Assembly: GCA_030605795.1 (NCBI GenBank)
Contig: JAUWHR010000005.1
Location: 338-64,337, forward strand
Reading direction: 5' to 3'
Length of the DNA: 64,000 bases
Origin: Anaerolineae bacterium
GTDB taxonomy: Bacteria; Chloroflexota; Anaerolineae; Anaerolineales; E44-bin32
Part shown: piece by piece, positions 1 to 64,000 of the stretch
Layout of the letters: every line of letters starts with the position of its first letter
How positions within the stretch are numbered: position 1 is the stretch's first letter
Translations under genes and position numbers: made by a program
Notes under the pieces: generated by a model
Databases searched by the model: none
Told to the model about the DNA's origin: nothing
What the model saw: only the letters and a program-made list of their open reading frames with translations

Positions 1-19
1 AACCAGAAGGAAATCCATC

Positions 20-433
20 ATGAACATGGATGGTGCATTACTTCATGGTGGAAGGTATAACCCTCCAGATGAGTTTGGTGCACTTTACCTATCAGACAGC
101 CCTGAAGCATGCGCAGCTGAAATGAAACGTCGGCCAAGAACACCGCCAGATTATGTCATAGGCGAAATCGAGGTGAAAGCCCAAAAGATCTGTGATCTAA
201 CCGATCCAATCCTCCTCGACCGGCTTGGCCTTGAAATGGATGATTTGTGTACAGATGATTGGGAACTCACGCGCATATTAGGGAACCTGATCCGTGACAC
301 CAACTTTGAAGGAGCGCTCGTGCCCTCCGCGGCTGGACCTTATAAGAACCTCGTACTTTTTCTGGACCGCTTCTCCAGCCAATCATCTCTTGAACTTATC
401 GATGTTCGACCCCTGATCATCAATAGTAAATAA
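20..433 (+). CDS. RES-domain toxin (short form)
   Basis: 137-aa ORF with GGRYNPP..ALYLS..E and distal VPSAAGP, the Arg/Glu/Ser pattern of RES toxins. AAGGA lies 8 nt upstream of the ATG. Any Xre partner would lie upstream of the window. Confidence 0.7.
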   Translation: MNMDGALLHGGRYNPPDEFGALYLSDSPEACAAEMKRRPRTPPDYVIGEIEVKAQKICDLTDPILLDRLGLEMDDLCTDDWELTRILGNLIRDTNFEGALVPSAAGPYKNLVLFLDRFSSQSSLELIDVRPLIINSK

Positions 434-561
434 TACTGATCTTGTGTAATGGCTGGCCCCAGGCACCCCTGAATGAGTTAACAATTATCTCAAGAAGTTA
501 GCAGAGTACGCATAGATACAAGCCCGAGATTTCTTCGCTCGGGCTTCTTCGATTCTCAAGG

Positions 562-1299
562 ATGGAAAAAAGCATGGATAATAATCAGATTACTACTTTG
601 CCTGGATTTGACCTGGAAAAGCAAACTCAGCAATCACAATTGGTCCGAGCGCTCCCGGTTAAAGAGCAGCCAGCTTACCGGGCGATATATTGTGCAGAGG
701 CATGCACAACAACGGAGCTTCTTGCTGCGGTCATTCGTGGACCTGATCAGATTGAGATCGCTTCGGATCTGTCGGCTCGCTTTGGAGACATCCATGGAAT
801 TGCCGCTGCGAATGATGTTGAGCTAAAAGAAACGCGGGGCATTGGAGCGGCCAGGGCCGCGGCTATCAAAGCCGCCTTTGAGCTGGGGCGTCGACTGAAC
901 CAGCCTCCGCCCAGCTTACGGTCCATCCAGAGTCCTGATGAGGCCGCGGCTATTCTCATGCCAAGGATGCAGCATCTCGAAAGAGAGGAGTTTGTTGTCC
1001 TGCTTTTGAACACCCGTAACCATCTGATCGGAGAGCCCATCGTTGTGTATCGCGGCTCATTGAATTCGAGCCTGATCCGCATCGGCGAAGTTCTCAGGCC
1101 CGCGGTTCGATCAAATGCAGCAGCGGTCATTATTGCCCATAACCATCCTAGTGGCGTGTGCGACCCCTCACCCGAGGACGTCGCAGTGACCAGGTCGATC
1201 GTTGAAAGCGGCAGGCTTCTTGATATTCAAATTTTGGATCATCTCATCATCGGTCGTGGGTGCTATGTGTCTCTGAAGTCTAAAGGACTGGGCTTCTGA
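562..1299 (+). CDS. radC: RadC-like JAB/MPN domain protein
   Basis: 245 aa. Helix-hairpin-helix-like ELKETRGIGAARAAAI, then the JAMM motif HNHPSG..PS..D (IIAHNHPSGVCDPSPEDV) typical of the RadC/UPF0758 family. Confidence 0.85.
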   Translation: MEKSMDNNQITTLPGFDLEKQTQQSQLVRALPVKEQPAYRAIYCAEACTTTELLAAVIRGPDQIEIASDLSARFGDIHGIAAANDVELKETRGIGAARAAAIKAAFELGRRLNQPPPSLRSIQSPDEAAAILMPRMQHLEREEFVVLLLNTRNHLIGEPIVVYRGSLNSSLIRIGEVLRPAVRSNAAAVIIAHNHPSGVCDPSPEDVAVTRSIVESGRLLDIQILDHLIIGRGCYVSLKSKGLGF

Positions 1300-2085
1300 T
1301 ATGCCCTGAATCAGGGAAGGAGGCTACTTCAAAGAGCTTCCACATGATCCCGGGATAGCCCAAGCACTTATCTCCGTGCCGCTGACAACACAGCGGCGAC
1401 TTTTACACGAGGAGGTCTTTATAAATGTTGATCGACCGCACCATCCAGATCTTGAACAAAGAGCAGCAAAGCCCTCCGATGTAACGGAGCTCATCCGACA
1501 TCTCCTCTACACCGTACTGCAAACGGCGTCATCCCTGGTCTCGATCGGGGTTGTCGGCCCGGCGATATCGTTCAGCGATGACGGGGCAGGCTGGAGCAAA
1601 AAGGACTTCAAGATGAATTATCCCCTCTACAAGCTCCGGCGCCTTCTCACAAAGCTGGGATGCACGAAGCTCCAGATCGCCTCCAGCCACAGGGACAACG
1701 CCTGGACGACAGGGCCTGATGAGCGTCGTTGATCTCGAAGAGCCGCAATTCAGTGACATCGAGCTGCCCGTTACCGGAACCACAACCGTCTTTTAAGTTG
1801 GTTGCTCAATTGGGGATCTCGACGACCTTGTTCAGCAGGCGCGGGGGGTTGTACCGCTTGAGGTCAAGCTGAATGGAAACACGATTCCGACCCTTGATTC
1901 CTGAGAGAGCTTGTGGTTCGCACTCGACATCACCAGGCCATCAGGTCGATTTGTCCTGAATCAAATCCTTGATAACGGACAACTTGCAGATAGAGCCGGG
2001 TTCTGTTTTCCGGCATGCGGCTGAAACTATGTTACAATAAGCAGAAATACTGAGGGCGCAGAAATACAGACGGCAGGAGGCTGAG

Positions 2086-2364
2086 ATGGAAGAAACTATC
2101 CAAGTTCGAAAGCGGGGTGTGGTGACACTCCCGGCTAAACTGCGCGGTAAATATGGCATTGAAGAGGGTGATACCTTTCGTGTGCTCGATCTGGACGGCC
2201 TGTTCGTGCTGTCGCCGATGGTCCCGATGGTGCCAGAGCTGGCGCGTGAGATCGAAAGTATGCGGCTCGAGGCGGGAATGAGCATTCAAGAACTGCTCGA
2301 GGGCCTGAGAGAGCAACGAGAACGATACTACCGAAAACACTACGCCAATGGCAAAGACGACTAA
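2086..2364 (+). CDS. AbrB/SpoVT-type antitoxin (VapB-like)
   Basis: 92 aa. N-terminal swapped-hairpin signature IQVRKRGVVTLPAKLRGKYGIEEGDTF. Overlaps the downstream PIN gene by 17 nt. Confidence 0.8.
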   Translation: MEETIQVRKRGVVTLPAKLRGKYGIEEGDTFRVLDLDGLFVLSPMVPMVPELAREIESMRLEAGMSIQELLEGLREQRERYYRKHYANGKDD

Positions 2365-2806
2365 GCCGCGGGTCCTCATTGACGCCGACGTACTTTTCGC
2401 TGGAGCGGCTGCACCGAGCGAGTATGGGGCCAGTCTTGTCGTTCTTCGTATGGCCGAGATCACACTGGTTGAGGCCATTGCCTCTCGCCAGGTTATCGTC
2501 GAGGCCGAGTGGAATCTCACAGAGAAGTTTCCGAATGTGCTATCAACCTTCAGGCTACTGGTTGACCGGTGCCTCGACATTGTTGAGGACCCAACACGAG
2601 ACGACTTATCCAAGTATGAAGGATCGGCCGATGCCAAGGATCTCCCAATCTTGGTCGCTGCCATACAACATAAATGCTCGTGGCTGGTAACCTTTAACAC
2701 GCGCCATTTCCAGCCGGGCCATCCGGATGTCACCGTGCTTGAGCCAGGAACCTTTGTGAAGAGGGTTCGTGAACTGCTCGCCTACCTTACTCCTTCGGAG
2801 AACTAG
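2348..2806 (+). CDS. PIN-domain nuclease toxin (VapC-like)
   Basis: 152 aa. N-terminal VLIDADVL acidic motif and distal DAKDLPILVAAI..FNTRHF, consistent with the PIN fold. Paired with the upstream AbrB antitoxin. Confidence 0.75.
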   Translation: MAKTTKPRVLIDADVLFAGAAAPSEYGASLVVLRMAEITLVEAIASRQVIVEAEWNLTEKFPNVLSTFRLLVDRCLDIVEDPTRDDLSKYEGSADAKDLPILVAAIQHKCSWLVTFNTRHFQPGHPDVTVLEPGTFVKRVRELLAYLTPSEN

Positions 2807-3598
2807 GCGGCATCAGATCTGATCCAAAGACCCAAGAGCGTTTTTGCGGTGCCACTCGTCTGCTAGGCCAATGTCTTATTAGTTAGAATTCACCGCGCAA
2901 ATTCCTAGCTCATCCATTAAGTTCCCCATAACTGTAGCGGCTGAACACATTCTGGCGCCAACAAACGGATTCAACATCCCAACGCCTTCGACCCGCGCCG
3001 ATGTGCCCATAAGCCTGCGCAAGATTCGCAGCTCGACTTGTGCGCGCCCGGCCGAGGTTGCGCCGGGATCTCATAGCTCGCTCCGGCTTATCCATCCTTG
3101 AGCTGGAGTCGCAAACCGAGGAGGGAATCGCTGGCGTTGTCGGGGCCGTCCACCACGTTGGCGGTCTCGCGTTAACGGGCAGCGAGCCCCGGGCGGTCCT
3201 TTCTCCTACCAGTGGAAGAGGTTGTTCCTGTGGGGATAGGCATCCATATTCACTTTTCGTACCGGCCTTTTCGTGAAATGACAGGGCTCATTTTTAACCA
3301 GGAGACCCTCGTGGAAACATACTTCAAAGTCATTTCAAGCCACGCAAAAGACGAGCTCGCCTGGTGACTATTCCGGCTACCCGGGAAGGGCTGGCGAGCG
3401 AGTCTTGACCGGGGGGGCGTGCTGCTTCTTGAAAAGGTATGCGAGGCGGCCGATTTAAAGGGGTCGGAGGAGAGAGATTTTATCGCCCGCGCCCGGGAAA
3501 TCGAGTAGATGTTCAACCCCGTGTTTGTGCATGGAATTAGGGACATCCTCACTGGTGACGACAAACTTCGGGATGCAGTTCAAAGCGGTATAACAATA

Positions 3599-3620
3599 AA
3601 GACAACAATATTGTTGTCTT
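3599..3620. promoter_or_regulatory. Perfect 22-bp palindrome (candidate operator) next to a TATAAT box
   Basis: AAGACAACAAT|ATTGTTGTCTT at 3599-3620. TATAAT is at 3625-3630, about 36 nt upstream of the XRE-family gene start at 3666. Confidence 0.5.
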
Positions 3621-3665
3621 ATGATATAATAATATCTGGATCCGGCTAATTATTTGTACGGAAAG

Positions 3666-4382
3666 ATGGCAATGGACGAAATACTGAATGAGCGCCATTA
3701 CTGGACAGCAAAATCAAAGCTGAGGGAATTAAATGCTGAGTTTGAAGAATCTCGAAGCAATCCTGAACGGCTTTCTCCTAAAGCGCAGAAATCCATACTC
3801 GAGTCACTGAACGCGCAAATCATAGAATTAGTCGTAGAGATTTCAGAATATGAGGCGATAAAGAAGTCAGGGGGTATGCGCTTCTATCTTGAATCTTTGG
3901 ATGATCTTCCGCGAGTTTTAATAGGAGCGAGATTATCACTGGGTTGGACTCAGGAGAGACTCGCCGATGAATTGAATATGCCGAAACAGCAAATCCAGCG
4001 ATACGAGGTGACGTTCTATGAATCGGCAAGCTTTCGTCGAATCCTTGAAGTCGCCGATGCTCTCGGAGTAAGTTTTTCGGGTACGGCGGATACGTATTCC
4101 AGTCAAAGAAGTCTGAGTAGGCTTGATCCTGATATTGTCCGTCATACGCTTTCTGGCTTCTCTGCAGCTGCAACTTTCCAGGAAGCCGAAAGTCGTCTGC
4201 GTCTTCGTTCAATGACGGACCATGAAGCGCGTCAGATTTTCGACGATCTTTGTGATACACACTCGCATCTATCCGAAATCCACGAAACCAGAACCATGAA
4301 AAGCAACGTGCTACTTGACCACAAGCTCTCTCAACGGAGAGCTATGGAAGTATTGGCCAGAAAGCGAGGCGATCTCCAGTGA
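3666..4382 (+). CDS. XRE-family helix-turn-helix protein (antitoxin-like)
   Basis: Central HTH LSLGWTQERLADELNMPKQQIQRYE. The ATG at 3666 is preferred over the TTG at 3654. Stop overlaps the GTG start of the next gene (GTGA). Confidence 0.7.
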   Translation: MAMDEILNERHYWTAKSKLRELNAEFEESRSNPERLSPKAQKSILESLNAQIIELVVEISEYEAIKKSGGMRFYLESLDDLPRVLIGARLSLGWTQERLADELNMPKQQIQRYEVTFYESASFRRILEVADALGVSFSGTADTYSSQRSLSRLDPDIVRHTLSGFSAAATFQEAESRLRLRSMTDHEARQIFDDLCDTHSHLSEIHETRTMKSNVLLDHKLSQRRAMEVLARKRGDLQ

Positions 4383-4933
4383 ATCCTCAGATAAAAGCCG
4401 CAATCCTCATGCATGAATTATTAGAAACCCATCAACTGAAGTATGCTGTAATTGAGGGTATCGCTTTACAGTTCTGGGGTGAACCACGGTTTACTCGTGA
4501 TGTTGACATTACTGTCGAGGGTCGTATGGAGCTCCCTGAACTTGTAAAGCTATTCACAGAGACTTATAAATCTCGTGTACCCGATCCTCTCAAGTTTGCA
4601 CAAGCTACCCGGATGATTCTCCTTCAGGTAGAAGAAGTGAATGTGGACATCGCGCTTGCTTTTCCTGGTTATGAAGAAGATCTATTCAGGAACGCGCCGA
4701 TCTTTGAGGTAGAACAGGGGGTGGAACTTAGGATCTGTTCAGCCGAGGATCTTATCATACACAAGGCAGTTGTGGGTCGTCCTCAGGATCTTTCCGATAT
4801 AAAGAGCATTATCTACCGTCAGTCTGATGATCTCGACATTAAATATATCCGCAGTTGGCTGGGCGAGTTTGCAGATGCTCTTTCGGATCCAACCATCTTA
4901 GATCGTTTCGACACTGCATGGGGAGATAGGTAA
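4379..4933 (+). CDS. Nucleotidyltransferase-fold protein (possible toxin partner)
   Basis: 184 aa. YAVIEGIALQFWGEPRFTRDVDITV resembles the G..(D/E).D motif of minimal nucleotidyltransferases. Translationally coupled to the HTH gene. Confidence 0.5.
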   Translation: MNPQIKAAILMHELLETHQLKYAVIEGIALQFWGEPRFTRDVDITVEGRMELPELVKLFTETYKSRVPDPLKFAQATRMILLQVEEVNVDIALAFPGYEEDLFRNAPIFEVEQGVELRICSAEDLIIHKAVVGRPQDLSDIKSIIYRQSDDLDIKYIRSWLGEFADALSDPTILDRFDTAWGDR

Positions 4934-5153
4934 AGGAGTCATTTACATGTGAATATCCGGTAAAGCAAAACAGGACAATCAAATCAAAGCCATCCTGAAT
5001 AGATATTCCAGGGTGGCTTTCTCATTTTGAAAGGAGTTCTATGTGACGCAATTCGTCAATCCTGGAGTGTTGGATATTTCGCGCGAGGCGATTGAGCAAG
5101 AGTCTGGCATACCAGAAATCCCGCTTTAGATCCCTCCTCCAGGTTTCTACCGC

Positions 5154-6551
5154 ATGGATCTGATGCAATGGTTGTATAAGGGATTGCTCATGGATGACCG
5201 AAAACTGTGGGACCGCCCTAGTTGTCTTGCGAAACGGGAAGAACATGGAGATAACTTTCTAGATTGGTCTGTGGAAAACTTTACCTGGGACCAGCTCCTA
5301 GGGGAGATCAACTGGATCTCCAATCGTGAAGCGCTCATGCTTCTGGAGATGATGCTCAAGCGCGACATCCTTCACGAGATGCGAAGGGGCATCCTTCGTG
5401 GGAATAGCATTGAAAACACGCCACGATCTACGAGTCTTCCCGAACTAGAGCGCATGCTCGCCTGGATCCGTGCAGGGAACCGTTGGGCTTGGTGGATTGA
5501 AGCACTGCAGGAAATCCCTGATACCAAATACCATCCCATACCTCGCTTGGATTTTTCTATGCACGGGTCCTACCCTGGTATGGATCGAGTTCGGCGGCAC
5601 ATTGAGGATGTGGGCAGGCTTCTCTTTCGCAGGGGCATTGACAATGAGGGATTGCTCGTGATGGCCGATTACATCCTGTATGCGCTGGGCTTCCTCTCCG
5701 AGCCTCCTGACAATGTTCCTGTGGAGGATTTTAGAGATCTGGTTGTCTCTTTTGATCTCAACCTCTTGTTGCGCTGGCCATCTTCCCATTTCGACATCCA
5801 TCTTTCTGAGAGCAAAATCGGCATATAGGTTGCATTCTTTTCCACCCCGATGAACGTATCGGTCTTCATGTCTGAGATGGTGCATGCAGCTTCTCCCGAT
5901 GATGAGGCTTCAGATTCAGGGGATTCGGTTCTCCAGAGAAAGCGCAAGCTTTGTTCCACGCTTGGCGAGCCGGCTGCCGGCATCGGCAACCTGATCCTTG
6001 CCTCTTCGAACCATCACTGGCTGGGCGGGCCATTCTGGGACATCAATCCATCCACAAAGAAGGTGGGGCGTGCCCAGCTCGCCCAGTAAGCGCCCTAGTT
6101 CTAGCAGTATTACTTCCTTGCACCGCCACCATATGGTTCGCTGGCTGACCCCGAAGAACTGAGGCAGCAGGCTGCAGAGCAGCAGAAGATGTACATCATC
6201 GAACACCAGCGGGCAGTCTACGCCATGGAGGATTGGTCTTGGTGTTTGGTGGAGCGGGCGTTCTCGAGTCCAAACACCTCCGAACAGATCGCACAATACG
6301 AGAAGAGAAATCGTCTGCTGACAAAGGACATTCGGCATCGCGCCCAGGCGCGGAGCACGCGCAAGATGAGGGATCGGCTTCGCCTGCTCAACCATATGTT
6401 GAAATCTGTCCGTACAGAAACCAAGGAACAACCTTCGGAGACCCCCTCCGAAGATGTCTCCACAGAGGCGGCTCTTAGGCCCGACTGCATAAACCTTGGC
6501 TTCCAGCAGGAGTTCCTATTTGAAGCTGCAGAATTCGAGGGAAAGGAGTGA
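5154..6551 (+). pseudogene. N6-adenine DNA methyltransferase-like gene broken by four in-frame stops
   Basis: The track ORFs 5154-5828, 5850-6089 and 6189-6551 share one frame. In-frame stops are TAG 5826, TAA 6087, TAG 6096 and TAG 6102. By eye: FFSTP..V..M (FxTP-like), EPAAGIGNLIL (motif I-like), PPPYG (motif IV-like). Confidence 0.45.
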
Positions 6552-6660
6552 GAACGGAGATTATTTAATCCTGATCATCAGGTCAAAACGAAAGATCGAT
6601 CATGCCTATATGGGACATCTAATAGGACACTTGACGACTAAACGAAAGGGTAATATACTT

Positions 6661-7068
6661 ATGATAGAACTTCAAGCGGATCGAGACAGGAAAACCGTGA
6701 TGGCAGTAGCTTTTGTTGATCAACTCGAACGGGAAACCGCTCGGAAGACGATCGAGGGAGCACGTCAGACCTTCGGTTTGAATTATGTGGACATTGCATC
6801 TGCCTTGGGTGTCGATAGGCGAACTCTTCTACGGTATCGGAAAGAGATGAATACGCCATCGCCGAAGGTTCGTGATCGTCTGGAGGCTCTTCGTCAGATC
6901 TCTCATCTACTGTACTTGATCTACGTAAACCGTGAAGATGGGTTAACCTGGCTCTACACCCCCGTACCTCTCCTGCAAGGACGCCGCCCGATTGACCTCA
7001 TGAGAAGAGGTGAACTTGATGAGGTCCTTTCTGTTCTTGCAGGATTCTATTCGGGCGCTCACATTTGA
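6661..7068 (+). CDS. Xre-type antitoxin with DUF2384-like C-terminus (RES-Xre pair)
   Basis: [19 protein letters not shown], then [31 protein letters not shown], typical of antitoxins partnered with RES toxins. ATG 6661 preferred over track start 6496. Overlaps the RES gene by 4 nt. Confidence 0.75.
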
Positions 7069-7556
7069 GATACAAGGGTAAGGTCTGGCGACATGTCCCC
7101 GCTGGTGCACACCCATTGCATGCCGGTTACATTCTGAGAGCGGGCGGCCGATGGAATCGGCAAGGTGTGTATGGCTGTCTTTATACATCTCTTACCAAAA
7201 GGGGCGCTCTTGCGGAGTTCGCTAAATTCTTCCATAACTTGAGTGATGTTGATTTTCAAAGATGGAACCGCGATCTTGTCTCCATCCTTGTTGATTTGGA
7301 TCCTGTTGCAGATCTCACGAACAAGGCGACTTCACCAATCCCTCCAGACGAACCTTTTCTCACTGGAAATGAACCCAGCGATTTTGAGGCTTGCCGCGCA
7401 CTGGCGGATTCGTTGAGAGCTGCTGGCTACGTCGCGTTAATCACCCCTTCTGCAGCAAGGCCTGGAGAGAAAAATCTGGATATCTATCTAGACGGTCTGG
7501 CAGGAAACATCCAAATCGACGAAGGGGGTGAGCGGATTCCTCTCGAAGCCCCATAG
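7065..7556 (+). CDS. RES-domain toxin
   Basis: 163 aa. [30 protein letters not shown] supplies the R, E and S signature residues. Confidence 0.8.
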
Positions 7557-7656
7557 ATTTCACCAAAGCAACCCGATGGCAAGCTGAAAGCTGATAGTGC
7601 CATCATCATCGCATCCATCTTCCTCAACCAGACAGCATTGCTGTATGGTGTCTCTT

Positions 7657-8316
7657 GTACGCCCGGCATGGGCGATAGCTAGGAGGTGAAAGTCCTCTGC
7701 GGGCGTTGATCCGACGAACCGCTAGCCGACGGCAATTGCGCTGGTGTGAACCAGCGTGGGGACGCTGCGCGGAGCCAGAGTGCAAAACCTGGACTTGATG
7801 GATAAGAACTGCGTAAGGAGGCGTAGAGCGCCGGGTGAGCTAGCAAGTGATAGTGAAGCCCCAAAAGGGTCAAGGCGGCTTTACGTAATCGCAGCGAGGG
7901 CCAGGGGAAAGCTATCATACCTTATCCGGGGAGATCTGCGGCGTGTCTTGGAGACGAGACTGAGGAGATCGAGAGGTCTTCTGACCGCGTCGCAGAAGTC
8001 AGCATAGTCGATGGGGTAACGACCATCCAGGGAGAGCAGAGAAATCTGCTTAGTCCGAACGGCAAACTAGCCTGGAGTGGAACATTAGAGGGACGAGCAT
8101 GGAAGGTAGACTTCCCCAGATAGGGGACCTGCTGGTAGCGCGAAGGCGTTGAAGCCATTGGGATCCAACCAAAGGACCGAGCAGTCCCCGGCATCGACCT
8201 CCAACAAAGGCTAGAGGGCTAATAGATGTCCTGACTTTTGCCGAACCGCCGGATGCGGACCCGCATGTCCGGTGGTGTGGGAGGGGAGAGGTCGTGAGGC
8301 CTCCCCCTACCCCGAT
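7657..8316 (+). ncRNA. ORF-less group II intron-like RNA (5' boundary uncertain)
   Basis: Domain V-like hairpin at 8245-8276: 9-bp outer helix with a G.U pair, CGC at 8247-8249 in the triad position, 2-nt 3'-strand bulge TG, 4-bp inner helix, loop GACC. Domain VI-like helix at 8279-8313 with bulged A8309, 7 nt before ..CCCCGAT (8316). Candidate 5' ends are GTACG (7657) or GTGTG (7744). No RT ORF is present. Confidence 0.5.
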
Positions 8317-8830
8317 TTTTCTTAAAAAAGGAGATCAATATGAAAGCAGTAGGTTTTGCCTCAGTGTTGGACTCTGCGATTCCGAGAGCGCAGAGCTTCA
8401 CGGACAGGTCGCCATATGAAACACATTTGTGGGGGAGGAGCTTTTTTCAAGCGTGGATTCAGAGGTCAATGTTGCCAGATATCTTCCGTATCCTTCGCTT
8501 TCCCTGACCGAACTTCTTGAGGAAGATCTGGAACTCACACAGTCGTGTGCAGAGGCCGTTGAAAACCAATAGCAGGGCCTGTATGTGAACAGATTTATGG
8601 CGGGTATTGCCGGCGAATATCTTCGTCGTCTGATTTTGGGTGAGTTGGTAGTCTTTCAGACCTGGGTGAACTTGTCCAGCTTGGAAATGTCTTCCGTTCC
8701 CGTAAATCAATATCACATCAGCCGGTTATCCCATCTCAGGGAAGAAAGTCAGAGGTGTTCTATGGAAACCGTTAAGGAGATGTTGGCCTAGGAATTAGTT
8801 CGTCCGCGTAAACCATGCTTCCATGCTGAG

Positions 8831-8859
8831 ACAGACCCTTCGTGGTCTGTATTGTTTTT
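8831..8859 (+). terminator. Rho-independent terminator-like hairpin
   Basis: ACAGACC-cttcgt-GGTCTGT followed by ATTGTTTTT. Confidence 0.55.
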
Positions 8860-8938
8860 AGAGGATAAAGACCAAGGCTTTGACTATGGGCTTTGAAGGA
8901 TCGTACTCGATAAACCCCAACGGAAAGGAGAGAACACA

Positions 8939-9982
8939 ATGGCTTCACAAGTCACCGCAAATACATTGGTTGCAGCTGAAGTGCAGGAGGTGAAGGGCCC
9001 TTGGGTGTCTGACATTCAACCCGGGGACGAATTCATTGGCTTCTATGTGGCCAGAAATCCGCGCCTATACCCATACCGCGATCTCCTCCAGGGCAAGTAC
9101 ATGCGACTTTTGCTCTCGGATCGTACCGGTTACGTCCAGGCAAGGATCTGGGAAGAGGCGGAGGCGGCAGCAGAGGAAATCACCAACAGCACGCCGATCA
9201 AGGTGGACGGTGTCGCCGAGCTTTATAACGGCGGTGTTCAGGTCCACATAAGGCGCTTCCGCCTCGCCAGGGAGGGCGAGGTTCAACGAGAAGACCTGAT
9301 TAAGGCATCAAGTCGGGATGTCGAGCAGATGTGGGTGGTCGTCCAGGACGCGATTGACCAGGTGCAGGACCAGCATATCTCTTCGCTGCTGCGCTACTTC
9401 TTTGAAGATATCGGTTTCACGTCCAAATTCCTTGAGATCCCTGCGGCAAGAGTCATCCACCACGCCAATATGAGCGGGCTACTTGAGCACTGCTACGAGC
9501 TCATCCTTCTGGCTCAACCGCTGCTCGATCTCTATCCCGAGATCGACCGTGACCTCCTCGTTGCCGGCATTCTACTACATGACATTGGAAAGCTTGAGGA
9601 GTATGACTATGAATACGATACTTCCATGACGGATGCTGGAAAGCTCATCGGGCATGTTGTCCTCTCCGAGCGCATCGTGTCCAGAGCCATTAGTGCAATC
9701 GGGGGGTTTTCCAAATCGCGAGAAAACGAAATTCTGCACCTCATTGTGTCACACCACGGAAGGCATGAGTGGGGCGCAGCCCGCCGACCGAAATCCCTTG
9801 AAGCGATCGCGCTTCACCATCTGGAAAACCTCGATGCACAGGTCAATCGCTTCAATCAGCTTCTTGAGCATGCTCGGGAGGACGGTAAAGCATGGACAGA
9901 CTATGACCGTCTGCTTGGAAGGATGCTCTATGCCGGCGAACGGGACGGCCTGACGGTCGAGGAAAATAGTTTCGTTGAGTGA
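8939..9982 (+). CDS. OB-fold plus HD-domain 3'-5' exoribonuclease (YhaM-like)
   Basis: 347 aa. N-terminal OB fold (GYVQARIWEE..VDGVAELYNGGVQV). HD domain (HHANMSGLLEH, ILLHDIGK, IVSHHGRHEWG) as in the YhaM/Cbf1 family. Confidence 0.8.
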   Translation: MASQVTANTLVAAEVQEVKGPWVSDIQPGDEFIGFYVARNPRLYPYRDLLQGKYMRLLLSDRTGYVQARIWEEAEAAAEEITNSTPIKVDGVAELYNGGVQVHIRRFRLAREGEVQREDLIKASSRDVEQMWVVVQDAIDQVQDQHISSLLRYFFEDIGFTSKFLEIPAARVIHHANMSGLLEHCYELILLAQPLLDLYPEIDRDLLVAGILLHDIGKLEEYDYEYDTSMTDAGKLIGHVVLSERIVSRAISAIGGFSKSRENEILHLIVSHHGRHEWGAARRPKSLEAIALHHLENLDAQVNRFNQLLEHAREDGKAWTDYDRLLGRMLYAGERDGLTVEENSFVE

Positions 9983-9992
9983 GGGACTGACT

Positions 9993-10115
9993 ATGACTTC
10001 TGTAATTGACCACATCACTTGTCTCCTGTGCGGGAATGAGAATGCGTATTCCGAATATCAAACCCGAAATTTCGAGGGCAGCGTATACTGTTTCGTTTGC
10101 GGGTATCGTGCGTGA
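9993..10115 (+). CDS. Possible 40-aa zinc-ribbon peptide
   Basis: MTSVIDHITCLLCGNE..YCFVCGYRA has CxxC..CxxC. Starts 10 nt after the yhaM-like stop. Below the 60-aa cutoff of the track. Confidence 0.3.
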   Translation: MTSVIDHITCLLCGNENAYSEYQTRNFEGSVYCFVCGYRA

Positions 10116-10416
10116 ACCCAAACATTGATTGATAGAGAGAAATCCGCCGCCGATCCCGAAGGCAGACTCTTCTTCAAGAAACGTCGGAATGGCGGGATCA
10201 TCCAGCGATACTACGAACGGAAAGGATACGGCGCCTGCAGCCTGTACTCGAAGGAGGGGGGTGGAATCCTATACTGCTTCTCTAAGCCCCTTCCTCAAGA
10301 AGCCCGTGAGGAGTTCCGGAGAGTCGTTGAAGAGGGGCAATCAGGCGATCATGAACTCCGACGGGATCTCAGCCACCTGACATGCTGGAACGAAGATCTG
10401 GGGCGAGCGGAGTTGA

Positions 10417-11456
10417 TCGCCGGCACAGTCCGGTGTTGCTGGTCAGATTTTTAGTGATTGGGAGAACTTCGCCCGCTACGGCTTCAATCGAGCGCATGCC
10501 ACCGTCTACGGTGCAGTTCCAGTACATAGGGCCTTCCTCAAAGCCAACTATCCCATCGAGTACATGACCGCTTTGATGTCAGTGTTCCAAGAAGACCCAG
10601 ATCGTACTGCTAGGTACATCACCGACTGCAGGCGCATGGGAATCGGCATTCTAAGGCCCTCTGTCAACAAAAGTGGTCTGGATTTCACCATTGAAGCGAG
10701 TTCTGAGGCTCCTGAAGCGATTTGCTATGGTCTTGGGGGCAAAAAAAACGTCGGTGATGGTGCAGCAGGGCTCATTGTTGAGGCCAGAGGGCTGGAGGGC
10801 GAGTTTTCAGATGTCGTTGACTTCGCGTTGCGGGTAGATCTGCGCAGGGTGGGGAAGCGTGCATTAGAGTCGCTCATCATGGTTGGCGCCCTTGATGATT
10901 TCGGTTCTTGAACCGTATTCCTGGAGCAGGTTGAATCTCTTTCCCGCGACTCTGGGAAACACCATCAGGTCCTTTCTGCGGATCAGATGACACTCTTTGG
11001 CGGAGAGATCAACGGGATTTCCCAATCTGTTCTCCCAACCCGAACCATGGAGGCGTCAAAGCGACGGTGGCTTGCATGGGAGAAAGAAATCCTGGGCGTG
11101 GATGTATCAGATCACCCCGTTGCGTCGAAGATGGCCATCCTCGGTGGCCTCATCTCTCACTAAAGCTCGGAAATCCAGGACACTTCCCAGAACGAGCACG
11201 TGATCGTTGCGGGCGAGGTGACAGACATTCGTAAGATCCTCACCCGACGAGGGTATCCCATGGCTTTTATCCTTTTTGAGGACCTTCAGGGCACGATCGA
11301 GCTGGTGGTCTTCCCAAAGGTCTGGAAGAATACGTCTGCTTGGCTCGAGCAAGGATCGATCGTGGTGGCCAAGGGCAATGTGGACCTGGAGCGGGATATC
11401 CAAAGGTGCTGGCGGATAAGATCACGGATCAGCTCGAGCGGGTGAAGGTTTATTAA
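10417..11456 (+). pseudogene. dnaE: DNA polymerase III alpha subunit C-terminal remnant
   Basis: FARYGFNRAHATVYG..FLKANYPIEYMTALMS, then GALDDFG, EKEILGVDVSDHP and an OB-fold tail (GYPMAFILFEDLQGTIELVVFP). In-frame TGA 10909 and TAA 11161. A -1 frameshift near 11398 restores ..PKVLADKITDQLERVKVY*. The N-terminal ~800 aa are missing. Confidence 0.8.
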
Positions 11457-11530
11457 CCATTATGGTTAAAGCCAAGCATGGGTCGTAGAGGGGGTTTAAT
11501 GGTGGGGCAAATTACGCGTTACTGTAAAAT

Positions 11531-11562
11531 CTGTGGGGTGGAGCTTTGTCTCCATCCCACAG
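11531..11562 (+). terminator. 13-bp stem hairpin downstream of the dnaE remnant
   Basis: CTGTGGGGTGGAG-ctttgt-CTCCATCCCACAG with one G.U pair. A T-run follows only about 20 nt later, so terminator function is uncertain. Confidence 0.3.
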
Positions 11563-11800
11563 TAATTGTGAGCCAGGTCTTTTTTTGTTTAACCGTATTG
11601 TATTGAAAAGAATGTGTACAAGATTATATTGAGGATGTGACAAGCAATATGCGCATAGCCACAATATCTCGACTAAACATATTCTTTGTTTTTCTTGAAA
11701 CAAAAGAGGCTATGCGAAATGGAGGATTGAGGGTTGAAGGCAATCATAGTACAGCGCGAGTCTAAATTCGAGGGTTTCTTCATATTATTGATTCCTGGAT

Positions 11801-12135
11801 TCAACCACTAAGTGCAACAACGGGATGATTGAAGAATACCTGATTTGTCGTCTTGAAGCCAAGACATTTTCTGGGTCTATTGTTGAGCATATTCATAGCA
11901 TAGGCGATCTCCTCACTCATGATGTTTGAGAAATTGCTCTTTTTAGGGAAGTACTGTCTTATCAGACCGTTCGTGTTATCGTTCGTTGCTCTCTCCCAGG
12001 ATGAATAGGGATGGGCAAAGTATGGGTCACACGCAAGGATGGGCATCTCCCGGCCATGCTCTTTCCCACTGGCATCCGGTCGAAGAGGTACCGACGAAGC
12101 GCTGGTAGATGGAATGTCGCCAGTGCGTGTAATCT
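11801..12135 (-). pseudogene. IS30-family transposase C-terminal remnant
   Basis: ..YFAHPYSSWERATNDNTNGLIRQYFPKKSNFS..LNNRPRKCLGFKTTNQVF matches the IS30 DDE C-terminus. The upstream part is cut off exactly at the Tn3-type inverted repeat. Confidence 0.65.
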
Positions 12136-12173
12136 GGGGTTAGTCAAGTAATGGAACGAAAAGTCACGCTATA
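12136..12173 (+). repeat. Tn3-family 38-bp terminal inverted repeat
   Basis: GGGGTTAGTCAAGTAATGGAACGAAAAGTCACGCTATA. By eye it shares GGGGT, TGGAACGAAAA and TCACG blocks with the Tn3 IR as I recall it (GGGGTCTGACGCTCAGTGGAACGAAAACTCACGTTAAG). Confidence 0.75.
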
Positions 12174-12300
12174 TTAGCAGAGTCGGCGGGTAGGCACAGG
12201 CCAGAAGAAGCGCTTCATCGAACGCCTTTGTATGTCATGGAGAGCAACCCGGGCGTTCCTGTGAAAAGAATCTTTCCTATTGAAAAAGATTCTTATCTAG

Positions 12301-14073
12301 GAGCCCGCCCCGCCTGTCAACTTCCTCACCCAACAACAGCAAGCTGTCTATGGGCAGTATGCGGGGGAACCCTCCCCTCAGCAGCTCGCCCGGTACTTTC
12401 ACCTAGATGACACGGATAGGCAACTCATCCTCCGGCGCAGGTCGACTTATAATCAGCTTTGTTTTGCGCTGCAGGTATGCACTGTGCGCTTTTTGGGCAC
12501 GTTTCTTTCCAACCCGCTTGACGTGCCAGAGGGGGCCGTGCGCTATGTCGCGAACCAATTGCCCATTATTAATATGGCCGACTTGTCGAAATACACGGCC
12601 CGCCGCACCACTCGTCACGAGCATGCCAGGGAGATCAAGCAGTTCTATGGCTATCGTGTTTTTGATGATCCGGCCATGCATTTCCAGTTGCTTCGCTGGC
12701 TGTACACTCGGGTCTGGTTAAGCGATGAAAGCCCGTCCATGTTGTTTGACCTGGCAACCGCCTGGCTTGTAGAAAGGAAGACCCTGCTTCCAGGCGCGAC
12801 CACATTGGCGCGTTGCATTGCCCGCATTCGCGATCGGGCTCACCGACGCTTGTGGCGCACGCTGGCCCAACTGCCCAACCCGCAGCAGCGCGAGCGTCTG
12901 CTCAACCTTTTGGTCATCCCTGAAGGGGAAAGCCAGACGCCGCTGGACCGGCTGCGACGCTCGCCAAGCCGGGTAAGCAGTGTTGCACTGCTGAGAACCT
13001 TGGAGCATATGGATGAAGTTCGCGCCCTGGATATTGCCGGTGTGGATCTCTCGCATGTACCTTTCAATCGCATCAAAGCCCTGGCTCGCTATGCCACGTC
13101 CTCTTGGGCTGCAACGATCAATCGTCTGCAGCGCGACCGAAAGATCGCCACGCTGTTGGCCTTTGCCCATGGACTTGAGGCCAAAATCCAAGACGACATC
13201 TTGGATCTGCTGGATCGCTTTTTTGCCGAGAAGTTTGCCACCGCCAAGAGATACGGGCAAAAGGAACGACTTAGAACGCTGGCGCGGTTTGATGCTGCCG
13301 TGTTTCAGCTTCGCAATGCTTGCTTGTACTTACTGGATGAAAGCCTACCGGACCAGGCTGTGCGCGAAGCTGTATTTGCCCGGATTGACCCAGAGGCATT
13401 GCGAGAGGCGCTGGTGGTTGTCAATGAAAAGGCGCGCTCAAAGCCGCCGCATTATTTCAATCATCTGACTCGTAGCTACGGAAGCGTGCGTCGTTTTCTC
13501 ACCAAGTTGCTGCAATCCATCCATTTTCAAGGTTCGCGGGCGAGCAAACCCATTCAGGACGCCTGGCAATTTCTCTACCAAATGGACCACGCAGCAGCGC
13601 CACCCGATCTCCAAGCGGCACCACGTGAAGTTATCCAGGCTGCTTGGCGCTCGTTGGTCATCGATCCCAGTCAAAAAATCAACCGGCGGTATTACACCTT
13701 TTGTGTATTGCACCATCTAATGGAGGCGCTGCGCCGGCGGGATATGTTTGTCTCCCCAAGCAACCGCTGGCATGACCTGCGCAGGAAACTGCTGCAGGGA
13801 AAGCAGTGGGAGTAAGCCCGTCCGAAGGTTTGCCGCACCTTAGGGTGGACGACGGATGGAAAGGCCGAGATCCAGCGTCTCTCCTCGGTCAATCTGCCTG
13901 AGGCGATGCTGGAGATCCATCGCCGCACAGGATTTGCAGACGAGTTCACCCACATTTGTGAAACGAAATCGTACGTGGAGGATTTTTCGATCTCTGTCTG
14001 TGCAGCTTTGCTAGCATAAGCCTGCAACATTGGCCTTGAGCCGGTGGCGCGCCCGGATATCCCAGCGTGTTAG
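12301..14073 (+). pseudogene. tnpA: Tn3-family transposase, N-terminal ~590 codons, truncated
   Basis: DUF4158-like N-terminus (LTQQQQ..LARYFHLDDTDRQLILRRRSTYNQLCFALQVCTVRFLG). In-frame TAA 13813 and TAA 14017 (..LLA*ACNIGLEP). No start codon. The reading frame ends at the IS junction near 14073. Confidence 0.8.
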
Positions 14074-14075
14074 GA

Positions 14076-15507
14076 AAACTTGAAAACTGGACACTTATAA
14101 ACTTCAAAAGTGGACTTGAAAGCCCTGTAAAGGCAGAGAGACAGAGTGAATCATCTTGTTGTTCCACCAAATACGGATATGCATGAGCTTCTTCCCTTCA
14201 TCAGGCACGAGATGGACATCTACATCTTCTCGAAGAGGCACATTAGGCACTTCAATAACATGTTTGAATAAAGAAATTCTGCGGTACCCGTTGACTATCC
14301 TCTTCTCCCGTAAACAGAAAACATCTTTGGCCGAGGTATAGGGTTTGGGTGTCGTGAACTTACGAAAGAGACTATTGCCTTCTTTTCTCGCACTCTCAAA
14401 ACGGATGTTGGGGATCTCACCGGTCGTGGAGTGAACTTGGTTGTTGTTATACCGATTGAGCTCGTCTCTCAAGACGCTTCTGCCATCTTCCATCTCGGAT
14501 ATTTGTCCATAGATACAGGTACGTACGATGCGGTCCTGCAGCCAACGATAGGGGCACTCGACCTTGCCTTTGGCCTGGGGGGAGAGTTCATAGGTGACAT
14601 CCACATTCAGAACGCGCATCATCTTGCGCCACTGAGTCGCAACATCGTCTGTTTCCAGTACATGCTTATGCCAGCCTGTCCTGGACCCTTCGGCAGTCCA
14701 GGGAAGCTGTCCCTTCCCTGGACGAAACGAAACACACGCAAGGAGTCGACATAGTAGCGAAGGGGCAGGCCGTGGGTCTCGATGACGGTCTTCGTTGCCT
14801 GAATATGGGCCCAGGTCGTCTCTCTGGGGAAAAAGTCAGCGAATAGTATCTTCCGGCTGAAATCATCGATAGAAGTGATGAGGGTCCATTTCTCCTTTGC
14901 AAGAGGAGACCAAAGGTGAAGAGAAGCGTCATGCTGTACCAGGGCACCGATGGAAGCGGTCAAGACTTCCCGGTCGTGCACCTTTCTCTTCCTGCGTGGT
15001 TTATGGCAGCCAAGCTTCTTGGCTCGCTTGATGATGGTAGTGACGGAAACATCGACCCCTTTCTTCCTTAGTCGATCCCTCAGTGCTGTGTAGTTGTAGC
15101 CGGAGATGGGTAAGTCGGGATCTTGGACGATTTCTTTCTCCTCCAGCAAAGCCTTCTCGATTTCCGCTTCCACTTCCGCTGACAACCTGTCATGAGATGT
15201 TCTTTTATAGTCAATTGAAAAGGTGGCCGGATCTTGCCGATAGGATTTCAACAAGGCAAAGAATCGGGTCTTGCCTACACCCAACATTTCCTGAACCTGA
15301 GCTCTGCTCATTTTCCCCAAGCAGTAGCTTTGAAGTAGAACTTTAATCTGTTCGTCGGTAAGGCGTCTGTGAAGCTGGTCCATTGACTCCTCCTTTTTGA
15401 AAGGAGAAATCTAACAGGGAAAGGAGTCTCTGCCGTTATCTCAGGTGTCCACTTTTCAAGTTTACATGGTTCACCTTTCAGGTTTAAACAGTTCACTTTT
15501 AAAGTTT
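14076..15507. mobile_element. rve-type IS (ISNCY/IS481-like) with multiple subterminal repeats
   Basis: AAACTTGAAAACTGGACAC (14076) and AAACTTCAAAAGTGGACTT (14099) on the left. Inverted copies on the right at 15445-15463, 15468-15485 and 15489-15507. Encloses the transposase gene. Confidence 0.7.
14104..15383 (-). pseudogene. DDE (rve) transposase split by a frameshift
   Basis: N-terminal HTH, HDASLHLW and IDDFSR acidic motifs, then SPQAKGKVECPYRWLQDR in a second ORF (14104-14622). The frames switch around 14620-14700. A programmed frameshift is not excluded. Confidence 0.7.
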
Positions 15508-15530
15508 ATATGACAATGCGTCGCGAATTC

Positions 15531-15559
15531 TTGACTTGGAGACAATACTGGTGTAGTAT
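15531..15559 (+). promoter_or_regulatory. Sigma70-like promoter upstream of the ROK regulator
   Basis: TTGACT (15531-15536), 17-nt spacer, TAGTAT (15554-15559). Confidence 0.4.
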
Positions 15560-15585
15560 TAAAAAGAGAATTATTTTATAAAGGT

Positions 15586-15601
15586 GAATAATTAATTATT
15601 C
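15586..15601. promoter_or_regulatory. Perfect 16-bp palindrome (candidate operator)
   Basis: GAATAATT|AATTATTC, between the putative promoter and the ROK gene start at 15657. Confidence 0.4.
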
Positions 15602-15656
15602 CTAAGCAATTTTCTTCAGCAAAAGACCAAACCTCTCCCAGAAAAGTTGCAAATTC

Positions 15657-16904
15657 ATGCCAAGAAGGCAGACCCTTGCAGGCAGTAATAGCAGCACCGT
15701 CAAGTCGCACAATCTGAGGGCCATACTGCTAACACTTCTCCAGCGCGAACGTGTTTCGCGCGTCCGCCTAGCTCAAATGACTGGGCTCTCGACGACAGCC
15801 ATCACCAACTTGGTCTCCGAGCTCTTGGGACAGGGTATCGTCGTTGAAGAGGGGACAGAGACCCCCAAGCATCGGAGAGGGGTCGGACGACCCCGAACGG
15901 CACTGCGATTAATGCCGGAAGCCCGTTATGCTGTTGGCATTCATGTTGGCGTTGGCAGTATCCGCGTGGCAGTGACTGACCTGCGCGCTCAGCTTTTGTG
16001 CCACCTTTCCCTAGCTCACCCTTTGGATAGATCACCTGAAGAGGTAGTGGTCGAAACAGCCACACTGGTTCATAAAGCAATCACCGAGAGTGGTGTGGAT
16101 CGCCAGTATGTCGTAGGGGTAGGAGTGGGTGCGTCTGGCTTGGTCGACACGGACACCGGCGTCAACGTGGTGGCGCCTAATTTGGGTTGGCGTGATGTGC
16201 CGATTCGGGATTGGTTTGCCAAGCGTCTGAGGCTACCGGTTTGTGTGGACAACAATGTCCGTGCAATGGCCCTTGGTGAGGCTATGTTTGGTGCCGGGCA
16301 GGATGTTCATTTGCTGGCATTCGTCTATGCCCGAATAGGAGTAGGAGCGGGTTTTGTAGTAGGTGGCCAACTCTATCGTGGCAGTGGGGCAGGGGCGGGA
16401 GAGATCGGCCATACGACGATCATTCCCGATGACGGGGATCCATGCCGGTGCGGCAATACCGGCTGTCTTGAAACCCTCGTATCCGAACCGGCCATCGTGC
16501 GTTTGGCAGAGAAGTTGGTCAAGCGGGATACACAAGGTATCCTGGCATCGTACTGTAGAGGTACTGACGGGATTCGCGTCGAGCAGATCTTCCAAGCGGC
16601 GCGTGCCGGGGATACCGCCGTCCGTGCGTTGCTCGATGAACGAGCCCGTTACATGGGAATCGCGCTAGCAAACCTAGTTAACATCTTCAATCCGGAATTA
16701 ATCTTATTGGGAGGAGTTCTTGCTCAAGGCAAGGATCTACTGTTGCCAGTTATTGAGACAACGATGTGCCAGCGAGCCTTTGCCAACCTGGGCGAACGGG
16801 TGCGGCTGCAGGCAACTAGCTTTGGCCAACAAGTCGGAGTGGTCGGAGCTGCGGCCCTGGCCTTGAACACCTTCTTTTACCAGCAATCTAGCCAGGGCAT
16901 CTGA
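15657..16904 (+). CDS. ROK-family transcriptional regulator
   Basis: 415 aa. N-terminal winged HTH (RVRLAQMTGLSTTAITNLVSEL). ROK sugar-kinase-like body with zinc motif CRCGNTGCLE. Confidence 0.85.
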   Translation: MPRRQTLAGSNSSTVKSHNLRAILLTLLQRERVSRVRLAQMTGLSTTAITNLVSELLGQGIVVEEGTETPKHRRGVGRPRTALRLMPEARYAVGIHVGVGSIRVAVTDLRAQLLCHLSLAHPLDRSPEEVVVETATLVHKAITESGVDRQYVVGVGVGASGLVDTDTGVNVVAPNLGWRDVPIRDWFAKRLRLPVCVDNNVRAMALGEAMFGAGQDVHLLAFVYARIGVGAGFVVGGQLYRGSGAGAGEIGHTTIIPDDGDPCRCGNTGCLETLVSEPAIVRLAEKLVKRDTQGILASYCRGTDGIRVEQIFQAARAGDTAVRALLDERARYMGIALANLVNIFNPELILLGGVLAQGKDLLLPVIETTMCQRAFANLGERVRLQATSFGQQVGVVGAAALALNTFFYQQSSQGI

Positions 16905-16916
16905 GGTAAACGGGTT

Positions 16917-18260
16917 ATGCAATCGACAGATATGAGACTGGGCCTGGTACCACTGGCCAGGAATATGTTCGATATAGCCCTGGCAACGAAAGTGACGGCC
17001 CAGGTGCGCTCTCGATTAGAATCGGTCGGCTTTTCGCTCGCCGGGCCAAGTGCGTTGGTCACCAGCTTGGATGAGGCCAAGAAAGTCGCCCAACAACTGG
17101 CAGACAACCCGCCTGATCTGCTGCTGGTTCTGCAGGCCACCTTTGCCGATAGCACAATGGTAATGAGCCTGGCGGAGATGGTAGACGCTCCGCTCTTACT
17201 GTGGGCAGTTCCGGAAGCCGGCGCCGGTGGCCGATTGCGCCTGAACTCGTTTTGTGGGATTAACCTGGCCGCCCACGCGCTGAGACGGGGCGGCCATCAC
17301 TATGACTATGTGTACGCTGCACCAGACGATCCTGTGGTGGTGGAAAAAGTACGCGCCCTGGCCCTGGCCGGGTGTGCCCGACGTCTGTTGTGTCAGGCCA
17401 GAGTCGGACGAGTGGGCGAAAACCCAGCCGGGATGAATAGCTGCCAATTTAACAAGGAAGCCTTGATACGCCAGTTTGGCCTGGAGGTGGTCCAAATAAG
17501 CTTGGAACAGGTTTTCCAGGCTGCCCGAGCGGCGGATCCACAGGAAGTTGAAGCTGTATTGAAGAGCCTGAGTACAAAACTGGACGGTCTGCATGAGTTG
17601 GACCAGACTGCCCTGCGCAGGACGTTGAGCAGTTACGTGGCCCTGCGCCAACTTGTAGAGCGACAGCAATTGGATGGTTTAGCCGTGCGCTGTTGGCCCG
17701 AGTACTTTACCGAACTGGGCTGCGCTGCCTGTGGTGCGATGTCTATGCTCAGCGATGAACTGACCCCCTGTAGTTGTGAAGCGGACGTCAACGGCACGAT
17801 CACCCAGCTCATCCTCCAATGGATCAGTGGTGAGCCGGCCTTTGGCGCCGATATCGTGTCGATGAATGTGGAACAGGACGCCATCGTCCTGTGGCATTGT
17901 GGGTTGGCTCCACTCTCCATGGCCGATCCGTCGGTGCGTCCCCGGGGGACGATTCACTCCAACCGCAACCTACCCCTATTAATGGAGTTCCCGCTAAAAC
18001 CTGGCAGGGTTACCATCGCTCGTCTGAGTGAGGCGACCGGGGAATATCGAATGGTCATCGGTAGTGGTGAGATGCAACGAACGCCAATGAACTTTTCTGG
18101 CACGTCGGGAGTATTGCGTTTTGACCGGTCAGCCAGCGATGTGCTCGATACCATCATAACAGAAGGGTTAGAACATCACCTCTCTTTGACCTACGGTGAT
18201 CATGTACCAGTCGTTTTGGCCTTATGCAGTATGTTGGAATTGCCTGTTCTACACCTATAG
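16917..18260 (+). CDS. L-fucose/L-arabinose isomerase-family aldose-ketose isomerase
   Basis: 447 aa. MRLGLVPLARNMFD..DLLLVLQATFADS..LLLWAVPE..RLNSFCGINL pattern typical of FucI/AraA-like family proteins (by eye). Confidence 0.7.
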   Translation: MQSTDMRLGLVPLARNMFDIALATKVTAQVRSRLESVGFSLAGPSALVTSLDEAKKVAQQLADNPPDLLLVLQATFADSTMVMSLAEMVDAPLLLWAVPEAGAGGRLRLNSFCGINLAAHALRRGGHHYDYVYAAPDDPVVVEKVRALALAGCARRLLCQARVGRVGENPAGMNSCQFNKEALIRQFGLEVVQISLEQVFQAARAADPQEVEAVLKSLSTKLDGLHELDQTALRRTLSSYVALRQLVERQQLDGLAVRCWPEYFTELGCAACGAMSMLSDELTPCSCEADVNGTITQLILQWISGEPAFGADIVSMNVEQDAIVLWHCGLAPLSMADPSVRPRGTIHSNRNLPLLMEFPLKPGRVTIARLSEATGEYRMVIGSGEMQRTPMNFSGTSGVLRFDRSASDVLDTIITEGLEHHLSLTYGDHVPVVLALCSMLELPVLHL

Positions 18261-18323
18261 GCAAGGAAAGGAGAAGAAGTGGATATTGGAGAGAGAAAGT
18301 GAACTCCCTTATTCGGTGCCAGA

Positions 18324-18339
18324 CTACATTCGAATGTAG
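18324..18339. promoter_or_regulatory. Perfect 16-bp palindrome upstream of the ABC transporter genes
   Basis: CTACATTC|GAATGTAG, 30 nt upstream of the SBP start codon. Confidence 0.4.
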
Positions 18340-18369
18340 CTTGGCTGACAATCATGAGAGGAGAACCCT

Positions 18370-19665
18370 ATGAAAGCGCGTAACCTATTTGTCTTATCAA
18401 TGGTCATGTTGCTGTTGGCTGCTTGCAAGCCAGCTGTAACACCGACGGAGGCTCCACCGCCTGAGGGTGTCGAGTTGCGGTTCACGTACTACGCGGACGG
18501 CAACGAAGCTGATGAGATGCAGACCATTCTGGATCGTTTCATGGCTGAAAACCCCAGCATCACAGTCGTGCTCGACGTCGTACCCTACCAGACAATTGAC
18601 GAACAGTTGCCTGTGCAGGTGGAAACCGGGGAAGGCCCAGACATGGCGCGCATCACCAATTTTGGCGCTTACCGCGGTAAGTTGCTTGACCTGCGTCCAT
18701 ACCTGTCTGACCCAGGCTACTTCGAGAGCAATTTCCCGACGCCTGTGTTGGCAGCCATGCGGGCTGAGGGCGACGCCTCTGGCTTGCACGGCTTCCCGGA
18801 CAGCCTGACTGTGACCGGTCCGTACGTCAATAAGACTCTGTTCGATCAGGCGGGGATTGAGCTACCCGGCGATGCTTCCTGGGAGGAGTGGACCGAGCTG
18901 ACCCAGCAGGTAGCCGAAGCGACCGGCGTGCAGTACGCCATCTCGATCGACCGCACCGGTCACCGCTTCGCCGGCCCGGCGATGAGCATGGGTGCGACCT
19001 TGATCGATGCCAGCGGCAACTTCACGGTCGACACCCCTGGCTTCCGCGATTTCGCCGAAATCCTCATGGGCTGGCACGATGCAGGCATCACGCCGTCTGA
19101 GGTGTGGTTGATCGGCGACAGTCTCAACAGCTGCATCGACTTCTTCAAGAGCGGTGATCTGGTGATGTGCATGTCGGGGAGCTGGCAGATCAACGGCGTG
19201 GCCGGGGATGTGGGCGACGCCTTCGACTGGGTGGTCGTTCCCAACCCGACCGGTGCTGGCGGGAGCACGGGTGTGGCCGGTGGCGCGGGTGTGGTGGCCT
19301 TCGCTGACACCGAGCACCCCGAGGAAGTCGCTATGCTGATGGAGTTCCTCATCCAGGCGGAGAACTACGGCGCTTACTCGGCCGGCACCTTGTCGTTGCC
19401 TGCCCAGACGGAAGTCGCTTCCACCGGTGTGGACTTCGAGACCGACAACGCCTCAGTTCTCGGCGCGTTGTCAGCTTACACAGCGGAGATCCCCAAGCTG
19501 CAAGACCAGGCGGTGGCTTTGAACGTCCACCCGTTCGCCTTCGCCTACTACCGCAACAGCGCCAATCGTATCGCCCAATATCTCACTAGCGAGCTGTCGC
19601 TTGATGAAACCCTGCAACGCTTGCAACAGGATATCGACGACGCGATCGCTGAAGCAGGACAGTAA
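18370..19665 (+). CDS. Sugar ABC transporter substrate-binding lipoprotein
   Basis: 431 aa. Lipoprotein signal MVMLLLAAC. Family-1 solute-binding features (PDMARITNFG, GFPDSLTVTGPYVNKTLF). Confidence 0.85.
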   Translation: MKARNLFVLSMVMLLLAACKPAVTPTEAPPPEGVELRFTYYADGNEADEMQTILDRFMAENPSITVVLDVVPYQTIDEQLPVQVETGEGPDMARITNFGAYRGKLLDLRPYLSDPGYFESNFPTPVLAAMRAEGDASGLHGFPDSLTVTGPYVNKTLFDQAGIELPGDASWEEWTELTQQVAEATGVQYAISIDRTGHRFAGPAMSMGATLIDASGNFTVDTPGFRDFAEILMGWHDAGITPSEVWLIGDSLNSCIDFFKSGDLVMCMSGSWQINGVAGDVGDAFDWVVVPNPTGAGGSTGVAGGAGVVAFADTEHPEEVAMLMEFLIQAENYGAYSAGTLSLPAQTEVASTGVDFETDNASVLGALSAYTAEIPKLQDQAVALNVHPFAFAYYRNSANRIAQYLTSELSLDETLQRLQQDIDDAIAEAGQ

Positions 19666-19675
19666 TCCGATTTCT

Positions 19676-19715
19676 TTTACCATAGGGGCGCATTATGATG
19701 TGCCCCTATGGTAAA
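19676..19715 (+). promoter_or_regulatory. Intercistronic 14-bp perfect stem-loop
   Basis: TTTACCATAGGGGC-12 nt-GCCCCTATGGTAAA directly after the SBP stop. Plausibly an mRNA-stabilising or attenuating hairpin. Confidence 0.55.
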
Positions 19716-19727
19716 GATTATTTGATT

Positions 19728-20750
19728 ATGTCTGTACGCTCACTTTTCCTACCTATCAAATCAGTTGGCACTTTTATCAACTGTATTTTCTCTTCCATAC
19801 TAGATTTCTTCATTTCTGCCTTCGACGTTGTGTTTAGCATCCTGCAAAGATGGATTGGCATTCGCGGCATGCCTTATGTTTTCGCACTGCCGAATCTGCT
19901 CATATTTGGCATTTTTATCTTGTTTCCTATGCTGCTCAACTTTGTATATGCGTTCACGGGTGGCATAGAATTTTTCCCCGATCGGCGACCTTGGGTTGGG
20001 ACGGCTAACTTTGAACAGCTCTTGACCTGTGAAGATTTCATCGATCCAAATACCTGCTACGAGGATTTATTTTGGCGTGCTGTCTTCAACACATCAGGCT
20101 ATGTTATTTCACAAGTCGGTCTTATGGTGATCATTTCACTCATAACAGCACTGGTGCTTAACCGCAATATCAAGGCGCGGGGTTTCTTCCGTAGTGTTTA
20201 TTTCTATCCTGTACTCCTGTCGCCGATTGTTGTTGCACTTATTTGGAAATGGATTTTGCAGGAAAATGGTCTGCTTAACGGGAATATCGCTGGTTTGGGC
20301 TACGACAAGGTGCCCTTTATGGTCAATGCCCAATGGGCTCGTTTTTGGGTGGTGATTATCAGCGTGTGGGCGTTTATGGGGTTCTATACGTTGATTTTGC
20401 TGGCCGGTTTGCAGTCGATTCCATCGGAACTGTATGAAGCCGCTAAAATCGACGGTGCAAATGATTGGCAGTTGTTCCGTTGTATCACTTTGCCGCTCCT
20501 GATGCCCACTATGCTGGTTGTGCTGGTGCTGTCCTCGATTCGAGCAGTGCAGATATTCGACGTGGTATTTGCTTTTACGGGGGGTGGTCCGGGCACTGCA
20601 ACGCTATACCTCGTGCAATACATATATGAAAAAGGGTTCTCCAGCCCGTCGAAACAGTTCGGTCTCGCCGCAGGTGCCTCGTTACTCATGGCTGGGACGT
20701 TGATCGTATTGACACTGATTCAACTGCTTTTACGTCGTGAGGAGGCTTAG
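19728..20750 (+). CDS. Sugar ABC transporter permease (MalF/UgpA-like)
   Basis: EAA loop YEAAKIDGANDWQLFRCITLPLL. Multiple TM segments. ATG 19728 (after the hairpin) preferred over track start 19695. Confidence 0.85.
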   Translation: MSVRSLFLPIKSVGTFINCIFSSILDFFISAFDVVFSILQRWIGIRGMPYVFALPNLLIFGIFILFPMLLNFVYAFTGGIEFFPDRRPWVGTANFEQLLTCEDFIDPNTCYEDLFWRAVFNTSGYVISQVGLMVIISLITALVLNRNIKARGFFRSVYFYPVLLSPIVVALIWKWILQENGLLNGNIAGLGYDKVPFMVNAQWARFWVVIISVWAFMGFYTLILLAGLQSIPSELYEAAKIDGANDWQLFRCITLPLLMPTMLVVLVLSSIRAVQIFDVVFAFTGGGPGTATLYLVQYIYEKGFSSPSKQFGLAAGASLLMAGTLIVLTLIQLLLRREEA

Positions 20751-20756
20751 GTAGAT

Positions 20757-21809
20757 ATGAGCGCAGTTACAACATTTCTAGCACGTAGATGCGGCCACAC
20801 GAAACTAAACATCACAGACATCATCACCTACCTATACTTGTTTTTCGGTGTGGTTATCATGTTTGGACCTATATTATGGCTGGTGTTGTCTTCGTTTAAA
20901 ACTGCAGCTGAAGTCATCAAATTCCCCCCTCGTCTGTTACCCTATCGCCAAGACACCATTGTGGTCGAAGGGTATGACGATCCGCTTCCCTTGTTTGAAG
21001 TCACGCTTGATGACGGGTCCACAATCAAACTGGCGCAGGTGCGCCGCATTGGCCTGGAAGGGCAGATGATTGATCCAGCCAATCCTGGCGAAATCATAAA
21101 AGTCCACATCAACGACCGCAAACCGATCGAGTCTGTCGTCTTTGGTTTGGAAAATTACATTGAAGGCGTGCAAAGTTTTAACTTTGGAAGGTATCTCCGT
21201 AACAGTGTAGTTGTAACTGTATTTGCGACGATCTTGACGCTGCTTATCAACAGCATGGCAGCCTTTGCACTGAGCAAATACCGATTCCGAGGACGTACGA
21301 CGATCTTTCTTATCATGATCGGCACGCTCATGGTGCCCCTCTCTGTTGTTCTTGTGCCCGTGTTTTTGGTAATCACGAAGGTCGGCTGGAATAACAACCT
21401 GTTGGGTGTGATTGTGCCAGGTGCAGCCACGCCCACAGGCGTTTTCTTACTGCGGCAGTACATGCTCACCATCCCTGATGAGTTGATCGATGCGGCGCGT
21501 ATTGATGGCGCTAGCGAGTGGCGCATTTACTCACAAATTATTCTGCCGCTTGCACGCCCTGCTCTGGCCGTGTTGACAATCTTTTCGGTGATGTGGCGCT
21601 GGAACGACTTTCTCTGGCCCCTCATTGTATTAAGTCGTAGCGAGTTCTTCACCCTCCAAGTCGGCCTCAACTCATTCCAAGGTGAACTGAACGTCCAATG
21701 GCATCTGATCCTTGCCATGACGATGCTGACGTTGTTGCCGATTACGGTTGTGTTCGCCTTCTTGCAAAGGCATATCACAACGGGTATTGCCACAACGGGC
21801 TTAAAGTAA
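20757..21809 (+). CDS. Sugar ABC transporter permease (MalG/UgpE-like)
   Basis: 350 aa. EAA loop DAARIDGASEWRIYSQIILPLARPAL. An unusually long periplasmic insert after TM1. Confidence 0.85.
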   Translation: MSAVTTFLARRCGHTKLNITDIITYLYLFFGVVIMFGPILWLVLSSFKTAAEVIKFPPRLLPYRQDTIVVEGYDDPLPLFEVTLDDGSTIKLAQVRRIGLEGQMIDPANPGEIIKVHINDRKPIESVVFGLENYIEGVQSFNFGRYLRNSVVVTVFATILTLLINSMAAFALSKYRFRGRTTIFLIMIGTLMVPLSVVLVPVFLVITKVGWNNNLLGVIVPGAATPTGVFLLRQYMLTIPDELIDAARIDGASEWRIYSQIILPLARPALAVLTIFSVMWRWNDFLWPLIVLSRSEFFTLQVGLNSFQGELNVQWHLILAMTMLTLLPITVVFAFLQRHITTGIATTGLK

Positions 21810-21829
21810 ACGACCATAATCAAAACCAG

Positions 21830-23008
21830 ATGGCAGAAGGCATTTTTTCAAATCCCATTTCCATTCCTGTAGAGACAAAGAACGGCTCATTGTTGGCCGA
21901 GGAGAACCGCTTTATCTGCTTACCTGGGTGTGGTCTCTGCTGTTCCTATCGAGTTCTTCTGACCGAGGAGGACAAGCAGAGGTTGATGGCCGCCGGGTAT
22001 GTGAAGAAGGCATCGGAACTATGGGAGACGACCGCCAACAGCGGAACAGCCCTTTGTCGCACGCCAGATTTTTGTCTCTTCCTAGACCCGCAACAAAGGT
22101 GCGGCGCGTATGACTTCCGCCCGGAACAATGTCGCACCTATCCGTACCTGTGGACCAGTTACCTTCGAAAGGAACTGGATGTGGATTTAAGTTGTCCAGG
22201 GCTGGGGCAAGGTGAAAGTACTCCACTGGCATTGCACCAAATTCTGGGTGAGGGCTCGCCACGACTGTCACCGCTGGATGTAGCGATTGGGGAAATTCAT
22301 GCTTTGCTACGCTCCCATGGTTGCTACGCTACACCGGATGCACTTGTGGCAATGGGAATACAATGCATCGAGGAGCTCACTAAAAGTTGGACATCAAACC
22401 GCCATCGCGGGACAATGAGCCTATATGTGAGCCAACTGTCACCGCTACTCGAGAATGCTGAGAAAGGGGATGTTGCCACTAAACTATGGTCAGGTTTTCG
22501 CGTCATCCCTTGTTCCGTTGAGCAACTACTCGCAGACGCGAACTTCATAGGGCGGCATTTTTCGCGACCGCGCTGGAATACACGGCTTGAAAGCGATGGC
22601 TCGGTTGTGTTGTATCGATTCTGGATCTTGGATGGTATTCTTCATGTGAAGGATCGGGGCGAAACGCAACGGGAAATCTTACTAGCTGAAATCGAGGCGA
22701 TCGCCTGGAAAGCAGAGGCGCTTGCCACCCGCCGAGCATATCTCTATCGCTGGTTGAATCGGCAACTGTCGTTGCGCCTAGCGTACAATATGACTGTGGC
22801 CAACTTGATCCAGGGTAGTCATACAACGCTCTGCTACCTCGAATTCATCCTGGAGATTGACCACCGGCTGGTGGTGCTAGCCTCGGCGTTGGCACGAGCC
22901 GGTGGAAAGGATGAGATAGATCGTGAAGTCGCAATTGAGGCCATCCGCGGCAGCGATGGCTTGTTGCGGGCCTGGTGCGAAAGCGCCCGATTGGGCGTAA
23001 CAAACTGA
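21830..23008 (+). CDS. YkgJ-type Cys-rich (CxxCxxCC) zinc/iron-chelating domain protein with long C-terminal extension
   Basis: CLPGCGLCCSYRVLLTEEDKQRL..CRTYPY resembles the UPF0153/YkgJ domain. ATG 21830 preferred; track start 21698 lies inside the permease gene. Confidence 0.5.
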   Translation: MAEGIFSNPISIPVETKNGSLLAEENRFICLPGCGLCCSYRVLLTEEDKQRLMAAGYVKKASELWETTANSGTALCRTPDFCLFLDPQQRCGAYDFRPEQCRTYPYLWTSYLRKELDVDLSCPGLGQGESTPLALHQILGEGSPRLSPLDVAIGEIHALLRSHGCYATPDALVAMGIQCIEELTKSWTSNRHRGTMSLYVSQLSPLLENAEKGDVATKLWSGFRVIPCSVEQLLADANFIGRHFSRPRWNTRLESDGSVVLYRFWILDGILHVKDRGETQREILLAEIEAIAWKAEALATRRAYLYRWLNRQLSLRLAYNMTVANLIQGSHTTLCYLEFILEIDHRLVVLASALARAGGKDEIDREVAIEAIRGSDGLLRAWCESARLGVTN

Positions 23009-23017
23009 CAAATTGAA

Positions 23018-24211
23018 ATGACAGGAGGTCATCGTAGAATGAGTAATAAAACTATCACACGCCACATGCGCAAGATGAGTGCCTGGGAAAAGAATCTATT
23101 GGGGGTGACTGTCGACAAAGTCCCCACCCTGGTGCCAGGGCTGGTGGCCGCCATCCTACTCGCCTGGCTGAGCATCTGGTTGAGCAAGTTCATCGGTGTT
23201 ACGTTGCTGGATTTCGAAAAGACCCCTATTTCGCCGGTGATGTTGGCCATCCTTCTAGGTCTGATCATCAGCACGGTCATTCCGATGCCCAAGGTGCTTA
23301 AGCTCGGTCTCACCTTTGCCGTAAAAAAGGTCTTACGCCTGGGCATCATCATGCTGGGCATTCGCCTGACCATCTTTGACGTGTTCAAGTTGGGCGTATA
23401 CGGCGTGCCCATTGTCGTCATCTGCATTCTGGGCGCGCTTTTTTTCACTACCCGCATCAACAAGTGGTTCAAACTGCCCGAGCGGATGGGCACCCTCATT
23501 GCCGTCGGCACCTCCATCTGCGGTGTCTCGGCCATTGTCGCCACTGGCCCGGCTATCGAGGCCGAGGACGAGGAAGTGGCTTACGCCGTGGCGGTGATTA
23601 CCATTTTCGGGCTACTGGCGACCCTCGTCTACCCCTACGTCGCCCACGCGATCTTTGCTGGTAACGCGCTCAAGGTGGGACTCTTCCTGGGTACATCGAT
23701 CCACGACACATCTCAGGTGGTCGGTTCTGCGACGGTTTACACCGACGTGTTCTTGGCACCGCTGGCCCTCGACACGGCAACGGTCACCAAGCTGGTGCGC
23801 AATGTATTCATGGCCGCGGTAATCCCTTTCATGGCCCTCTACTACACACGCAAGACACAGGGCGAGTCGGCTGGCAAGAAGACCAACTTTCTCAAGCTGC
23901 TGCCCCTCTTCATCCTGGGGTTCCTGACCATTGCGGTGATCCGCTCCATCGGCGACGCCATGCTCAACACTGGTGGCAATGCCTTCGGGTTGTGGGATGC
24001 CGAAAGTTGGCACGACATCTATACCTTTGTCAAGATGTGGGCAGGATACTTTTTGGTCATAGCCCTAGCAGGCGTCGGGCTGAACACCAATTTCCGCACG
24101 TTCAAGGTATTGGGTATCAAGCCCTTCCTTGTCGGCCTAGGTGCAGCGTTGGTGGTCGGCATTATGAGCTATATCGCCATCTCCCTGCTGGGGAGTTTCG
24201 TGACGCTCTGA
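23018..24211 (+). CDS. yeiH: YeiH/UPF0324-family membrane protein (family often annotated as putative sulfate exporter)
   Basis: 397 aa, about 10 TM. LRLGIIMLGIRLT, IAVGTSICGVSAIVATGPAI and LGTSIHDTSQVVG align by eye with E. coli YeiH (LRLGIILYGFRLT, IGAGSSICGAAAVLATEPV, IGSTVHEVAQVV). Confidence 0.75.
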   Translation: MTGGHRRMSNKTITRHMRKMSAWEKNLLGVTVDKVPTLVPGLVAAILLAWLSIWLSKFIGVTLLDFEKTPISPVMLAILLGLIISTVIPMPKVLKLGLTFAVKKVLRLGIIMLGIRLTIFDVFKLGVYGVPIVVICILGALFFTTRINKWFKLPERMGTLIAVGTSICGVSAIVATGPAIEAEDEEVAYAVAVITIFGLLATLVYPYVAHAIFAGNALKVGLFLGTSIHDTSQVVGSATVYTDVFLAPLALDTATVTKLVRNVFMAAVIPFMALYYTRKTQGESAGKKTNFLKLLPLFILGFLTIAVIRSIGDAMLNTGGNAFGLWDAESWHDIYTFVKMWAGYFLVIALAGVGLNTNFRTFKVLGIKPFLVGLGAALVVGIMSYIAISLLGSFVTL

Positions 24212-24241
24212 CCTAATACGTAAACGGGAAGGAGTTTAGAC

Positions 24242-25258
24242 ATGGTTAAAGTAGGCGTAGTCGGTTTCGGTACTATCGGCGAGCGTATCGCCGACGGCAT
24301 CGCCAAGCAGAAAGATATGGAACTGGTCGGCGTGGTCGACGTGGCTCCTTCGCTACCGGTGCGCGCCTTGGTCGAGTCGGGCCGGGGGTATCCGATTTAT
24401 TGCAGCTTACCGGAGCGCATCCCGACGATGGAGCAGGCCGGTATCCCCATCACCGGGACGCTAGACGACCTGCTGGAGCAGGTGGACATGGTCTGCGACG
24501 CCACCTCGCCGGGCATCGGTATGAGGAACAAGGAGATCTATAAGAAGCACGGCGTCCCGGCCACGTTCCAGGGTGGGGAGAAGCACGAGATCAGCCCCAT
24601 CTTGTTCAGCAGCACAGCCAACTACGACGCGGCCAAGGACATAGATTACATCAAGCTGGTCTCCTGCAACACGACCGGAATCGTCCGGACTGTTGTGGCT
24701 ATGGACGACGCCTTTGGAGTGGAAAAGTCGGTGGCCACCATCGTCCGCCGCGCCGCCGACCCCTCGGAGATCCACAAAGGGCCGATTGACGCCGCTATTC
24801 CGAGCAAGGTTCCCGCGCACCAGGCCACCGACCTGATGCGGGTGTTGCCCCACGTGGACGCGATGGGCTTTGTCATCACTGTGCCCACCACCCACGGTCA
24901 CGTCATCGCCATGCACGTGACGCTGAAGAGCGAGATCACTACCGAGAACGCGCTGGAGGTGTTCCGCCAGGGACGGCGCATCTGCACCTTCCGCATGGAG
25001 GACGGCTTCCTGTCCAACACCCACATCTTTGACTACCTGCGCGACTTGGGCGTTCCCCGCGCCGACATGTACGAAGTCGGCATTTGGAAGGAAACGGTTC
25101 TGGCACGAGGCCGTGACCTGTACTGGATCCACAACATCCCCCAGGAGGCCATCGTCATCCCGGAGACCATCGACGCCATCCGCGCACGGATGGGCATGCA
25201 GGCCGACAAGTGGGACGCGGTGGATGCCACCGACCGCTACTTGGGCATTGCTAAGTAG
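24242..25258 (+). CDS. gap: Archaeal-type (type II) phosphorylating glyceraldehyde-3-phosphate dehydrogenase family
   Basis: 338 aa. VGFGTIGERIADGIAKQKDMELVGV, FQGGEKHE, catalytic VSCNTTG and IVRRAADP closely follow archaeal GAPDH, not the bacterial GapA pattern. Confidence 0.85.
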   Translation: MVKVGVVGFGTIGERIADGIAKQKDMELVGVVDVAPSLPVRALVESGRGYPIYCSLPERIPTMEQAGIPITGTLDDLLEQVDMVCDATSPGIGMRNKEIYKKHGVPATFQGGEKHEISPILFSSTANYDAAKDIDYIKLVSCNTTGIVRTVVAMDDAFGVEKSVATIVRRAADPSEIHKGPIDAAIPSKVPAHQATDLMRVLPHVDAMGFVITVPTTHGHVIAMHVTLKSEITTENALEVFRQGRRICTFRMEDGFLSNTHIFDYLRDLGVPRADMYEVGIWKETVLARGRDLYWIHNIPQEAIVIPETIDAIRARMGMQADKWDAVDATDRYLGIAK

Positions 25259-25281
25259 CAGCCGCCAGCTGGTTGGTTGAC

Positions 25282-26550
25282 ATGAGCCTGGAAGTTCTAA
25301 CCCTCGACGACTTTGAGCTGCAGGACCGGACCGTCTTGCTGCGGGTAGACATCAACTCGCCGGTGGACCGCCAGACGAAGGTCATCAAGGACGACACGCG
25401 CATCCGCCGTTGCCTACCGACCATTCGTGAGCTGGCCGAGCGCGGCGCGCGGACGGTAATACTGGCACATCAGGGGGACCCGCTCGACTACCAGAACTTT
25501 ACCCCGCTGGCCCAGCACGCCGAGTTGCTGTCTCAACTGCTGCAGCGATCGGTCGAGTACCTGGACGACGTGGCTGGGCCAGCGGCCCGCGAGCGCATCC
25601 GCGCCCTGCATGACGGCGAGATCCTCCTGCTCGAGAACGTGCGCATCCACACCGAGGAGACCATCATCTTCGAGGAGGAGGTGCGTCTCAGCCCGGCAGA
25701 ACAGGCGGATACCTATGTGGTGCGCAACCTGGCGCCCCTGGCTGACTTATATGTCTGTGACGCCTTTGCCGCCGCTCACCGTTCTGAACCGACGCTGACC
25801 GGATTCCCACAGGTCATGCCCGCTGCCGCGGGGAGGCTGTTCGAGGAGGAGCTGAGGGTGCTCACCCAGGTGCGGGGTCAACCCGAACGGCCTTGCCTAT
25901 TCTTGCTGGGAGGGGCGAAGATCCTCGACGCCTTCAAGATGATGCGTGCGGCTCTCGAATCGGGCACGGTCGATGGCTTGTTGACTGTCGGATTGACAGG
26001 CGAGATCATGCTCATCGCCGCGGGATACGACCTGGGTAAAAAAACATATGGTTTCCTAGAGTCGAAGAATTTACTTAGCTTTGTTGAACCATCTAAAGAA
26101 CTGCTTGACGCCTTCGGCGATCGCTTGCACTACCCGCTTGATGTGGCTGTAAAAAAAGACGAAGGCCGAGAGGAGCTCCTTTGCGATGGACTACCAGCAT
26201 CCGAGTTGATAGCAGACATTGGGCAACTTACGATCGAGGACTATCGAGCGCGAATCACCGCAGCGCAGACCATCTTTGTGAATGGCCCGGCTGGAGTCTA
26301 TGAAGAGGACCCCTTCGCCATCGGCACCCGCGCCCTGTGGGAGGCGATGGCGGCCTCGGATGCCTTCACTGTCATCGGCGGCGGAGATAGCATTGCCGCG
26401 GCCCGCAAGTTCGGCGTGTTGGATGGATTCTCCTATGTCTGCACAGCGGGTGGTGCTCTGGTGCGCTTCTTGGCCGGGGAGCCGCTACCGGTAGTCATCG
26501 CCTTGGAAGAAGCCGCCGTCCGGCATCGAGGGGAGGCTGGTGCGAGATGA
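25282..26550 (+). CDS. pgk: Phosphoglycerate kinase family, archaeal-like
   Basis: LTLDDFELQDRTVLLRVDINSPV..DDTRIRR..ILAHQGDP is the archaeal PGK N-terminal pattern. C-terminal GGGDS and TAGGA. Stop overlaps the next start (ATGA). Confidence 0.85.
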   Translation: MSLEVLTLDDFELQDRTVLLRVDINSPVDRQTKVIKDDTRIRRCLPTIRELAERGARTVILAHQGDPLDYQNFTPLAQHAELLSQLLQRSVEYLDDVAGPAARERIRALHDGEILLLENVRIHTEETIIFEEEVRLSPAEQADTYVVRNLAPLADLYVCDAFAAAHRSEPTLTGFPQVMPAAAGRLFEEELRVLTQVRGQPERPCLFLLGGAKILDAFKMMRAALESGTVDGLLTVGLTGEIMLIAAGYDLGKKTYGFLESKNLLSFVEPSKELLDAFGDRLHYPLDVAVKKDEGREELLCDGLPASELIADIGQLTIEDYRARITAAQTIFVNGPAGVYEEDPFAIGTRALWEAMAASDAFTVIGGGDSIAAARKFGVLDGFSYVCTAGGALVRFLAGEPLPVVIALEEAAVRHRGEAGAR

Positions 26551-27551
26551 ACAAGCTGACAAGTTGGCCGGAAACACGCGGTTTTCGCATCCTGGGGCTG
26601 ACCTATGGTCTCGCCTCAAACAATGGTGAGTTAATCCACAACCCGGTCCACTTCGAACCAGGTGAGATCTACACTCAGATCACCAACTGGGAGAAGCTAG
26701 AATATATTGATTATGGGCCAGGCATGAATGCCTATTGTCACCTGCTGGATGACCCTGATCTCCCATTCGAGATCATCGCCGATGAAAAAGAGCTATTCAT
26801 CCAGGGTGACCTAAGTCGCCTCGAACGAGATGGCAAGGATAAGCGTTGGAACATACTGGGGAACATTGGTATCTGGTTCCGCTACGCTTTGGCCACCCAG
26901 GAACGGCATGGCATCTATAGTTTCCATGCCTCGTCAATTTACAAGCCACAGGAAAACGAATTGCTGGTGATCGTTGGAAAAGGAGGGGTGGGGAAAACGG
27001 TCTACTTGCTTGAATCGCTTACCCAAAGCTATCAAATCTTCAGCACAGAGATGACTTACTTCCGGTACGTACCGGAGGGTGTGGTTTTCTACCGGGGTGC
27101 GCTGATGGATAACATTCGAGTGGGGAGTTTTTTATACGATTTCCCCGAGGCGGCAGAGCGCCTATGCCTGGATTTGCCACAAGTTGCAAATCCCTGGGAG
27201 GCCAAGATCAGCGTGGATATGCACTCGATAACGACTGCTAAGGATGAATTGCTCAACCCAAAGCTGTCCTTTATATTCCCCCGAATTGAGGCAGGGTACG
27301 AGCACTCGATTATAGAGAATGTAGCCCTTCCGCGAACGTTGACCCGGTTATTGTTTGATAGTGCTTCCGAAAAGATCGGTAGTACGATACTGATGTATGA
27401 GGAATTGCCAGCCGTTGGATTAGACACCCCTGCACTGGCCCAAGCCCGTTGGCAGGCGGTCTCGAGGTTGGTGGCTGCTCCCCAATGGGAAATCAAACAA
27501 GCCAGGAGGATCCTGGCTGGACCAAAATCCTGCATGGAAGGAATTGATTAA
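26547..27551 (+). CDS. HprK-like/PEPCK-like P-loop kinase-fold protein, substrate unknown
   Basis: 334 aa. FHASSIYKPQENELLVIVGKGGVGKTVYLLESL resembles the H-x-S..G-x-G-K-(S/T) core of HPr-kinase-related kinases. Coupled to pgk upstream and comA downstream. Confidence 0.45.
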   Translation: MNKLTSWPETRGFRILGLTYGLASNNGELIHNPVHFEPGEIYTQITNWEKLEYIDYGPGMNAYCHLLDDPDLPFEIIADEKELFIQGDLSRLERDGKDKRWNILGNIGIWFRYALATQERHGIYSFHASSIYKPQENELLVIVGKGGVGKTVYLLESLTQSYQIFSTEMTYFRYVPEGVVFYRGALMDNIRVGSFLYDFPEAAERLCLDLPQVANPWEAKISVDMHSITTAKDELLNPKLSFIFPRIEAGYEHSIIENVALPRTLTRLLFDSASEKIGSTILMYEELPAVGLDTPALAQARWQAVSRLVAAPQWEIKQARRILAGPKSCMEGID

Positions 27552-28353
27552 AATGGGTAAGAAAGCATGGGAAGGCGTGTTCAGCATGCCTCAACCAGGA
27601 CGCAGCATGAAGCCGCGCACCAACGGCTTCACGATGGTGTTGGACAAGGGTCTGGGCCGTTATCAAACCGAGGACCTTATGGCGACCGCCTCTGACTATA
27701 TCGACTTTGTGAAGTTCTCCTTCGGCACGTCGGCTTTCTATGACGAGCAGGTCCTACGCGAGAAGGTCGAGATCGTGACCGGCGCTGGCGTGGGCATTTA
27801 TCCCGGTGGAACGTTCCTGGAAGTGACCGTGTGGCAGGATAGTTATGCTGACTATCTGCGGCGCGCTAAGGAGTTGGGCTTCACTGCGATCGAGGTATCC
27901 GACGGCACATTGCAGATGTCAGACGAGGTGCGCGCCGACTGCATCAAGCGCGCCCTGGATGCCGGCTTCGAGGTCATCACCGAGGTGGGCAAAAAGAGTC
28001 CTGACGAGGAGGTGGCCGTGGCCGAGATGCACCGGCTCATTGCCCACGATCTGGACCTGGGGGCGCTCCTGGTCATCGTCGAGGCCCGCGAGGCCGGCAA
28101 GGGCGTGGGCATCTTCGACAAGTCCGGCGCGGTGAACGAGAGCCAGGTGGATCAGATTATCTCCGGTGTGGATGACCTAGACAAGCTGATGTGGGAAGCG
28201 CCGATCAAGAACCAGCAGCAGTACCTGATCTTGCGCTTCGGCAATAATGTCAACCTGGGGAATATCCCCACCACCGACGTGCTGGCCTTGGAGGCCTTGC
28301 GCCAGGGGTTGCGCGGAGACACACTCAAGCGGGCGTTGCAGCAGGGGTTGTAA
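27544..28353 (+). CDS. comA: (2R)-phospho-3-sulfolactate synthase ComA family
   Basis: Near full-length by-eye match to methanogen ComA: VLDKGL, DYIDFVKFSFGTSA, YPGGTFLE, GFTAIEVSDGT, EVGKK, EAREAGKGVGIFDK, NLGNI, LRQGLRGDT. The start may be ATG 27553. Confidence 0.85.
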   Translation: MIKMGKKAWEGVFSMPQPGRSMKPRTNGFTMVLDKGLGRYQTEDLMATASDYIDFVKFSFGTSAFYDEQVLREKVEIVTGAGVGIYPGGTFLEVTVWQDSYADYLRRAKELGFTAIEVSDGTLQMSDEVRADCIKRALDAGFEVITEVGKKSPDEEVAVAEMHRLIAHDLDLGALLVIVEAREAGKGVGIFDKSGAVNESQVDQIISGVDDLDKLMWEAPIKNQQQYLILRFGNNVNLGNIPTTDVLALEALRQGLRGDTLKRALQQGL

Positions 28354-28364
28354 CCACGTAGTGT

Positions 28365-28404
28365 GTATTGCGTGTTCCTTTACGCAATGTGCACTACGCA
28401 ATAC
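28365..28404. promoter_or_regulatory. Cluster of three TATTGCGT/ACGCAATA motif copies upstream of pfk-like gene
   Basis: GTATTGCGT (28365-28373), ACGCAAT (28382-28388) and ACGCAATAC (28396-28404). The outer copies form an inverted repeat. Confidence 0.4.
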
Positions 28405-28416
28405 GGAGCATAGTTC

Positions 28417-29661
28417 ATGAGCAAACCGTTACCCGACATCCTCGTTGTCGGCCAATCTGGCGGCCCAACGCCGGTGATCAACGCCAGCCTGGCGGGCGTG
28501 ATTAGTGAAGCGCAGAAGCACGATTGCTTCAGCGGCATCTACGGCCTGGTGCACGGTATCGAGGGCGCACTCAAGGAAGAGCTGCTCGATCTGAAGACTG
28601 AAACGGCCGCCAACCTCGAACTGCTGGCCCACACCCCGGCCTCGGCACTGGGATCCTGCCGTCACAAGTTATCCGACGACGACTATGACCGCATCCTGGA
28701 GGTCTTTGGCGGCCACAACGTGCGGCATTTCATCTACATCGGCGGTAACGACTCGATGGACACCTGTCACCGCATCGCGCAAGTGGCCGCTACATCTGGC
28801 TACGATATGCAGGTGATGGGTGTGCCCAAGACCATCGACAACGACCTGGCCTTCACTGACCACTGCCCCGGCTACGGTAGCGCAGCCCGCTTCCTGGCGC
28901 TGGCGACCCGTGATACTGGCCGCGACCTAGAAGCGATGGCGACCTTCGATGATGTGACTATCCTGGAGGCGATGGGACGTAACACCGGGTGGCTGACCGC
29001 TGCTTCTGTGCTGGGCAAGGAAACGGAGGATGAGGCCCCCCATCTTGTCTATGTGCCCGAGGTGCCTTTCGATGAACAGTGCTTCTTGGATGACGTGACC
29101 CGCGTCCACGACCGGTTGGGGTGGGTATTCGTTGTCGTCAGCGAAGGGATCCGGGATGCCGACGGCCAGTTTATCGGACAGCACAAGCTGAGAGGTGGCG
29201 GCAGCGATGCCTTTGGGCACGTCGTCCATTCCCTAACGACCGGTGTGGCTGCTTACCTCACAGACGTAGTCAGGGAAGGGTTAGGCTTACAAGCCCGTTT
29301 TCTACGTCCCAGCCTGATCGAGCGGGCGATGAGCGCCTGCGTATCCGAAACCGATCGGAAGGAGGCATGGCAGGTAGGCGTAGATGCTGTCACACACCTA
29401 GTTGCGGGTCGCAGCGGTTACATGGTCACGCTTGAACGCGTCTCGGATGATCCATATCATTGGGAAACCGGGCTAGCCTCATTGGATGAGGTCGCCAATG
29501 CCGAAAAGCTTCTCCCCAGTGATTTTATAAATAATGCCGGGGATATGCCCACCCAGCGCTTTAGGGATTATGGGCTACCGCTGATCGACGGCCCTCTATC
29601 GCACCTGGCCCGGTTGAGAGGGACACGGGTTCTAAAAAAAGTTAATCAAGGTACAGCTTGA
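28417..29661 (+). CDS. PfkA-family phosphofructokinase (ATP- or PPi-dependent, undetermined)
   Basis: 414 aa. GQSGGPTPVINAS, IGGNDSMDT and PKTIDNDL motifs. Confidence 0.85.
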   Translation: MSKPLPDILVVGQSGGPTPVINASLAGVISEAQKHDCFSGIYGLVHGIEGALKEELLDLKTETAANLELLAHTPASALGSCRHKLSDDDYDRILEVFGGHNVRHFIYIGGNDSMDTCHRIAQVAATSGYDMQVMGVPKTIDNDLAFTDHCPGYGSAARFLALATRDTGRDLEAMATFDDVTILEAMGRNTGWLTAASVLGKETEDEAPHLVYVPEVPFDEQCFLDDVTRVHDRLGWVFVVVSEGIRDADGQFIGQHKLRGGGSDAFGHVVHSLTTGVAAYLTDVVREGLGLQARFLRPSLIERAMSACVSETDRKEAWQVGVDAVTHLVAGRSGYMVTLERVSDDPYHWETGLASLDEVANAEKLLPSDFINNAGDMPTQRFRDYGLPLIDGPLSHLARLRGTRVLKKVNQGTA

Positions 29662-29768
29662 TTAATTAGGAATATCAATGCCTTCTTCTTACTCCCCCGT
29701 TGCTAGGGGTCATATGACCCAAATATAGACCCCCCCTAGCAGAATATAGCAATCGGAGGCAGCTAACC

Positions 29769-30812
29769 ATGTCAACAGAATATTCGCTTGGTGATTACAA
29801 ATTCAACCTGAAAGCTTTCTTCCCCGCTCGCATCTTTGAGATGATCACCGACATCCGAGTGGATAAGCCAGAGATCATCGAACAGCAAGCGCTGACCCGC
29901 AAACGTCGTCCGCGCCTGACGCGGGATGGCAAGCTCACCATTCTGGCGGCCGATCACCCCGCTCGTGGGGTCACTGTTATTGGAGACGACCCGTTCAAGA
30001 TGGGAAACCGTCACCAATACCTGGGGCGCATCCTGCGGGTGCTGATCGCCACCGATTTTGATGGTTTCATGAGCACAGCTGACATGATCGAGGACTTGAT
30101 CATTGTGGATTACCTGGTGCAAAAAGGTGGCGGACCTTCCTTCCTGGATGAAAAGGTGCTGATTGGCTGTATGCAGCGCGGAGGTGTCGCCGGAGTGGTC
30201 GGCGAACTAGACGATCGCTTCGGTTCGTATTCCGCCGAATCCATCGCCCGCTTCCGGCTGGATGGCGGCAAAATGATGTTCCGTTTTGTCCCCGACGACG
30301 AGCGCACACTGTGGCAGATTGACTACTGCTCTAAAGCCATCACCGACCTTTATCGTTATAACCTAGTACCCTTCGTTGAGCCGCTGCGCATGGATTACGT
30401 GGACGGCAAATGGGTCAGCAAGAACACAGCTGACGAGCTGGTCAAGCTGGTCGGAGTGATCGGCGGCATGGGCGATTCGTCACGCTGCACATGGATGAAA
30501 CTCCCCTACTGCCAGGATTTCCACCGGGTCACAATGGCGACAACCCAGCCCATCCTCATGTTGGGTGGGCCTTCCAAGGAGGATCCACGACATACTTATC
30601 GAGACTTTGCTGCCGGCATGGCAACCCGCAACAACGTGCGCGGCGCGCTAGTAGGTCGCAACGTCTCTTTCCCCGGATTTGATGACCCGGCTGCCATAGC
30701 CCAAGCAATCAACGAGATTGTCCACCGGGGGATTTCCGCCGACGAAGCCATTGAGGTAACATTAGGTCACCGGGATAAGAAAATAGATTTCCTGACAAGT
30801 TACATAACATAA
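29769..30812 (+). CDS. Class-I-aldolase-like (beta/alpha)8 protein (Cgl0159/DeoC-LacD-like family)
   Basis: 347 aa. LTILAADHPARG, CMQRGGVAG, ELDDRFGSY, DGGKMMFRF, FVEPL and WMKLPY match my recollection of the Cgl0159-family TIM-barrel pattern. Confidence 0.6.
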   Translation: MSTEYSLGDYKFNLKAFFPARIFEMITDIRVDKPEIIEQQALTRKRRPRLTRDGKLTILAADHPARGVTVIGDDPFKMGNRHQYLGRILRVLIATDFDGFMSTADMIEDLIIVDYLVQKGGGPSFLDEKVLIGCMQRGGVAGVVGELDDRFGSYSAESIARFRLDGGKMMFRFVPDDERTLWQIDYCSKAITDLYRYNLVPFVEPLRMDYVDGKWVSKNTADELVKLVGVIGGMGDSSRCTWMKLPYCQDFHRVTMATTQPILMLGGPSKEDPRHTYRDFAAGMATRNNVRGALVGRNVSFPGFDDPAAIAQAINEIVHRGISADEAIEVTLGHRDKKIDFLTSYIT

Positions 30813-30823
30813 AAGTAGAATGT

Positions 30824-30835
30824 GCGTATTGCGTA
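30824..30835. promoter_or_regulatory. Fourth copy of the TATTGCGT motif, upstream of the GH4 gene
   Basis: GCGTATTGCGTA at 30824-30835, in the 109-nt gap before 30922. Confidence 0.35.
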
Positions 30836-30921
30836 TCTCGAGCTTTACTCAATAAGAAAGGTGGAACTTAAACTAGCGACGAAATCCCGGCGATAAACCT
30901 CACAAACAATCGAGGTGAACA

Positions 30922-32313
30922 ATGGTAAGAACGCCCAAAATCGTCTGTATCGGCGCAGGGAGCGCTATATTCGGCCTGAGCAATATGGCCAGCATCGTTC
31001 GCAGCCCACGGTTGCGCGGCTCGGAATTAGTGCTAGTAGACATTGATGAAGCTGGTCTAAAAACGATGACCAGACTTGCCCAGATAATGAACGAGTCCTG
31101 GGACGCAGAAATGACAATTTCCGGCACGACCGAACGCGAGGAGGCGCTTCCCAACGCCGACTTCGTCGTGGTCTCGGTGCAGGTAGGTCAGCGGGAAGAG
31201 GTATGGGAGTTGGATTGGAAGATTCCCCTCAAACACGGCGTGCGCCAGCCCTACGCTGAGAACTCAGGACCGGGGGCCTTTGCCCACACAGCTCGCAACG
31301 CTCCCCTGATCCTCGCCATCGCACAAGATATGGAACGGCTGTGCCCAGATTCTTGGTTCCTCAACTTCACCAACCCCTTGATCCGGTTGACCTGGGTTGT
31401 GCAGCGCTATACCAAGATCAAGGTCGTCGGGCTCTGTCACCAATTGTTTTGGGCATATGCGATGGCCGCGACGGTGCTGGCAGATCGCTGGGGGCTGCAA
31501 ATTCCTGAGGGTTTTCATGTCCACACCAACTATGACAACGAGGCGAACCTCATTCCGGTGATCCTTGAAGGCCATAAACATATGGACATCAAGGCAGCGG
31601 GGCTAAACCACTTTTCGTGGGTGTACGATATCCGCGACAAAGAGACCGGAGAGGATCTTTACCCGCACCTGCGCGAGAGATGGCTCCAACATTACCGGCG
31701 AGACTTCGAACCACTGACGCGCGAGATGTTCGAGATCTTCGGCTTGATGCCCACCGCGGGCGACGCGCATATGTGTGAGTATCTTCCCTGGACACACGAT
31801 CCCCTCACCAAGCCCTGGGAAAAGTACAACCTAACCTTGCAGAGCTGGGAAGGCAACCGACGACGCCGCGCCGACCGCATTGCAAAGGCAGAAGCCATCG
31901 TGGCCGGGGAGCAGCCGGTGGATCAACTGAAAGATGCCATCAGCGAGGGTGTGCCGGAGATTGTTGAGGCGATCACCTTCAACGACAACCGCTACTACCA
32001 CCAACTTAACCTTCCGAACAACGGCCTGATTCCCAACCTACCCGACGACGCCATCGTCGAGGTGCCGGGCGTGATCTCCGGCTTCGGCATCAAGGGGTTG
32101 GGGGTCCCGCCTCTACCGGAAGGAATCGCCGAGCTCTGCCGTCGCGAGCTGGCGCTCAGCTCGCTTGTCGTAGACGCCGTGGTTCATGGCGACCAAGAGT
32201 TGGCTTTGCAGGCCCTGATGCTTGACCCAATAATGAACGACATTGACCGAGCAAGAGCCATCCTGGATGACTTCCTGATGACTTTCGCCGAATACCTTCC
32301 GCAATTCGCATGA
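30922..32313 (+). CDS. GH4-like NAD(+)/metal-dependent glycoside hydrolase
   Basis: 463 aa. N-terminal Rossmann KIVCIGAGSAIFG, LVLVDID, FLNFTNP and VGLCHQ, as in family 4 glycosidases. Confidence 0.75.
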   Translation: MVRTPKIVCIGAGSAIFGLSNMASIVRSPRLRGSELVLVDIDEAGLKTMTRLAQIMNESWDAEMTISGTTEREEALPNADFVVVSVQVGQREEVWELDWKIPLKHGVRQPYAENSGPGAFAHTARNAPLILAIAQDMERLCPDSWFLNFTNPLIRLTWVVQRYTKIKVVGLCHQLFWAYAMAATVLADRWGLQIPEGFHVHTNYDNEANLIPVILEGHKHMDIKAAGLNHFSWVYDIRDKETGEDLYPHLRERWLQHYRRDFEPLTREMFEIFGLMPTAGDAHMCEYLPWTHDPLTKPWEKYNLTLQSWEGNRRRRADRIAKAEAIVAGEQPVDQLKDAISEGVPEIVEAITFNDNRYYHQLNLPNNGLIPNLPDDAIVEVPGVISGFGIKGLGVPPLPEGIAELCRRELALSSLVVDAVVHGDQELALQALMLDPIMNDIDRARAILDDFLMTFAEYLPQFA

Positions 32314-32319
32314 CCTTGA

Positions 32320-33597
32320 ATGGAGGTCGTGTTGGAGTTCCGCATTCCCTACGGTAAAAACCACTTGAGCTTCCTTCTCCCCGATGGTTTGGAAATCGAG
32401 GTGGTGGAACCAGCAGAGACTCCCGCGGTTCCTGATCCCCTCGGTGAGGTAGAAGCAGCGCTTGCAGTACCAGTGGGCAGCGTCGACCTGATGGCTTTCC
32501 GCGGTGCCCGTTCTGTCGCCATCGCCATAAACGATAAGACCAGGCCGGTCCCCAACCAGCATCTCCTACCGCCTATGCTGGCGCGTCTTGAGGATCTCGG
32601 GTTGACGCCGAAAGCAATCCGTTTTATTGTCGCTACCGGCGTTCATTCCACGATGTCGCCGGAGGAATTTTTTAGCGTCCTCCCAGAGGAAATCCTCACT
32701 CGATATCTTGTAGGCTGTCACGACGCCGACGATCGCGGGAACCTGGTGCATCTCGGCACAACTTCGCGCGGCACTCCAGTGTGGGTCAACCGGTCCTTCG
32801 TGGAGGCCGATCTGCGGATTGTCGTGGGTAACATCCAACCACACCAATTCCAGGGCTTCACTGGTGGGGTCAAGGGTGCCGCCATCGGGTTGGCTGGGCG
32901 CGAGACCATCAATCACAACCACGCCATGATGGTCGATCCTGGCGCACTATTGGGGCACTTCGCCAATAACCCGGCTAGGCAAGATGTGGAAGAGATCGGC
33001 CAAAGGATCGGGGTTCACTTCGCCTTGAATGCTGTTCTGAACCAGGATAAGGAGATCGCGGCTGTCTTCGCCGGGGAACCGCGCGCAGTGCTGTTGAGAG
33101 GCATCCCCGTGGTCCGCAGACTTAGCCAAGTGCCTGTCAGTGAACCTTTCGATCTCGTTATCGCTTCACCCGGGGGTCACCCTGAGGACATAAACCTGTA
33201 CCAGTCGCAAAAGGCACTGGCCCACGCGGCCTTGGTCACCAGAGATGGCGGCACGGTGATCTTGGTCGCGGCCTGTCCCGAGGGGGTGGGAAGTATGAGC
33301 TACGAGCGGTGGGTGGAGGGAATGACCTCCCACGAATCCGTCATCCAGCGGTTCAAGCAAGAGGGCTTCCGCGTGGGACCGCATAAGGCCTTCCAGATCG
33401 CCAGAGACGCTGCGCGGTTGCGCGTGCTGGTAGTCTCCCAGATGCGCGCCAACTTGGTGAGACGGCTGCTGTTGACGCCGGCAAGCAGCCTCGACGAGGC
33501 AATATCCCAGACTCTGGGCACTATTCGGCGAGAGGCGCGCGTGGGTGTAATGCCTCGGTCTAGCGCCACCATACCGACGCTGGAAAAGATAGCGTGA
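32320..33597 (+). CDS. LarA-family (nickel-pincer cofactor) 2-hydroxyacid racemase/epimerase homolog
   Basis: 425 aa. INDKTRPVP, ATGVHSTMSPEE, QPHQFQGFTGGVKG and INHNHAMM align by eye with L. plantarum LarA (SDHTRPVP, ATGFHRPST, ESHFFAGFSGGRKS, MANHS). Confidence 0.7.
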   Translation: MEVVLEFRIPYGKNHLSFLLPDGLEIEVVEPAETPAVPDPLGEVEAALAVPVGSVDLMAFRGARSVAIAINDKTRPVPNQHLLPPMLARLEDLGLTPKAIRFIVATGVHSTMSPEEFFSVLPEEILTRYLVGCHDADDRGNLVHLGTTSRGTPVWVNRSFVEADLRIVVGNIQPHQFQGFTGGVKGAAIGLAGRETINHNHAMMVDPGALLGHFANNPARQDVEEIGQRIGVHFALNAVLNQDKEIAAVFAGEPRAVLLRGIPVVRRLSQVPVSEPFDLVIASPGGHPEDINLYQSQKALAHAALVTRDGGTVILVAACPEGVGSMSYERWVEGMTSHESVIQRFKQEGFRVGPHKAFQIARDAARLRVLVVSQMRANLVRRLLLTPASSLDEAISQTLGTIRREARVGVMPRSSATIPTLEKIA

Positions 33598-33615
33598 AAC
33601 CAAGGAGCACTTCCA

Positions 33616-35127
33616 ATGGCGAAGTACATCGCTGCATTGGACCAAGGGACGACCAGCACCCGCCGTATTATTTTTGATCACGACGGGACGGTGGTCAGCG
33701 TCGCCCAGAAGGAACACAACCAGATCTATCCTCAACCTGGCTGGGTTGAGCACAACCCAATCGAGATTTGGGACCGGACGCAGGAAGTGATACGGGAAGC
33801 GACCGCAAAAGCGGACGTGCTACCTGGCGACATCGCCGCGGTGGGGATCACCAACCAGCGTGAAACAGCCGTCGTATAGAACAAGAATACTGGCCAACCC
33901 TATTTCAACGCAATCGTCTGGCAAGATACCCGTACCAAGAATATCTGCGATGAACTGGCAGCCGAGGGCGGCCAGGACCGGTTCCGCAGCAAGGTTGGCC
34001 TGCCTTTGATGGCATACTTCTCTGGCCCCAAGATTAAATGGATTCTTGACAACGTAGATGGGGTTCGTCAGGCGGCGGAGAGAGGGGAAGCTCTCTTTGG
34101 CAACATCGACACCTGGGAGATGTGGTGGCTGACGGGTGGGCCTGACGGCGGTGCCCACATCACGGATGTGACCAACGCCAGTAGAACGATATTGATGAAC
34201 CTGGAAAACCTGGATTGGGACGACGAAATCCTTGATACTCTGGGAGTTCCGCGTCAAATGCTGCCCCGTATCGTACCTTCCAGTGATCCAGACATCTGGG
34301 GAAACACGCCGAAGAATGGACCATTCGGAGATATAATCCCCGTCTGTGGGGATCTGGGTGATCAACAGGCTGCCTTGGTCGGCCAAACCTGCTTCAACCT
34401 AGGGGAGGCCAAGAACACCTATGGCACAGGTTGCTTCATGCTCCTCAACACTGGCACCTCCCCGGTGCCATCTAAAAGCGGCCTGCTGACCACCGTCGCC
34501 TATGGTATTGCCGATCAACCTACGGTCTACGCTCTTGAAGGCTCCATCGCCATCACCGGCGCGCTAGTCCAATGGCTGCGCGACAACCTGGGCTTGATCA
34601 GCAAGTCGGTCGAAATCGAGGACTTGGCCAGGACGGTGGAAGACAACGGGGGCATCTACTTAGTTCCGGCGTTCTCTGGACTTTTCGCCCCCTATTGGCG
34701 GTCGGACGCCCGTGGTGTCATCGTGGGGTTGACACGCTACGTCAACAAAGGCCACTTCGCGCGCGCTGCGCTCGAGGCCACAGCCTATCAGACACGTGAG
34801 GTGTTGGATGCGATGGAGAAAGATACCGGCGTAGCATAGAAGGCCCTAAAGGTTGATGGCGGTATGGTCTACAATGAGCTACTCATGCAGTTCCAGGCTG
34901 ACATACTGGGTGTCCCAGTCATTAGACCGGAGGTCGCTGAGACTACATCGTTGGGCGCCGCTTACTCAGCTGGGCTGGCTGTGGGTTTTTGGGACAACCT
35001 GGAAGACCTGCGGTCCAATTGGCAGGTTGGCAAGACCTGGGATCCGAAGATGGAGGAGGGGGAGCGTGAGCGGCTTTACCAAAGCTGGCTGAGGGCCGTC
35101 GCCCGCACCTTCGACTGGGTTGAGTAG
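33616..35127 (+). pseudogene. glpK: Glycerol kinase with two in-frame TAG codons
   Basis: [26 protein letters not shown] and [16 protein letters not shown]. One frame throughout. TAG 33877-33879 sits where GlpK has Trp (..ETxVW). TAG 34837-34839 is just before ..LKVDGG. Confidence 0.85.
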
Positions 35128-35434
35128 TTGCGAAAGATCTCAGTAATAACCATTTCCTTCGAGTATTCAGGGTCGTATGAGCAGCCTAACGTGCTCAATG
35201 GAGCGGACCCGAGATTCGGGCGAGTATGTACAAGACTTGAATACAATGCCGAGCTTAAAGGCGGGCTGCTCATCTCGTGGCGTTAGCCAGCGCCTCATGG
35301 TCGTCCGCAGAATGTTATTGACTTATGTATGTGCACACGTGTTTTGAGATAGTCAATTTACCTAACTGGAAGGTTTTACCGTCCTATACAAACAGACTTT
35401 TTGTGCTTTAGGATGGCTAACACAGGAACCGTCG

Positions 35435-35653
35435 ATGCTTGACAGGCTAAGGTGGTGGTTGAAAGACTGGTGGTATGACGCTTGGGGCGGAGGAGGATGC
35501 CTGAGCGACCTTACCTTGTGGGGTCTCATTCTTGGATCCTGCATAGTCGGATATTGGCTATATACCAACTTCGGTCTTGATATACCCGTCTTCATGGTCG
35601 TAATGCTTATCCTGGTTGGTATCGTCTTGCTTAGAGATCGGCTTGATCGTTGA
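35435..35653 (+). CDS. Possible small membrane protein
   Basis: 72 aa with two hydrophobic segments. No recognisable family. Confidence 0.25.
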   Translation: MLDRLRWWLKDWWYDAWGGGGCLSDLTLWGLILGSCIVGYWLYTNFGLDIPVFMVVMLILVGIVLLRDRLDR

Positions 35654-36148
35654 TGACCTTCAAGGTGTATTTTATATTTGATTGCTGATGAATAGACTTA
35701 ATTGGGAATCCAATAAGCCTAATAGCTAGGAGGAGATAATTACATCTGACGATCTGTTGTCCACAGATATTTGGGCACCAGCTACATATGAGTTAGAAAG
35801 TCAAGCTCTGATTTGAGATTCACTGTCAGTTTATTGAGTAGCCTCACTCGCCCGGCCCACCGCCGAGCTATTACTTGAGCGGAGGGATGTTGTCTCTTCT
35901 TCAGTTGCGCCTATCCCGTTTCAGTCCGCAGCTTGCAAATCGGGACGCAGCACCTTGGTAAGGGCATGCCCGGACTAAGCCGTCTGTAAGACCCAGGAAC
36001 ACCGGGAGGCGCCCCCAGCCTGACAAGCTGAACCAGCAAATCTCAACAGCGAGCCGCTGGCAACGCATCTTTCATATGAACATCCGCGACCTGCCATCCC
36101 CCTTTTTCCTCTTGACATAAGCCCTATAAATTGCTGTAAAATATATCG

Positions 36149-36233
36149 TAGATTCAACTCACAAGTGCAACCTTGACGGTTGGAATAAGAGGCCTAGATT
36201 CAACTCACAAGTGCAACATTGAACGTTGGAATA
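36149..36233 (+). repeat. Two tandem ~39-bp repeats, 46-bp period
   Basis: TAGATTCAACTCACAAGTGCAAC is identical at 36149 and 36195. Each copy is followed by a short hairpin-like CAAC(C)-n6-(C)GTTGGAATA. TTGACA is at 36112-36117 upstream. Confidence 0.7.
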
Positions 36234-36356
36234 TGAAGCGAGTAGTGGATATTGAGAAAGCAGGGTTCCACTTGCTATTCGCGCGGGGTTACAGATACCC
36301 GTAGGCTTTCCAACGCGCCAAGAGCTACATTTTGCATCCTACACAATAATAATACT

Positions 36357-37517
36357 CTATTCTCCGGATTGAACTACTTCCTCCCACTTCAGGATCTTCG
36401 TCACATTAGGCTCTGGAGCGTACACATCCTTCGTCGTCTATGCTCGAGCGTGTCCCAGGATTGACTGCACCTCATCGATCGACGCTCCCAAATCGATGAG
36501 CCGCTGGGCGTGCCAGTGCCGGAAAGCGTGCGTATAAAGAAACTGATCACGCTCGGGATCATATCCCGCCTTTTTCGCCAATTCCACAACGATCCTTCGA
36601 ACGGATCCTGGTCCAAGTCAAGCTCCGTAACCGCGACGCCGGCGGCGGTAGGCCTCGGCCGAGATATCCCTTTTTCTAGATGGTGCCCCGGTGCAGCCAT
36701 GCTGGATGAACAGCCAAGGTGAGGCATCGTTCCTTTCCTCTAAATATTCGTCAATTGCAGCCAGCACCGCTTTCCCTAGAACGATGTGTGCCGCAAGCCT
36801 CGTTTTTGCCATCTCGATTCGCAGGTACCCTCCAGTCTGCCAAGCTAGCCTAACATCTGTTCGGGTAAGCGTAGACACATTGCCAGCTCGCAGTGCAGTT
36901 GCCCTCAGGGTACGTATGATCGTCCGTGCCCGAAGAGTCTCCAAGCGGGCCTTCCGCCTTGCACGAGGATCCGAGATATCCTTCTCGGTCGGGAGGGGTA
37001 GGGCGCTTGCCACCTTGAGCATCCGATCTCCGAAGTCAGTTGGGATGTCACCACTGCGTACGTGTACGCGGCGACGCTCATCACGGGATCGTTGGATCTG
37101 AAGCGCTTTGCGGGCTTGTGTCTCCTCCTCTGGGGAAAACGTAAGCCACTCGCGATACCACCAGAAGCGCAGGAGTCTAGATAGTGCCTGCAGTTAGAGC
37201 CTTCGAGTGGAGATGATATATCCCTCCTGGAGCTCCTGGTCGCTCTCGTCGCCCTCTGGCCCGGGACCTGTGTGCGTCGCTGTCTGCATCCAGGCGTTGA
37301 AATCAGCAGAGACACTAGAAGGCAATGCATCGATCGCTGTGTTTGGGGTGAGTTCCTCATGATCCTCGATGAATCTGAGGAAGGCGCGCGCCCCAGAGCG
37401 ATAGGAAAGGCGTGTTCGTTTGCTACCTTCGCCAAAGTCGAAGTCACTGAAGAATGCATTGACAGACTGCTCGATTATGGGGTAGGTATTAGATTCTGAT
37501 TTGTATTGTTCATTCAT
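36357..37517 (-). pseudogene. Tyrosine recombinase broken by three in-frame stops
   Basis: Single frame across 1161 nt with TAA 37194-37196, TGA 36618-36620 and TAG 36438-36440. The C-terminus retains HAFRHWHAQRLIDLGASIDEVQSILGHA..TTKDVY (R-H-R-Y region). Confidence 0.8.
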
Positions 37518-37801
37518 CGTTATAAATTACCTGGATTGTTAGAATTCGTTAGAGAATGGGTATAGGCATTCGCTTTATTGGTCCAGAAGCTGCAATTGAT
37601 AATTTATAAATCTGTACTATAATATTTACAGACTCATCTACCACGCGTAGAAATAGATCATTCGCCGCTCATTAGGGCGGCGATTGCATTCTAATTCACT
37701 CTACGACTGAATTTCTTCCTGAGGTTCCTTCGTTTTGATTCTCCATCAATGTGAAATGCAGATACCAAGAAAACCACTTCTTTATTTCCAACCATTCTCT
37801 T

Positions 37802-38185
37802 TTAGATGATTACTACATAATCCCAGTCTTCTAACCACAGATAAGTTCTTATTCGTCGGTTAGATTCACGATAGTCCCAGGTCTTGACCACACTATCTTT
37901 AGAGTTGTTTATTATAGGGGCGCACCAAGTAAGCCGTTCAGCTCGCCTTGGATCGAAGAGTCTTTCATTTGTGTTGTAATCGAACAGCGTAATGATCTTC
38001 CAAAATCCTTCTTCATACTTACCGCCTTTTTCAATCCGTCGGTTCCAACATACAGGTCTTCCCTCGAACGCACACCCTTTCCTTACAAAATCCTCATTAA
38101 ATATCTCATACAACTTCTCAACCACTTTGTCCCAGTCACCGCCTACCGGAACAATCGGTGGCAACCAAGGAGGGGGAGTGGTCAT
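37802..38185 (-). CDS. Hypothetical protein
   Basis: 127-aa Trp-rich ORF overlapping the DUF3800 gene stop by 4 nt. No family recognised. Confidence 0.4.
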   Translation of the reverse strand: MTTPPPWLPPIVPVGGDWDKVVEKLYEIFNEDFVRKGCAFEGRPVCWNRRIEKGGKYEEGFWKIITLFDYNTNERLFDPRRAERLTWCAPIINNSKDSVVKTWDYRESNRRIRTYLWLEDWDYVVII

Positions 38186-38892
38186 GCATTAATCTCCGAA
38201 GGACGCCAGCGAAATATATTTACCTTTCTCTCGCGGTATAGAGTAGACCTTGTCAGGTCATACCCCGACCTCGCTCTCATTCGATTGACCAATTCCAACT
38301 TTGCTGCACTCGTTGACAGCCCTCGATTAGCATATGATATTGTTCCGGTCAATAGGTCACATAATTGAAGCACTTCGATTTCGTTTGACCGAGCAATTTG
38401 GATCCAGTCAATAATCTTGTAAGAGAAATCGTACATGTTGCTGCTTAGAATATCTCGGAGCTTTGCTACTTTTGCGCCCCCCCGAGTATCTTTTAAGTCA
38501 AGGTATATTCTGTATTTTGCTTCTGGATCTAGAATTGCCTTAAGCATTTCGAAGTACATTTTGTAATGCCATTCGTCATGCGTCTGGTCAAACAGGCCGT
38601 GCTGTAATTTGTATTTGTCCGGGGCAATTAGTGCACGAAAATGAAGTTCATTTACATCGAAAAAGTAATCCATAACCTCAATGTAGTATTGGAGCTTTGC
38701 AGGTGAAACTTTCGTCCACTTCAATTCAAAGTTCGGGCCGAGGTCATGCCGGTCCTTTATCTCTCTCAGCCTTGAATTGATCTCCTTTGAGCTGTCGAGG
38801 GGGCACCAGATAGCGCCCAACACCATTACTTCATGGTGATCCTTTTCCAAGTGACAACTTTCGTCACAGTAGATATTAAACGTTTGGGTCAT
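38182..38892 (-). CDS. DUF3800-family protein
   Basis: FNIYCDESCH N-terminal motif and overall pattern of DUF3800. ATG at 38892 preferred over track start 38961. Confidence 0.7.
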   Translation of the reverse strand: MTQTFNIYCDESCHLEKDHHEVMVLGAIWCPLDSSKEINSRLREIKDRHDLGPNFELKWTKVSPAKLQYYIEVMDYFFDVNELHFRALIAPDKYKLQHGLFDQTHDEWHYKMYFEMLKAILDPEAKYRIYLDLKDTRGGAKVAKLRDILSSNMYDFSYKIIDWIQIARSNEIEVLQLCDLLTGTISYANRGLSTSAAKLELVNRMRARSGYDLTRSTLYRERKVNIFRWRPSEINA

Positions 38893-38981
38893 TACTTCCT
38901 CGAATTGTAGAGTTGATGTATACCACCAAGATCTACGCTCTGAACAATATATTCTTGGCAAGATTAGGTGAACATAATCTG

Positions 38982-40139
38982 CTACAGGGATATCGGGCTG
39001 GTCCTCGCGCCAGCTTCATCAACTTGTCGTTCTGCCGTTTTGGCATAAAGCTGAGTGGTGCGTATTGAACGGTGATTTAGGAATCGTTGCACTTGGTCTA
39101 TAGGAACACCCTCGTTTAACATTTGCGTTGCACGCCAATGCCGAAATTCGTGTGGGTGTATATGAGAAAGACCAAGTTTCTTTGCAGATTGCCGGATCAT
39201 TCTCCAAACAGCATTGGCGGATAGGGGGGCTCCGTGATACTTCGGTCTAGTCTTAGCGTGGCTAACAAATAATGCGGTCGCTCCCGGATCTTTTCTAACC
39301 TTCAAATACTCTCGCATGGCTTGTAGGGTCGGATTTATGAAACGGAGAGTCACTTCCCGACCATATCGGCCTCGGCCCTTCCCGCGGACTCGCACCTGGC
39401 ACACACCTTGTTTGTTCAAGCGTGCGCCACGGATCTGATCTGCGGTGAGTCTTAAGATCTCACTAACTCGGGCTCCGCTATCTGCCAGTGCATAAAGGAT
39501 TGCTCGGTTCCGCAGGGCCTCCAGCTTTCTGCGATGCTGCTCCTTTAAAGGAAGGGAGTCAGGAATAAATGGGGAATCATAGGCATGGATCAGTTCCTCC
39601 AAGCCTTCCGGAGGCTCGATGGCCCCCTCTCGAGCCAAGGTTGCAGGAACATATGTTCTAAGCTGGCGTTGGGCTCTTGCAATGGCCGCTGAAGTGGGAA
39701 AAGAATCGGGGAGGAGCAGTTCATCAGCGAGAAAGTTGAACCAAGTGATCATGGCCTGACCGTAGAGACGAACAGTAGCCGGCTCGAGTCTCAGAACCTG
39801 TGGGGATCTCTTCCCACGCTTTGGGTTGGCGCTTCTGACTTCATGGCCGAGGTAGTTAACAAACCGCATGAGCATGTTTACATCCTGAGGATTTCCACCT
39901 AGGACTTCCAGTGTCTGCTGAGCAGCTTCTTGCCCAGCCAGGGAAAGTGGTTCTGCCATGTTGGACTCTTCAAGGAAGGCGTAGAAATGCCTCAAGGCGT
40001 AGCTGTACGTCTCGAGCGACAACGGGCTCAGGTTGCTCTGTGCACAGAAATAATCGAAAGCCTCTTGAAGTGAATGTTCCTGATCGCTCATGTGCCCCTT
40101 CTCATAGCATAATCCAGATATTGGCTGAAAGCCTAGCAC
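38982..40139 (-). CDS. Tyrosine recombinase/integrase (XerC/D-like)
   Basis: 385 aa. SAM-like N-domain. ADSGARVSEILRL, HPHEFRHWRATQML and FLNHRSIRTTQLYA catalytic motifs intact. Alternative start at 40091. Confidence 0.85.
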   Translation of the reverse strand: MLGFQPISGLCYEKGHMSDQEHSLQEAFDYFCAQSNLSPLSLETYSYALRHFYAFLEESNMAEPLSLAGQEAAQQTLEVLGGNPQDVNMLMRFVNYLGHEVRSANPKRGKRSPQVLRLEPATVRLYGQAMITWFNFLADELLLPDSFPTSAAIARAQRQLRTYVPATLAREGAIEPPEGLEELIHAYDSPFIPDSLPLKEQHRRKLEALRNRAILYALADSGARVSEILRLTADQIRGARLNKQGVCQVRVRGKGRGRYGREVTLRFINPTLQAMREYLKVRKDPGATALFVSHAKTRPKYHGAPLSANAVWRMIRQSAKKLGLSHIHPHEFRHWRATQMLNEGVPIDQVQRFLNHRSIRTTQLYAKTAERQVDEAGARTSPISL

Positions 40140-40153
40140 AAAAACAATATGAG

Positions 40154-40179
40154 TGCAACTTAAGAGTAATTAAGTTGCA
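40154..40179. repeat. 26-bp palindromic motif, copy 1
   Basis: TGCAACTTAA-gagtaa-TTAAGTTGCA, 15 nt upstream of the integrase start. Confidence 0.7.
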
Positions 40180-40543
40180 TTACTTGATCATAGAAAAATC
40201 GACCTTCATGGTGTTTTTAAATAGCCTCCCCTATGAGATCATTTCTCGGGTCTGCTTATAAGTTCTAATAAGTTTTATAATTAGTAATGACACGTGGGAC
40301 CGTTACCCATTTCTCCAGATTTGTAACGTGATACGATAGGCTATTCATGGGGCTCCTCAATAGGATTTAGGGCAGCGAACTGACGATTGGGTTACCCTCG
40401 CCGCCAGCTGCTGAATGGCGCAACGTGTTATCCCCAGAGCATTGCCAGACGGTTATTTGTTCTGTCGGTACAGCGGCCTCACCTCGTATGAGAACGAGCA
40501 GGGATCGGGCACAACCTAAAAGGGGTACTTGAAAGCCGTTCCA

Positions 40544-41839
40544 CTATGGGAGGTCAAGCTCCCAGGGGATTAGCCATGGACCTTCCGGATCCTCAAGTAG
40601 CTTGGTGGCAAAGAATCGATAGGTCTCGTTATCGCTAATGTCCAAGACCTCTTTCAGGTCCTCTTCGAATCCTTTCACGTCTCCGAGTTGATACCTCGTC
40701 AAGGCTCGGTTGAAGTATGCCTCTACCAATGATGAGTCGAGAGCCAGCGCCTTATCGTATTCCTGTATTGCCTTTTCAAACTCGCCTTCTCTATATAGGA
40801 TCGACGCCAAATTGCTGTGGCCTGCTGGGTAGCTTGAATCGATTTCGAGCGCCTTTCGGACATCAGCGCGAGCAGCCGCTAGATCATCCTGGTAGTAGTA
40901 GACATAGCCCCGGTTTAGGTACAGCCGCGCATGCTCAGGATCGAATTGAAGTCCGGCAGTGTATGCCGCAATAGCTTTATTGGGTTCATCAATTTCATCA
41001 TATGAGTTGCCCAAGTAAAAGAAGACAGTTTCGAGTTCCAGGTCGGGCAATTCTCCATTAAGATCGATCTGCTTTTCGCGAATGAAGATGTCGATTGCAC
41101 GAGCGACGGCCAGCGCTTGTTCAAGAGCGGAGATTGCTGTTGTGTGATCACCAACCGAATATGCAAGCTGCCCAACGGTTATGAGGGCCAAGTATTCGAA
41201 CTCCTTGGGAATTCCCTCATTTATGTAGAGACGATACTGCTCGATGTTCTCGAGTCTGCTGGAGAGCTTAGGTCTAGCAAGCCGCAGATTCTCCAGATCC
41301 AAAATGCTATAGTAGACTTCTGCCCCGTATTCGTCGGCCTTCCCCCAAATGACGATTGTCGCCCCACATCTCTCCGCAACTCTAAGGGCCTCTTCATGGG
41401 AATCGATAACAAGGCCCTCGGTCCGGTGAACACGAGCCGGCACGCCCAACGAAGCTGTGGAAATTCGATCCTCGATTTCCCTTTTGATGCTCCATGGCAA
41501 GCCTTGGCTACCGCCGGCAAAGTCAGAGACAATTATCTCGGCTTTGCTTCCGGATAAGGGAAATCTAATGCATTGATACCAAATATATTGCTGAAAGGGT
41601 CCGAAGAGCGCTACCGCTGCCGGGAGCAATAGGCTGAGGAAAGACAGAATAGCGATCTTGGGAAGTCTTGGTCGTATTCTCTCTGACCAGAAACCGCCCC
41701 AATGTTCAGTCTTTACAGCACGTTGCAACCATGACCGCAGCCGTCTTCGCCACAATGTTAGGGCTGCGCCCGGTCTCCTTCTTCTCTTCTTTTGAGCCTG
41801 ATGCTGATGAGCGAGCTTTTCGCGTTTTTTCCTGCTCAT
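40544..41839 (-). CDS. Membrane-anchored TPR-repeat protein
   Basis: 431 aa. Basic N-terminus and one TM. C-terminal tandem TPRs (AIAAYTAGLQFDPEHARLYLNRGYVYY, KALEIDSSYPAGHSNLA, YDKALALDSSLVEAYFNRA). Confidence 0.7.
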   Translation of the reverse strand: MSRKKREKLAHQHQAQKKRRRRPGAALTLWRRRLRSWLQRAVKTEHWGGFWSERIRPRLPKIAILSFLSLLLPAAVALFGPFQQYIWYQCIRFPLSGSKAEIIVSDFAGGSQGLPWSIKREIEDRISTASLGVPARVHRTEGLVIDSHEEALRVAERCGATIVIWGKADEYGAEVYYSILDLENLRLARPKLSSRLENIEQYRLYINEGIPKEFEYLALITVGQLAYSVGDHTTAISALEQALAVARAIDIFIREKQIDLNGELPDLELETVFFYLGNSYDEIDEPNKAIAAYTAGLQFDPEHARLYLNRGYVYYYQDDLAAARADVRKALEIDSSYPAGHSNLASILYREGEFEKAIQEYDKALALDSSLVEAYFNRALTRYQLGDVKGFEEDLKEVLDISDNETYRFFATKLLEDPEGPWLIPWELDLP

Positions 41840-42428
41840 TTCTCGATATCAATCCTTGGCTGCTGACTTCGCCAGAACCGGAGCTTGATCAAGCCGCTCG
41901 AAGGTTGGCTGTTGGCCAATCGGGCAAATAATCATACAGATCACAGGGATAACAACCCACGGATCGTGACACAACGCCTCCGTCGTGTAGATGCCCCCGC
42001 CCTAACAACAAAGATTGCATTGTTCGATGACATGACCCTTCTCCTTGAAATCAGGGTTCTAGACATTGCTACTCGCAAAGAATTATTGGTGAACAGATCA
42101 GAGAAGTCAATTGGCCGCGGCTCTATTTTGGGTATGTCTTGTTGAACGTACCTGGGAGAGTGTGTTTACCCCCAAGATTTAGACGCCATATCGAAGATTC
42201 TCTATGTAGAAACAATATGATTTCTCGTTCTGCTTTGTTGAGCGCCCGGTAACGTCAGTATGATACTACATAAATAAGCGGCGAGGGAGATCCTTTGGGT
42301 TGTCTTAGGCCACTGCCCTCGTAGGGCAGAAAGGAACTCACGCCACGAACTGCATACCAGTAAGTGCATGGATTCAATAGCAACTCGAAGAAGTTTTCCA
42401 AGTTGCCTGGACGGATCAGGAAGAACTG

Positions 42429-42665
42429 GTGACTAAAGTGTTGATGTTGAGTGCTCAACGCTTTACGCAAGAAGCGTTGGAACAAGAAGCAACAGATTAC
42501 CTTGGCCGTGGCCATTACGAACGTCGCGAAGGCGGTGAGGAACACCGTGGCTATCGCAATGGCTATCGGCCGGCTGAGATGGACACTACAGAATGTCGCA
42601 TCCAACTGCAGGTTCCCCAGGTGCGAGAAAGTCCTGAACCCTACCGCTCGGGCACATCGCTGTTG
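42429..42665 (+). pseudogene. IS256-family transposase N-terminal remnant
   Basis: EATDYLGRGHYERREGGEEHRGYRNGYRPAEMDTTECRIQLQVPQVRE matches the conserved IS256 N-terminal block. No remainder of the gene follows. Confidence 0.6.
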
Positions 42666-42783
42666 CCCCTTGTGAAAGGTTCTGGTATAAAAACCGCCTG
42701 GGCGGCCCTTTCTGTTATAGGATGATAGTAAGGCGCTTAATCACGACATAAGGATAGTCTACGACACATAGAGGAGAGTAGGG

Positions 42784-43278
42784 GTGAGCGGGCGGATGTT
42801 TAAAAAAGGACTAGGAATGCGCCGTAATGGTTGTACAAGAGTTGGTCGTTACAAGCGAGGAAAGGACTATTGGAAACAGCTACGGGAGGAATGTGGGCAA
42901 AGAAAATTCATCGCTGCATCAGATTTGGCAAGTCACAAAGAATCATTTCTAGATGATGATGTTTGTCTGGAGTTGTATTACACAGAGGACGTTAGCGGGG
43001 TTGACTTTATTGGATTCCGTATGAAGAAGGGCATAATCTTGATCCACGGAAGTGTAGGTAAATACCTTGGCAAGAAGATGAGCGGGGGACTTGTTGTTGT
43101 AGAGGGTATCGCAGGCGAGGGATGTGGCGAAGGGATGACAGAGGGAGCACTCATTGTTTTAGGTGAGATTAAGGAACCCATGGGGGACAGGAAAGGTGGA
43201 AAGGTGTTTAGGAGCTGGGAAGAGTGGCTGAAGAATAAAAAAGAGAAGGACGATCTGGAGGGAGGGGACCATGGATAA
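42784..43278 (+). CDS. Stand-alone GXGXG-repeat domain protein (GltB C-terminal / FwdC-like)
   Basis: ILIHGSVGKYLGKKMSGGLVVVEGIAGEGCGEGMTEGALIVLGEI shows the repeated G-x-x-G..M..G pattern of the GXGXG beta-helix domain. Confidence 0.55.
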   Translation: MSGRMFKKGLGMRRNGCTRVGRYKRGKDYWKQLREECGQRKFIAASDLASHKESFLDDDVCLELYYTEDVSGVDFIGFRMKKGIILIHGSVGKYLGKKMSGGLVVVEGIAGEGCGEGMTEGALIVLGEIKEPMGDRKGGKVFRSWEEWLKNKKEKDDLEGGDHG

Positions 43279-44497
43279 GATCCAGGGCGGAGTTGTCTGG
43301 GGGTCGAGCCGCTGGCTGGGAAAGTGGTGGGCACATGCTTGGGTTGAGGAAGGAGAGCCATACGACCAGTTAAGGAGTGTGGCCGAGGCATGGAACCGAC
43401 TGACCGAGGAAGAACTAGACCTTCTGGTAAAGAGACCAGAGGAAGTAATCGAGCAACAGATATGGGAACAGGAGATTGTAAGGTATGAGGTTCTCGGGGG
43501 GGATAAAGAACGGATTATTGGAGCGATCGGTCAGAAAGAATGGAGAGAAATCTATTCAGACCTTTGGCCACTGCTGATCGATTTGCTGGTAGTGGAAATA
43601 GAGGAAAGAGATCAGAAGACTGCTGAGTGGGTAAGATACCAGGAGTTCTTTCGACCAAGTTCAAGATATACTGATAAAGTAGCTGAATTTGCTAAGGAAT
43701 TGCTCTGGGATGATTTCCTTGCAGAAGATGAAGTAGTGGCCGTCTATGGAAGCCAGATAAGGTTCATAGGAAAAAAAGGTCTGAGAAGGCTCATTAATGC
43801 AATAATTTGGGGAGGCATTTCCGGAACGTTTAACTTTATCACAACGGATATTGGGAAATCCACGGTGTTGATTCTAAAAGTTTATGGTATAGATCTGCTC
43901 GTACCGATTGAAACCATAAACTTATTAGCAGCGATAGCGGCTGGCGGATTGGCAGGGTTAAGTGTGTGGTTAGTTCTTGCGCAAGATACTTGGAAGAAGC
44001 AGCGTGTATGGGATGAGATGTCTACCGAAAAGAAAGCAACATATGTGATGGTAGATGGGATGGAAAAAAGGGATATTACTCCAACCCATGAGATGATAGA
44101 GAACCAGTATGCAAATCTTAGTGTCGAGAATGTTGTATATGAAATGGAGCGGGAAGGGATATTGGAGGACGTAACAAGTAGAGAAGATAAGGCAAAAAAA
44201 TGGGTACTTACGAATCGATGGTGGCATGATCCAGTACCAGACCGAGTGTCCTTAGATGTAGCAGTAAGTTATATTGCCTGTCGATATTCGAGCGGGAAAT
44301 CGCCAGACATTGTAAAAATATCAAGTATCAAGAAAAGAGTGAATGGATTCAAGAACGAATTGGAAGATGCTATTCATGAACTATTGCTAAAACCAATAGG
44401 CGAGAGAAAAGATGGAAGTAAATATTTTATTCTAAGACCGGGCCCAAACGACGGATTAATTGTAGAGACAGAATTGTTTATGTTTAATCCAAGATAG
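43271..44497 (+). CDS. Hypothetical membrane protein
   Basis: 408 aa. Overlaps the GXGXG gene by 8 nt. Central TM pair (LINAIIWGGISGTF, LLAAIAAGGLAGLSVWLVLA). AT-rich. Confidence 0.4.
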   Translation: MDKIQGGVVWGSSRWLGKWWAHAWVEEGEPYDQLRSVAEAWNRLTEEELDLLVKRPEEVIEQQIWEQEIVRYEVLGGDKERIIGAIGQKEWREIYSDLWPLLIDLLVVEIEERDQKTAEWVRYQEFFRPSSRYTDKVAEFAKELLWDDFLAEDEVVAVYGSQIRFIGKKGLRRLINAIIWGGISGTFNFITTDIGKSTVLILKVYGIDLLVPIETINLLAAIAAGGLAGLSVWLVLAQDTWKKQRVWDEMSTEKKATYVMVDGMEKRDITPTHEMIENQYANLSVENVVYEMEREGILEDVTSREDKAKKWVLTNRWWHDPVPDRVSLDVAVSYIACRYSSGKSPDIVKISSIKKRVNGFKNELEDAIHELLLKPIGERKDGSKYFILRPGPNDGLIVETELFMFNPR

Positions 44498-44526
44498 TGA
44501 CGTAATGTATAGATAGTGTAGGCTTT

Positions 44527-44552
44527 TGCAACTTAAGTGCAATTAAGTTGCA
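44527..44552. repeat. 26-bp palindromic motif, copy 2
   Basis: TGCAACTTAA-gtgcaa-TTAAGTTGCA. The arms and the flanking T..ATTA are identical to copy 1; only the 6-nt centre differs. Confidence 0.7.
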
Positions 44553-44817
44553 TTATTATCTGAAAAAGAGATCTAAGCTAATCCACTTAAGGACGCCCCA
44601 CCCCTATAAGTATACGAAGTCCCGTGACGGTGTGCAGCGACAGATGACATAGGGCTTTCCTTCACCCCATGGCTCGCAGATGTGACTTCGCCTTATCCAC
44701 AGCCGCGCATCCATGCTTGTCAACCAAGTGGTGGCAGATGCGCTCGGCTTCTCGTTATTCGTCATTCTAAGTTGCTAACCCATCTGTCGGCCTGTGTTCT
44801 TATACAATGGATGAGTT

Positions 44818-45258
44818 TTATTGTCGCTTATTCTCACCAAGAGAGTGAACCCACTCCAGCTGTCTTCCAACGGCTTTATAAAGAGGTCCATCCGCTGTCC
44901 AGAACTCCGCGTCCTCTGCTTCAGCCAGGGCGAGGTAGACCGCGTCATACGCGTTGGTCAAGCCAAATTCGGCCGCCAAATGCATGGCCCTGGGGCATAT
45001 ATGAACTTCCGACCTTGGTTCCAGTCCCAGCTGGCCGAGTTCTCCCAAGAGGCGGGCGGCATCACTCGTCTCAAGTTCCCCGGACCGAACCCGCTGATGG
45101 AGCGCGTTGCCCACTTCGGACCAGAGCAACATAGGCGCAAGCGCTGTAATACCCTCCTGCGCCCAACGCTTAGCCAGGGACAAGGCGTCCTCAGACCTCT
45201 CCTCGGGGACAAGCCATTTGACAGCTACGCTTGCATCAACAACAACTGCTCCGGTCAT
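44818..45258 (-). CDS. vapC: PIN-domain toxin (VapC)
   Basis: 146 aa. VVVDASVAVKW, LAPMLLWSEVGNAL, YDAVYLALAE and FWTAD acidic and conserved positions of PIN. Confidence 0.8.
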   Translation of the reverse strand: MTGAVVVDASVAVKWLVPEERSEDALSLAKRWAQEGITALAPMLLWSEVGNALHQRVRSGELETSDAARLLGELGQLGLEPRSEVHICPRAMHLAAEFGLTNAYDAVYLALAEAEDAEFWTADGPLYKAVGRQLEWVHSLGENKRQ

Positions 45259-45795
45259 TTAGCGGCTCTCCCTCACCCTGCGTATAATCTTCGCTGAGTC
45301 TCCCGATAATACCTCGTCGCCGAAGATTTCTTTCCGTAGTAGCTGAAGTTGCTCGATCTTATCCAAGCTCAATGACCCCTTGCCAGGTTCATGTTGTCTG
45401 AGATACCGGGCCGGCTCTTTCAAGAAGGAGGCCAGGAAATCGCGGATCGTCACAATATGCTCTCCCTCAAGATGGGGATACACGTCAACAGGAGATTTAT
45501 CGCCGTTGGCCAGGACCACCAAGGCGGGCACTCCTCGGCCGAAGAAAGTTCCCCCCCGACGGCGAGTACCAAACACCTGGCGAATGGCGTAACGGTTCCA
45601 AACAGACGGAACCACGGCATGACGGCAGTAAATATCGAATAGCTTCTCTTCAGCCAGATCTGCCGTGTCCACGAATTCCGCTCTAGCGCCCACCCGCTCC
45701 AGTCGTTTGAGCAGCCTTGGCACCTCCTCGAGGCCGAGGTTGGCCCGATCTTCCAGTGGCGCATGTTCTGAGGAGTGATAATAGCTGAGTTTCAT
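45259..45795 (-). CDS. 178-aa partner of VapC: unknown N-domain plus antitoxin-like C-tail
   Basis: Its stop abuts the vapC start. The last ~40 aa (SLSLDKIEQLQLLRKEIFGDEVLSGDSAKIIRRVRESR) resemble short VapB-type antitoxins. The N-terminal ~135 aa are unassigned. Confidence 0.45.
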   Translation of the reverse strand: MKLSYYHSSEHAPLEDRANLGLEEVPRLLKRLERVGARAEFVDTADLAEEKLFDIYCRHAVVPSVWNRYAIRQVFGTRRRGGTFFGRGVPALVVLANGDKSPVDVYPHLEGEHIVTIRDFLASFLKEPARYLRQHEPGKGSLSLDKIEQLQLLRKEIFGDEVLSGDSAKIIRRVRESR

Positions 45796-46467
45796 GGTGC
45801 CCTCTAATTTCTAATTAATCCCCCCACTCCTACCCACCCCTCATGATATTACAACTGAATCCACCAACTGTCAAGTCCCTCCTGACAAGCGCGTCTACCC
45901 TGACAATAAGTTAGCATTGCAATGCAGGTGAGGCCTGTGGCACGCTCCAACAACTCACCTGTTGTAATTCGTAGGTTGGCAGATCTGTATGTCCTTATGG
46001 AGCCTACATCCCAAGCGCTATCTGGATGGCGTACCTCGCCGACTCCAGCATCATAAATATAGGGAAGCACTTCAGCCAGCTGAGCCACGTCCACTTGGGC
46101 TATCAGCAGCACCTCACAATGCACCATGTAACGACTGTAGGCGATGATGATCGTCGTCTATGAGGGAATTGTAACTCCAGTGGGGATATTCCAACTAGTC
46201 GAGAACACCTTGCCCCTCTCGATTGCGCATAGCCTCATTTTTCTCTAAGTTTTTACGTGGTTGAGGATTAGAACTATATGTGGCTATGCGCATTGATCCT
46301 TTGAGACATCCTCAACCCTATTGCCGTTTTCAGCTAGACCAATTCCAGAATACTGAGCTGACAAGTATCCATATTTCGTCAATAATCATAAGGGCCGCAA
46401 TCGCGGCCCTTATGGCAATTCCACAGCGCGTTCGATTTCCAATCCTTATCGAGACTGACAGATCACT

Positions 46468-46959
46468 CTATTCCTCAAGAAATCGCAACCTGTTGCAGGC
46501 CACCCATCCTTTGACCGGCCACCCTTGTATCGCCTGGCCTTCCACAAAGCAAGTGCTTCCGTCCGGAAATACCGTCCAAAGCGTAATCTCTGCGCCGGCT
46601 TCCAAATCACCCAGCCATGTTCCCCCCTCGCTCAATCCTGGTGTTGAAAAGATTGGCAGCGTCTTTATCGTCTCATCGGGATCGTAGGGAAGCACTGACT
46701 CGGCCACCCATACTGTCATTGGAAACCATACCTCTGGTGTTTTCGTTGGAGAAGCTTCAGTCCCCTCCCCTTCCCGTTCAACACCATAAAGTTCCAATGC
46801 TTCATCGCCGGTGATCACTCTGGGACCAATTCCACTTGAGGGCGTTCCTGTTTGATCTGATCCACCCTCCCCCCATTGAAAGATTTCCCCAATGGAACAT
46901 CCAAACATAAATAGGCTCAGGCACACTACAACCAGGCCAACTAAGTAATTTCTAAACAT
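46468..46959 (-). CDS. Secreted lipoprotein, possible SH3b-like C-domain
   Basis: Lipobox LFMFGC after a hydrophobic leader. ATG at 46959 lies 2 nt after the upstream gene stop. Confidence 0.45.
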   Translation of the reverse strand: MFRNYLVGLVVVCLSLFMFGCSIGEIFQWGEGGSDQTGTPSSGIGPRVITGDEALELYGVEREGEGTEASPTKTPEVWFPMTVWVAESVLPYDPDETIKTLPIFSTPGLSEGGTWLGDLEAGAEITLWTVFPDGSTCFVEGQAIQGWPVKGWVACNRLRFLEE

Positions 46960-46961
46960 CA

Positions 46962-47594
46962 CTAACCACCCCCAGCCATCAATCCGGGCCATAGCCATAT
47001 ATAGACCATGCCTCCCAGGGCAGCCAACACGCCCCAGGGCATCCTTATAGCCTCCTCATCCGGAGGATCGCCTATGTGTTTTAATACCCACAACAATCTT
47101 TTTGCCCCTTCTGCTATCCCCCCTCTTCTTATTACCGTAAGTAAAATGCCGAGAATAATGGTTCCTCCAAATAAGTACCCAAGAATCCACCAATCACGTC
47201 CTACCGCGATGAGCCCGAAAGCAAGTTGAGCATCCCCTCCCCCAAACCAGCCAAGCCAGAAAATCGCCAACACGTACAACATCCCTGCAACGAAGGGGAG
47301 CGTGGCGAATTCTTCTGCCAGGAGCACAACAGCAATCAGCAAGATAAGTAGCCGCCACATCCCACCTCTGCTTCCCCAAATCGCAACGATGAAGAATAAG
47401 GCCTCAAGCCATAGTGCATCTTTTATAAGGAAGAGAAGACCCAACGCAAGCATGCCAAACCCCGACCCGTAAGGAATTATCCCCGACTTGAGGTCGCTTA
47501 TTGCGCCCCACATGAGGGCTGCACTCACCAAAACCGATAAGATCAGCATAAGACACATCCACCTCTTCTGCTGTTGGGCATAAAAGCACTCCAC
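46962..47594 (-). CDS. A24-family prepilin (type IV leader) peptidase-like membrane protein
   Basis: 210 aa, polytopic. ISDLKSGIIP and FGGGDAQLAFG supply the two Asp motifs of A24 peptidases. Confidence 0.6.
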   Translation of the reverse strand: MECFYAQQQKRWMCLMLILSVLVSAALMWGAISDLKSGIIPYGSGFGMLALGLLFLIKDALWLEALFFIVAIWGSRGGMWRLLILLIAVVLLAEEFATLPFVAGMLYVLAIFWLGWFGGGDAQLAFGLIAVGRDWWILGYLFGGTIILGILLTVIRRGGIAEGAKRLLWVLKHIGDPPDEEAIRMPWGVLAALGGMVYIWLWPGLMAGGG

Positions 47595-47636
47595 TTAAAA
47601 GGCAGTCACCTGCTTGAGATTCGTATCGACATCCGG

Positions 47637-48725
47637 CTACTGCAATTCGCTTTGTTTCGCCTGCCGGATGTCGTCCCTCTCAGCCTGCCAGCTTATCTCC
47701 TTCCCTACAGGCATCCCCCGTGGCTCGAACCAATAGGCAGCACCGTGATAACGATGCTGGAACTCCAGGTTGCTCACACCCCTTCGATTCTTCTCAACAG
47801 CCCAACGCACAACTTCGACCCCGTCCTTACCCCAACCATCTCGATTAGCTATTATTGCAAGATCGGGCTCATATTGCATGATGGCGTTTCCCCAGAGATT
47901 CTCCAGGTGAACCCGCCCTCTTCTTAACCCCTCACCATCGGCCGCTCCTACCGCAACGACGGATAACACGATCCCCTCTGATGTCTTCCGTATTGCAAGT
48001 CCCTTCAACCCGGCCAATACTCTTTCTATCCGTTCCTCGGCTTCAAGTGCCCGTGAGGGATCAATAACCGGCACACGCTGGACATAGTCCACAAATAATA
48101 CAATCCTTTTATTGCCGTAGTGATCCACGGCCAAGTCGATATATTTCGACAGCGCTTCAAGATCTGTGTTTACCCCATCCCCGGTTACCAACCATATATT
48201 CCTCATCCTCGCCGATAAACTTGCCCATGCTTCTATGCCTTTGGGAATTCTTGCGAGCACTTCATCCATCATGTGCAATTTGTGCTCGCCGTCCTGCTCC
48301 TTTAATCGATCCCGCTCACTGATCGTCTCGATGTAAGCATCCCGAAGCAAGTCAGTCGTGATGTGGGTTGAGGTTCCATTCTTGAACGAGCTCTGGCAGA
48401 TCAATCGCTCCCACAAGGTCACCGTGCTGTGCTCATAACAAACGACAATCGCTAGGGCTCCGGTGCCAGCGATGTGGTTCGCCCACTGCAGGATCAGGGC
48501 TGTTTTGCCAATATTCTGAACTCCACCTACTATATTCAAATCACCGGAGTGAAGCCCTCCCCCGGTCAACCCATCAACTGTCTCGAATCCCGTTGGTATG
48601 GGCCAAAAAGCATCCTTATTTCCTTCTTCCAGATTCCGCTCAATCTTTAGAGCAACCTCCTCAAGATCCTCTGGATGCATCACAAACGGCGGTAAATGGA
48701 AACCTCTCGGTGTTTCAGGCATCAA
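47637..48725 (-). CDS. DnaB C-terminal-like / RecA-fold ATPase (RepA/KaiC-like)
   Basis: 362 aa. FETVDGLTGGGLHSGDLNIVGGVQNIGKTALILQ (Walker A) and IVLFVDYVQ (Walker B), as in DnaB_C/AAA_25 proteins. No DnaB N-domain. Confidence 0.7.
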   Translation of the reverse strand: MMPETPRGFHLPPFVMHPEDLEEVALKIERNLEEGNKDAFWPIPTGFETVDGLTGGGLHSGDLNIVGGVQNIGKTALILQWANHIAGTGALAIVVCYEHSTVTLWERLICQSSFKNGTSTHITTDLLRDAYIETISERDRLKEQDGEHKLHMMDEVLARIPKGIEAWASLSARMRNIWLVTGDGVNTDLEALSKYIDLAVDHYGNKRIVLFVDYVQRVPVIDPSRALEAEERIERVLAGLKGLAIRKTSEGIVLSVVAVGAADGEGLRRGRVHLENLWGNAIMQYEPDLAIIANRDGWGKDGVEVVRWAVEKNRRGVSNLEFQHRYHGAAYWFEPRGMPVGKEISWQAERDDIRQAKQSELQ

Positions 48726-48896
48726 ATTAATCCGTTCCCTGCACGGTCCCTCACGCTTCTTCTCTATTACTATCTTCTATTCGTCTTTTCTTCCCACGCA
48801 CTCGTATCTAGAACGAGTAAGTAAAAGGATCCTTCTTAGGCAAATACCTTCTGTATCCCTTTATACTTGACCTTCTCGACAAACAACATTCATCGC

Positions 48897-49652
48897 TTAT
48901 TCTTCTAGAAAAATGACCTCTGAGGACAGCCTATAATTTGGCCCTCCGCGTCTCCCTCCACGTAATACCTCCAGGATGTCAACCCCAAGGTTCTTGCCCA
49001 ACACATGACGCATCTTCCTCAATCGCTGCCCATAAGCCATAGGGTCAGCATCCAAGTTCTCTCCCCACACGTATGTCACCACCTGGGCGCGATTTACGTA
49101 GCTCCACCCATCCTCGTCTCTAGCCGACACAAGAATTTCGATCAGCTTTGATTGGGTGCTTGTAATAGTTGTTTCTCTGTTTCCTGCCTTATAAATACCT
49201 TTTTCCATATCGAGCACCCCATCGCCGATTTTTAACTTCACGCCGCTCTCATGTTTCAGTTCAACCCCCTCCATCCGCGCTCTAAGCGCCTCCATTTGCA
49301 TCAGCAGTGCTTTAGGCCGGTACGGCTTTCGCAGATAGAGGTCCGCTCCCCTTGATAGCAGATCATGCTCTGGATAATCCTCAAAATAACCGGAAAGAAT
49401 GATTATGAAAACCTTGTTCCCGTACTTTTCTCGTATTAATGGGACCAGATCAGATGCGTTGCCATCCTCCAAGTTCAGATCCAGGATCAACCATCCCGCT
49501 GTTGTCTCCTCAAGCAGATTCATCACTTCCGACTTCAGTTTCGTCCCTCGGACATCATAGGTTCCTATCTGTTCAAAGATCTCTCGCATTTCCCTCGCCC
49601 GCGCCATATCATCTTCGGCCAGGATAATCCGATCGTAATTATGCATTGCCAC
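48897..49652 (-). CDS. OmpR-type response regulator
   Basis: REC domain (ILAEDD, LILDLNLEDG, LRKPY) plus a C-terminal winged helix (LTSTQSKLIEIL..YVWG). Confidence 0.8.
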   Translation of the reverse strand: MAMHNYDRIILAEDDMARAREMREIFEQIGTYDVRGTKLKSEVMNLLEETTAGWLILDLNLEDGNASDLVPLIREKYGNKVFIIILSGYFEDYPEHDLLSRGADLYLRKPYRPKALLMQMEALRARMEGVELKHESGVKLKIGDGVLDMEKGIYKAGNRETTITSTQSKLIEILVSARDEDGWSYVNRAQVVTYVWGENLDADPMAYGQRLRKMRHVLGKNLGVDILEVLRGGRRGGPNYRLSSEVIFLEE

Positions 49653-51144
49653 GAGAACTATCCTCCTCAGCCTTGATATCTTCCGGGTCAGCCAATGGAA
49701 GGACTACCTCGAACAGCCCACCTGATTCTTCTCGGTTGCTGTGACAGCGCAACTCACCACCATAAGCCCTGGCAATAGCTCTGGATACTGTCAATCCCAC
49801 GCCCATACCGTAATCCACGCGTATTCCAACTTTCCTATCTTCCCGCATGCTCTCAAGTGGTGCAAATATTTTGTCAACGTCATCGGGATCAACTCCTGGT
49901 CCCTCATCCTCCACATATACCCTGGCAAATTCACCATCTTCCTGCACTCGCACCTCGACGCTTCCTTCCATCGGGGTAAAAGAAGCCGCATTATGCAACA
50001 TGTTCCTCAATATCGATCGAAGGTGGTGATCTCCCACCACATTGATTTCATCACCCGCTTCTACGATAAACATTACATCCGGCCACGCAGGCCTGACTTC
50101 TTGCAATGTCTCTCGCAGAACATCACTTAACGATACGACATTTCTCTCAAAAGGAAGTACATTATCAGCGAGAAAGGGCGCTTCCCGCATGAGATTGGTC
50201 CAGTACCCCGCCCGCGTGAGAAACGGCCGAAGATACTTTACCATGCTGGCGTCCGTTGACGATGTTTTTTCGCTCTGCGCATCCATACAATTGAGTGCGC
50301 CCTGCAATTCGTTGTTTAACTCATGCGCCAGCACTCGCATGATCAATCCCAGGTTCTCAAAACCCAGACCCTCTCTCCGTTCAATCACCTCCATAAGGAT
50401 GCTTCCCATTCGCTGGACGATCATGCCCAGTCCTGTTGTGAGGGCCTGGATGATCAGGTTGTCTTTTCGCCATTTTCCAACCGTCAGAGCGATTGCAATC
50501 CCCGCGGATATATCCCCTGATTTGGTGTGAGAGGTCCAACAAATCAACGGCCTTTTGGAGCCATCACTGTCTGTAATATAATCGATTACACCGGGCAACC
50601 CCTGCTCTCCTTCCATTAAATCCTTCAGGAAGTTCTCAGCCCAGCTTATGTTCCATCCGCCTTCTAGATGCTCAGACATTACTGGCAAGTAACGCCGGCG
50701 CTTTACCTCCCCACGGATAAGCAATCCTGGCGCCCTTATCCACATAATCCATCCGGCGTTGCCCGGGAATAACTCAGCTATCCTGGCGCCCGCAGGATAT
50801 AACTTCTCAGAATTTAATGGTGAAGATAGATCTGCAAGCAGATTGTCCAGACCGCGCAGCCAGTCGAACAGCTTCACGACCACCATTTCGCGCCTGGATG
50901 CATACATGAGCAGCAGTGCCACCAGCGCTCCAAAGAACGCCACTGCCAAATTGGGAAAGATCTCAATCCACCACAGCTTGCCTCTTGAAGCTGGAGATAG
51001 CAGTACCGACGCAACCAATATGCCAGTGACAAAGAGCAACCCTATCCCTGCATGATAGAGATAGAAACGCCCCCTCAAGGACTTGATCCGTCTCCACAAT
51101 CTTCTGATCATTAGCTTTCTGCCTCCAGGTTGTCGAGCATCCAT
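49639..51144 (-). CDS. Sensor histidine kinase
   Basis: Two N-terminal TMs. H-box RVLAHELNNELQGAL. HATPase_c N, G1 and G2 boxes (NMLHNAASFT, VEDEGPGV, GMGVGLTVS). An alternative start at 51111 gives a TAATG overlap with the upstream gene. Confidence 0.75.
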   Translation of the reverse strand: MDARQPGGRKLMIRRLWRRIKSLRGRFYLYHAGIGLLFVTGILVASVLLSPASRGKLWWIEIFPNLAVAFFGALVALLLMYASRREMVVVKLFDWLRGLDNLLADLSSPLNSEKLYPAGARIAELFPGNAGWIMWIRAPGLLIRGEVKRRRYLPVMSEHLEGGWNISWAENFLKDLMEGEQGLPGVIDYITDSDGSKRPLICWTSHTKSGDISAGIAIALTVGKWRKDNLIIQALTTGLGMIVQRMGSILMEVIERREGLGFENLGLIMRVLAHELNNELQGALNCMDAQSEKTSSTDASMVKYLRPFLTRAGYWTNLMREAPFLADNVLPFERNVVSLSDVLRETLQEVRPAWPDVMFIVEAGDEINVVGDHHLRSILRNMLHNAASFTPMEGSVEVRVQEDGEFARVYVEDEGPGVDPDDVDKIFAPLESMREDRKVGIRVDYGMGVGLTVSRAIARAYGGELRCHSNREESGGLFEVVLPLADPEDIKAEEDSSRGNA

Positions 51145-52391
51145 AAAGCACCTTCAGGCGTCAGTCCTGGCGATTTGGCCATGAATTCGAGGAAAGAACG
51201 GAGTATCTCTCCCGTTCGCCTCTCTGTGCGACTTCCTCGCAGGAACTCTTTCATCTTCCCCTGGAATACCTGCGACGACTCGATCTGAGCCATGAGAGGG
51301 GGGTTAAATACATCCATAACTCCTGATTCTGAGAAGCACAGTATCCGATACTCGCAATCTCCGCATGCTTTCCACCCACAAACCATCCTGGGGACGTAAG
51401 CCCCGCCCCTTACACCTGTAATCACAGCTCTGGCCAGAGACTCTAAAATGTCTGACCCATCACCAATCTTCGGATGGAAATCCTGTCGCTCACCCGAGAA
51501 CAAGTGCCTTACAGCAACAGCTTCTACTGCAGTCTTATCCGATCCGAAGTCGAGTCCGTCCGGAACGGCCTGCCCCAGCGCAAGCACCCTCAGATCCCGC
51601 GCCAGGCTATAGGGTGGCGGCAGGACTTCATCGAAGAGAAATTGTTCGTATCCGAGCTTAATTATCTTCGCGGGCTCCCCACCGTCTTTCCTGGGCCTCC
51701 CACGCCTCTTGGACACACCCTCCCTTGTAACGAGGTCGGCACGACAGAGCATCCGGACGGAGGGAAGTTCTACAATCATCGGGACATTAACCCCCACCAC
51801 CGACTCCCGCTCCGGCAATTCGAGCTTATTCGCGATGTCCATCGAGTTCGCAAAAGCATCTGCCAATCCTATGGGCGCCTGGTAATACTCATCATCCGTA
51901 ATCGTCAGCTCCCCCAGCCCAATTTTCCTTTGTTGGCTGTCTATGCTTTTCCGAAGACTTGTAAGCCCACTGGACTCAGCCATCTCCCGCCAGAAGCGGG
52001 TCCACATAGGCCGCTTGTATCTTTTTCCCTCCCGGTTGGTAATCTGGCCATCTTCGAATCTGCTCAAGATAGAGCGCCGGCGCTGGTGATAGTCAACAAG
52101 CGCCTTCGCAATACCTGCATCAATCTGCCACCCATCCAACCATCTCTTCCACACCAGTCCAAGAGATTGGCCAAAGTTGTATTTTTGCTCCTTCCCGTTA
52201 AACCGGTAATAGATCTTGGTTGCTGTACGGATTGATTCCCGAACCAGCTGATCGCCTGTGCGCTTCCCTTCAACCTCAGCCACATCGGGCGCCAGACCGG
52301 TTCTCCGCCACCAAACTCTTAGCGGGCAAAACGCCCAATCCCAGATGTCATCCAGCAATATTTGAAGTTTCTTTCCTTTCGCTTTATCCAT
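51111..52391 (-). CDS. Cas4/RecB-like PD-(D/E)XK nuclease with Fe-S cysteine cluster (putative)
   Basis: 426 aa. N-terminal WAFCPLRVWW cysteine plus C-terminal CGWKACGDCEYRILC (contains CX2CX5C), the arrangement seen in Cas4/AddB-type nucleases. Confidence 0.5.
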   Translation of the reverse strand: MDKAKGKKLQILLDDIWDWAFCPLRVWWRRTGLAPDVAEVEGKRTGDQLVRESIRTATKIYYRFNGKEQKYNFGQSLGLVWKRWLDGWQIDAGIAKALVDYHQRRRSILSRFEDGQITNREGKRYKRPMWTRFWREMAESSGLTSLRKSIDSQQRKIGLGELTITDDEYYQAPIGLADAFANSMDIANKLELPERESVVGVNVPMIVELPSVRMLCRADLVTREGVSKRRGRPRKDGGEPAKIIKLGYEQFLFDEVLPPPYSLARDLRVLALGQAVPDGLDFGSDKTAVEAVAVRHLFSGERQDFHPKIGDGSDILESLARAVITGVRGGAYVPRMVCGWKACGDCEYRILCFSESGVMDVFNPPLMAQIESSQVFQGKMKEFLRGSRTERRTGEILRSFLEFMAKSPGLTPEGALWMLDNLEAES

Positions 52392-52426
52392 GGCCCTTCA
52401 GTCGACTGGCATGTTCCCAGCAATGC

Positions 52427-52852
52427 TCACAACTCTTCTTGTTTGACCTCTTTCTGGTCCGGCCTAACCTCCCATTTCAACACGCTTCCGCTTGTTAATT
52501 CGCCCAAATGATCTTGATGGATTTCTAAAATAAAACAAGCTGGTTTCGATGAAGCGTAGTAGGGCCTCCATGGTTTCGCCAGCACGGAATGCACCACGCA
52601 CCCTTCTTCATCCAGCCATGCAACAGCTATCGGAAACCTCATTCCAAGCATGTGAATAGAAGTAAGGAACCCTGATTTACCTTGCCTGCCCCCTGGCATC
52701 TTCATCAGGATACCTTCATCCAGACTGAGTTCTTTTCGTCCAAGCAACCCACCCCGGCGCGGAGCCCCCGACTGGCAGTAAAAAACCTTGCGTGCCAGCA
52801 CCCGATCGCCTATGTACAGAATCAGCCTGTCCCCATCTTTAATATCCTGCAT
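52427..52852 (-). CDS. DUF192-family protein
   Basis: 141 aa. GLLGRKELSLDEGILM..MLGMRFPIAVAWLDEEGCVV..ILEI pattern of DUF192 (COG1430). Confidence 0.65.
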   Translation of the reverse strand: MQDIKDGDRLILYIGDRVLARKVFYCQSGAPRRGGLLGRKELSLDEGILMKMPGGRQGKSGFLTSIHMLGMRFPIAVAWLDEEGCVVHSVLAKPWRPYYASSKPACFILEIHQDHLGELTSGSVLKWEVRPDQKEVKQEEL

Positions 52853-53241
52853 GGCCGCTATTCCTTGCTACGTTGCTTTTTAGCCAGCTCGTACTCCTCC
52901 CTGGCCATCTCCATATCTTCTATGCAATGTGTCATGTGATAAAGGAGCGCCAACACAACCAACGTAATACAAGTAACGATTTATCAGAATCTTCGTAATT
53001 GCCGATAGTCCTCCCAAGTTATATATGCTGGCGCCGACCACCCCACGTGATCTGTATGCCAGTCATATCGCATCGGATTATTCAGGTCGAACCGGATAAC
53101 CCACCACCTGACCCAATAACCCCGCCTTCCCTCATCCAAAGAGACGGGACTGACCTGTCCCAAAACGCCATGCAATAATATTCACCGCGACCGGCAAACA
53201 GACCGAACAGATACCTCATATACCTTTTATCATGCGCCCGT

Positions 53242-53529
53242 TCATCTGAAAGTTCGCGTCAACACCATGAAAAACCATATGCCTATCACAACATCGAATA
53301 ACACCATCGCGATCAGCAGAGCGTTTGCCAACCCTGGTTTTCTTTCCTTCAAGCTTGAGCGAATTCCCATGGTCAAAAAGAAAATTCCTACCACAAGCGC
53401 CAGAACTCCTAAGAGAAAGGACCACGCCACAGTCGCAGTCATGATAATCAGTAGGCCGGCAATGCCGAACACAAAACCCAGCGCTAATAGTCTAATGTCC
53501 CTGCCTGCATATTTTCCCTTTGTTATCAT
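53242..53529 (-). CDS. Small polytopic membrane protein
   Basis: 95 aa with 3-4 hydrophobic helices. The antisense ORF 53267-53536 is judged a shadow. Confidence 0.45.
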   Translation of the reverse strand: MITKGKYAGRDIRLLALGFVFGIAGLLIIMTATVAWSFLLGVLALVVGIFFLTMGIRSSLKERKPGLANALLIAMVLFDVVIGIWFFMVLTRTFR

Positions 53530-53699
53530 TACTTAGCTCCTCTCATTGTTCAGTCCTAGTAAAAACCTGTATTGTGTTCATGATCTTCAAGTATTATAGC
53601 AACTCGCATTTGAAACTAATTTATGTTCAATCACCATGTAGTTTCCGTTCAACATTCGTCTGTGCCATAGCTACATAATACCTTCGAAGAAACGAGGTG

Positions 53700-55286
53700 C
53701 TATGTGCGCCCTTCCTTGCCCTGGCGCTTGCGGCCTTCAAGTTCCGCAAGCACCAACCTTGCAAGACCCTGGGCTCTTGTTGGAACAGCTCCTGCGTCTT
53801 TATCTGGGTCTCCTCTTGGATGCGGCCTTACGTATGTCGTTCCTGGAGCCAATATCATTCCCTTACCGCGGGCCAGCTTTTTAGCCCTCCAGCTCGCTCT
53901 CTTCCCTGCTGTAAGTCTTCTTACATGTCCTCTTACCTTATGAGCTTCGCGTCTTATGCAATCCAGATCATGGTCGCTTCCCCACTTTATCCTCCCATGG
54001 AAACTTATCTTACCAACTCTACCTGTTGTTCCCACTTCCTCCTTTTGAAGAGGTTCCTCTGAAAGCATCACGTTTTCCCCACCCACCCGTAAATCTCGCC
54101 AGAGCGCTGCCAGTGTTGCATGTACTGCAGGTATGGTTTGCAATGACAGGACCCATCTGCTCACATGGGGTCGCTTCGTTTTCCAACGAAATGAGAACCC
54201 GGGCTTATCTCGCTTTTCAAGCGCAACCCACATACCCTTTTCAGGAATGAGCCATATACGAAGCGCTGTAACCCCCCATTCGCGCAGCGGTGTGCCTTCT
54301 GGCAGATCAACACGAAAAGACCCGCAGGGATTGCATATGGCCTTTTCGATCGCCTCTTCCATTAATGCAATACTCAATCGTGCTGCCTGCTCGGGACGCA
54401 AATTCGACCACTTCGGTTTTTCTGGCTTTCGACAGGCAAGATTTACCGGCAGGTCAAGGTAAGGTATCTCCGATCTATAACCTGTCAGGTAACGCAGTAT
54501 GTTATTTCTTACCCCCCCACCCTCCCACTCCAAGACCTGTGGCCACGCAATTTCTCTGGCAGGTCCTGTTGCTCGCAAACTAACTCCCGATACCTTGATC
54601 CTGAAATCTGGTTTCAGTTCCAGCCACGCAGCTGCTAAACGCGCTAGCAGGGCATAATATCTGATGTCCAGAACCTGTGGCGCAATTTTTCTTCGAACTT
54701 CTGGATCCCATAACGCTTTGGCTAAAGAAACCCAAAACCTGGCCGCATCAGTGGCGCTCGCATTTACCCTGGGGAAATCCCCACGATCGAGAAAAACGTC
54801 AATGAACTTTCCAACCTCGTGGGCCAACTCTTTCTCGCTCCAATGACTGTTTGAGATGTCCGTTCCCGCGTCTGCCAGTCTGGCAAATAGAGCCGACGCC
54901 TTCCTTACCTCTCTTGATCCCTGTTTTGACGCCTCGCCCACCGCAAGTACAGCTGCAAATACGGCTGCAGGAATACTATTGCCGAGCCCTTGTTCGTGCA
55001 TTTCTATTTCGCGCAAAGCCTCCACCACAGGTAGCCGGTGTTTGATAACCAACTGGATCTTTTTCCCGCTTTGTTTGTTCAAACCGCGAATAATGACCTG
55101 GTCCCCTTTTTTCCCTCCTTCTGATGAATCCGTTCGCTCTGCTTCCCAAACCATTCCCGGGTCGGAGGCAATTGACTTGCCTTCATCGAGCGTTGCGATT
55201 CCTGATACCATCGACGCTGAAATATCAATCCTTTGCCAACTCACTGATCCAAGAATGCAAACATGGCCTGGCGGCAGGCGCCTCAC
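53700..55286 (-). CDS. Hypothetical 528-aa protein
   Basis: Long ORF in the operon with protein-like composition. No motif recognised. Confidence 0.5.
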   Translation of the reverse strand: MRRLPPGHVCILGSVSWQRIDISASMVSGIATLDEGKSIASDPGMVWEAERTDSSEGGKKGDQVIIRGLNKQSGKKIQLVIKHRLPVVEALREIEMHEQGLGNSIPAAVFAAVLAVGEASKQGSREVRKASALFARLADAGTDISNSHWSEKELAHEVGKFIDVFLDRGDFPRVNASATDAARFWVSLAKALWDPEVRRKIAPQVLDIRYYALLARLAAAWLELKPDFRIKVSGVSLRATGPAREIAWPQVLEWEGGGVRNNILRYLTGYRSEIPYLDLPVNLACRKPEKPKWSNLRPEQAARLSIALMEEAIEKAICNPCGSFRVDLPEGTPLREWGVTALRIWLIPEKGMWVALEKRDKPGFSFRWKTKRPHVSRWVLSLQTIPAVHATLAALWRDLRVGGENVMLSEEPLQKEEVGTTGRVGKISFHGRIKWGSDHDLDCIRREAHKVRGHVRRLTAGKRASWRAKKLARGKGMILAPGTTYVRPHPRGDPDKDAGAVPTRAQGLARLVLAELEGRKRQGKEGRT

Positions 55287-55933
55287 CTACCTGCTCCTTC
55301 CCTCAATCAAGCGTCGGTTTCATCGCCGCATGGCTCAAAGAACCATTCCCAGCCCGGGCCCCGCCCCTTCTTCGCGATGCGTTCGCCCAAGCAATAAAGC
55401 TACCAATGCATGAACTCGCCATACAGTTCCAGAAGACTTCCAGCATTCCCCATTATGCATAGAATGCCAGACTTTCTGTTGCCGCCTCCTCTCTCGCCGG
55501 CCTCCACATACCTTATTCAGCTAACTTGAAATGCTTCCATCTCCACTAAAAAACCGCCGTGCCCAACCCCGCTCCTCATTTTCCGTGCCTCGCTTATTAC
55601 TTCCGCGATTACGGTGTTACACATAGAGCCACCAAAAAATCACAAACGCTATTCCGCCCAAAAGTAATGCAAAAAAGGATCCCGCAATTGGATATCCCCT
55701 CATAAACCCGGCGATGCCTCCGCCGTGTGGCTGAATTTGCTCGGGAACGTTCGCACTTGACGCTGCCCTGCCTTTTTTTTCGATCGGACCAACCAGGATT
55801 GGTCGTCACCCATGCTCGATCCGATTGTGCACGTTCCTGGGCTATCCGTTCCACAAAATCCTTTTCATCCATGGTCTAAATTCCTCCCATGGGCTTTGCT
55901 TCATCCACATTACGCGATTTCTCCACACGAGCA

Positions 55934-56152
55934 CTAATCCTTCCGGTTGGGCACCTCAAGGTTACCCATATCGAGTCCTGCGTCGTGAAGTATTTGAGCT
56001 CCCTCGTCCGACTTCTGTGTTTCAGCCCCTTTCCCTCTCCGGATCCTTTCAATAATGCCCTTTGCTACTGCATCGTTCGGTTTCTCAGGATCGACATTTC
56101 CTCGTTCGTCTCTTTTGCTCCTACTTACCATCCGTTTTCCCGGATCACTCAT
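55934..56152 (-). CDS. Small charged hypothetical protein
   Basis: 72 aa. Its start overlaps the stop of the upstream gene by 4 nt (ATGA), suggesting coupling. Confidence 0.4.
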   Translation of the reverse strand: MSDPGKRMVSRSKRDERGNVDPEKPNDAVAKGIIERIRRGKGAETQKSDEGAQILHDAGLDMGNLEVPNRKD

Positions 56153-57879
56153 CGTCCCTTGTACCTTATCCTCTCTCGATCACCCCTCTTCCTCAGACTG
56201 CGTCTTAGCTCTCTCTTTCTCCACGGCTGCTCGCCTAAAAAAGGACGATCGCCAATTTTTCCGGTGCATTTCCATACCTCTCGCCAGGGCGCCATCCCCC
56301 CAATTGACTCGTATCCGAGCCCCACAGTATATTTTGCAGCAGATAATCTCGCCGGTGCATTGACCAGCCACCACTCGTGGCCTCTAGGGAGTATCAATCG
56401 GTCCAACAGAACAGTCCATCCGTCGATGTGACGGTCTCGCATCAACTCGAGTAGCTTGCTTTCCCTGTATGGGGATCCATCGATAACCCATACAAGAACA
56501 GGCTTAGCCGATTTCAAAGACTTCCACAGCTTCGCGTAGCTATCTAATCTCTTACCCAGCCGCGTGATCGGCATCGTTGCTCGATCGATTTCAACTAATA
56601 ATGTGTTTTCAACAAGCGGTCTATCAACCAGGGTTGTGTCGCCGTCAAGCCATCCGTGATACCAGATCGTTGCTTTTACCAGAGCATCGGGCATCACGAT
56701 ACCAGTCCTTCCAGTCCTCCCAGAAATATGATCCCGATACAACAGCCTGCTTCCCACAGTGGTTGTCATCTCAACCTGCGCTCCCCCGATCAGATTGGAT
56801 ACACACCTGGCCCCATATAGCAAGGACAGAGCGAACTGCCTGACCAATCGCTGGTGGTCCCCCAGATTGCTCAGCCACCTGAGGGAGTACTTCGTCTTAC
56901 CTCTTATCTTGCTGTCTGGTTTCTGCGGCCAGGGTTGGAAGCGTCGCATGTAACCGGGCTTTGTCCCCCAATATCCGGCCAGCATTTCAATCGCCAAGGG
57001 GGTGATTATTTTGCGATCCTCGAGCTGATCCCTTGCTATGGGCGATCTTCCTGTTTCAATCAAACCTGATTCTTCCATTCCTTTGATTCGATCTATCCTG
57101 GCCCGCATGTCCCTGCCATCGTCAGAAAAGAGGTAAGCAAGCTCGTAGGTCGTCAGCAGAGGATTATTCCCTGCTTCAACCAGTAATTCCCAGTCCTCCA
57201 TCGACAATTTGCCTGCGATCCTGCCGAGCGCGCTTCTACGGTGGTCCCCCCTGTGGCGGATACGGATATGTGCTTCCAGCTCTCTTCTCCCGTATGGCTT
57301 CCATTTGATTGTGGCAGATGAGCGCCTCTTGGGCCTCGCCACACGGCGTTTGCCGGTCCCCACAAGCCATACATGAATCTTCCACCCCCCACCCCAATTG
57401 AGCTCAACCTGATTAACCAGGCTGTCCAGTCGATCCTGATCACCGGTGAGTATGATGTCCCGAACACCACCGCCGTATTCCTTCGGTGGTTCGCGAATAA
57501 ATCCCAGCGCCTCAGGTGCACACCCCCCGAGATCAACCCACAATCTCCACCACCTGTCATCCCAGAGAAATTCGCCGTCCGCTTCGAAGCCAGGCGATAG
57601 ACCTGCCCGGATAGCGTCTTCCCCCATTACTTCGAGGGCGAAGTTCCGTGCCACCTCAAGCCTGCATAGATCCAGCAAAACGCAGGCCGGCTCCTTTCGA
57701 TCTGCATAACAAACACCTGACCCCTTCACCTCATAGCTCCTCAGCCGCCCCCCTTCCTCATGCAGGAGCCTGCCCACAACCATCTCGCCAAATACCCTAT
57801 CCAGAAAACCTCTGCTGCTGTAGGGCATGCGCCTCAGGAAGTCGACCAGGGTATCTTCCCGATCGCTGTTACGACTCAC
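56149..57879 (-). CDS. Replication-relaxation (Replic_Relax)-like protein
   Basis: 576 aa. Winged-helix-like LLTTYELAYLF..MEESGLIE, then GDHQRLVRQFALSL..IVMPDALV..LLVEIDRATMP..YAKL, resembling the H..PDA..E.DRGT pattern of the family. Confidence 0.55.
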   Translation of the reverse strand: MSRNSDREDTLVDFLRRMPYSSRGFLDRVFGEMVVGRLLHEEGGRLRSYEVKGSGVCYADRKEPACVLLDLCRLEVARNFALEVMGEDAIRAGLSPGFEADGEFLWDDRWWRLWVDLGGCAPEALGFIREPPKEYGGGVRDIILTGDQDRLDSLVNQVELNWGGGWKIHVWLVGTGKRRVARPKRRSSATIKWKPYGRRELEAHIRIRHRGDHRRSALGRIAGKLSMEDWELLVEAGNNPLLTTYELAYLFSDDGRDMRARIDRIKGMEESGLIETGRSPIARDQLEDRKIITPLAIEMLAGYWGTKPGYMRRFQPWPQKPDSKIRGKTKYSLRWLSNLGDHQRLVRQFALSLLYGARCVSNLIGGAQVEMTTTVGSRLLYRDHISGRTGRTGIVMPDALVKATIWYHGWLDGDTTLVDRPLVENTLLVEIDRATMPITRLGKRLDSYAKLWKSLKSAKPVLVWVIDGSPYRESKLLELMRDRHIDGWTVLLDRLILPRGHEWWLVNAPARLSAAKYTVGLGYESIGGMAPWREVWKCTGKIGDRPFLGEQPWRKRELRRSLRKRGDRERIRYKGR

Positions 57880-57884
57880 CTGGT

Positions 57885-60821
57885 CTACTCATCGTCCTGC
57901 TGATGTCCTTCATCAGGGTATATATAATCAACATCGGCTAAGAACTCCTCTTCCCACCCATTCTTAATCTCCCGGCCCATGAGAACCTCACTCGCCTCAG
58001 CAGCCGCATCTCCGTTTGGGGCTGTAGAACGGGCATCACCTTCAACACTCCATGGAAGGTCCACTTCGCCGACCGCCTCCTCAAAACCGCTTCTCTCTTT
58101 AGAGCCTCCCAGCAATACACCAGCTGCCTGAGAGGACGAAGCAGATGCAGACAACCGCGAACCAGATGATGTAACTCCACTGCTCAGAACGGTCGCTCCA
58201 TATTGATCGAAGTATGTGAGCATTTCCATGGCCCTTTGCCTGGCAACTTCGTGCGGCAAACTGTACTCCGCCCTCATCGCCCTCACCCTCTCAGCCATCA
58301 TTTCATCCTTCTCCGGAGGGGGTTCGCTCTCAAAGTAAAAAGGTCTGCTCAGCCGCCCATCCTCTCGCTCAAGACGTACGTAAGCCTTATACGGTTCTAA
58401 GCTAATGAGTGTGTCTGCCCCCGGTCCGCCTCTTTCCCGACTAAGTTCCAGCCTAGAAATGTAATCCGCATCATCACCATTTATATTGAAGGCGAACAAG
58501 GAGTACACACCGCTAAGGATGATCTCGGGTATATTTATGTCCTGCTTCCGCAGGCTCGCCAATGACTGTGTACCCAGGATCATCCGTCCGCCATATTTAC
58601 GCATTTGCTGTATTAGTTCCGCCCACGGGACGCCTGTGAAAGTTTGGAACTCGTCTATGACCACCATAACCGGCACCCGGCTATCTGCAAATCTTTCCCC
58701 CTGACGCACAAGTTCCCTCAACAGGACGTTTATCATCAAGGAGCCAACAAAATCGCTGATCTCCGACCCATATTTGCTCATACCGGTGTTGATCACTAAC
58801 AGCTTCCGTTCCCTGATCACCTCCGCAATGTCTAGCTTTGACTGAGGGCAACTGAACAAGGCCAACATTGGATCTTCTTCAAACCTGTACGCTTTCGAAA
58901 GCACGGGTTGAATCACCTGTTCCCTGAAATGACGGCTGAGCGTTTCGTAGTCATCCAAAAAGTAGTGGGCTAATTTCATCCTGTGCTGACTGCCCTCAAG
59001 TTCGGTCCGAATGAAATTCTTTCTAACATCTGGATGTGCGCTCAGGATTGCAGATAGCTGCGACAGACCCAGACAATCGTCATCAGGCCGCTGTTCATTT
59101 GCTGCTACAAGGAGCTGAACTCCCCGCTTTAGCGGAATCTGCATTCGTGGTCCCCAATAATCCGACCACAGCGCCTTTCCAATATCCACAACCGAGTTTG
59201 TGACTTCGATAACTCCCCACCCTACACGATGGACGTCCAATGGGTTGAATGTGAGGGTATATTCTTGATCTCCCACATCTAGTATCCTGACCCGCTCAGC
59301 GTCCTCGGGGTCGATCGCTCCGATAAGCTGGTTGACCAGGTCTCCGTGTGGATCAATAACAATAACCGCCGGGTTTTCTTCGTCCCTCATCCCTGCCAGG
59401 GAAAGATGCAGCATCAGTGTCGATTTCCCCACCCCAGGTTTCCCAACGCAAAATAGATTGTGCTGCATCGCTTTCGACGATATTCGAACCGGCTTCTCAC
59501 CGCCATCGGCTGTGAAATACTTGCCAATCTGGTAGAACCCCTTCACGTCCTCTGGATCCGGCGATCGCATCTCCACACCACGGACAGGGACGAGTCCGGG
59601 TGAGACCCGGCCATTAACCATCGGGGGGTGCCACAGGCCGGCCACTTCATCGGGCCCAAGCCACATCCATCCCTCTTGGCGGTCAATAAAATGTACCGGC
59701 CATGTTCCAATCCCTTCGAATGGATCAACTGCGATTTGGAAGCGATTCCCGCCCGCAAGCGAATACTGCGCCATCGCACTATCCAGACGTTCGGCCAACG
59801 CTCTTGCCTTATCGAGTGTCGCCGCCCATACACTGGCGCGTACAGCCACCTGGTAGAACATGTCCTGATGAACCACCTTCTGGCGGACCAGGGAGAGGTC
59901 CGCTCCATGCCAGGGATCGTCGTCTTTGCTGACGAAACGCAGCAGTATGCCGCCTCCCGCGATCACAAGAAGAGACAATAATATAAATGGCAGCCACTTT
60001 TCCTGGATGGCGAAGAGGATGGCCACGAGGGCTATCAATATCACCATCAAGAAAACGCCGCCCTTTGCCATAGACAGGCTTTGCGGCATTGGAACCTGAG
60101 AGAAGGTTGGCGTCGTAGTTGCAGTTAACCCGTTGGCATTTACGGTGTACCCGCGCTGTGCCTCAAGCTTCAGGCGGCGCTGTATAGCCTCTAACCAGGG
60201 AGGTTTACCCTTCCTCGCAATGAGGAATTGGAGCCAGACTTTCTCATCTGGCATCAATCCAAGAGTGGTTGCCAGCAATGTATGAACCGGATCCCCGTGG
60301 CGAAAGGACATCCAGGTACGTATAGGTAAATATGAAGCAGCCCCGAGGGTGAATGAGAAATTAAAACGGCTTATCGATTTATGTCCCCCGTTCGATTGCA
60401 TCGGATCCTGGTCTAGAATGCGCAAAACAGCGCTTGGCCACAGGCTTTGAACCTTGCCTGCCATGAATTTCAAGCTGTCTTCAGTCCCTCTCACAAGCAT
60501 GACCCGTCGATCCCCGACGCCGTAAATTTCGAGCGATATGGGTAACGGCATTGAAGTGATGAACTGCCCCACAGCTTCTTCATCTACTTCGTTATGCGCT
60601 GGTAGCTGCAGCTCAGCTACCTTTTCTTCATTGATAGCGCCAGCTCCGGATACCGCTGTACCCGGGTTCTTGGTAATCGAGTCAAATATCCATTGGCTGT
60701 CTATTGCTCTCAGGGTGGCCCCACAGTGGTGACATCGCATTCCCTGGGAAGCCCCTTCTTCAAGCGTGCAAGTTGTATGACCATGGGGACATGCGACCTT
60801 CGGCTCAGAAAACATAATCAC
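57885..60821 (-). CDS. TraD/VirD4/FtsK-like P-loop NTPase with N-terminal zinc ribbon and TM pair
   Basis: 978 aa. CPHGH..CHHCG ribbon. Two TMs (VFLMVILIALVAILFAI, PFILLSLLVIAGGGILL). Walker A FCVGKPGVGKST and Walker B VMVVIDEFQTF. Acidic Ser-rich tail. Confidence 0.7.
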   Translation of the reverse strand: MIMFSEPKVACPHGHTTCTLEEGASQGMRCHHCGATLRAIDSQWIFDSITKNPGTAVSGAGAINEEKVAELQLPAHNEVDEEAVGQFITSMPLPISLEIYGVGDRRVMLVRGTEDSLKFMAGKVQSLWPSAVLRILDQDPMQSNGGHKSISRFNFSFTLGAASYLPIRTWMSFRHGDPVHTLLATTLGLMPDEKVWLQFLIARKGKPPWLEAIQRRLKLEAQRGYTVNANGLTATTTPTFSQVPMPQSLSMAKGGVFLMVILIALVAILFAIQEKWLPFILLSLLVIAGGGILLRFVSKDDDPWHGADLSLVRQKVVHQDMFYQVAVRASVWAATLDKARALAERLDSAMAQYSLAGGNRFQIAVDPFEGIGTWPVHFIDRQEGWMWLGPDEVAGLWHPPMVNGRVSPGLVPVRGVEMRSPDPEDVKGFYQIGKYFTADGGEKPVRISSKAMQHNLFCVGKPGVGKSTLMLHLSLAGMRDEENPAVIVIDPHGDLVNQLIGAIDPEDAERVRILDVGDQEYTLTFNPLDVHRVGWGVIEVTNSVVDIGKALWSDYWGPRMQIPLKRGVQLLVAANEQRPDDDCLGLSQLSAILSAHPDVRKNFIRTELEGSQHRMKLAHYFLDDYETLSRHFREQVIQPVLSKAYRFEEDPMLALFSCPQSKLDIAEVIRERKLLVINTGMSKYGSEISDFVGSLMINVLLRELVRQGERFADSRVPVMVVIDEFQTFTGVPWAELIQQMRKYGGRMILGTQSLASLRKQDINIPEIILSGVYSLFAFNINGDDADYISRLELSRERGGPGADTLISLEPYKAYVRLEREDGRLSRPFYFESEPPPEKDEMMAERVRAMRAEYSLPHEVARQRAMEMLTYFDQYGATVLSSGVTSSGSRLSASASSSQAAGVLLGGSKERSGFEEAVGEVDLPWSVEGDARSTAPNGDAAAEASEVLMGREIKNGWEEEFLADVDYIYPDEGHQQDDE

Positions 60822-61506
60822 CCCCGGTTCTTATCCAAGAGAGTGGGCTGGTACGTTTCACAATAGCCGCGGAATGCGGTGGGGAAATTAAATAAGATGA
60901 GGCATGGTGACCCGCGCGCATCGTTTCGCAAACCATTCCCAAATCTTGTATTCCTCCAGCGGTGTTAAAACCGCTTAATTTGGAGCCTTTTATTCGATTG
61001 TACGAGAAAAAACCACACATGAACGTGACCAAAGTGTCCACGAAAGTGTTACCTTACCGTTCCCTTCCATGCGAGGTTATCTTCCACGACCTCGGCAATC
61101 TGGAATTGTGTCCACCGCCAAACCGATGGATGACGACGTCATATGTAATGTTTGAAAGGGGGAATTAACTATCTTGGTGGGTTAGAAGGTGTAGTGTGGT
61201 TTTTATTGTGTAAATACAGTCTTGATTAAAGTACGAGACACAAGAATTGTTCCTTGATGGCGAAGCTCACAGGATGACCCTGGAAGGAGATTCTGATATC
61301 TCAAATTGAGGATACTTTTACTGGATTGAACCCGCCGTAAGCCATAGCCGTGGCCATCGTCTTTGCCTCATGGGCTGGTTGGTACCGCCGTCAAAGCGCC
61401 CAGCCGAGGATGACCGGGTGCTGCGCCTCTTCGCGGGAGCGGTTGAGGTGATGAAATTTCACCACCGCGCTTATGTGCTGCAATCGCTCCACCATCCTGA
61501 TCCCAT

Positions 61507-61791
61507 TTAGTTCAAGCTTGGATCTCGGGTAGGCAGCTTGCCCAGCGCGCCCTCGCTGGCAGCGAGTATCTCCGCCGTCAACTCGCCGGGCAGTTCTGCC
61601 ACAAGTCGGCGGAGGTTGTGGCGGTAAGCTGTGAGACAGATACATCGAGCAGCCGACTCGATCCACCCAAAGCCGCCGGTATGCTCTGCTACGGCCTCCA
61701 GTGCTTCCACGGCCCTCACCAATGAGCGACCGTGCGCTACGGCGTTGGCCAGCACATCCGGCGAATCGGTTTTCATCATCTTACACCTCAC
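61507..61791 (-). CDS. Hypothetical helical protein
   Basis: 94-aa ORF. A second overlapping frame (61391-61666) may be its frameshifted continuation. No family recognised. Confidence 0.25.
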   Translation of the reverse strand: MRCKMMKTDSPDVLANAVAHGRSLVRAVEALEAVAEHTGGFGWIESAARCICLTAYRHNLRRLVAELPGELTAEILAASEGALGKLPTRDPSLN

Positions 61792-62319
61792 ACAACATTA
61801 TCCTGTAGTATGGAAAAACCCAATCCGGATGGATCATGCGGCAAGCCGGTAGTAGTCATTGACAATTCCCCCGAGTACATCTCGCCGTGCGACGGATCCT
61901 GTCCCATTAGGTCTCATAATGGGTATTGGAGTCCTGTGATGGCCGAAAATGTACATCCGTTCTAGAAAATGTGCCAGAAAATAATCTGAGCGATACGATC
62001 ACGGTCCTGAAATCCCGAAAGGAAAGATTGACCCTTGTTTCATTCTACAGAACCCCTCCAGAGCATCATTATCGGACTCGCATGTCCAGAGTGAAGCGTG
62101 GGAACCTCAGGATCCAGATGTTCTTTATTGGAATCCAGTAATCGAGGGTCCGGATAGTAAGGCTGAATTAGTGTGGGCGACCATTGAATGCACCTACGTC
62201 CTCCCAGATGTCAGGGTTCCCTCTATTCCTTTTGGGTCTAAGAAAATGAATTCAAAGATTTGAAAAGCCTGACAGTCTACGTTTCGTCCGGGGGGCTGAA
62301 ATTCGGAGTTCAAGAGCAA

Positions 62320-62366
62320 GGCTCATAACCCCCAGGTTACAGGTTCTAATCCTGTACAAGGGGGCT
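62320..62366 (+). other. tRNA-like 3' fragment (anticodon loop CTCATAA to acceptor)
   Basis: CTCATAA-CCCCC-AGGTT-ACAGG-TTCTAAT-CCTGT-ACAAGGG. The T-arm folds, but no 5' half pairs with the anticodon or acceptor stems. Confidence 0.4.
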
Positions 62367-62376
62367 TGGAAGAGAA

Positions 62377-62398
62377 AAGGCACCCTTTCAGGTGCCTT
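62377..62398 (-). terminator. 8-bp perfect hairpin between the two tRNA fragments
   Basis: AAGGCACC-ctttca-GGTGCCTT. On the minus strand it is followed by TTTTCTCTTCC. Confidence 0.5.
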
Positions 62399-62400
62399 AA

Positions 62401-62444
62401 GGTAGCGGGGCTCAGATTCGAACTGAGGACCTTCAGGTTATGAG
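62401..62444 (-). tRNA. tRNA-Met (CAT) 3' half only
   Basis: Reverse complement reads CTCATAA-CCTGA-AGGTC-CTCAG-TTCGAAT-CTGAG-CCCCGCT-A-CC. The sequence 5' of the anticodon loop (TAGTA) cannot pair, and the D-arm and acceptor 5' strand are absent. Confidence 0.65.
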
Positions 62445-62672
62445 TACTAACCCTAAAAAGGGTACCTTGGACCGTCAGGCTGGTGTCCAAGGGTGGCCTT
62501 GCGATTTTCGACTACTCGGAACCCAGCGAGCATTAGTTTCAATTATCCTACACGCGGAGAGTCAATCTAGCAAGTGCAGCCATGGTATAGGACAGGAACG
62601 TCAATAACCTCACCTTCATTCCTCTGTGTTGGACTTGCAAGTTGAATCTGCGATCTCCAATAAGTATCCTTC

Positions 62673-63956
62673 TTAAGTATTCTCTAGTCTCCTTATCTTT
62701 CGGTTCCGCCAAGTCCACAAGGCGAGCACTGAAATCATTAATCCAGAGATAATAAAAATCAAGCCAATTCCCCTACTATCTCCTATTCCAATAATGGAAA
62801 CAACGGTTCCTGCCAATTTTCCATTTACTTTTAGGAGAGGATTAAAAACTTTATCTGCCAGGAAACCAGCTACAACAAAAGCCACAATAGAACCAAGGTA
62901 AGTAATTGTCGAAATAATCGACCAAACACGTCCTTGTTTTTTGTTATCAATATTTTTTCGAATCAAAACTTCGATTGATGTATTAACAAAAGGTAAGACG
63001 GCGAAGAACATGAAACCCGCCATGGTAATAAAGATGATGCTTGTTGAGAATCCGAGATTCGCAAAAAATAGACCAGCCAAGAATAACGAAATGGACAATG
63101 CTTTCACGTGTTTACTTTTACTACCAAACAAACCGATGAATAAACTCCCAATTATCATACCGGATGCGCAGATAGACTGTGTAATCCCCGCAGTTTTTGT
63201 ACTGGATAATGAAAGAAGCATAGGAACAAAGAGTGATTGCAATAACCCTACAAAAAATAAAACGATCATTGTGATACCAACTAGCCAAACGACACCTTTG
63301 TTCTTAGAAAATTCATAAATACCTTCTTTGAAGTCGGCAATAAAGGTTTGTTTTGGTTGTTCTGTTTTGGTTGTTCCTAAAGTTTTTCTTATCCAGATAA
63401 TAATAACACTAGCAATCAAAAAGGTAGAGATATCAATTATAAAAATAGATTTAATATCAATTATCGTTAGTAAAATTCCTGCCAAAAATGGTGAAATCAG
63501 ATATTGAGCTGAGCTGGCTAGTTGCATTAAGCCACTGGCTTTAGCATATTGAGCCTTGGGAATTAGGTCGGTAACCAAAGCTTTGTAAGCTGGCTCCTGA
63601 AAAGCAGAAAATATCGAACTTATTGCAATTCCGAAATAAATATGCCAGAGATGAATATTACCTTTTAGCATCATAAAAAAAATAAAGAGTAAACCAAGCG
63701 TTGCCCCCAGGTCACCAATCAGCATCATTAAACGTCGGTCATAACGATCCGCCAAGATACCACCTAAAGGTTTTAGCAGAAATGGCGGTAGAAAAACACA
63801 AAGAAGTATGAAAGTGTAACTTGAAACCGCATGAGTCTGTTGATAAACATATACCCCCAGGGAGAAGATAGTAAGACCACTACCGATCATTGAGATAAAT
63901 TCTCCAAACCAAATGAGGAGAAATGTTGAAGAAAGATTCTTTGATTTGTGTTCCAT
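62673..63956 (-). CDS. MFS transporter (EntS/Mef-like subfamily)
   Basis: 427 aa, 12 TM. GGILADRYDRR motif. Visibly AT-rich compared with the rest of the window. Confidence 0.85.
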   Translation of the reverse strand: MEHKSKNLSSTFLLIWFGEFISMIGSGLTIFSLGVYVYQQTHAVSSYTFILLCVFLPPFLLKPLGGILADRYDRRLMMLIGDLGATLGLLFIFFMMLKGNIHLWHIYFGIAISSIFSAFQEPAYKALVTDLIPKAQYAKASGLMQLASSAQYLISPFLAGILLTIIDIKSIFIIDISTFLIASVIIIWIRKTLGTTKTEQPKQTFIADFKEGIYEFSKNKGVVWLVGITMIVLFFVGLLQSLFVPMLLSLSSTKTAGITQSICASGMIIGSLFIGLFGSKSKHVKALSISLFLAGLFFANLGFSTSIIFITMAGFMFFAVLPFVNTSIEVLIRKNIDNKKQGRVWSIISTITYLGSIVAFVVAGFLADKVFNPLLKVNGKLAGTVVSIIGIGDSRGIGLIFIISGLMISVLALWTWRNRKIRRLENT

Positions 63957-64000
63957 TATATTTTTGGCTCCTTGCTATTTCTTGTCGATAAGTTGTACTT

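Follow-up and report, generated by a model that had tools for sequence, protein, structure and literature searches.

The protein encoded directly upstream of ComA in an Anaerolineae genome is probably a sulfolactate 2-kinase, which would prime a ComA-catalyzed elimination to phosphoenolpyruvate (PEP) and sulfite. This function is read from gene context, namely ComA and a set of recurring neighbors. Which substrate and phosphoryl donor are used, which way ComA runs, and what the accompanying GAPDH and PGK, LarA, and YeiH proteins do are inferences. An earlier sequence-only reading had suggested a candidate small-molecule 2-hydroxyacid kinase, a suggestion that the predicted PEPCK fold, the ComA linkage, and the catabolic neighbors support. 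It had also noted that no enzyme was known to be assigned to sulfolactate phosphorylation, and the term "sulfolactate kinase" was indeed absent from the literature searched.

The gene and its family

In the open reading frame listing of the window (the whole 64-kb stretch of DNA that was analyzed), the target occupies 26547..27551 (+) and encodes 334 amino acids. Its start codon and the TGA stop of the upstream PGK gene overlap in the ATGA at 26547-26550, and its own stop codon (TAA, 27549-27551) is separated by a spacer of 1 nt from the ComA ATG at 27553. The coordinates, the FHASSIYK motif, and the position between pgk and comA given in the earlier reading were all verified; the motif FHASSIYK...LLVIVGKGGVGKTVYLLESL covers residues 126-159. 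The target belongs to a large uncharacterized family of 252 clusters at 90% identity (E<=1e-3; 63-98% identity over the full length), or 134 representatives at 50% clustering. These full-length clusters and representatives, together with an AlphaFold2 model of high confidence (pLDDT 94.1, pTM 0.91), place the reading frame far beyond chance, and it is a genuine gene. Its features are as follows.

26547..27551 (+), target gene of a PEPCK/HprK-fold P-loop family, proposed sulfolactate 2-kinase (reading frame, family size, model, PEPCK fold matches)
26547..26912 (+), N-terminal domain, residues 1-122, mostly beta (secondary structure, conservation)
26925..26927 (+), His127 codon, aligning with the Mn-ligand His of ATP-PEPCK (conservation, hhalign)
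26976..26999 (+), Walker A/P-loop G144-K-G-G-V-G-K150-T151 (sequence, family consensus GxxGxGK[TS])
27048..27050 (+), Glu168 codon, 18 residues past the P-loop Lys (conservation, by-eye comparison with the PEPCK of the same genome)
27447..27449 (+), Arg301 codon (98% conservation)

Predicted fold and conserved residues

Assignment of the target from sequence alone failed, as no Pfam (E<=0.01) or NCBIfam model matched it, and PDB phmmer and profile searches returned only P-loop-level, non-significant matches. Sub-threshold matches to PEPCK_ATP (PF01293) were found in 10 of 44 family members (best E 1.1e-4), and to Hpr_kinase_C (PF07475) in three of the 44; the target itself had none of the latter and was not picked up by a genome-wide PF07475 search. 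It also did not match the ComB 2-phosphosulfolactate phosphatase model (PF04029).

In the fold search, all of the top 50 PDB matches of the full-length model were ATP- or GTP-PEPCKs (best E 1.2e-9, prob 1.0), with modest TM-scores (TMq 0.45-0.54, rmsd about 8 A), and it was the C-terminal P-loop domain that drove the match. The HprK/PEPCK-like P-loop core proposed in the sequence-only reading was thus borne out at the fold level and weakly at the sequence level, and the fold search, in which a non-kinase family would have refuted that reading, had the opposite outcome. When folded alone, residues 1-122 reached a pLDDT of 86 and had no significant neighbor among PDB structures (best E 0.41); the domain therefore stays unassigned, as it had been described, only the P-loop domain is clearly common with PEPCK, and the substrate site cannot be inferred from homology. 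We accordingly do not assert equivalence with the PEPCK N-domain.

Conservation was scored over 83 family representatives at 60% identity. His127 is invariant (83/83), as are Lys150 and Thr/Ser151 (100%), and Gly144, Gly149, and Glu119 are each conserved in 99%. Residue 168 is acidic in 97% (Glu 89%, Asp 8%), and we take Glu168 to be the positional counterpart of PEPCK Asp269 and of the HprK DD motif. Arg301, conserved in 98%, may be the ligand of an anion, be it a carboxylate, a sulfonate, or a phosphate. Conserved positions of the N-terminal domain comprise S24-N25-N26, G87, D98-x-R100, G105-N106-x-G108, and E119.

The target thus carries the PEPCK-type signature, in which a kinase-1a P-loop is preceded by the metal-binding His and followed by an acidic metal ligand, and hhalign pairs both His127 and the P-loop with the PEPCK of the same genome. 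In PckA (PF01293), the best structural match, the spacing from the His to the P-loop Lys is likewise about 22-23 residues, and the GxxGxGK[TS] loop is likewise followed by an acidic residue. PEPCKs belong to the small-molecule phosphotransferases and phosphorylate a C3/C4 2-oxoacid at O2, the acceptor being an enolate derived from oxaloacetate. The sulfonate analogues of oxaloacetate and malate are sulfopyruvate and sulfolactate. Both enzymes would move phosphate onto or off O2 of a three- to four-carbon acid with an anionic distal group. The target differs from PckA in being about 200 residues shorter, in having no significant sequence similarity and no recognizably PEPCK-like N-terminal domain, and in lacking the PEPCK-specific YGGEMKK Lys pair, in place of which the family shows [FL]GNxG (by-eye alignment to the PckA of the same genome); a basic residue at 112, near the equivalent site, is variable across the family. 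The proposed reaction would also proceed without decarboxylation, and its acceptor would be an alcohol rather than an enolate.

Linkage to ComA

A kinase-family gene immediately upstream of a same-strand ComA is the arrangement in the window and in most relatives. ComA lies directly downstream of the target in 11 of 12 GTDB species loci, and in a phylum sample of 401 genomes all 17 that carry the target (19 copies) have ComA, against 63 in the whole sample; for 15 of the 19 copies, ComA lies <=500 nt downstream. Co-occurrence with comA, which had been put forward as a check, is therefore very strong. The association extends to distant relatives, since ComA adjoins the target in seven of nine distant metagenomic contexts (all five with homologs of 38-42% identity, and two of the four with the most distant homologs), and most loci have it as the following gene even when identity falls to 25-45%. 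Two very distant family members have no ComA in their contexts, one of them overlapping a ComC-family (Ldh_2) gene, and in locus L008 no ComA adjoins the target-family gene. In a ComA tree, 24 target-linked sequences fell on one side of a branch and 18 others apart, with support (UFboot 37, SH-aLRT 81) too weak to demonstrate a distinct "catabolic" ComA clade.

This linkage bears on whether the target is an HprK-type protein kinase or regulator that phosphorylates HPr or an operon enzyme rather than a metabolite. The target shares with HprK/P (PF07475) the superfamily core and a very similar local pattern, H...GxxGxGK[ST]-helix-RGxx[LI][VF]x[DE], in keeping with the sub-threshold Hpr_kinase_C matches noted above. 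The absence of HPr context noted in the earlier reading held for the window, where no HPr gene was found, but not for the genome, which has two HPr genes, both on contig C87; the argument that a lack of HPr speaks against HprK is thereby weakened, and a canonical HprK was not found in this genome (81% complete). However, HprK/P acts on a protein Ser46, has a different N-terminal domain, and serves PTS/CcpA-linked regulation, whereas the target has no HMM match and no nearby HPr gene, those of its genome being on a different contig. PTS genes adjoined the family in none of the related loci examined, the tie to ComA holds across several phyla whatever the other neighbors, and the top 50 structural matches are PEPCKs, not HprK. 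A regulatory role of this kind is thus highly improbable.

Recurring neighbors and the direction of the reaction

To our knowledge, ComA has been characterized only in the direction from PEP and sulfite to phosphosulfolactate, and its reversibility is assumed here by analogy with enolase. Several recurring neighbors nevertheless support a catabolic direction. In L045, L046, and L047 a pyruvate kinase gene separates the target from ComA or immediately precedes ComA, and PPDK is directly upstream of the target in L013 and L018. DsrAB, DsrC, and DsrMKJOP stand beside the kinase-ComA pair in L015-L017. In 10 of 12 related loci YeiH immediately precedes the target or the gap-pgk-target set; SuyZ provides a precedent for an exporter role of YeiH/SuyZ-type proteins (PMC11582611). 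TctCBA (TTT) importers occur in L013, L018, and L045, and this family includes the sulfolactate importer SlcHFG (PMC5812351). A LarA-family gene lies beside the target or ComA in seven loci (L001-L003, L007, L040, L045, and L046), and Aldedh genes resembling sulfolactaldehyde (SLA) dehydrogenase occur in L017, L018, and L046; in the window, extra archaeal-type GAPDH and PGK genes are found instead of such a dehydrogenase.

The same contexts allow a synthetic role to be weighed, in which the target takes the place of ComB. It would then dephosphorylate phosphosulfolactate, either hydrolytically or through an HprK/P-style phosphorolysis that forms PPi, and PEP and sulfite would be turned into sulfolactate by the pair, for biosynthesis or sulfite detoxification. 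Such a role would agree with the sole characterized direction of ComA, and HprK/P is itself established as a P-loop enzyme that also dephosphorylates. ComB was not found in the genome (81% complete), which fits the kinase reading as well, or in five closed target-bearing genomes, and it partners target-less ComA genes in the same phylum (L065, L066), the two partners thus being mutually exclusive. However, a PEP-removing pyruvate kinase sits in or beside the pair, and a synthetic route has no need of DsrAB/C, importers, sugar-catabolic genes, or a racemase. Nor were sulfate-to-sulfite genes found in the genome; sulfite reductase, PAPS reductase, and ATP sulfurylase all went undetected, absences that are weak because the genome is only 81% complete, and sulfite reductase was not found in the five closed genomes either. 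We consider the replacement of ComB quite unlikely.

The neighbors could also fit a kinase for a similarly shaped acid (malate, glycerate, lactate, or enol sulfopyruvate), with ComA acting on its product or independently. The LarA neighbor in the window scores as a malate racemase (NF052595), 2-hydroxyacid dehydrogenases often adjoin the family, and the distant member without ComA overlaps a gene of the malate/sulfolactate dehydrogenase family (Ldh_2). Against this, the window ComA exceeds the equivalog cut-off for phosphosulfolactate synthase, and the sulfur-specific Dsr and YeiH/SuyZ neighbors recur. We know of no enzyme that uses 2-phosphomalate or similar compounds, and a different acid substrate appears very unlikely.

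The operon and the proposed pathway

The genes surrounding the kinase-ComA pair in the window are listed below.

15657..23008 (+), ROK regulator, FucI-like isomerase, ABC sugar importer (SBP and two permeases), and CxxCxxCC protein
23018..24211 (+), YeiH/PSE-family transporter (SuyZ-like), proposed sulfite exporter (PF03601, TIGR00698)
24242..25258 (+), extra archaeal-type (type II) phosphorylating GAPDH paralog (NF003251, 400 bits)
25273..26550 (+), extra divergent PGK paralog, translationally coupled to the target (PF00162, E 4e-111)
27553..28353 (+), ComA, (2R)-phospho-3-sulfolactate synthase homolog (PF02679, E 2e-91; TIGR03849, 348 bits against an equivalog cut-off of 280)
28417-29661 (+), PPi-PFK-like kinase, putative upper sulfoglycolysis (PPi-dependent subfamily NF010675, 482 bits)
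29769-30812 (+), Cgl0159-like class I aldolase, putative upper sulfoglycolysis (profile matches)
30922-32313 (+), GH4 NAD-dependent glycosidase, putative upper sulfoglycolysis (profile matches)
32320..33597 (+), LarA-family nickel-pincer 2-hydroxyacid racemase, malate-racemase LarAH5 type (NF052595, 549 bits)

The block of PPi-PFK-like kinase, aldolase, and GH4 (28417..32313) is kept in L002 and L003, and that at 15657..23008 partly in L001, L007, and L011. The housekeeping pgk and gap are both on contig C95, and the genome also encodes pyruvate kinase and, elsewhere, a normal PckA. The operon enzymes fall outside the characterized YihQ/S/V/T families, and their classes (GH4, FucI-like, PFK-family, and class I aldolase-like) could fit a sulfo-EMP scheme with a putative sugar substrate.

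In the proposed pathway, a sulfosugar, probably sulfoquinovose, would be the source of sulfolactate. The GH4 glycosidase, isomerase, PPi-PFK-like kinase, and aldolase would yield DHAP and sulfolactaldehyde, which the extra archaeal-type GAPDH and PGK may convert to sulfolactate with the gain of one ATP. The LarA-type racemase would turn the (S)-sulfolactate of sulfoglycolysis into the (R)-form needed for ComA chemistry. The target would then phosphorylate the 2-hydroxyl of 3-sulfolactate, most likely from ATP, to give 2-phospho-3-sulfolactate. Working opposite to its coenzyme M direction, ComA would act as a phosphosulfolactate sulfite-lyase and split this intermediate into PEP and sulfite by an enolase-like beta-elimination. 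PEP would pass to pyruvate kinase, and sulfite would exit via the YeiH/SuyZ-type exporter.

A variant with PPi rather than ATP as the phosphoryl donor would leave pathway and acceptor unchanged and render desulfonation ATP-free. HprK/P can use PPi, and its local motif GK[TS]-helix-RGxx[IL][FV][ST][ED] occurs in the target and its family; moreover, the operon phosphofructokinase belongs to a PPi-dependent subfamily, the PPDK found upstream in L013 and L018 handles PPi, and the target is much shorter than PEPCK, with no identifiable adenine-binding region. This variant is nonetheless unlikely, given a Walker A motif with conserved Thr/Ser151 and an acidic residue 168 typical of Mg-NTP use, best structural matches that are nucleotide-dependent PEPCKs, and the extra GAPDH and PGK, whose one ATP would neatly repay an ATP-dependent kinase step.

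Two further reactions were considered and rejected. A PEPCK-like "desulfo-kinase" acting on sulfopyruvate would need to expel SO3 and would make ComA superfluous, and it is also disfavored by the titles of PEPCK crystal entries with sulfopyruvate as a bound ligand. The ATP-forming reverse (phosphosulfolactate and ADP to sulfolactate and ATP) appears energetically unfavorable, the phosphate being a simple ester.

Comparison with known pathways and significance

The sulfolactate 2-kinase reading shares with the ComA-ComB-ComC steps of PEP-dependent coenzyme M biosynthesis in methanogens, and with bacterial ComA/ComB homolog pairs, the intermediate 2-phospho-3-sulfolactate and the ComA family. 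However, the route would run in reverse, with a kinase making the phosphoester that ComB removes. Compared with clusters for the (R)-sulfolactate sulfo-lyase SuyAB (SlcHFG importer, SlcC/ComC "racemase", and SuyZ), the net conversion of sulfolactate to a C3 acid and sulfite, the need for the (R)-enantiomer, and the neighbors (a YeiH/SuyZ exporter here and a TTT importer in relatives) are alike. Nevertheless, C-S cleavage falls to unrelated enzymes in the two cases, the proposed route would spend ATP (or PPi) and give PEP instead of pyruvate, and a LarA-type racemase would stand here in place of the two-dehydrogenase racemase.

As in sulfo-EMP and sulfo-EMP2, a glycosidase, an isomerase, a kinase, an aldolase, and an ABC importer lie in one operon, although the gene families differ, being GH4, FucI-like, PFK-family, and Cgl0159-like. 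Known sulfoglycolysis pathways excrete DHPS or sulfolactate (PMC12890257, PMC13436972), and according to reviews known sulfoglycolytic organisms do not mineralize the sulfosugar with all six carbons harvested, whereas the locus in the window would oxidize sulfolactaldehyde with ATP gain and desulfonate the product in the same cell. We offer tentatively, at somewhat less than even confidence, that the operon is a complete "sulfo-lower-glycolysis" (GAPDH/PGK with ATP gain, LarA, kinase, and ComA) by which one anaerobic Chloroflexota cell mineralizes a sulfosugar and harvests all six carbons. A kinase-ComA route in a sulfosugar operon would be without precedent in the literature searched, 2026 reviews included.

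Among organosulfur compounds, sulfoquinovose and the C3 products derived from it, sulfolactate and DHPS, rank with the most abundant. If the proposal is correct, the kinase and a reversed ComA would constitute a new oxygen-independent route of C-S cleavage that yields PEP, and would provide a function for a large family of "hypothetical" proteins and for many bacterial ComA genes. The supply of sulfite to Dsr in uncultured sulfite reducers would thereby be explained, and in Anaerolineae the route would be tied to a full sulfosugar operon.

Target gene, its family and the predicted fold

The predicted kinase gene (the target) lies within a sugar operon with the following gene positions.

21698-23008, + strand, 436-aa protein with an N-terminal CxxCxxCC metal-binding domain
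23018-24211, + strand, YeiH
26547-27551, + strand, target, 334 codons
27553-28353, + strand, ComA (phosphosulfolactate synthase homolog)
32320-33597, + strand, LarA

The position of the target ORF given by the sequence-only reading was exact, and the P-loop motif it quoted was found at residues 126-159. The ATG of the target shares ATGA with the TGA of the upstream phosphoglycerate kinase gene (pgk; PF00162, E 4e-111), and a single base separates its TAA from the ComA ATG at 27553 (PF02679, E 2e-91; phosphosulfolactate-synthase equivalog TIGR03849, 348 bits versus a cut-off of 280). No Pfam or NCBIfam model matched the target at E<=0.01, and sequence comparison with solved structures matched nothing beyond the P-loop. 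The gene is genuine and its family is large. A word-indexed search identified 252 clusters at 90% identity, always annotated as hypothetical and with named sources among Anaerolineae or Chloroflexota MAGs; the best 120 are full-length, with 63-98% identity to the target. When 1.8 billion representatives were searched exhaustively with HMMER, 134 clusters at 50% identity were obtained, including 56 at E<=1e-30, down to about 20% identity; a Deltaproteobacteria MAG and Candidatus Atribacteria are among the named sources of members further removed. Among 83 family representatives at 60% identity, conservation is 100% for H127, K150 and T/S151, 99% for E119, G144 and G149, 98% for R301 and G105, 97% for E/D168, 92% for N189, and 89% for K276 and N25.

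The AlphaFold2 model of the target, based on a 58-sequence alignment, reached a pLDDT of 94.1 and a pTM of 0.91. When it was searched against the PDB using Foldseek, PEP carboxykinases (PEPCK, ATP or GTP type) filled the top 50 matches (best E 1.2e-9, probability 1.0), with query-normalised TM-scores of 0.45-0.54 over approximately 350-420 aligned columns. At the sequence level, the link to PEPCK/HprK is only faint: PEPCK_ATP, the most frequent Pfam family, matched below threshold in 10 of 44 family members (best E 1.1e-4), and Hpr_kinase_C in 3 of 44. Alignment with the PckA of the same genome using hhalign paired H127 with the metal-binding His of PEPCK, and paired the P-loops. Judged by eye, the stretch following the P-loop (GKT-VYLLEAL-x-RGYQIFSTE) is nearer to GKSE...RGHxLVADD of HprK/P than to PEPCK, whose YGGEMKK lysines are absent from the target. 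The N-terminal 122 residues, folded alone, gave a model with a pLDDT of 86, for which even the best structural match was not significant (E 0.41). As modelled, the target shows a PEPCK/HprK-type P-loop phosphotransferase domain with its catalytic set intact, fused to a family-specific N-terminal domain, as had been proposed from the sequence. An HprK-like protein kinase is less likely; the fold search that had been suggested as a check returned small-molecule kinases, not protein kinases, as the closest structures. The reported lack of HPr context held near the target but not for the genome; since two HPr genes lie on another contig (C87), HPr absence is no argument against an HprK-like role.

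Linkage to ComA

The linkage to ComA is the strongest evidence of all. ComA is the next gene in 11 of 12 loci from one-genome-per-species Chloroflexota, and in 10 of the 12 YeiH is directly upstream of the target gene or of gap-pgk; the exception (L008) begins at the kinase gene and runs on into PNPase. The suggested co-occurrence check, conducted on an even sample of 401 genomes from the phylum, found the kinase family in 17, all of which carry ComA, versus 63/401 overall. The sample includes 19 kinase copies. In 15 cases ComA follows on the same strand at no more than 500 nt, in one case it is separated from the kinase by a pyruvate kinase gene alone, in two it lies 10 kb away or less, and the last copy is at a contig end. 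On five different metagenomic contigs, a homolog with 38-42% identity is in each case directly followed by ComA, which is also the next gene for two of four very distant family members. The third (L068 8001-9945), with no ComA nearby, overlaps an Ldh_2-family gene (the family of the sulfolactate dehydrogenase ComC), and the kinase family may include kinases for related 2-hydroxyacids; that the target itself acts on a different acid is less likely. The fourth adjoins a partner gene without a recognised family.

The converse fails: the kinase family is missing from 46 of the 63 genomes with ComA. The ComA-like genes in these 46 diverge far more, at 23-40% identity to the window's ComA, and their partners are ComB, MmgE/PrpD-like, or glyoxalase-fold and AMP-binding genes. 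In a ComA tree, the 24 sequences linked to the target are grouped by a branch that separates them from 18 others, but its support is weak (UFboot 37, SH-aLRT 81).

Several further arrangements were observed. A divergent ComA-like clade of the same phylum, whose members are about 25% identical to the ComA of the window (L048, L049, L052, L053, L055, L058, L059 and L067), mostly has a 450-490-aa gene directly alongside; the one tested, in L049, is of the MmgE/PrpD family, and the two form a different, apparently undescribed gene pair. A GH4 homolog lies 3.5 kb away in L058. In genomes of genus g78, including G238 (L064), there is a second, divergent ComA paralog, about 34% identical to the window's ComA and located far away from the kinase-linked copy. 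In L070 (8001-11710), the genes after a distant kinase-family member and ComA encode a transketolase in two pieces (separate genes for the N and C halves), two nucleoside-hydrolase-like proteins and an ABC sugar importer, with a GntR regulator over the set; they may represent a further sulfosugar route that terminates in a kinase-ComA module.

Genomic context of the operon

The full sugar operon around the kinase-ComA pair encodes a ROK regulator and an ABC importer, together with enzymes of the following kinds: FucI-like isomerase, GH4 NAD-dependent glycosidase, PPi-PFK-like kinase and Cgl0159-like aldolase. It also has dedicated paralogs of GAPDH and PGK; these are extra copies, the normal gap-pgk pair being on contig C95. 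The 436-aa protein (PF03692, YkgJ-like), whose long remainder has no assignment, is also conserved (45-51% identity) in L001 and L004, where it sits between the genes for the ABC permease and YeiH. Horizontal acquisition of the operon is suggested by the G+C content of 24000-34000 (0.54-0.61 versus approximately 0.48-0.53 in the window flanks), an upstream Tn3-type transposase fragment (DUF4158, 12484-13815), recombinase and integrase genes read downstream from sequence only, and the absence of the kinase family from all 33 sampled genomes of the same order. Following larA, in-frame stops divide a glycerol kinase gene (33616-35127) into three ORFs, the first of 87 aa; the initial reading had noted two TAG codons.

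Direction of the pathway

Neighbours other than ComA point to breakdown rather than synthesis. In L045 a pyruvate kinase gene separates the kinase from ComA (TctA ... 2-hydroxyacid dehydrogenase - LarA - kinase - PK - ComA), in L046 and L047 it comes just before ComA, and PPDK is directly upstream in L013 and L018, pointing to PEP consumption. Sulfite consumption or export is indicated by DsrAB, a CbiA-family (DsrN-type) gene, DsrC and dsrMKJOP-like membrane-complex genes (NrfD and ferredoxin families) adjoining the pair in L015 and L016, by DsrAB in L017, and by YeiH in Anaerolineae loci. The PSE family of YeiH was defined by SuyZ of a sulfolactate sulfo-lyase cluster, and its members are now thought to be sulfite exporters (PMC11582611). 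Candidate suppliers of sulfolactate comprise TctCBA transporters (L013, L014, L018 and L045), to whose family the sulfolactate importer SlcHFG belongs (PMC5812351), aldehyde dehydrogenases (L017, L018 and L046), D-2-hydroxyacid dehydrogenases in most distant contexts, and archaeal-type GAPDH with PGK (the window, L001, L003 and L004).

A LarA-family gene is a repeated neighbour (window, L001-L003, L007, L040, L045 and L046), and the window's copy matches the malate-racemase model NF052595 at 549 bits. Sulfoglycolysis yields (S)-sulfolactate, whereas ComA makes and uses the (2R) compound. LarA could be a sulfolactate racemase, which would fit this mismatch; the need for stereochemical processing has been stated (PMC13436972).

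The most serious rival is that the target is a non-homologous ComB, namely a phosphatase or phosphorylase in a synthetic route. This would fit the mutual exclusivity of ComB and the target, but not the neighbouring pyruvate kinase, Dsr, importer and racemase genes or the catabolic operons. The window's genome, an 81% complete MAG, yielded no ComB, sulfite reductase, PAPS/APS reductase or ATP sulfurylase, and neither ComB nor sulfite reductase was found in five closed pair-bearing genomes of another genus.

Proposed desulfonation route

In the literature searched, from which subscription journals were missing, we found neither a mention of sulfolactate kinase nor phosphosulfolactate synthase combined with desulfonation; for sulfoquinovose together with phosphosulfolactate, ComA appeared only in a reference list. 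Two reviews from 2026 describe SuyAB, Xsc, CuyA and glycyl-radical enzymes as desulfonation routes, with ComA unmentioned (PMC12890257, PMC13436972).

Based on gene content, the operon's sugar genes would perform EMP-style cleavage of a sulfosugar, probably sulfoquinovose, to DHAP and sulfolactaldehyde; oxidation of the latter by the extra GAPDH and PGK would gain one ATP, covering the cost of the kinase step. The target would then convert sulfolactate and ATP to 2-phospho-3-sulfolactate and ADP. Candidate phosphoryl donors are ATP or PPi, and candidate enantiomers (R) or (S); a PPi-dependent variant of the same pathway is a live option, given the PPi-PFK in the operon and PPDK in relatives. 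ComA acting in reverse, chemically the sulfite counterpart of the enolase reaction, would release PEP and sulfite, and PEP would yield pyruvate and ATP through pyruvate kinase, which the genome encodes. The net reaction would equal that of SuyAB, with the difference that the kinase-ComA route would proceed via PEP.

Follow-up and report, generated by a model that had tools for sequence, protein, structure and literature searches.

All 14 minus-strand ORFs that a preliminary description had placed at 46468-60821 of the window (i.e. the whole 64-kb stretch of DNA analysed here) were recovered at those coordinates by an ORF check (Table 1), and Pfam matches above cut-off were obtained for the proteins of 978, 576, 141, 501, 251 and 362 aa. 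The junction overlaps reported for this operon were all found in place: ATGA at 56149-56152 (between the 576-aa Replic_Relax gene and the 72-aa gene), TAATG at 51109-51113 (the kinase gene having possible starts at 51144 and 51111) and 14 nt at 49639-49652 (between the kinase and regulator genes). Gene starts were re-judged against L084, a relative with 97 % identity, in which the listed 528-aa and 210-aa ORFs are both interrupted by stop codons within their first 10-13 codons; hence, the true starts of both probably lie later (that of the A24 gene probably at 47558, giving 198 aa). Gene callers place the start of the large ATPase at ATG 60815, which yields 976 aa. When six upstream regions are aligned (those of the window, L002, L082, L083, L103 and L164), five of the six positions of the candidate -10 box upstream of the operon are invariant; the box was not called by a generic promoter scan. 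The operon's coding strand carries a strong G excess (GC skew ~0.25), in which it differs from the housekeeping part of the window.

Table 1. Features of the locus, from the highest coordinates downward.
Feature	Position	Strand	Basis or remark
Candidate -10 promoter box TACAAT	60997..61002	-	~180 nt upstream of coupling-protein gene; putative function
VirD4-type type IV coupling protein (predicted), 978 aa	57885..60821	-	Pfam, motifs, conservation in 14 homologues
Replic_Relax protein, MOB_C-class (PD-(D/E)XK-related) candidate relaxase, 576 aa	56149..57879	-	Pfam PF13814
Small acidic protein, 72 aa	55934..56152	-	translationally coupled to relaxase gene via ATGA overlap
87-aa ORF, coding status doubtful	55609..55872	-	poorly conserved
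'528-aa' protein, family-specific, function not assigned	53700..55286	-	conserved position in eight loci; true start probably later
Small membrane protein, 95 aa	53242..53529	-	homologues in four loci
63-aa ORF, coding status doubtful	52984..53175	-	poorly conserved
DUF192 protein, 141 aa	52427..52852	-	Pfam E-value 7.3e-10
Cas4-family Fe-S-type PD-(D/E)XK-fold protein (predicted), 426 aa	51111..52391	-	cysteine pattern and predicted fold
Membrane histidine kinase, 501 aa	49639..51144	-	HATPase_c E-value 8.6e-19; many NCBIfam histidine-kinase matches
OmpR/PhoB-type response regulator, 251 aa	48897..49652	-	Pfam Response_reg; NCBIfam PhoB
Stand-alone RecA-fold ATPase (DnaB_C/KaiC-like), 362 aa	47637..48725	-	Pfam DnaB_C E-value 4.1e-12
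A24 (prepilin peptidase)-like membrane protein, 210 aa listed	46962..47594	-	relatives match PF01478
Lipoprotein, 176 aa, last gene in conserved block	46468..46998	-	lipobox in homologues

Judged against the curated Pfam cut-offs, the 978-aa ATPase matches TrwB_AAD_bind (36.8 bits, cut-off 20.5), DUF87 (26.2 bits, cut-off 23.2), T4SS-DNA_transf (25.3 bits, cut-off 20.1) and TraG-D_C (23.4 bits, cut-off 22), and both its Walker A (GKPGVGKS, residue 460) and Walker B (VVIDEFQ, residue 720) motifs are intact. Its N-terminus bears a Cys-rich zinc-ribbon-like motif and a conserved domain of ~180 aa, and hydropathy places two hydrophobic segments at roughly 248-300. Close homologues form ~55 clusters, the few with a source name being Anaerolineales or Chloroflexi. 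Of the initial label, 'TraD/VirD4/FtsK-like', the VirD4 part holds; an FtsK/TraB type is ruled out by the VirD4/TrwB/TraG matches together with the lack of any Pfam match to FtsK_SpoIIIE on this protein. We therefore read the ATPase as a predicted VirD4-type coupling protein, orthologous to the VirD4 of complete family members (see below).

The 576-aa protein scores 28.9 bits (cut-off 25.3) against Replic_Relax (PF13814), the family that corresponds to MobC in CONJscan (PMC5357655), and across 14 homologues P397-D398 and E430-x-D432 are invariant and R433 nearly so. It is assigned by sequence to the MOB_C class as a candidate relaxase; the fold of this class (restriction-endonuclease-related, PD-(D/E)XK) is given after PMC3424549 and PMC12857230. 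It resembles TraX of pAD1 and MobC of CloDF13 in its Replic_Relax match, in its conserved PD...ExD acidic residues and in adjoining the coupling-protein gene, and differs from them in its long extra N- and C-terminal regions. The claim of a DNA-transfer module composed of a coupling-type ATPase and a Replic_Relax protein thus has Pfam support for both proteins.

Among the remaining genes, the DUF192 protein is conserved in 27 loci, and in L017 its gene sits between VirB6-like and PrgI-like genes. The window's 426-aa protein gave no direct Pfam match; its identification as Cas4-like is supported by a four-cysteine pattern (C22 and C343-x2-C346-x5-C352, invariant) and by the predicted fold, the best PDB matches of its AlphaFold model being all Cas4-family nucleases (top Foldseek matches: ACE1 9iac, 3.6e-5, AddB, AdnA, Cas4 8d3l, SSO0001, Dna2 and EXO5). 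It shares the Fe-S cysteine pattern and predicted fold with Cas4, the AddB/AdnAB nuclease domains and the Argonaute-associated ACE1; unlike these, it has no CRISPR or Argonaute context, includes an additional helical domain of ~200 aa, and belongs to a clade that has not conserved the catalytic E-x-K (a clear D...YEK motif is confined to the L010 clade, that of the window's clade being partly degenerate). Since the NCBIfam PhoB model spans residues 8-232 of the 251-aa regulator, the latter is of the OmpR type. The Walker A region of the RecA-fold ATPase matches RecA, KaiC and DnaB (PDB), and this protein is the coupling protein's most conserved partner, with identities of 64-78 % in the clade, 40-45 % in the L010-type group and 31-35 % in distant Chloroflexota transfer loci, where its gene adjoins a ParB gene. 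The A24-like copy of the window scores weakly against PF01478 (E=0.041), a family matched by all 24 relatives scanned (best 9.5e-8); D121 in its GGGD motif is invariant and D34 nearly so. The 176-aa lipoprotein had no direct Pfam match in the window's copy, and its homologues (41 of them following the A24 gene) carry a lipobox cysteine (LAAC, VSGC, SIGC) after a signal sequence; beyond this gene, homology to every related locus ends. The earlier Cas4-like, A24 and lipoprotein calls are supported by these data.

The smaller and family-specific products vary in conservation. The 72-aa protein has a homologue in L083 (42 % identity) and a C-terminal motif (LEVP..KD) in common with 70-aa proteins of L001 and L005, and the 95-aa membrane protein has homologues in L082, L083, L085 and L095 (49-55 % identity). 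The 87-aa and 63-aa ORFs were found in L084 only, at 75 % (vs 93-99 % for the neighbours of the former) and 79 % identity. In eight loci the corresponding position is taken by a homologue of the 528-aa protein (40-47 % identity). The structure prediction suggested for it gave a confident AlphaFold model (pLDDT 81.6, pTM 0.78), with no fold match in either PDB or BFVD, and the protein is unrelated to the HTH_36 protein that occupies its slot in the L010 clade. The dN/dS values against L084 ranged from 0.03 to 0.40 for nine operon genes (regulator 0.03, Cas4-like 0.07, 95-aa protein 0.12, A24-like 0.14, kinase 0.21). These low values, the intact Walker motifs and the invariant PD...ExD residues of the relaxase argue that the operon genes are functional and kept under purifying selection.

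The search for the same gene order in other genomes was productive: it recurs in >15 independent contigs, more than chance would give, and is conserved across dozens of Anaerolineales contigs (by tblastn and ORF clustering, the full order is present in L082, L083, L084, L085, L095, L097, L101, L103, L161 and L164). In L010, whose coupling protein is 35 % identical to that of the window, the downstream genes match through the A24 peptidase (DUF192, Cas4-like, kinase, regulator, RecA-fold ATPase, A24), and the upstream block holds Flp-like, TadE (PF07811), Tad (PF13400), PrgI-like, VirB4 (matching AAA_10, P-loop_TraG and TraC_F_IV) and M23 peptidase genes; in the wider L010-type group the lipoprotein also follows the A24 peptidase. 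Because L010 carries these downstream genes alongside a complete transfer cluster, the two-component system, the Cas4-like protein, DUF192 and the prepilin peptidase, once regarded as unusual passengers, are standard parts of the family.

Sister clades have VirB6-like, PrgI-like, VirB4 and M23 hydrolase genes directly upstream of the coupling-protein gene (the classic arrangement of single-strand T4SS conjugation in its single-membrane form), the Anaerolineales relatives with this channel block also hold Flp/TadE-type prepilin genes there, and distant Chloroflexota loci contain PrgI, VirB4, M23, coupling protein, ParB and DnaB_C-like ATPase genes. The order in complete relatives runs from Flp/TadE-type prepilins through VirB6-like, PrgI-like, VirB4 and M23 hydrolase to the coupling protein, and on through the MOB_C relaxase, a large variable protein, DUF192, Cas4-like, kinase, regulator and RecA-fold ATPase to A24; the window retains everything from the coupling protein onward. 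As had been stated for its surroundings, no VirB4, VirB6 or M23 homologue was found across the 64-kb window. In the coupling-protein tree the window forms one clade with L001-L007, L082, L083, L098, L102 and L103, none of which has VirB4 upstream (where 3-10 kb are readable), whereas VirB4 lies directly upstream in nearly all members of the sister and outgroup clades. Thus a single loss is indicated, and the pattern points to a clade that shed its mating-channel block once and kept the remainder under purifying selection.

The core of single-membrane T4SSs comprises PrgI/VirB3-like, VirB4, VirB6-like, cell-wall hydrolase and VirD4 components (PMC12857230). The complete members (L010, L014, L016-L022) have exactly that core, those from Anaerolineales encoding Flp/TadE-type prepilins and an A24 peptidase besides, whereas of the core the window has VirD4 alone; the same 2025 review mentions neither prepilin peptidases nor Chloroflexi. 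The suspicion of an undescribed element family agrees with the conserved gene order and with our finding no published description, and the family is apparently new.

We reason that the operon is best explained as one half of a T4SS conjugative-element family of Chloroflexota (Anaerolineales), namely the half for DNA processing (relaxosome), coupling and regulation, present without the channel half. Whether it acts as a 'hitcher', a mobilizable descendant of a complete conjugative element of Chloroflexota, we consider an even call. Mobilizable integrated elements (IMEs) that encode a relaxase and a coupling protein of their own have been amply described, e.g. in streptococci (PMC5357655, PMC11389934), and like them the operon has both proteins without VirB4 or a mating channel, is located in a chromosomal island next to integrase genes and appears derived from complete conjugative relatives. 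Unlike them, it is much larger (14 kb), carries at least seven conserved extras (two-component system, DUF192, Cas4-like, RecA-fold ATPase, A24, lipoprotein and the 528-aa protein) and resides in Chloroflexota; att sites (searched as direct repeats flanking the operon), an oriT and a helper element were not found, the last as a second, complete-type coupling protein among the 80 best matches in six window-type bins (themselves incomplete). In favour of mobility, window-type loci have differing flanks with integrase, toxin-antitoxin, restriction-modification and nSTAND genes, the operon has the G excess given above, several contigs end <1 kb upstream of the coupling-protein gene, and both element types co-occur in the metagenome projects SDBS01, SDBT01, SDBU01, RCNF01, Ga0307421 and Ga0114922.

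As a hitcher, the element would have its promoter upstream of the coupling-protein gene controlled by the two-component system, its oriT nicked by the MOB_C relaxase (as family membership suggests) and the relaxase-DNA complex received by the membrane-anchored VirD4-type ATPase. Since no channel is encoded in the window, transfer would depend on the VirB4/VirB6 channel of a complete element residing in the same cell, and the lineage would most likely move only with the help of such a relative. Element maintenance or DNA-end processing is the probable role of the RecA-fold ATPase and the Cas4-like protein. In the complete relatives, prepilin substrates for the A24 peptidase are encoded by the element itself; the window conserves the peptidase without a prepilin gene, which the hitcher model leaves unexplained.

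The purifying selection on the A24 peptidase, RecA-fold ATPase and regulator and the absence of att sites would suit a domesticated chromosomal module that, once the channel genes had gone, retained the coupling-type ATPase, RecA-fold ATPase, A24 peptidase, lipoprotein, DUF192 and two-component system to serve a host function (cell envelope or DNA handling) and no longer transfers DNA between cells. A subclade without the relaxase (L001, L003, L004, L005, L098 and L102) keeps the coupling protein and all other genes intact (70-92 % amino-acid identity), and L001, L003 and L004 have common flanking TetR and ABC-transporter genes that are equally diverged (80-92 %), which resembles vertical inheritance and chromosomal fixation and hints at domestication. 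For the window we nevertheless rate domestication as unlikely: its copy retains a MOB_C relaxase that is intact and whose catalytic residues are invariant, the relaxase-containing loci all differ in flanks rich in mobile-element and defence genes, and the operon's base composition departs from that of the host backbone.

A larger self-transmissible element, with channel genes past the end of the contig or at another place in the genome, seems rather improbable. Just 3.2 kb are visible upstream in a source contig of ~64.5 kb, and assemblies often break at mobile elements; this upstream DNA, however, holds an MFS transporter gene of 40 % GC and a tRNA fragment followed by its terminator, and is otherwise non-coding, whereas every VirB4-containing relative has a VirB4 or M23 gene immediately next to that of the coupling protein, and channel genes are also absent from the 7.7 kb upstream in L083 and from 10 kb on either side in L001/L006.

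We hold it highly unlikely that the ATPase, like Streptomyces TraB or Thermus TdtA, translocates DNA by itself with no need of a T4SS channel. The VirB4-less form is widespread and long-lived, and the long N-terminal extension (with its zinc-ribbon-like motif and two hydrophobic segments) is unusual, yet relatives with an adjoining VirB4 share this N-terminal architecture, which is therefore not an adaptation to channel-less life. To our knowledge, TraB systems use no relaxase. The resemblance to actinomycete TraB/FtsK conjugation (one large membrane ATPase in a locus devoid of VirB4) had led to a proposal of dsDNA transfer, which does not stand: the ATPase is of the VirD4 type, lacks an FtsK_SpoIIIE domain, is paired with a MOB_C relaxase (PMC5357655, PMC12857230) and has T4SS-linked relatives. 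The alternative of an anti-phage defence system of ATPase and nucleases can be given next to no weight, for although two proteins have a PD-(D/E)XK fold and some loci are flanked by defence genes, PADLOC (nine proteins) returned nothing besides a generic P-loop match of mad8 to the ATPase domain (6.5e-15), the ATPase and Replic_Relax protein are of conjugation families, and the relatives are embedded in T4SS clusters.

The integrase data speak against the hitcher reading: the nearest integrase gene lies 6.3 kb from the operon, perhaps as part of a separate 4.4-kb cassette delimited by a palindrome, and its homologue in L104 stands in the opposite relative orientation.

The operon opens with a 978-aa ATPase bearing the hallmarks of a VirD4-type coupling protein. 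Its Pfam scores lie above the cut-offs for T4SS-DNA_transf (25.3 bits, cut-off 20.1), TrwB_AAD_bind (36.8, cut-off 20.5), TraG-D_C (23.4, cut-off 22) and DUF87, and an N-terminal membrane anchor (two hydrophobic segments at ~248-300) precedes a P-loop domain (Walker A GKPGVGKS at 460, Walker B VVIDEFQ at 720). Separated from it by a 5-nt gap is the gene of a 576-aa protein that matches PF13814 (Replic_Relax; 28.9 bits versus a cut-off of 25.3), the profile listed as MobC in CONJscan (PMC5357655, table) and placed in the PD-(D/E)XK fold (PMC3424549). As P397-D398 and E430-x-D432 are invariant and R433 nearly so in 14 homologues, we regard this protein as a candidate MOB_C relaxase that would nick an oriT (the studied members of this class being TraX of pAD1 and MobC of CloDF13; PMC12857230). 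The actinomycete FtsK/TraB-type elements, to which the preliminary description had likened the module, transfer DNA without a relaxase, whereas here a MOB_C relaxase is encoded next to the ATPase, in which no FtsK_SpoIIIE domain (PF01580) was matched at E<=0.01. Considering the VirD4-family matches, the missing FtsK_SpoIIIE domain and the MobC-class partner, the pair is therefore a coupling protein with a relaxase of a known class and not a TraB-like system.

The ORFs follow one another in a tight minus-strand series, with gaps that are short or replaced by overlaps, and all the gene junctions previously listed were recovered in the window. Six of the encoded proteins (978, 576, 141, 501, 251 and 362 aa) exceeded the curated Pfam cut-offs, and the 528-, 426-, 210- and 176-aa proteins had no Pfam match in the same scan. 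In the metagenomic relative L084 (97 % identical), stop codons interrupt the ORFs listed at 528 and 210 aa within their first 10-13 codons, and therefore both genes must begin later than the ORF list has it. The dN/dS ratios computed against this relative (see table) show purifying selection at the sequence level, as expected of operon genes that are in use. Upstream of the operon, a promoter candidate (TACAAT) was invariant in an alignment of six upstream regions, and in three relatives (L002, L082, L083) it is immediately preceded by four CAAACG repeats with ~11-nt spacing. Such spacing is typical of OmpR/PhoB-type binding sites, and the operon's own regulator may control this promoter.

Features of the operon and its surroundings; dN/dS was computed against L084 (dS = 0.07-0.13)
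Feature	Coordinates	Strand	Match or remark	dN/dS
Group II intron domains	7740-8316	+	Rfam RF02001 (90 bits), RF00029 (44.9 bits)	
ORF with DUF4158 domain	12484-13815	+		
~28-nt motif, tandem x2	36145-36240	+		
Disrupted integrase	~36418-36948	-	second tyrosine recombinase; 28 % identity with the intact one (189 aa, E 2e-11); apparently interrupted by in-frame stops	
DUF3800 protein	38182-38961	-	PADLOC candidate defence component PDC-M04A (7e-92); adjoins integrase	
Intact integrase	38982-40139			
Palindrome, first copy	40154-40182		15 nt upstream of integrase start	
TPR protein, GXGXG protein, 408-aa protein, PIN protein	between intact integrase and operon			
Palindrome, second copy	44527-44555			
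Operon	46468-60821	-		
528-aa protein				0.40
Small membrane protein				0.12
DUF192 protein (141 aa)			DUF192, Pfam above cut-off	0.35
Cas4-like protein (426 aa)				0.07
Histidine kinase (501 aa)			HATPase_c, Pfam above cut-off	0.21
Response regulator (251 aa)			Response_reg, Pfam above cut-off; NCBIfam PhoB across whole length	0.03
RecA-fold ATPase (362 aa)			DnaB_C/KaiC, Pfam above cut-off	0.12
A24 peptidase (210 aa)				0.14
Promoter candidate TACAAT	60997-61002			
tRNA-like 3' end (31 nt)	62401-62431			
tRNA-like 3' end with terminator-like hairpin	62377-62431	-		
~28-nt motif, single inverted copy	62627-62654	-		

The window proteins were mapped onto 164 fetched loci, and the conservation of gene order, a check that the preliminary description had called for, was found in full in ten of them (L082, L083, L084, L085, L095, L097, L101, L103, L161 and L164): coupling protein, relaxase, small ORFs, 528-aa homologue, small membrane protein, DUF192, Cas4-like protein, kinase, regulator, RecA-fold ATPase, A24 peptidase and lipoprotein. 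Close homologues of the coupling ATPase formed ~55 clusters (35-68 % identity), the few with a named source being Anaerolineales or Chloroflexi, and more distant ones belonged to Ktedonobacteria, Chloroflexia, candidate-phyla-radiation bacteria and Micromonospora. L007, a contig whose coupling protein and relaxase are of the window type, was assigned to a Candidatus Fermentibacteria bin instead of a Chloroflexota one, owing either to transfer between phyla or to mis-binning.

The link to complete type IV secretion (T4SS) clusters is provided by L010, a locus whose coupling protein is 35 % identical to that of the window and which shares the same downstream genes until the locus ends at the A24 gene. 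Upstream, it encodes a 63-aa Flp-like protein (G-x4-EY), TadE- and TadG-like proteins, a multi-span VirB6-like protein, a PrgI-like protein, a VirB4/TraC-like ATPase and an M23 peptidase. More distant transfer loci (L016-L022 and L028) combine PrgI, VirB4, M23 and a coupling protein with ParB, the same RecA-fold ATPase and a winged-helix protein. None of these channel genes was detected in the 64-kb window by tblastn with the relatives' VirB4, VirB6-like, PrgI-like and M23 proteins, in agreement with the earlier remark that a VirB4/VirB-type apparatus is missing. The bin that carries the complete L010 also holds a second element (L012), in which the coupling-protein gene is split into three ORFs (10064-12854) and is likely a pseudogene, though VirB4 and the relaxase look intact.

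In a neighbour-joining tree of the coupling proteins, the window grouped with L001-L007, L082, L083, L098, L102 and L103 in one clade, no member of which shows VirB4 where 3-10 kb upstream are readable. In both sister clades and most outgroup loci VirB4 lies directly upstream of the coupling-protein gene, and a single loss of the channel block would be the simplest account. The relaxase is ancestral in the window's clade and was lost in one subclade (L001, L003, L004, L005, L098 and L102), where every other gene is intact (70-92 % identity). As the TetR and ABC-transporter genes that flank three of these loci (L001, L003, L004) are shared and have diverged to a similar degree, the subclade looks vertically inherited. 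The relaxase-containing loci, including the window, have unrelated flanks populated by integrases, toxin-antitoxin pairs, methyltransferases, an Mrr nuclease and an nSTAND protein. The loci form a series running from complete elements through channel-less ones with a relaxase (the window) to a relaxase-less form seemingly fixed in the chromosome, and this three-stage series may be used to ask how conjugative elements decay into hitchers (mobilizable elements that use another element's mating channel) or become domesticated. In L104 (1-5635), the coupling-protein gene is lost, the relaxase gene is reduced to a 43-codon fragment, and the genes from the 528-aa homologue through the lipoprotein are intact.

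Its domains, its conserved gene order, its connection to complete T4SS clusters and its lack of channel genes characterise the operon as one that possesses its own relaxase and coupling protein and lacks a mating channel, as mobilizable elements do. It would work like the relaxase-plus-coupling-protein module of mobilizable integrated elements (PMC5357655, PMC11389934), and we reason that its coupling protein would pass DNA to a helper's channel, while the RecA-fold ATPase (whose gene adjoins ParB in distant relatives) would serve element maintenance. Complete-type and window-type elements co-occur in the same metagenome projects, and no helper was found in the same genome in six bins with window-type operons, among the best 80 coupling-protein matches. 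An unlikely alternative is a self-sufficient envelope machine under two-component control, in which the VirD4-type and RecA-fold ATPases, the A24 peptidase, the lipoprotein and DUF192 would either translocate DNA with no need of VirB4 or have been co-opted for a host function; the relaxase-less, seemingly chromosome-fixed subclade hints at the latter option, and such a machine would represent a new use of a coupling protein. The operon descends from single-membrane-type T4SS elements (PMC12857230) but differs from them in that the window has no VirB4, and because of this it does not qualify as self-transmissible. The anti-phage defence system that had been offered as another alternative did not withstand a PADLOC search, which returned only generic ATPase matches (mad8, DndH, HerA), left the nine other proteins without a match and revealed no multi-component system. 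A known plasmid or annotated element was rejected as well: none of 72,556 sequenced plasmids resembles the operon, tblastn with its coupling protein and its RecA-fold ATPase yielding only 23-26 % ATPase-domain matches in Streptomyces and Bacillus plasmids. The main choice for the channel-less form is between a hitcher and a domesticated machine, and we favour the hitcher with moderate confidence.

Two accessory proteins that had been named by eye (426 and 210 aa) kept their assignments. The Cas4-like call for the 426-aa protein is sustained by four cysteines (C22, C343-x2-C346-x5-C352), which are invariant in two sets of 19 and 23 sequences, and by the AlphaFold model (pLDDT 77.7), whose best PDB matches in Foldseek were all Cas4-family nucleases: Argonaute-associated ACE1 (3.6e-5, probability 1.0), AddB, AdnA, Cas4, SSO0001, Dna2 and EXO5, with TM-scores that are low (0.17-0.48) because of extra domains. 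Pfam Cas_Cas4 matched one of 19 family members, weakly (E=0.12). The catalytic motif is D...YEK in the L010 clade and its E and K positions vary in the window's clade; with D...E-x-K recognisable only in the more distant clade, nuclease activity of the 426-aa protein is uncertain. The 210-aa A24-like protein itself matches PF01478 marginally (E=0.041), and each of the 24 relatives scanned is matched by this profile (best 9.5e-8); of its aspartates, D121 (GGGD) is invariant and D34 nearly invariant. It is conserved although the window has no prepilin gene: a scan for the prepilin-type N-terminus G-x4-E-[FY] returned none in the window and three in L010. The 176-aa protein is a lipoprotein, its homologues carrying lipobox cysteines. 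Searching PDB with sequence profiles of the 426-aa, A24 and coupling-protein families was unproductive.

Structure prediction of the 528-aa protein, suggested earlier, produced a confident AlphaFold model (pLDDT 81.6, pTM 0.78) with no fold match in PDB or the viral BFVD set; the protein had no Pfam, NCBIfam or PADLOC match and no profile similarity to the relaxase or to the HTH_36 protein found at the same position in relatives. A confident fold unmatched in two libraries makes it a candidate for structural or functional study. Literature searches on DUF192 found nothing informative. In a distant Chloroflexota T4SS locus (L017, 3411-3812) a DUF192 gene sits between the VirB6-like and PrgI-like genes, a position that connects it with the transfer machinery and not with cargo.

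To our knowledge, conjugation in Chloroflexota has not been characterised. Our literature search found no description of such transfer elements in the phylum, and a 2025 T4SS review mentions neither Chloroflexota nor prepilin peptidases (PMC12857230). What emerges from the loci is a family of transfer elements that is specific to the phylum and has a constant set of accessory genes (two-component system, DUF192, Cas4-like protein, RecA-fold ATPase and A24 peptidase), to which TadE-type prepilins are added in complete members.

Around the operon, sugar-metabolism and glycolysis genes mark the 15-34 kb stretch as chromosome, and mosaic DNA begins at ~36 kb and leads into the operon. The coding strand of the region 42000-60800 has a very strong G excess (GC skew ~0.25 on whichever strand codes), versus ~0-0.1 for the housekeeping genes at 15-34 kb. 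The recombinase at the start of the mosaic looks like a decayed integrase. Repeat searches of the window found no convincing direct repeats (att) flanking the operon. An oriT was not found either. A near-perfect palindrome (TGCAACTTAAG...TTAAGTTGCATTA) upstream of the intact integrase recurs 4.4 kb away, bracketing the TPR, GXGXG and 408-aa genes. In L104, an integrase 73 % identical to that of the window lies 1.6 kb from the operon, with its orientation relative to the operon reversed, and a similar palindrome (TGCAAT...ATTGCATTA, ~14985-15020) precedes it. Considering the second copy and the L104 counterpart, the integrase may be part of a separate small cassette. The ~28-nt motif ATCGyAGATTCAACTyrCAAGTsCAACA, for which chance expectation is none, brackets the entire 26-kb mosaic island.

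Near its far end lies a tRNA-like 3' end (T-arm and acceptor), directly followed by a terminator-like hairpin. ARAGORN called no tRNA gene in the window, the fragment has no second copy there, and the terminator points towards the operon; a tRNA-based att site for the operon was therefore rejected. Given this orientation, the fragment more likely flags an island that lies beyond it, in the low-GC direction; it is probably the remaining 3' end of a tRNA gene where the low-GC (40 %) DNA beyond 62.4 kb integrated. At the other end of the window, group II intron domains were recognised, and the ORF with a DUF4158 domain, known from the N-termini of Tn3-family transposases, probably represents the remnant of a transposase.
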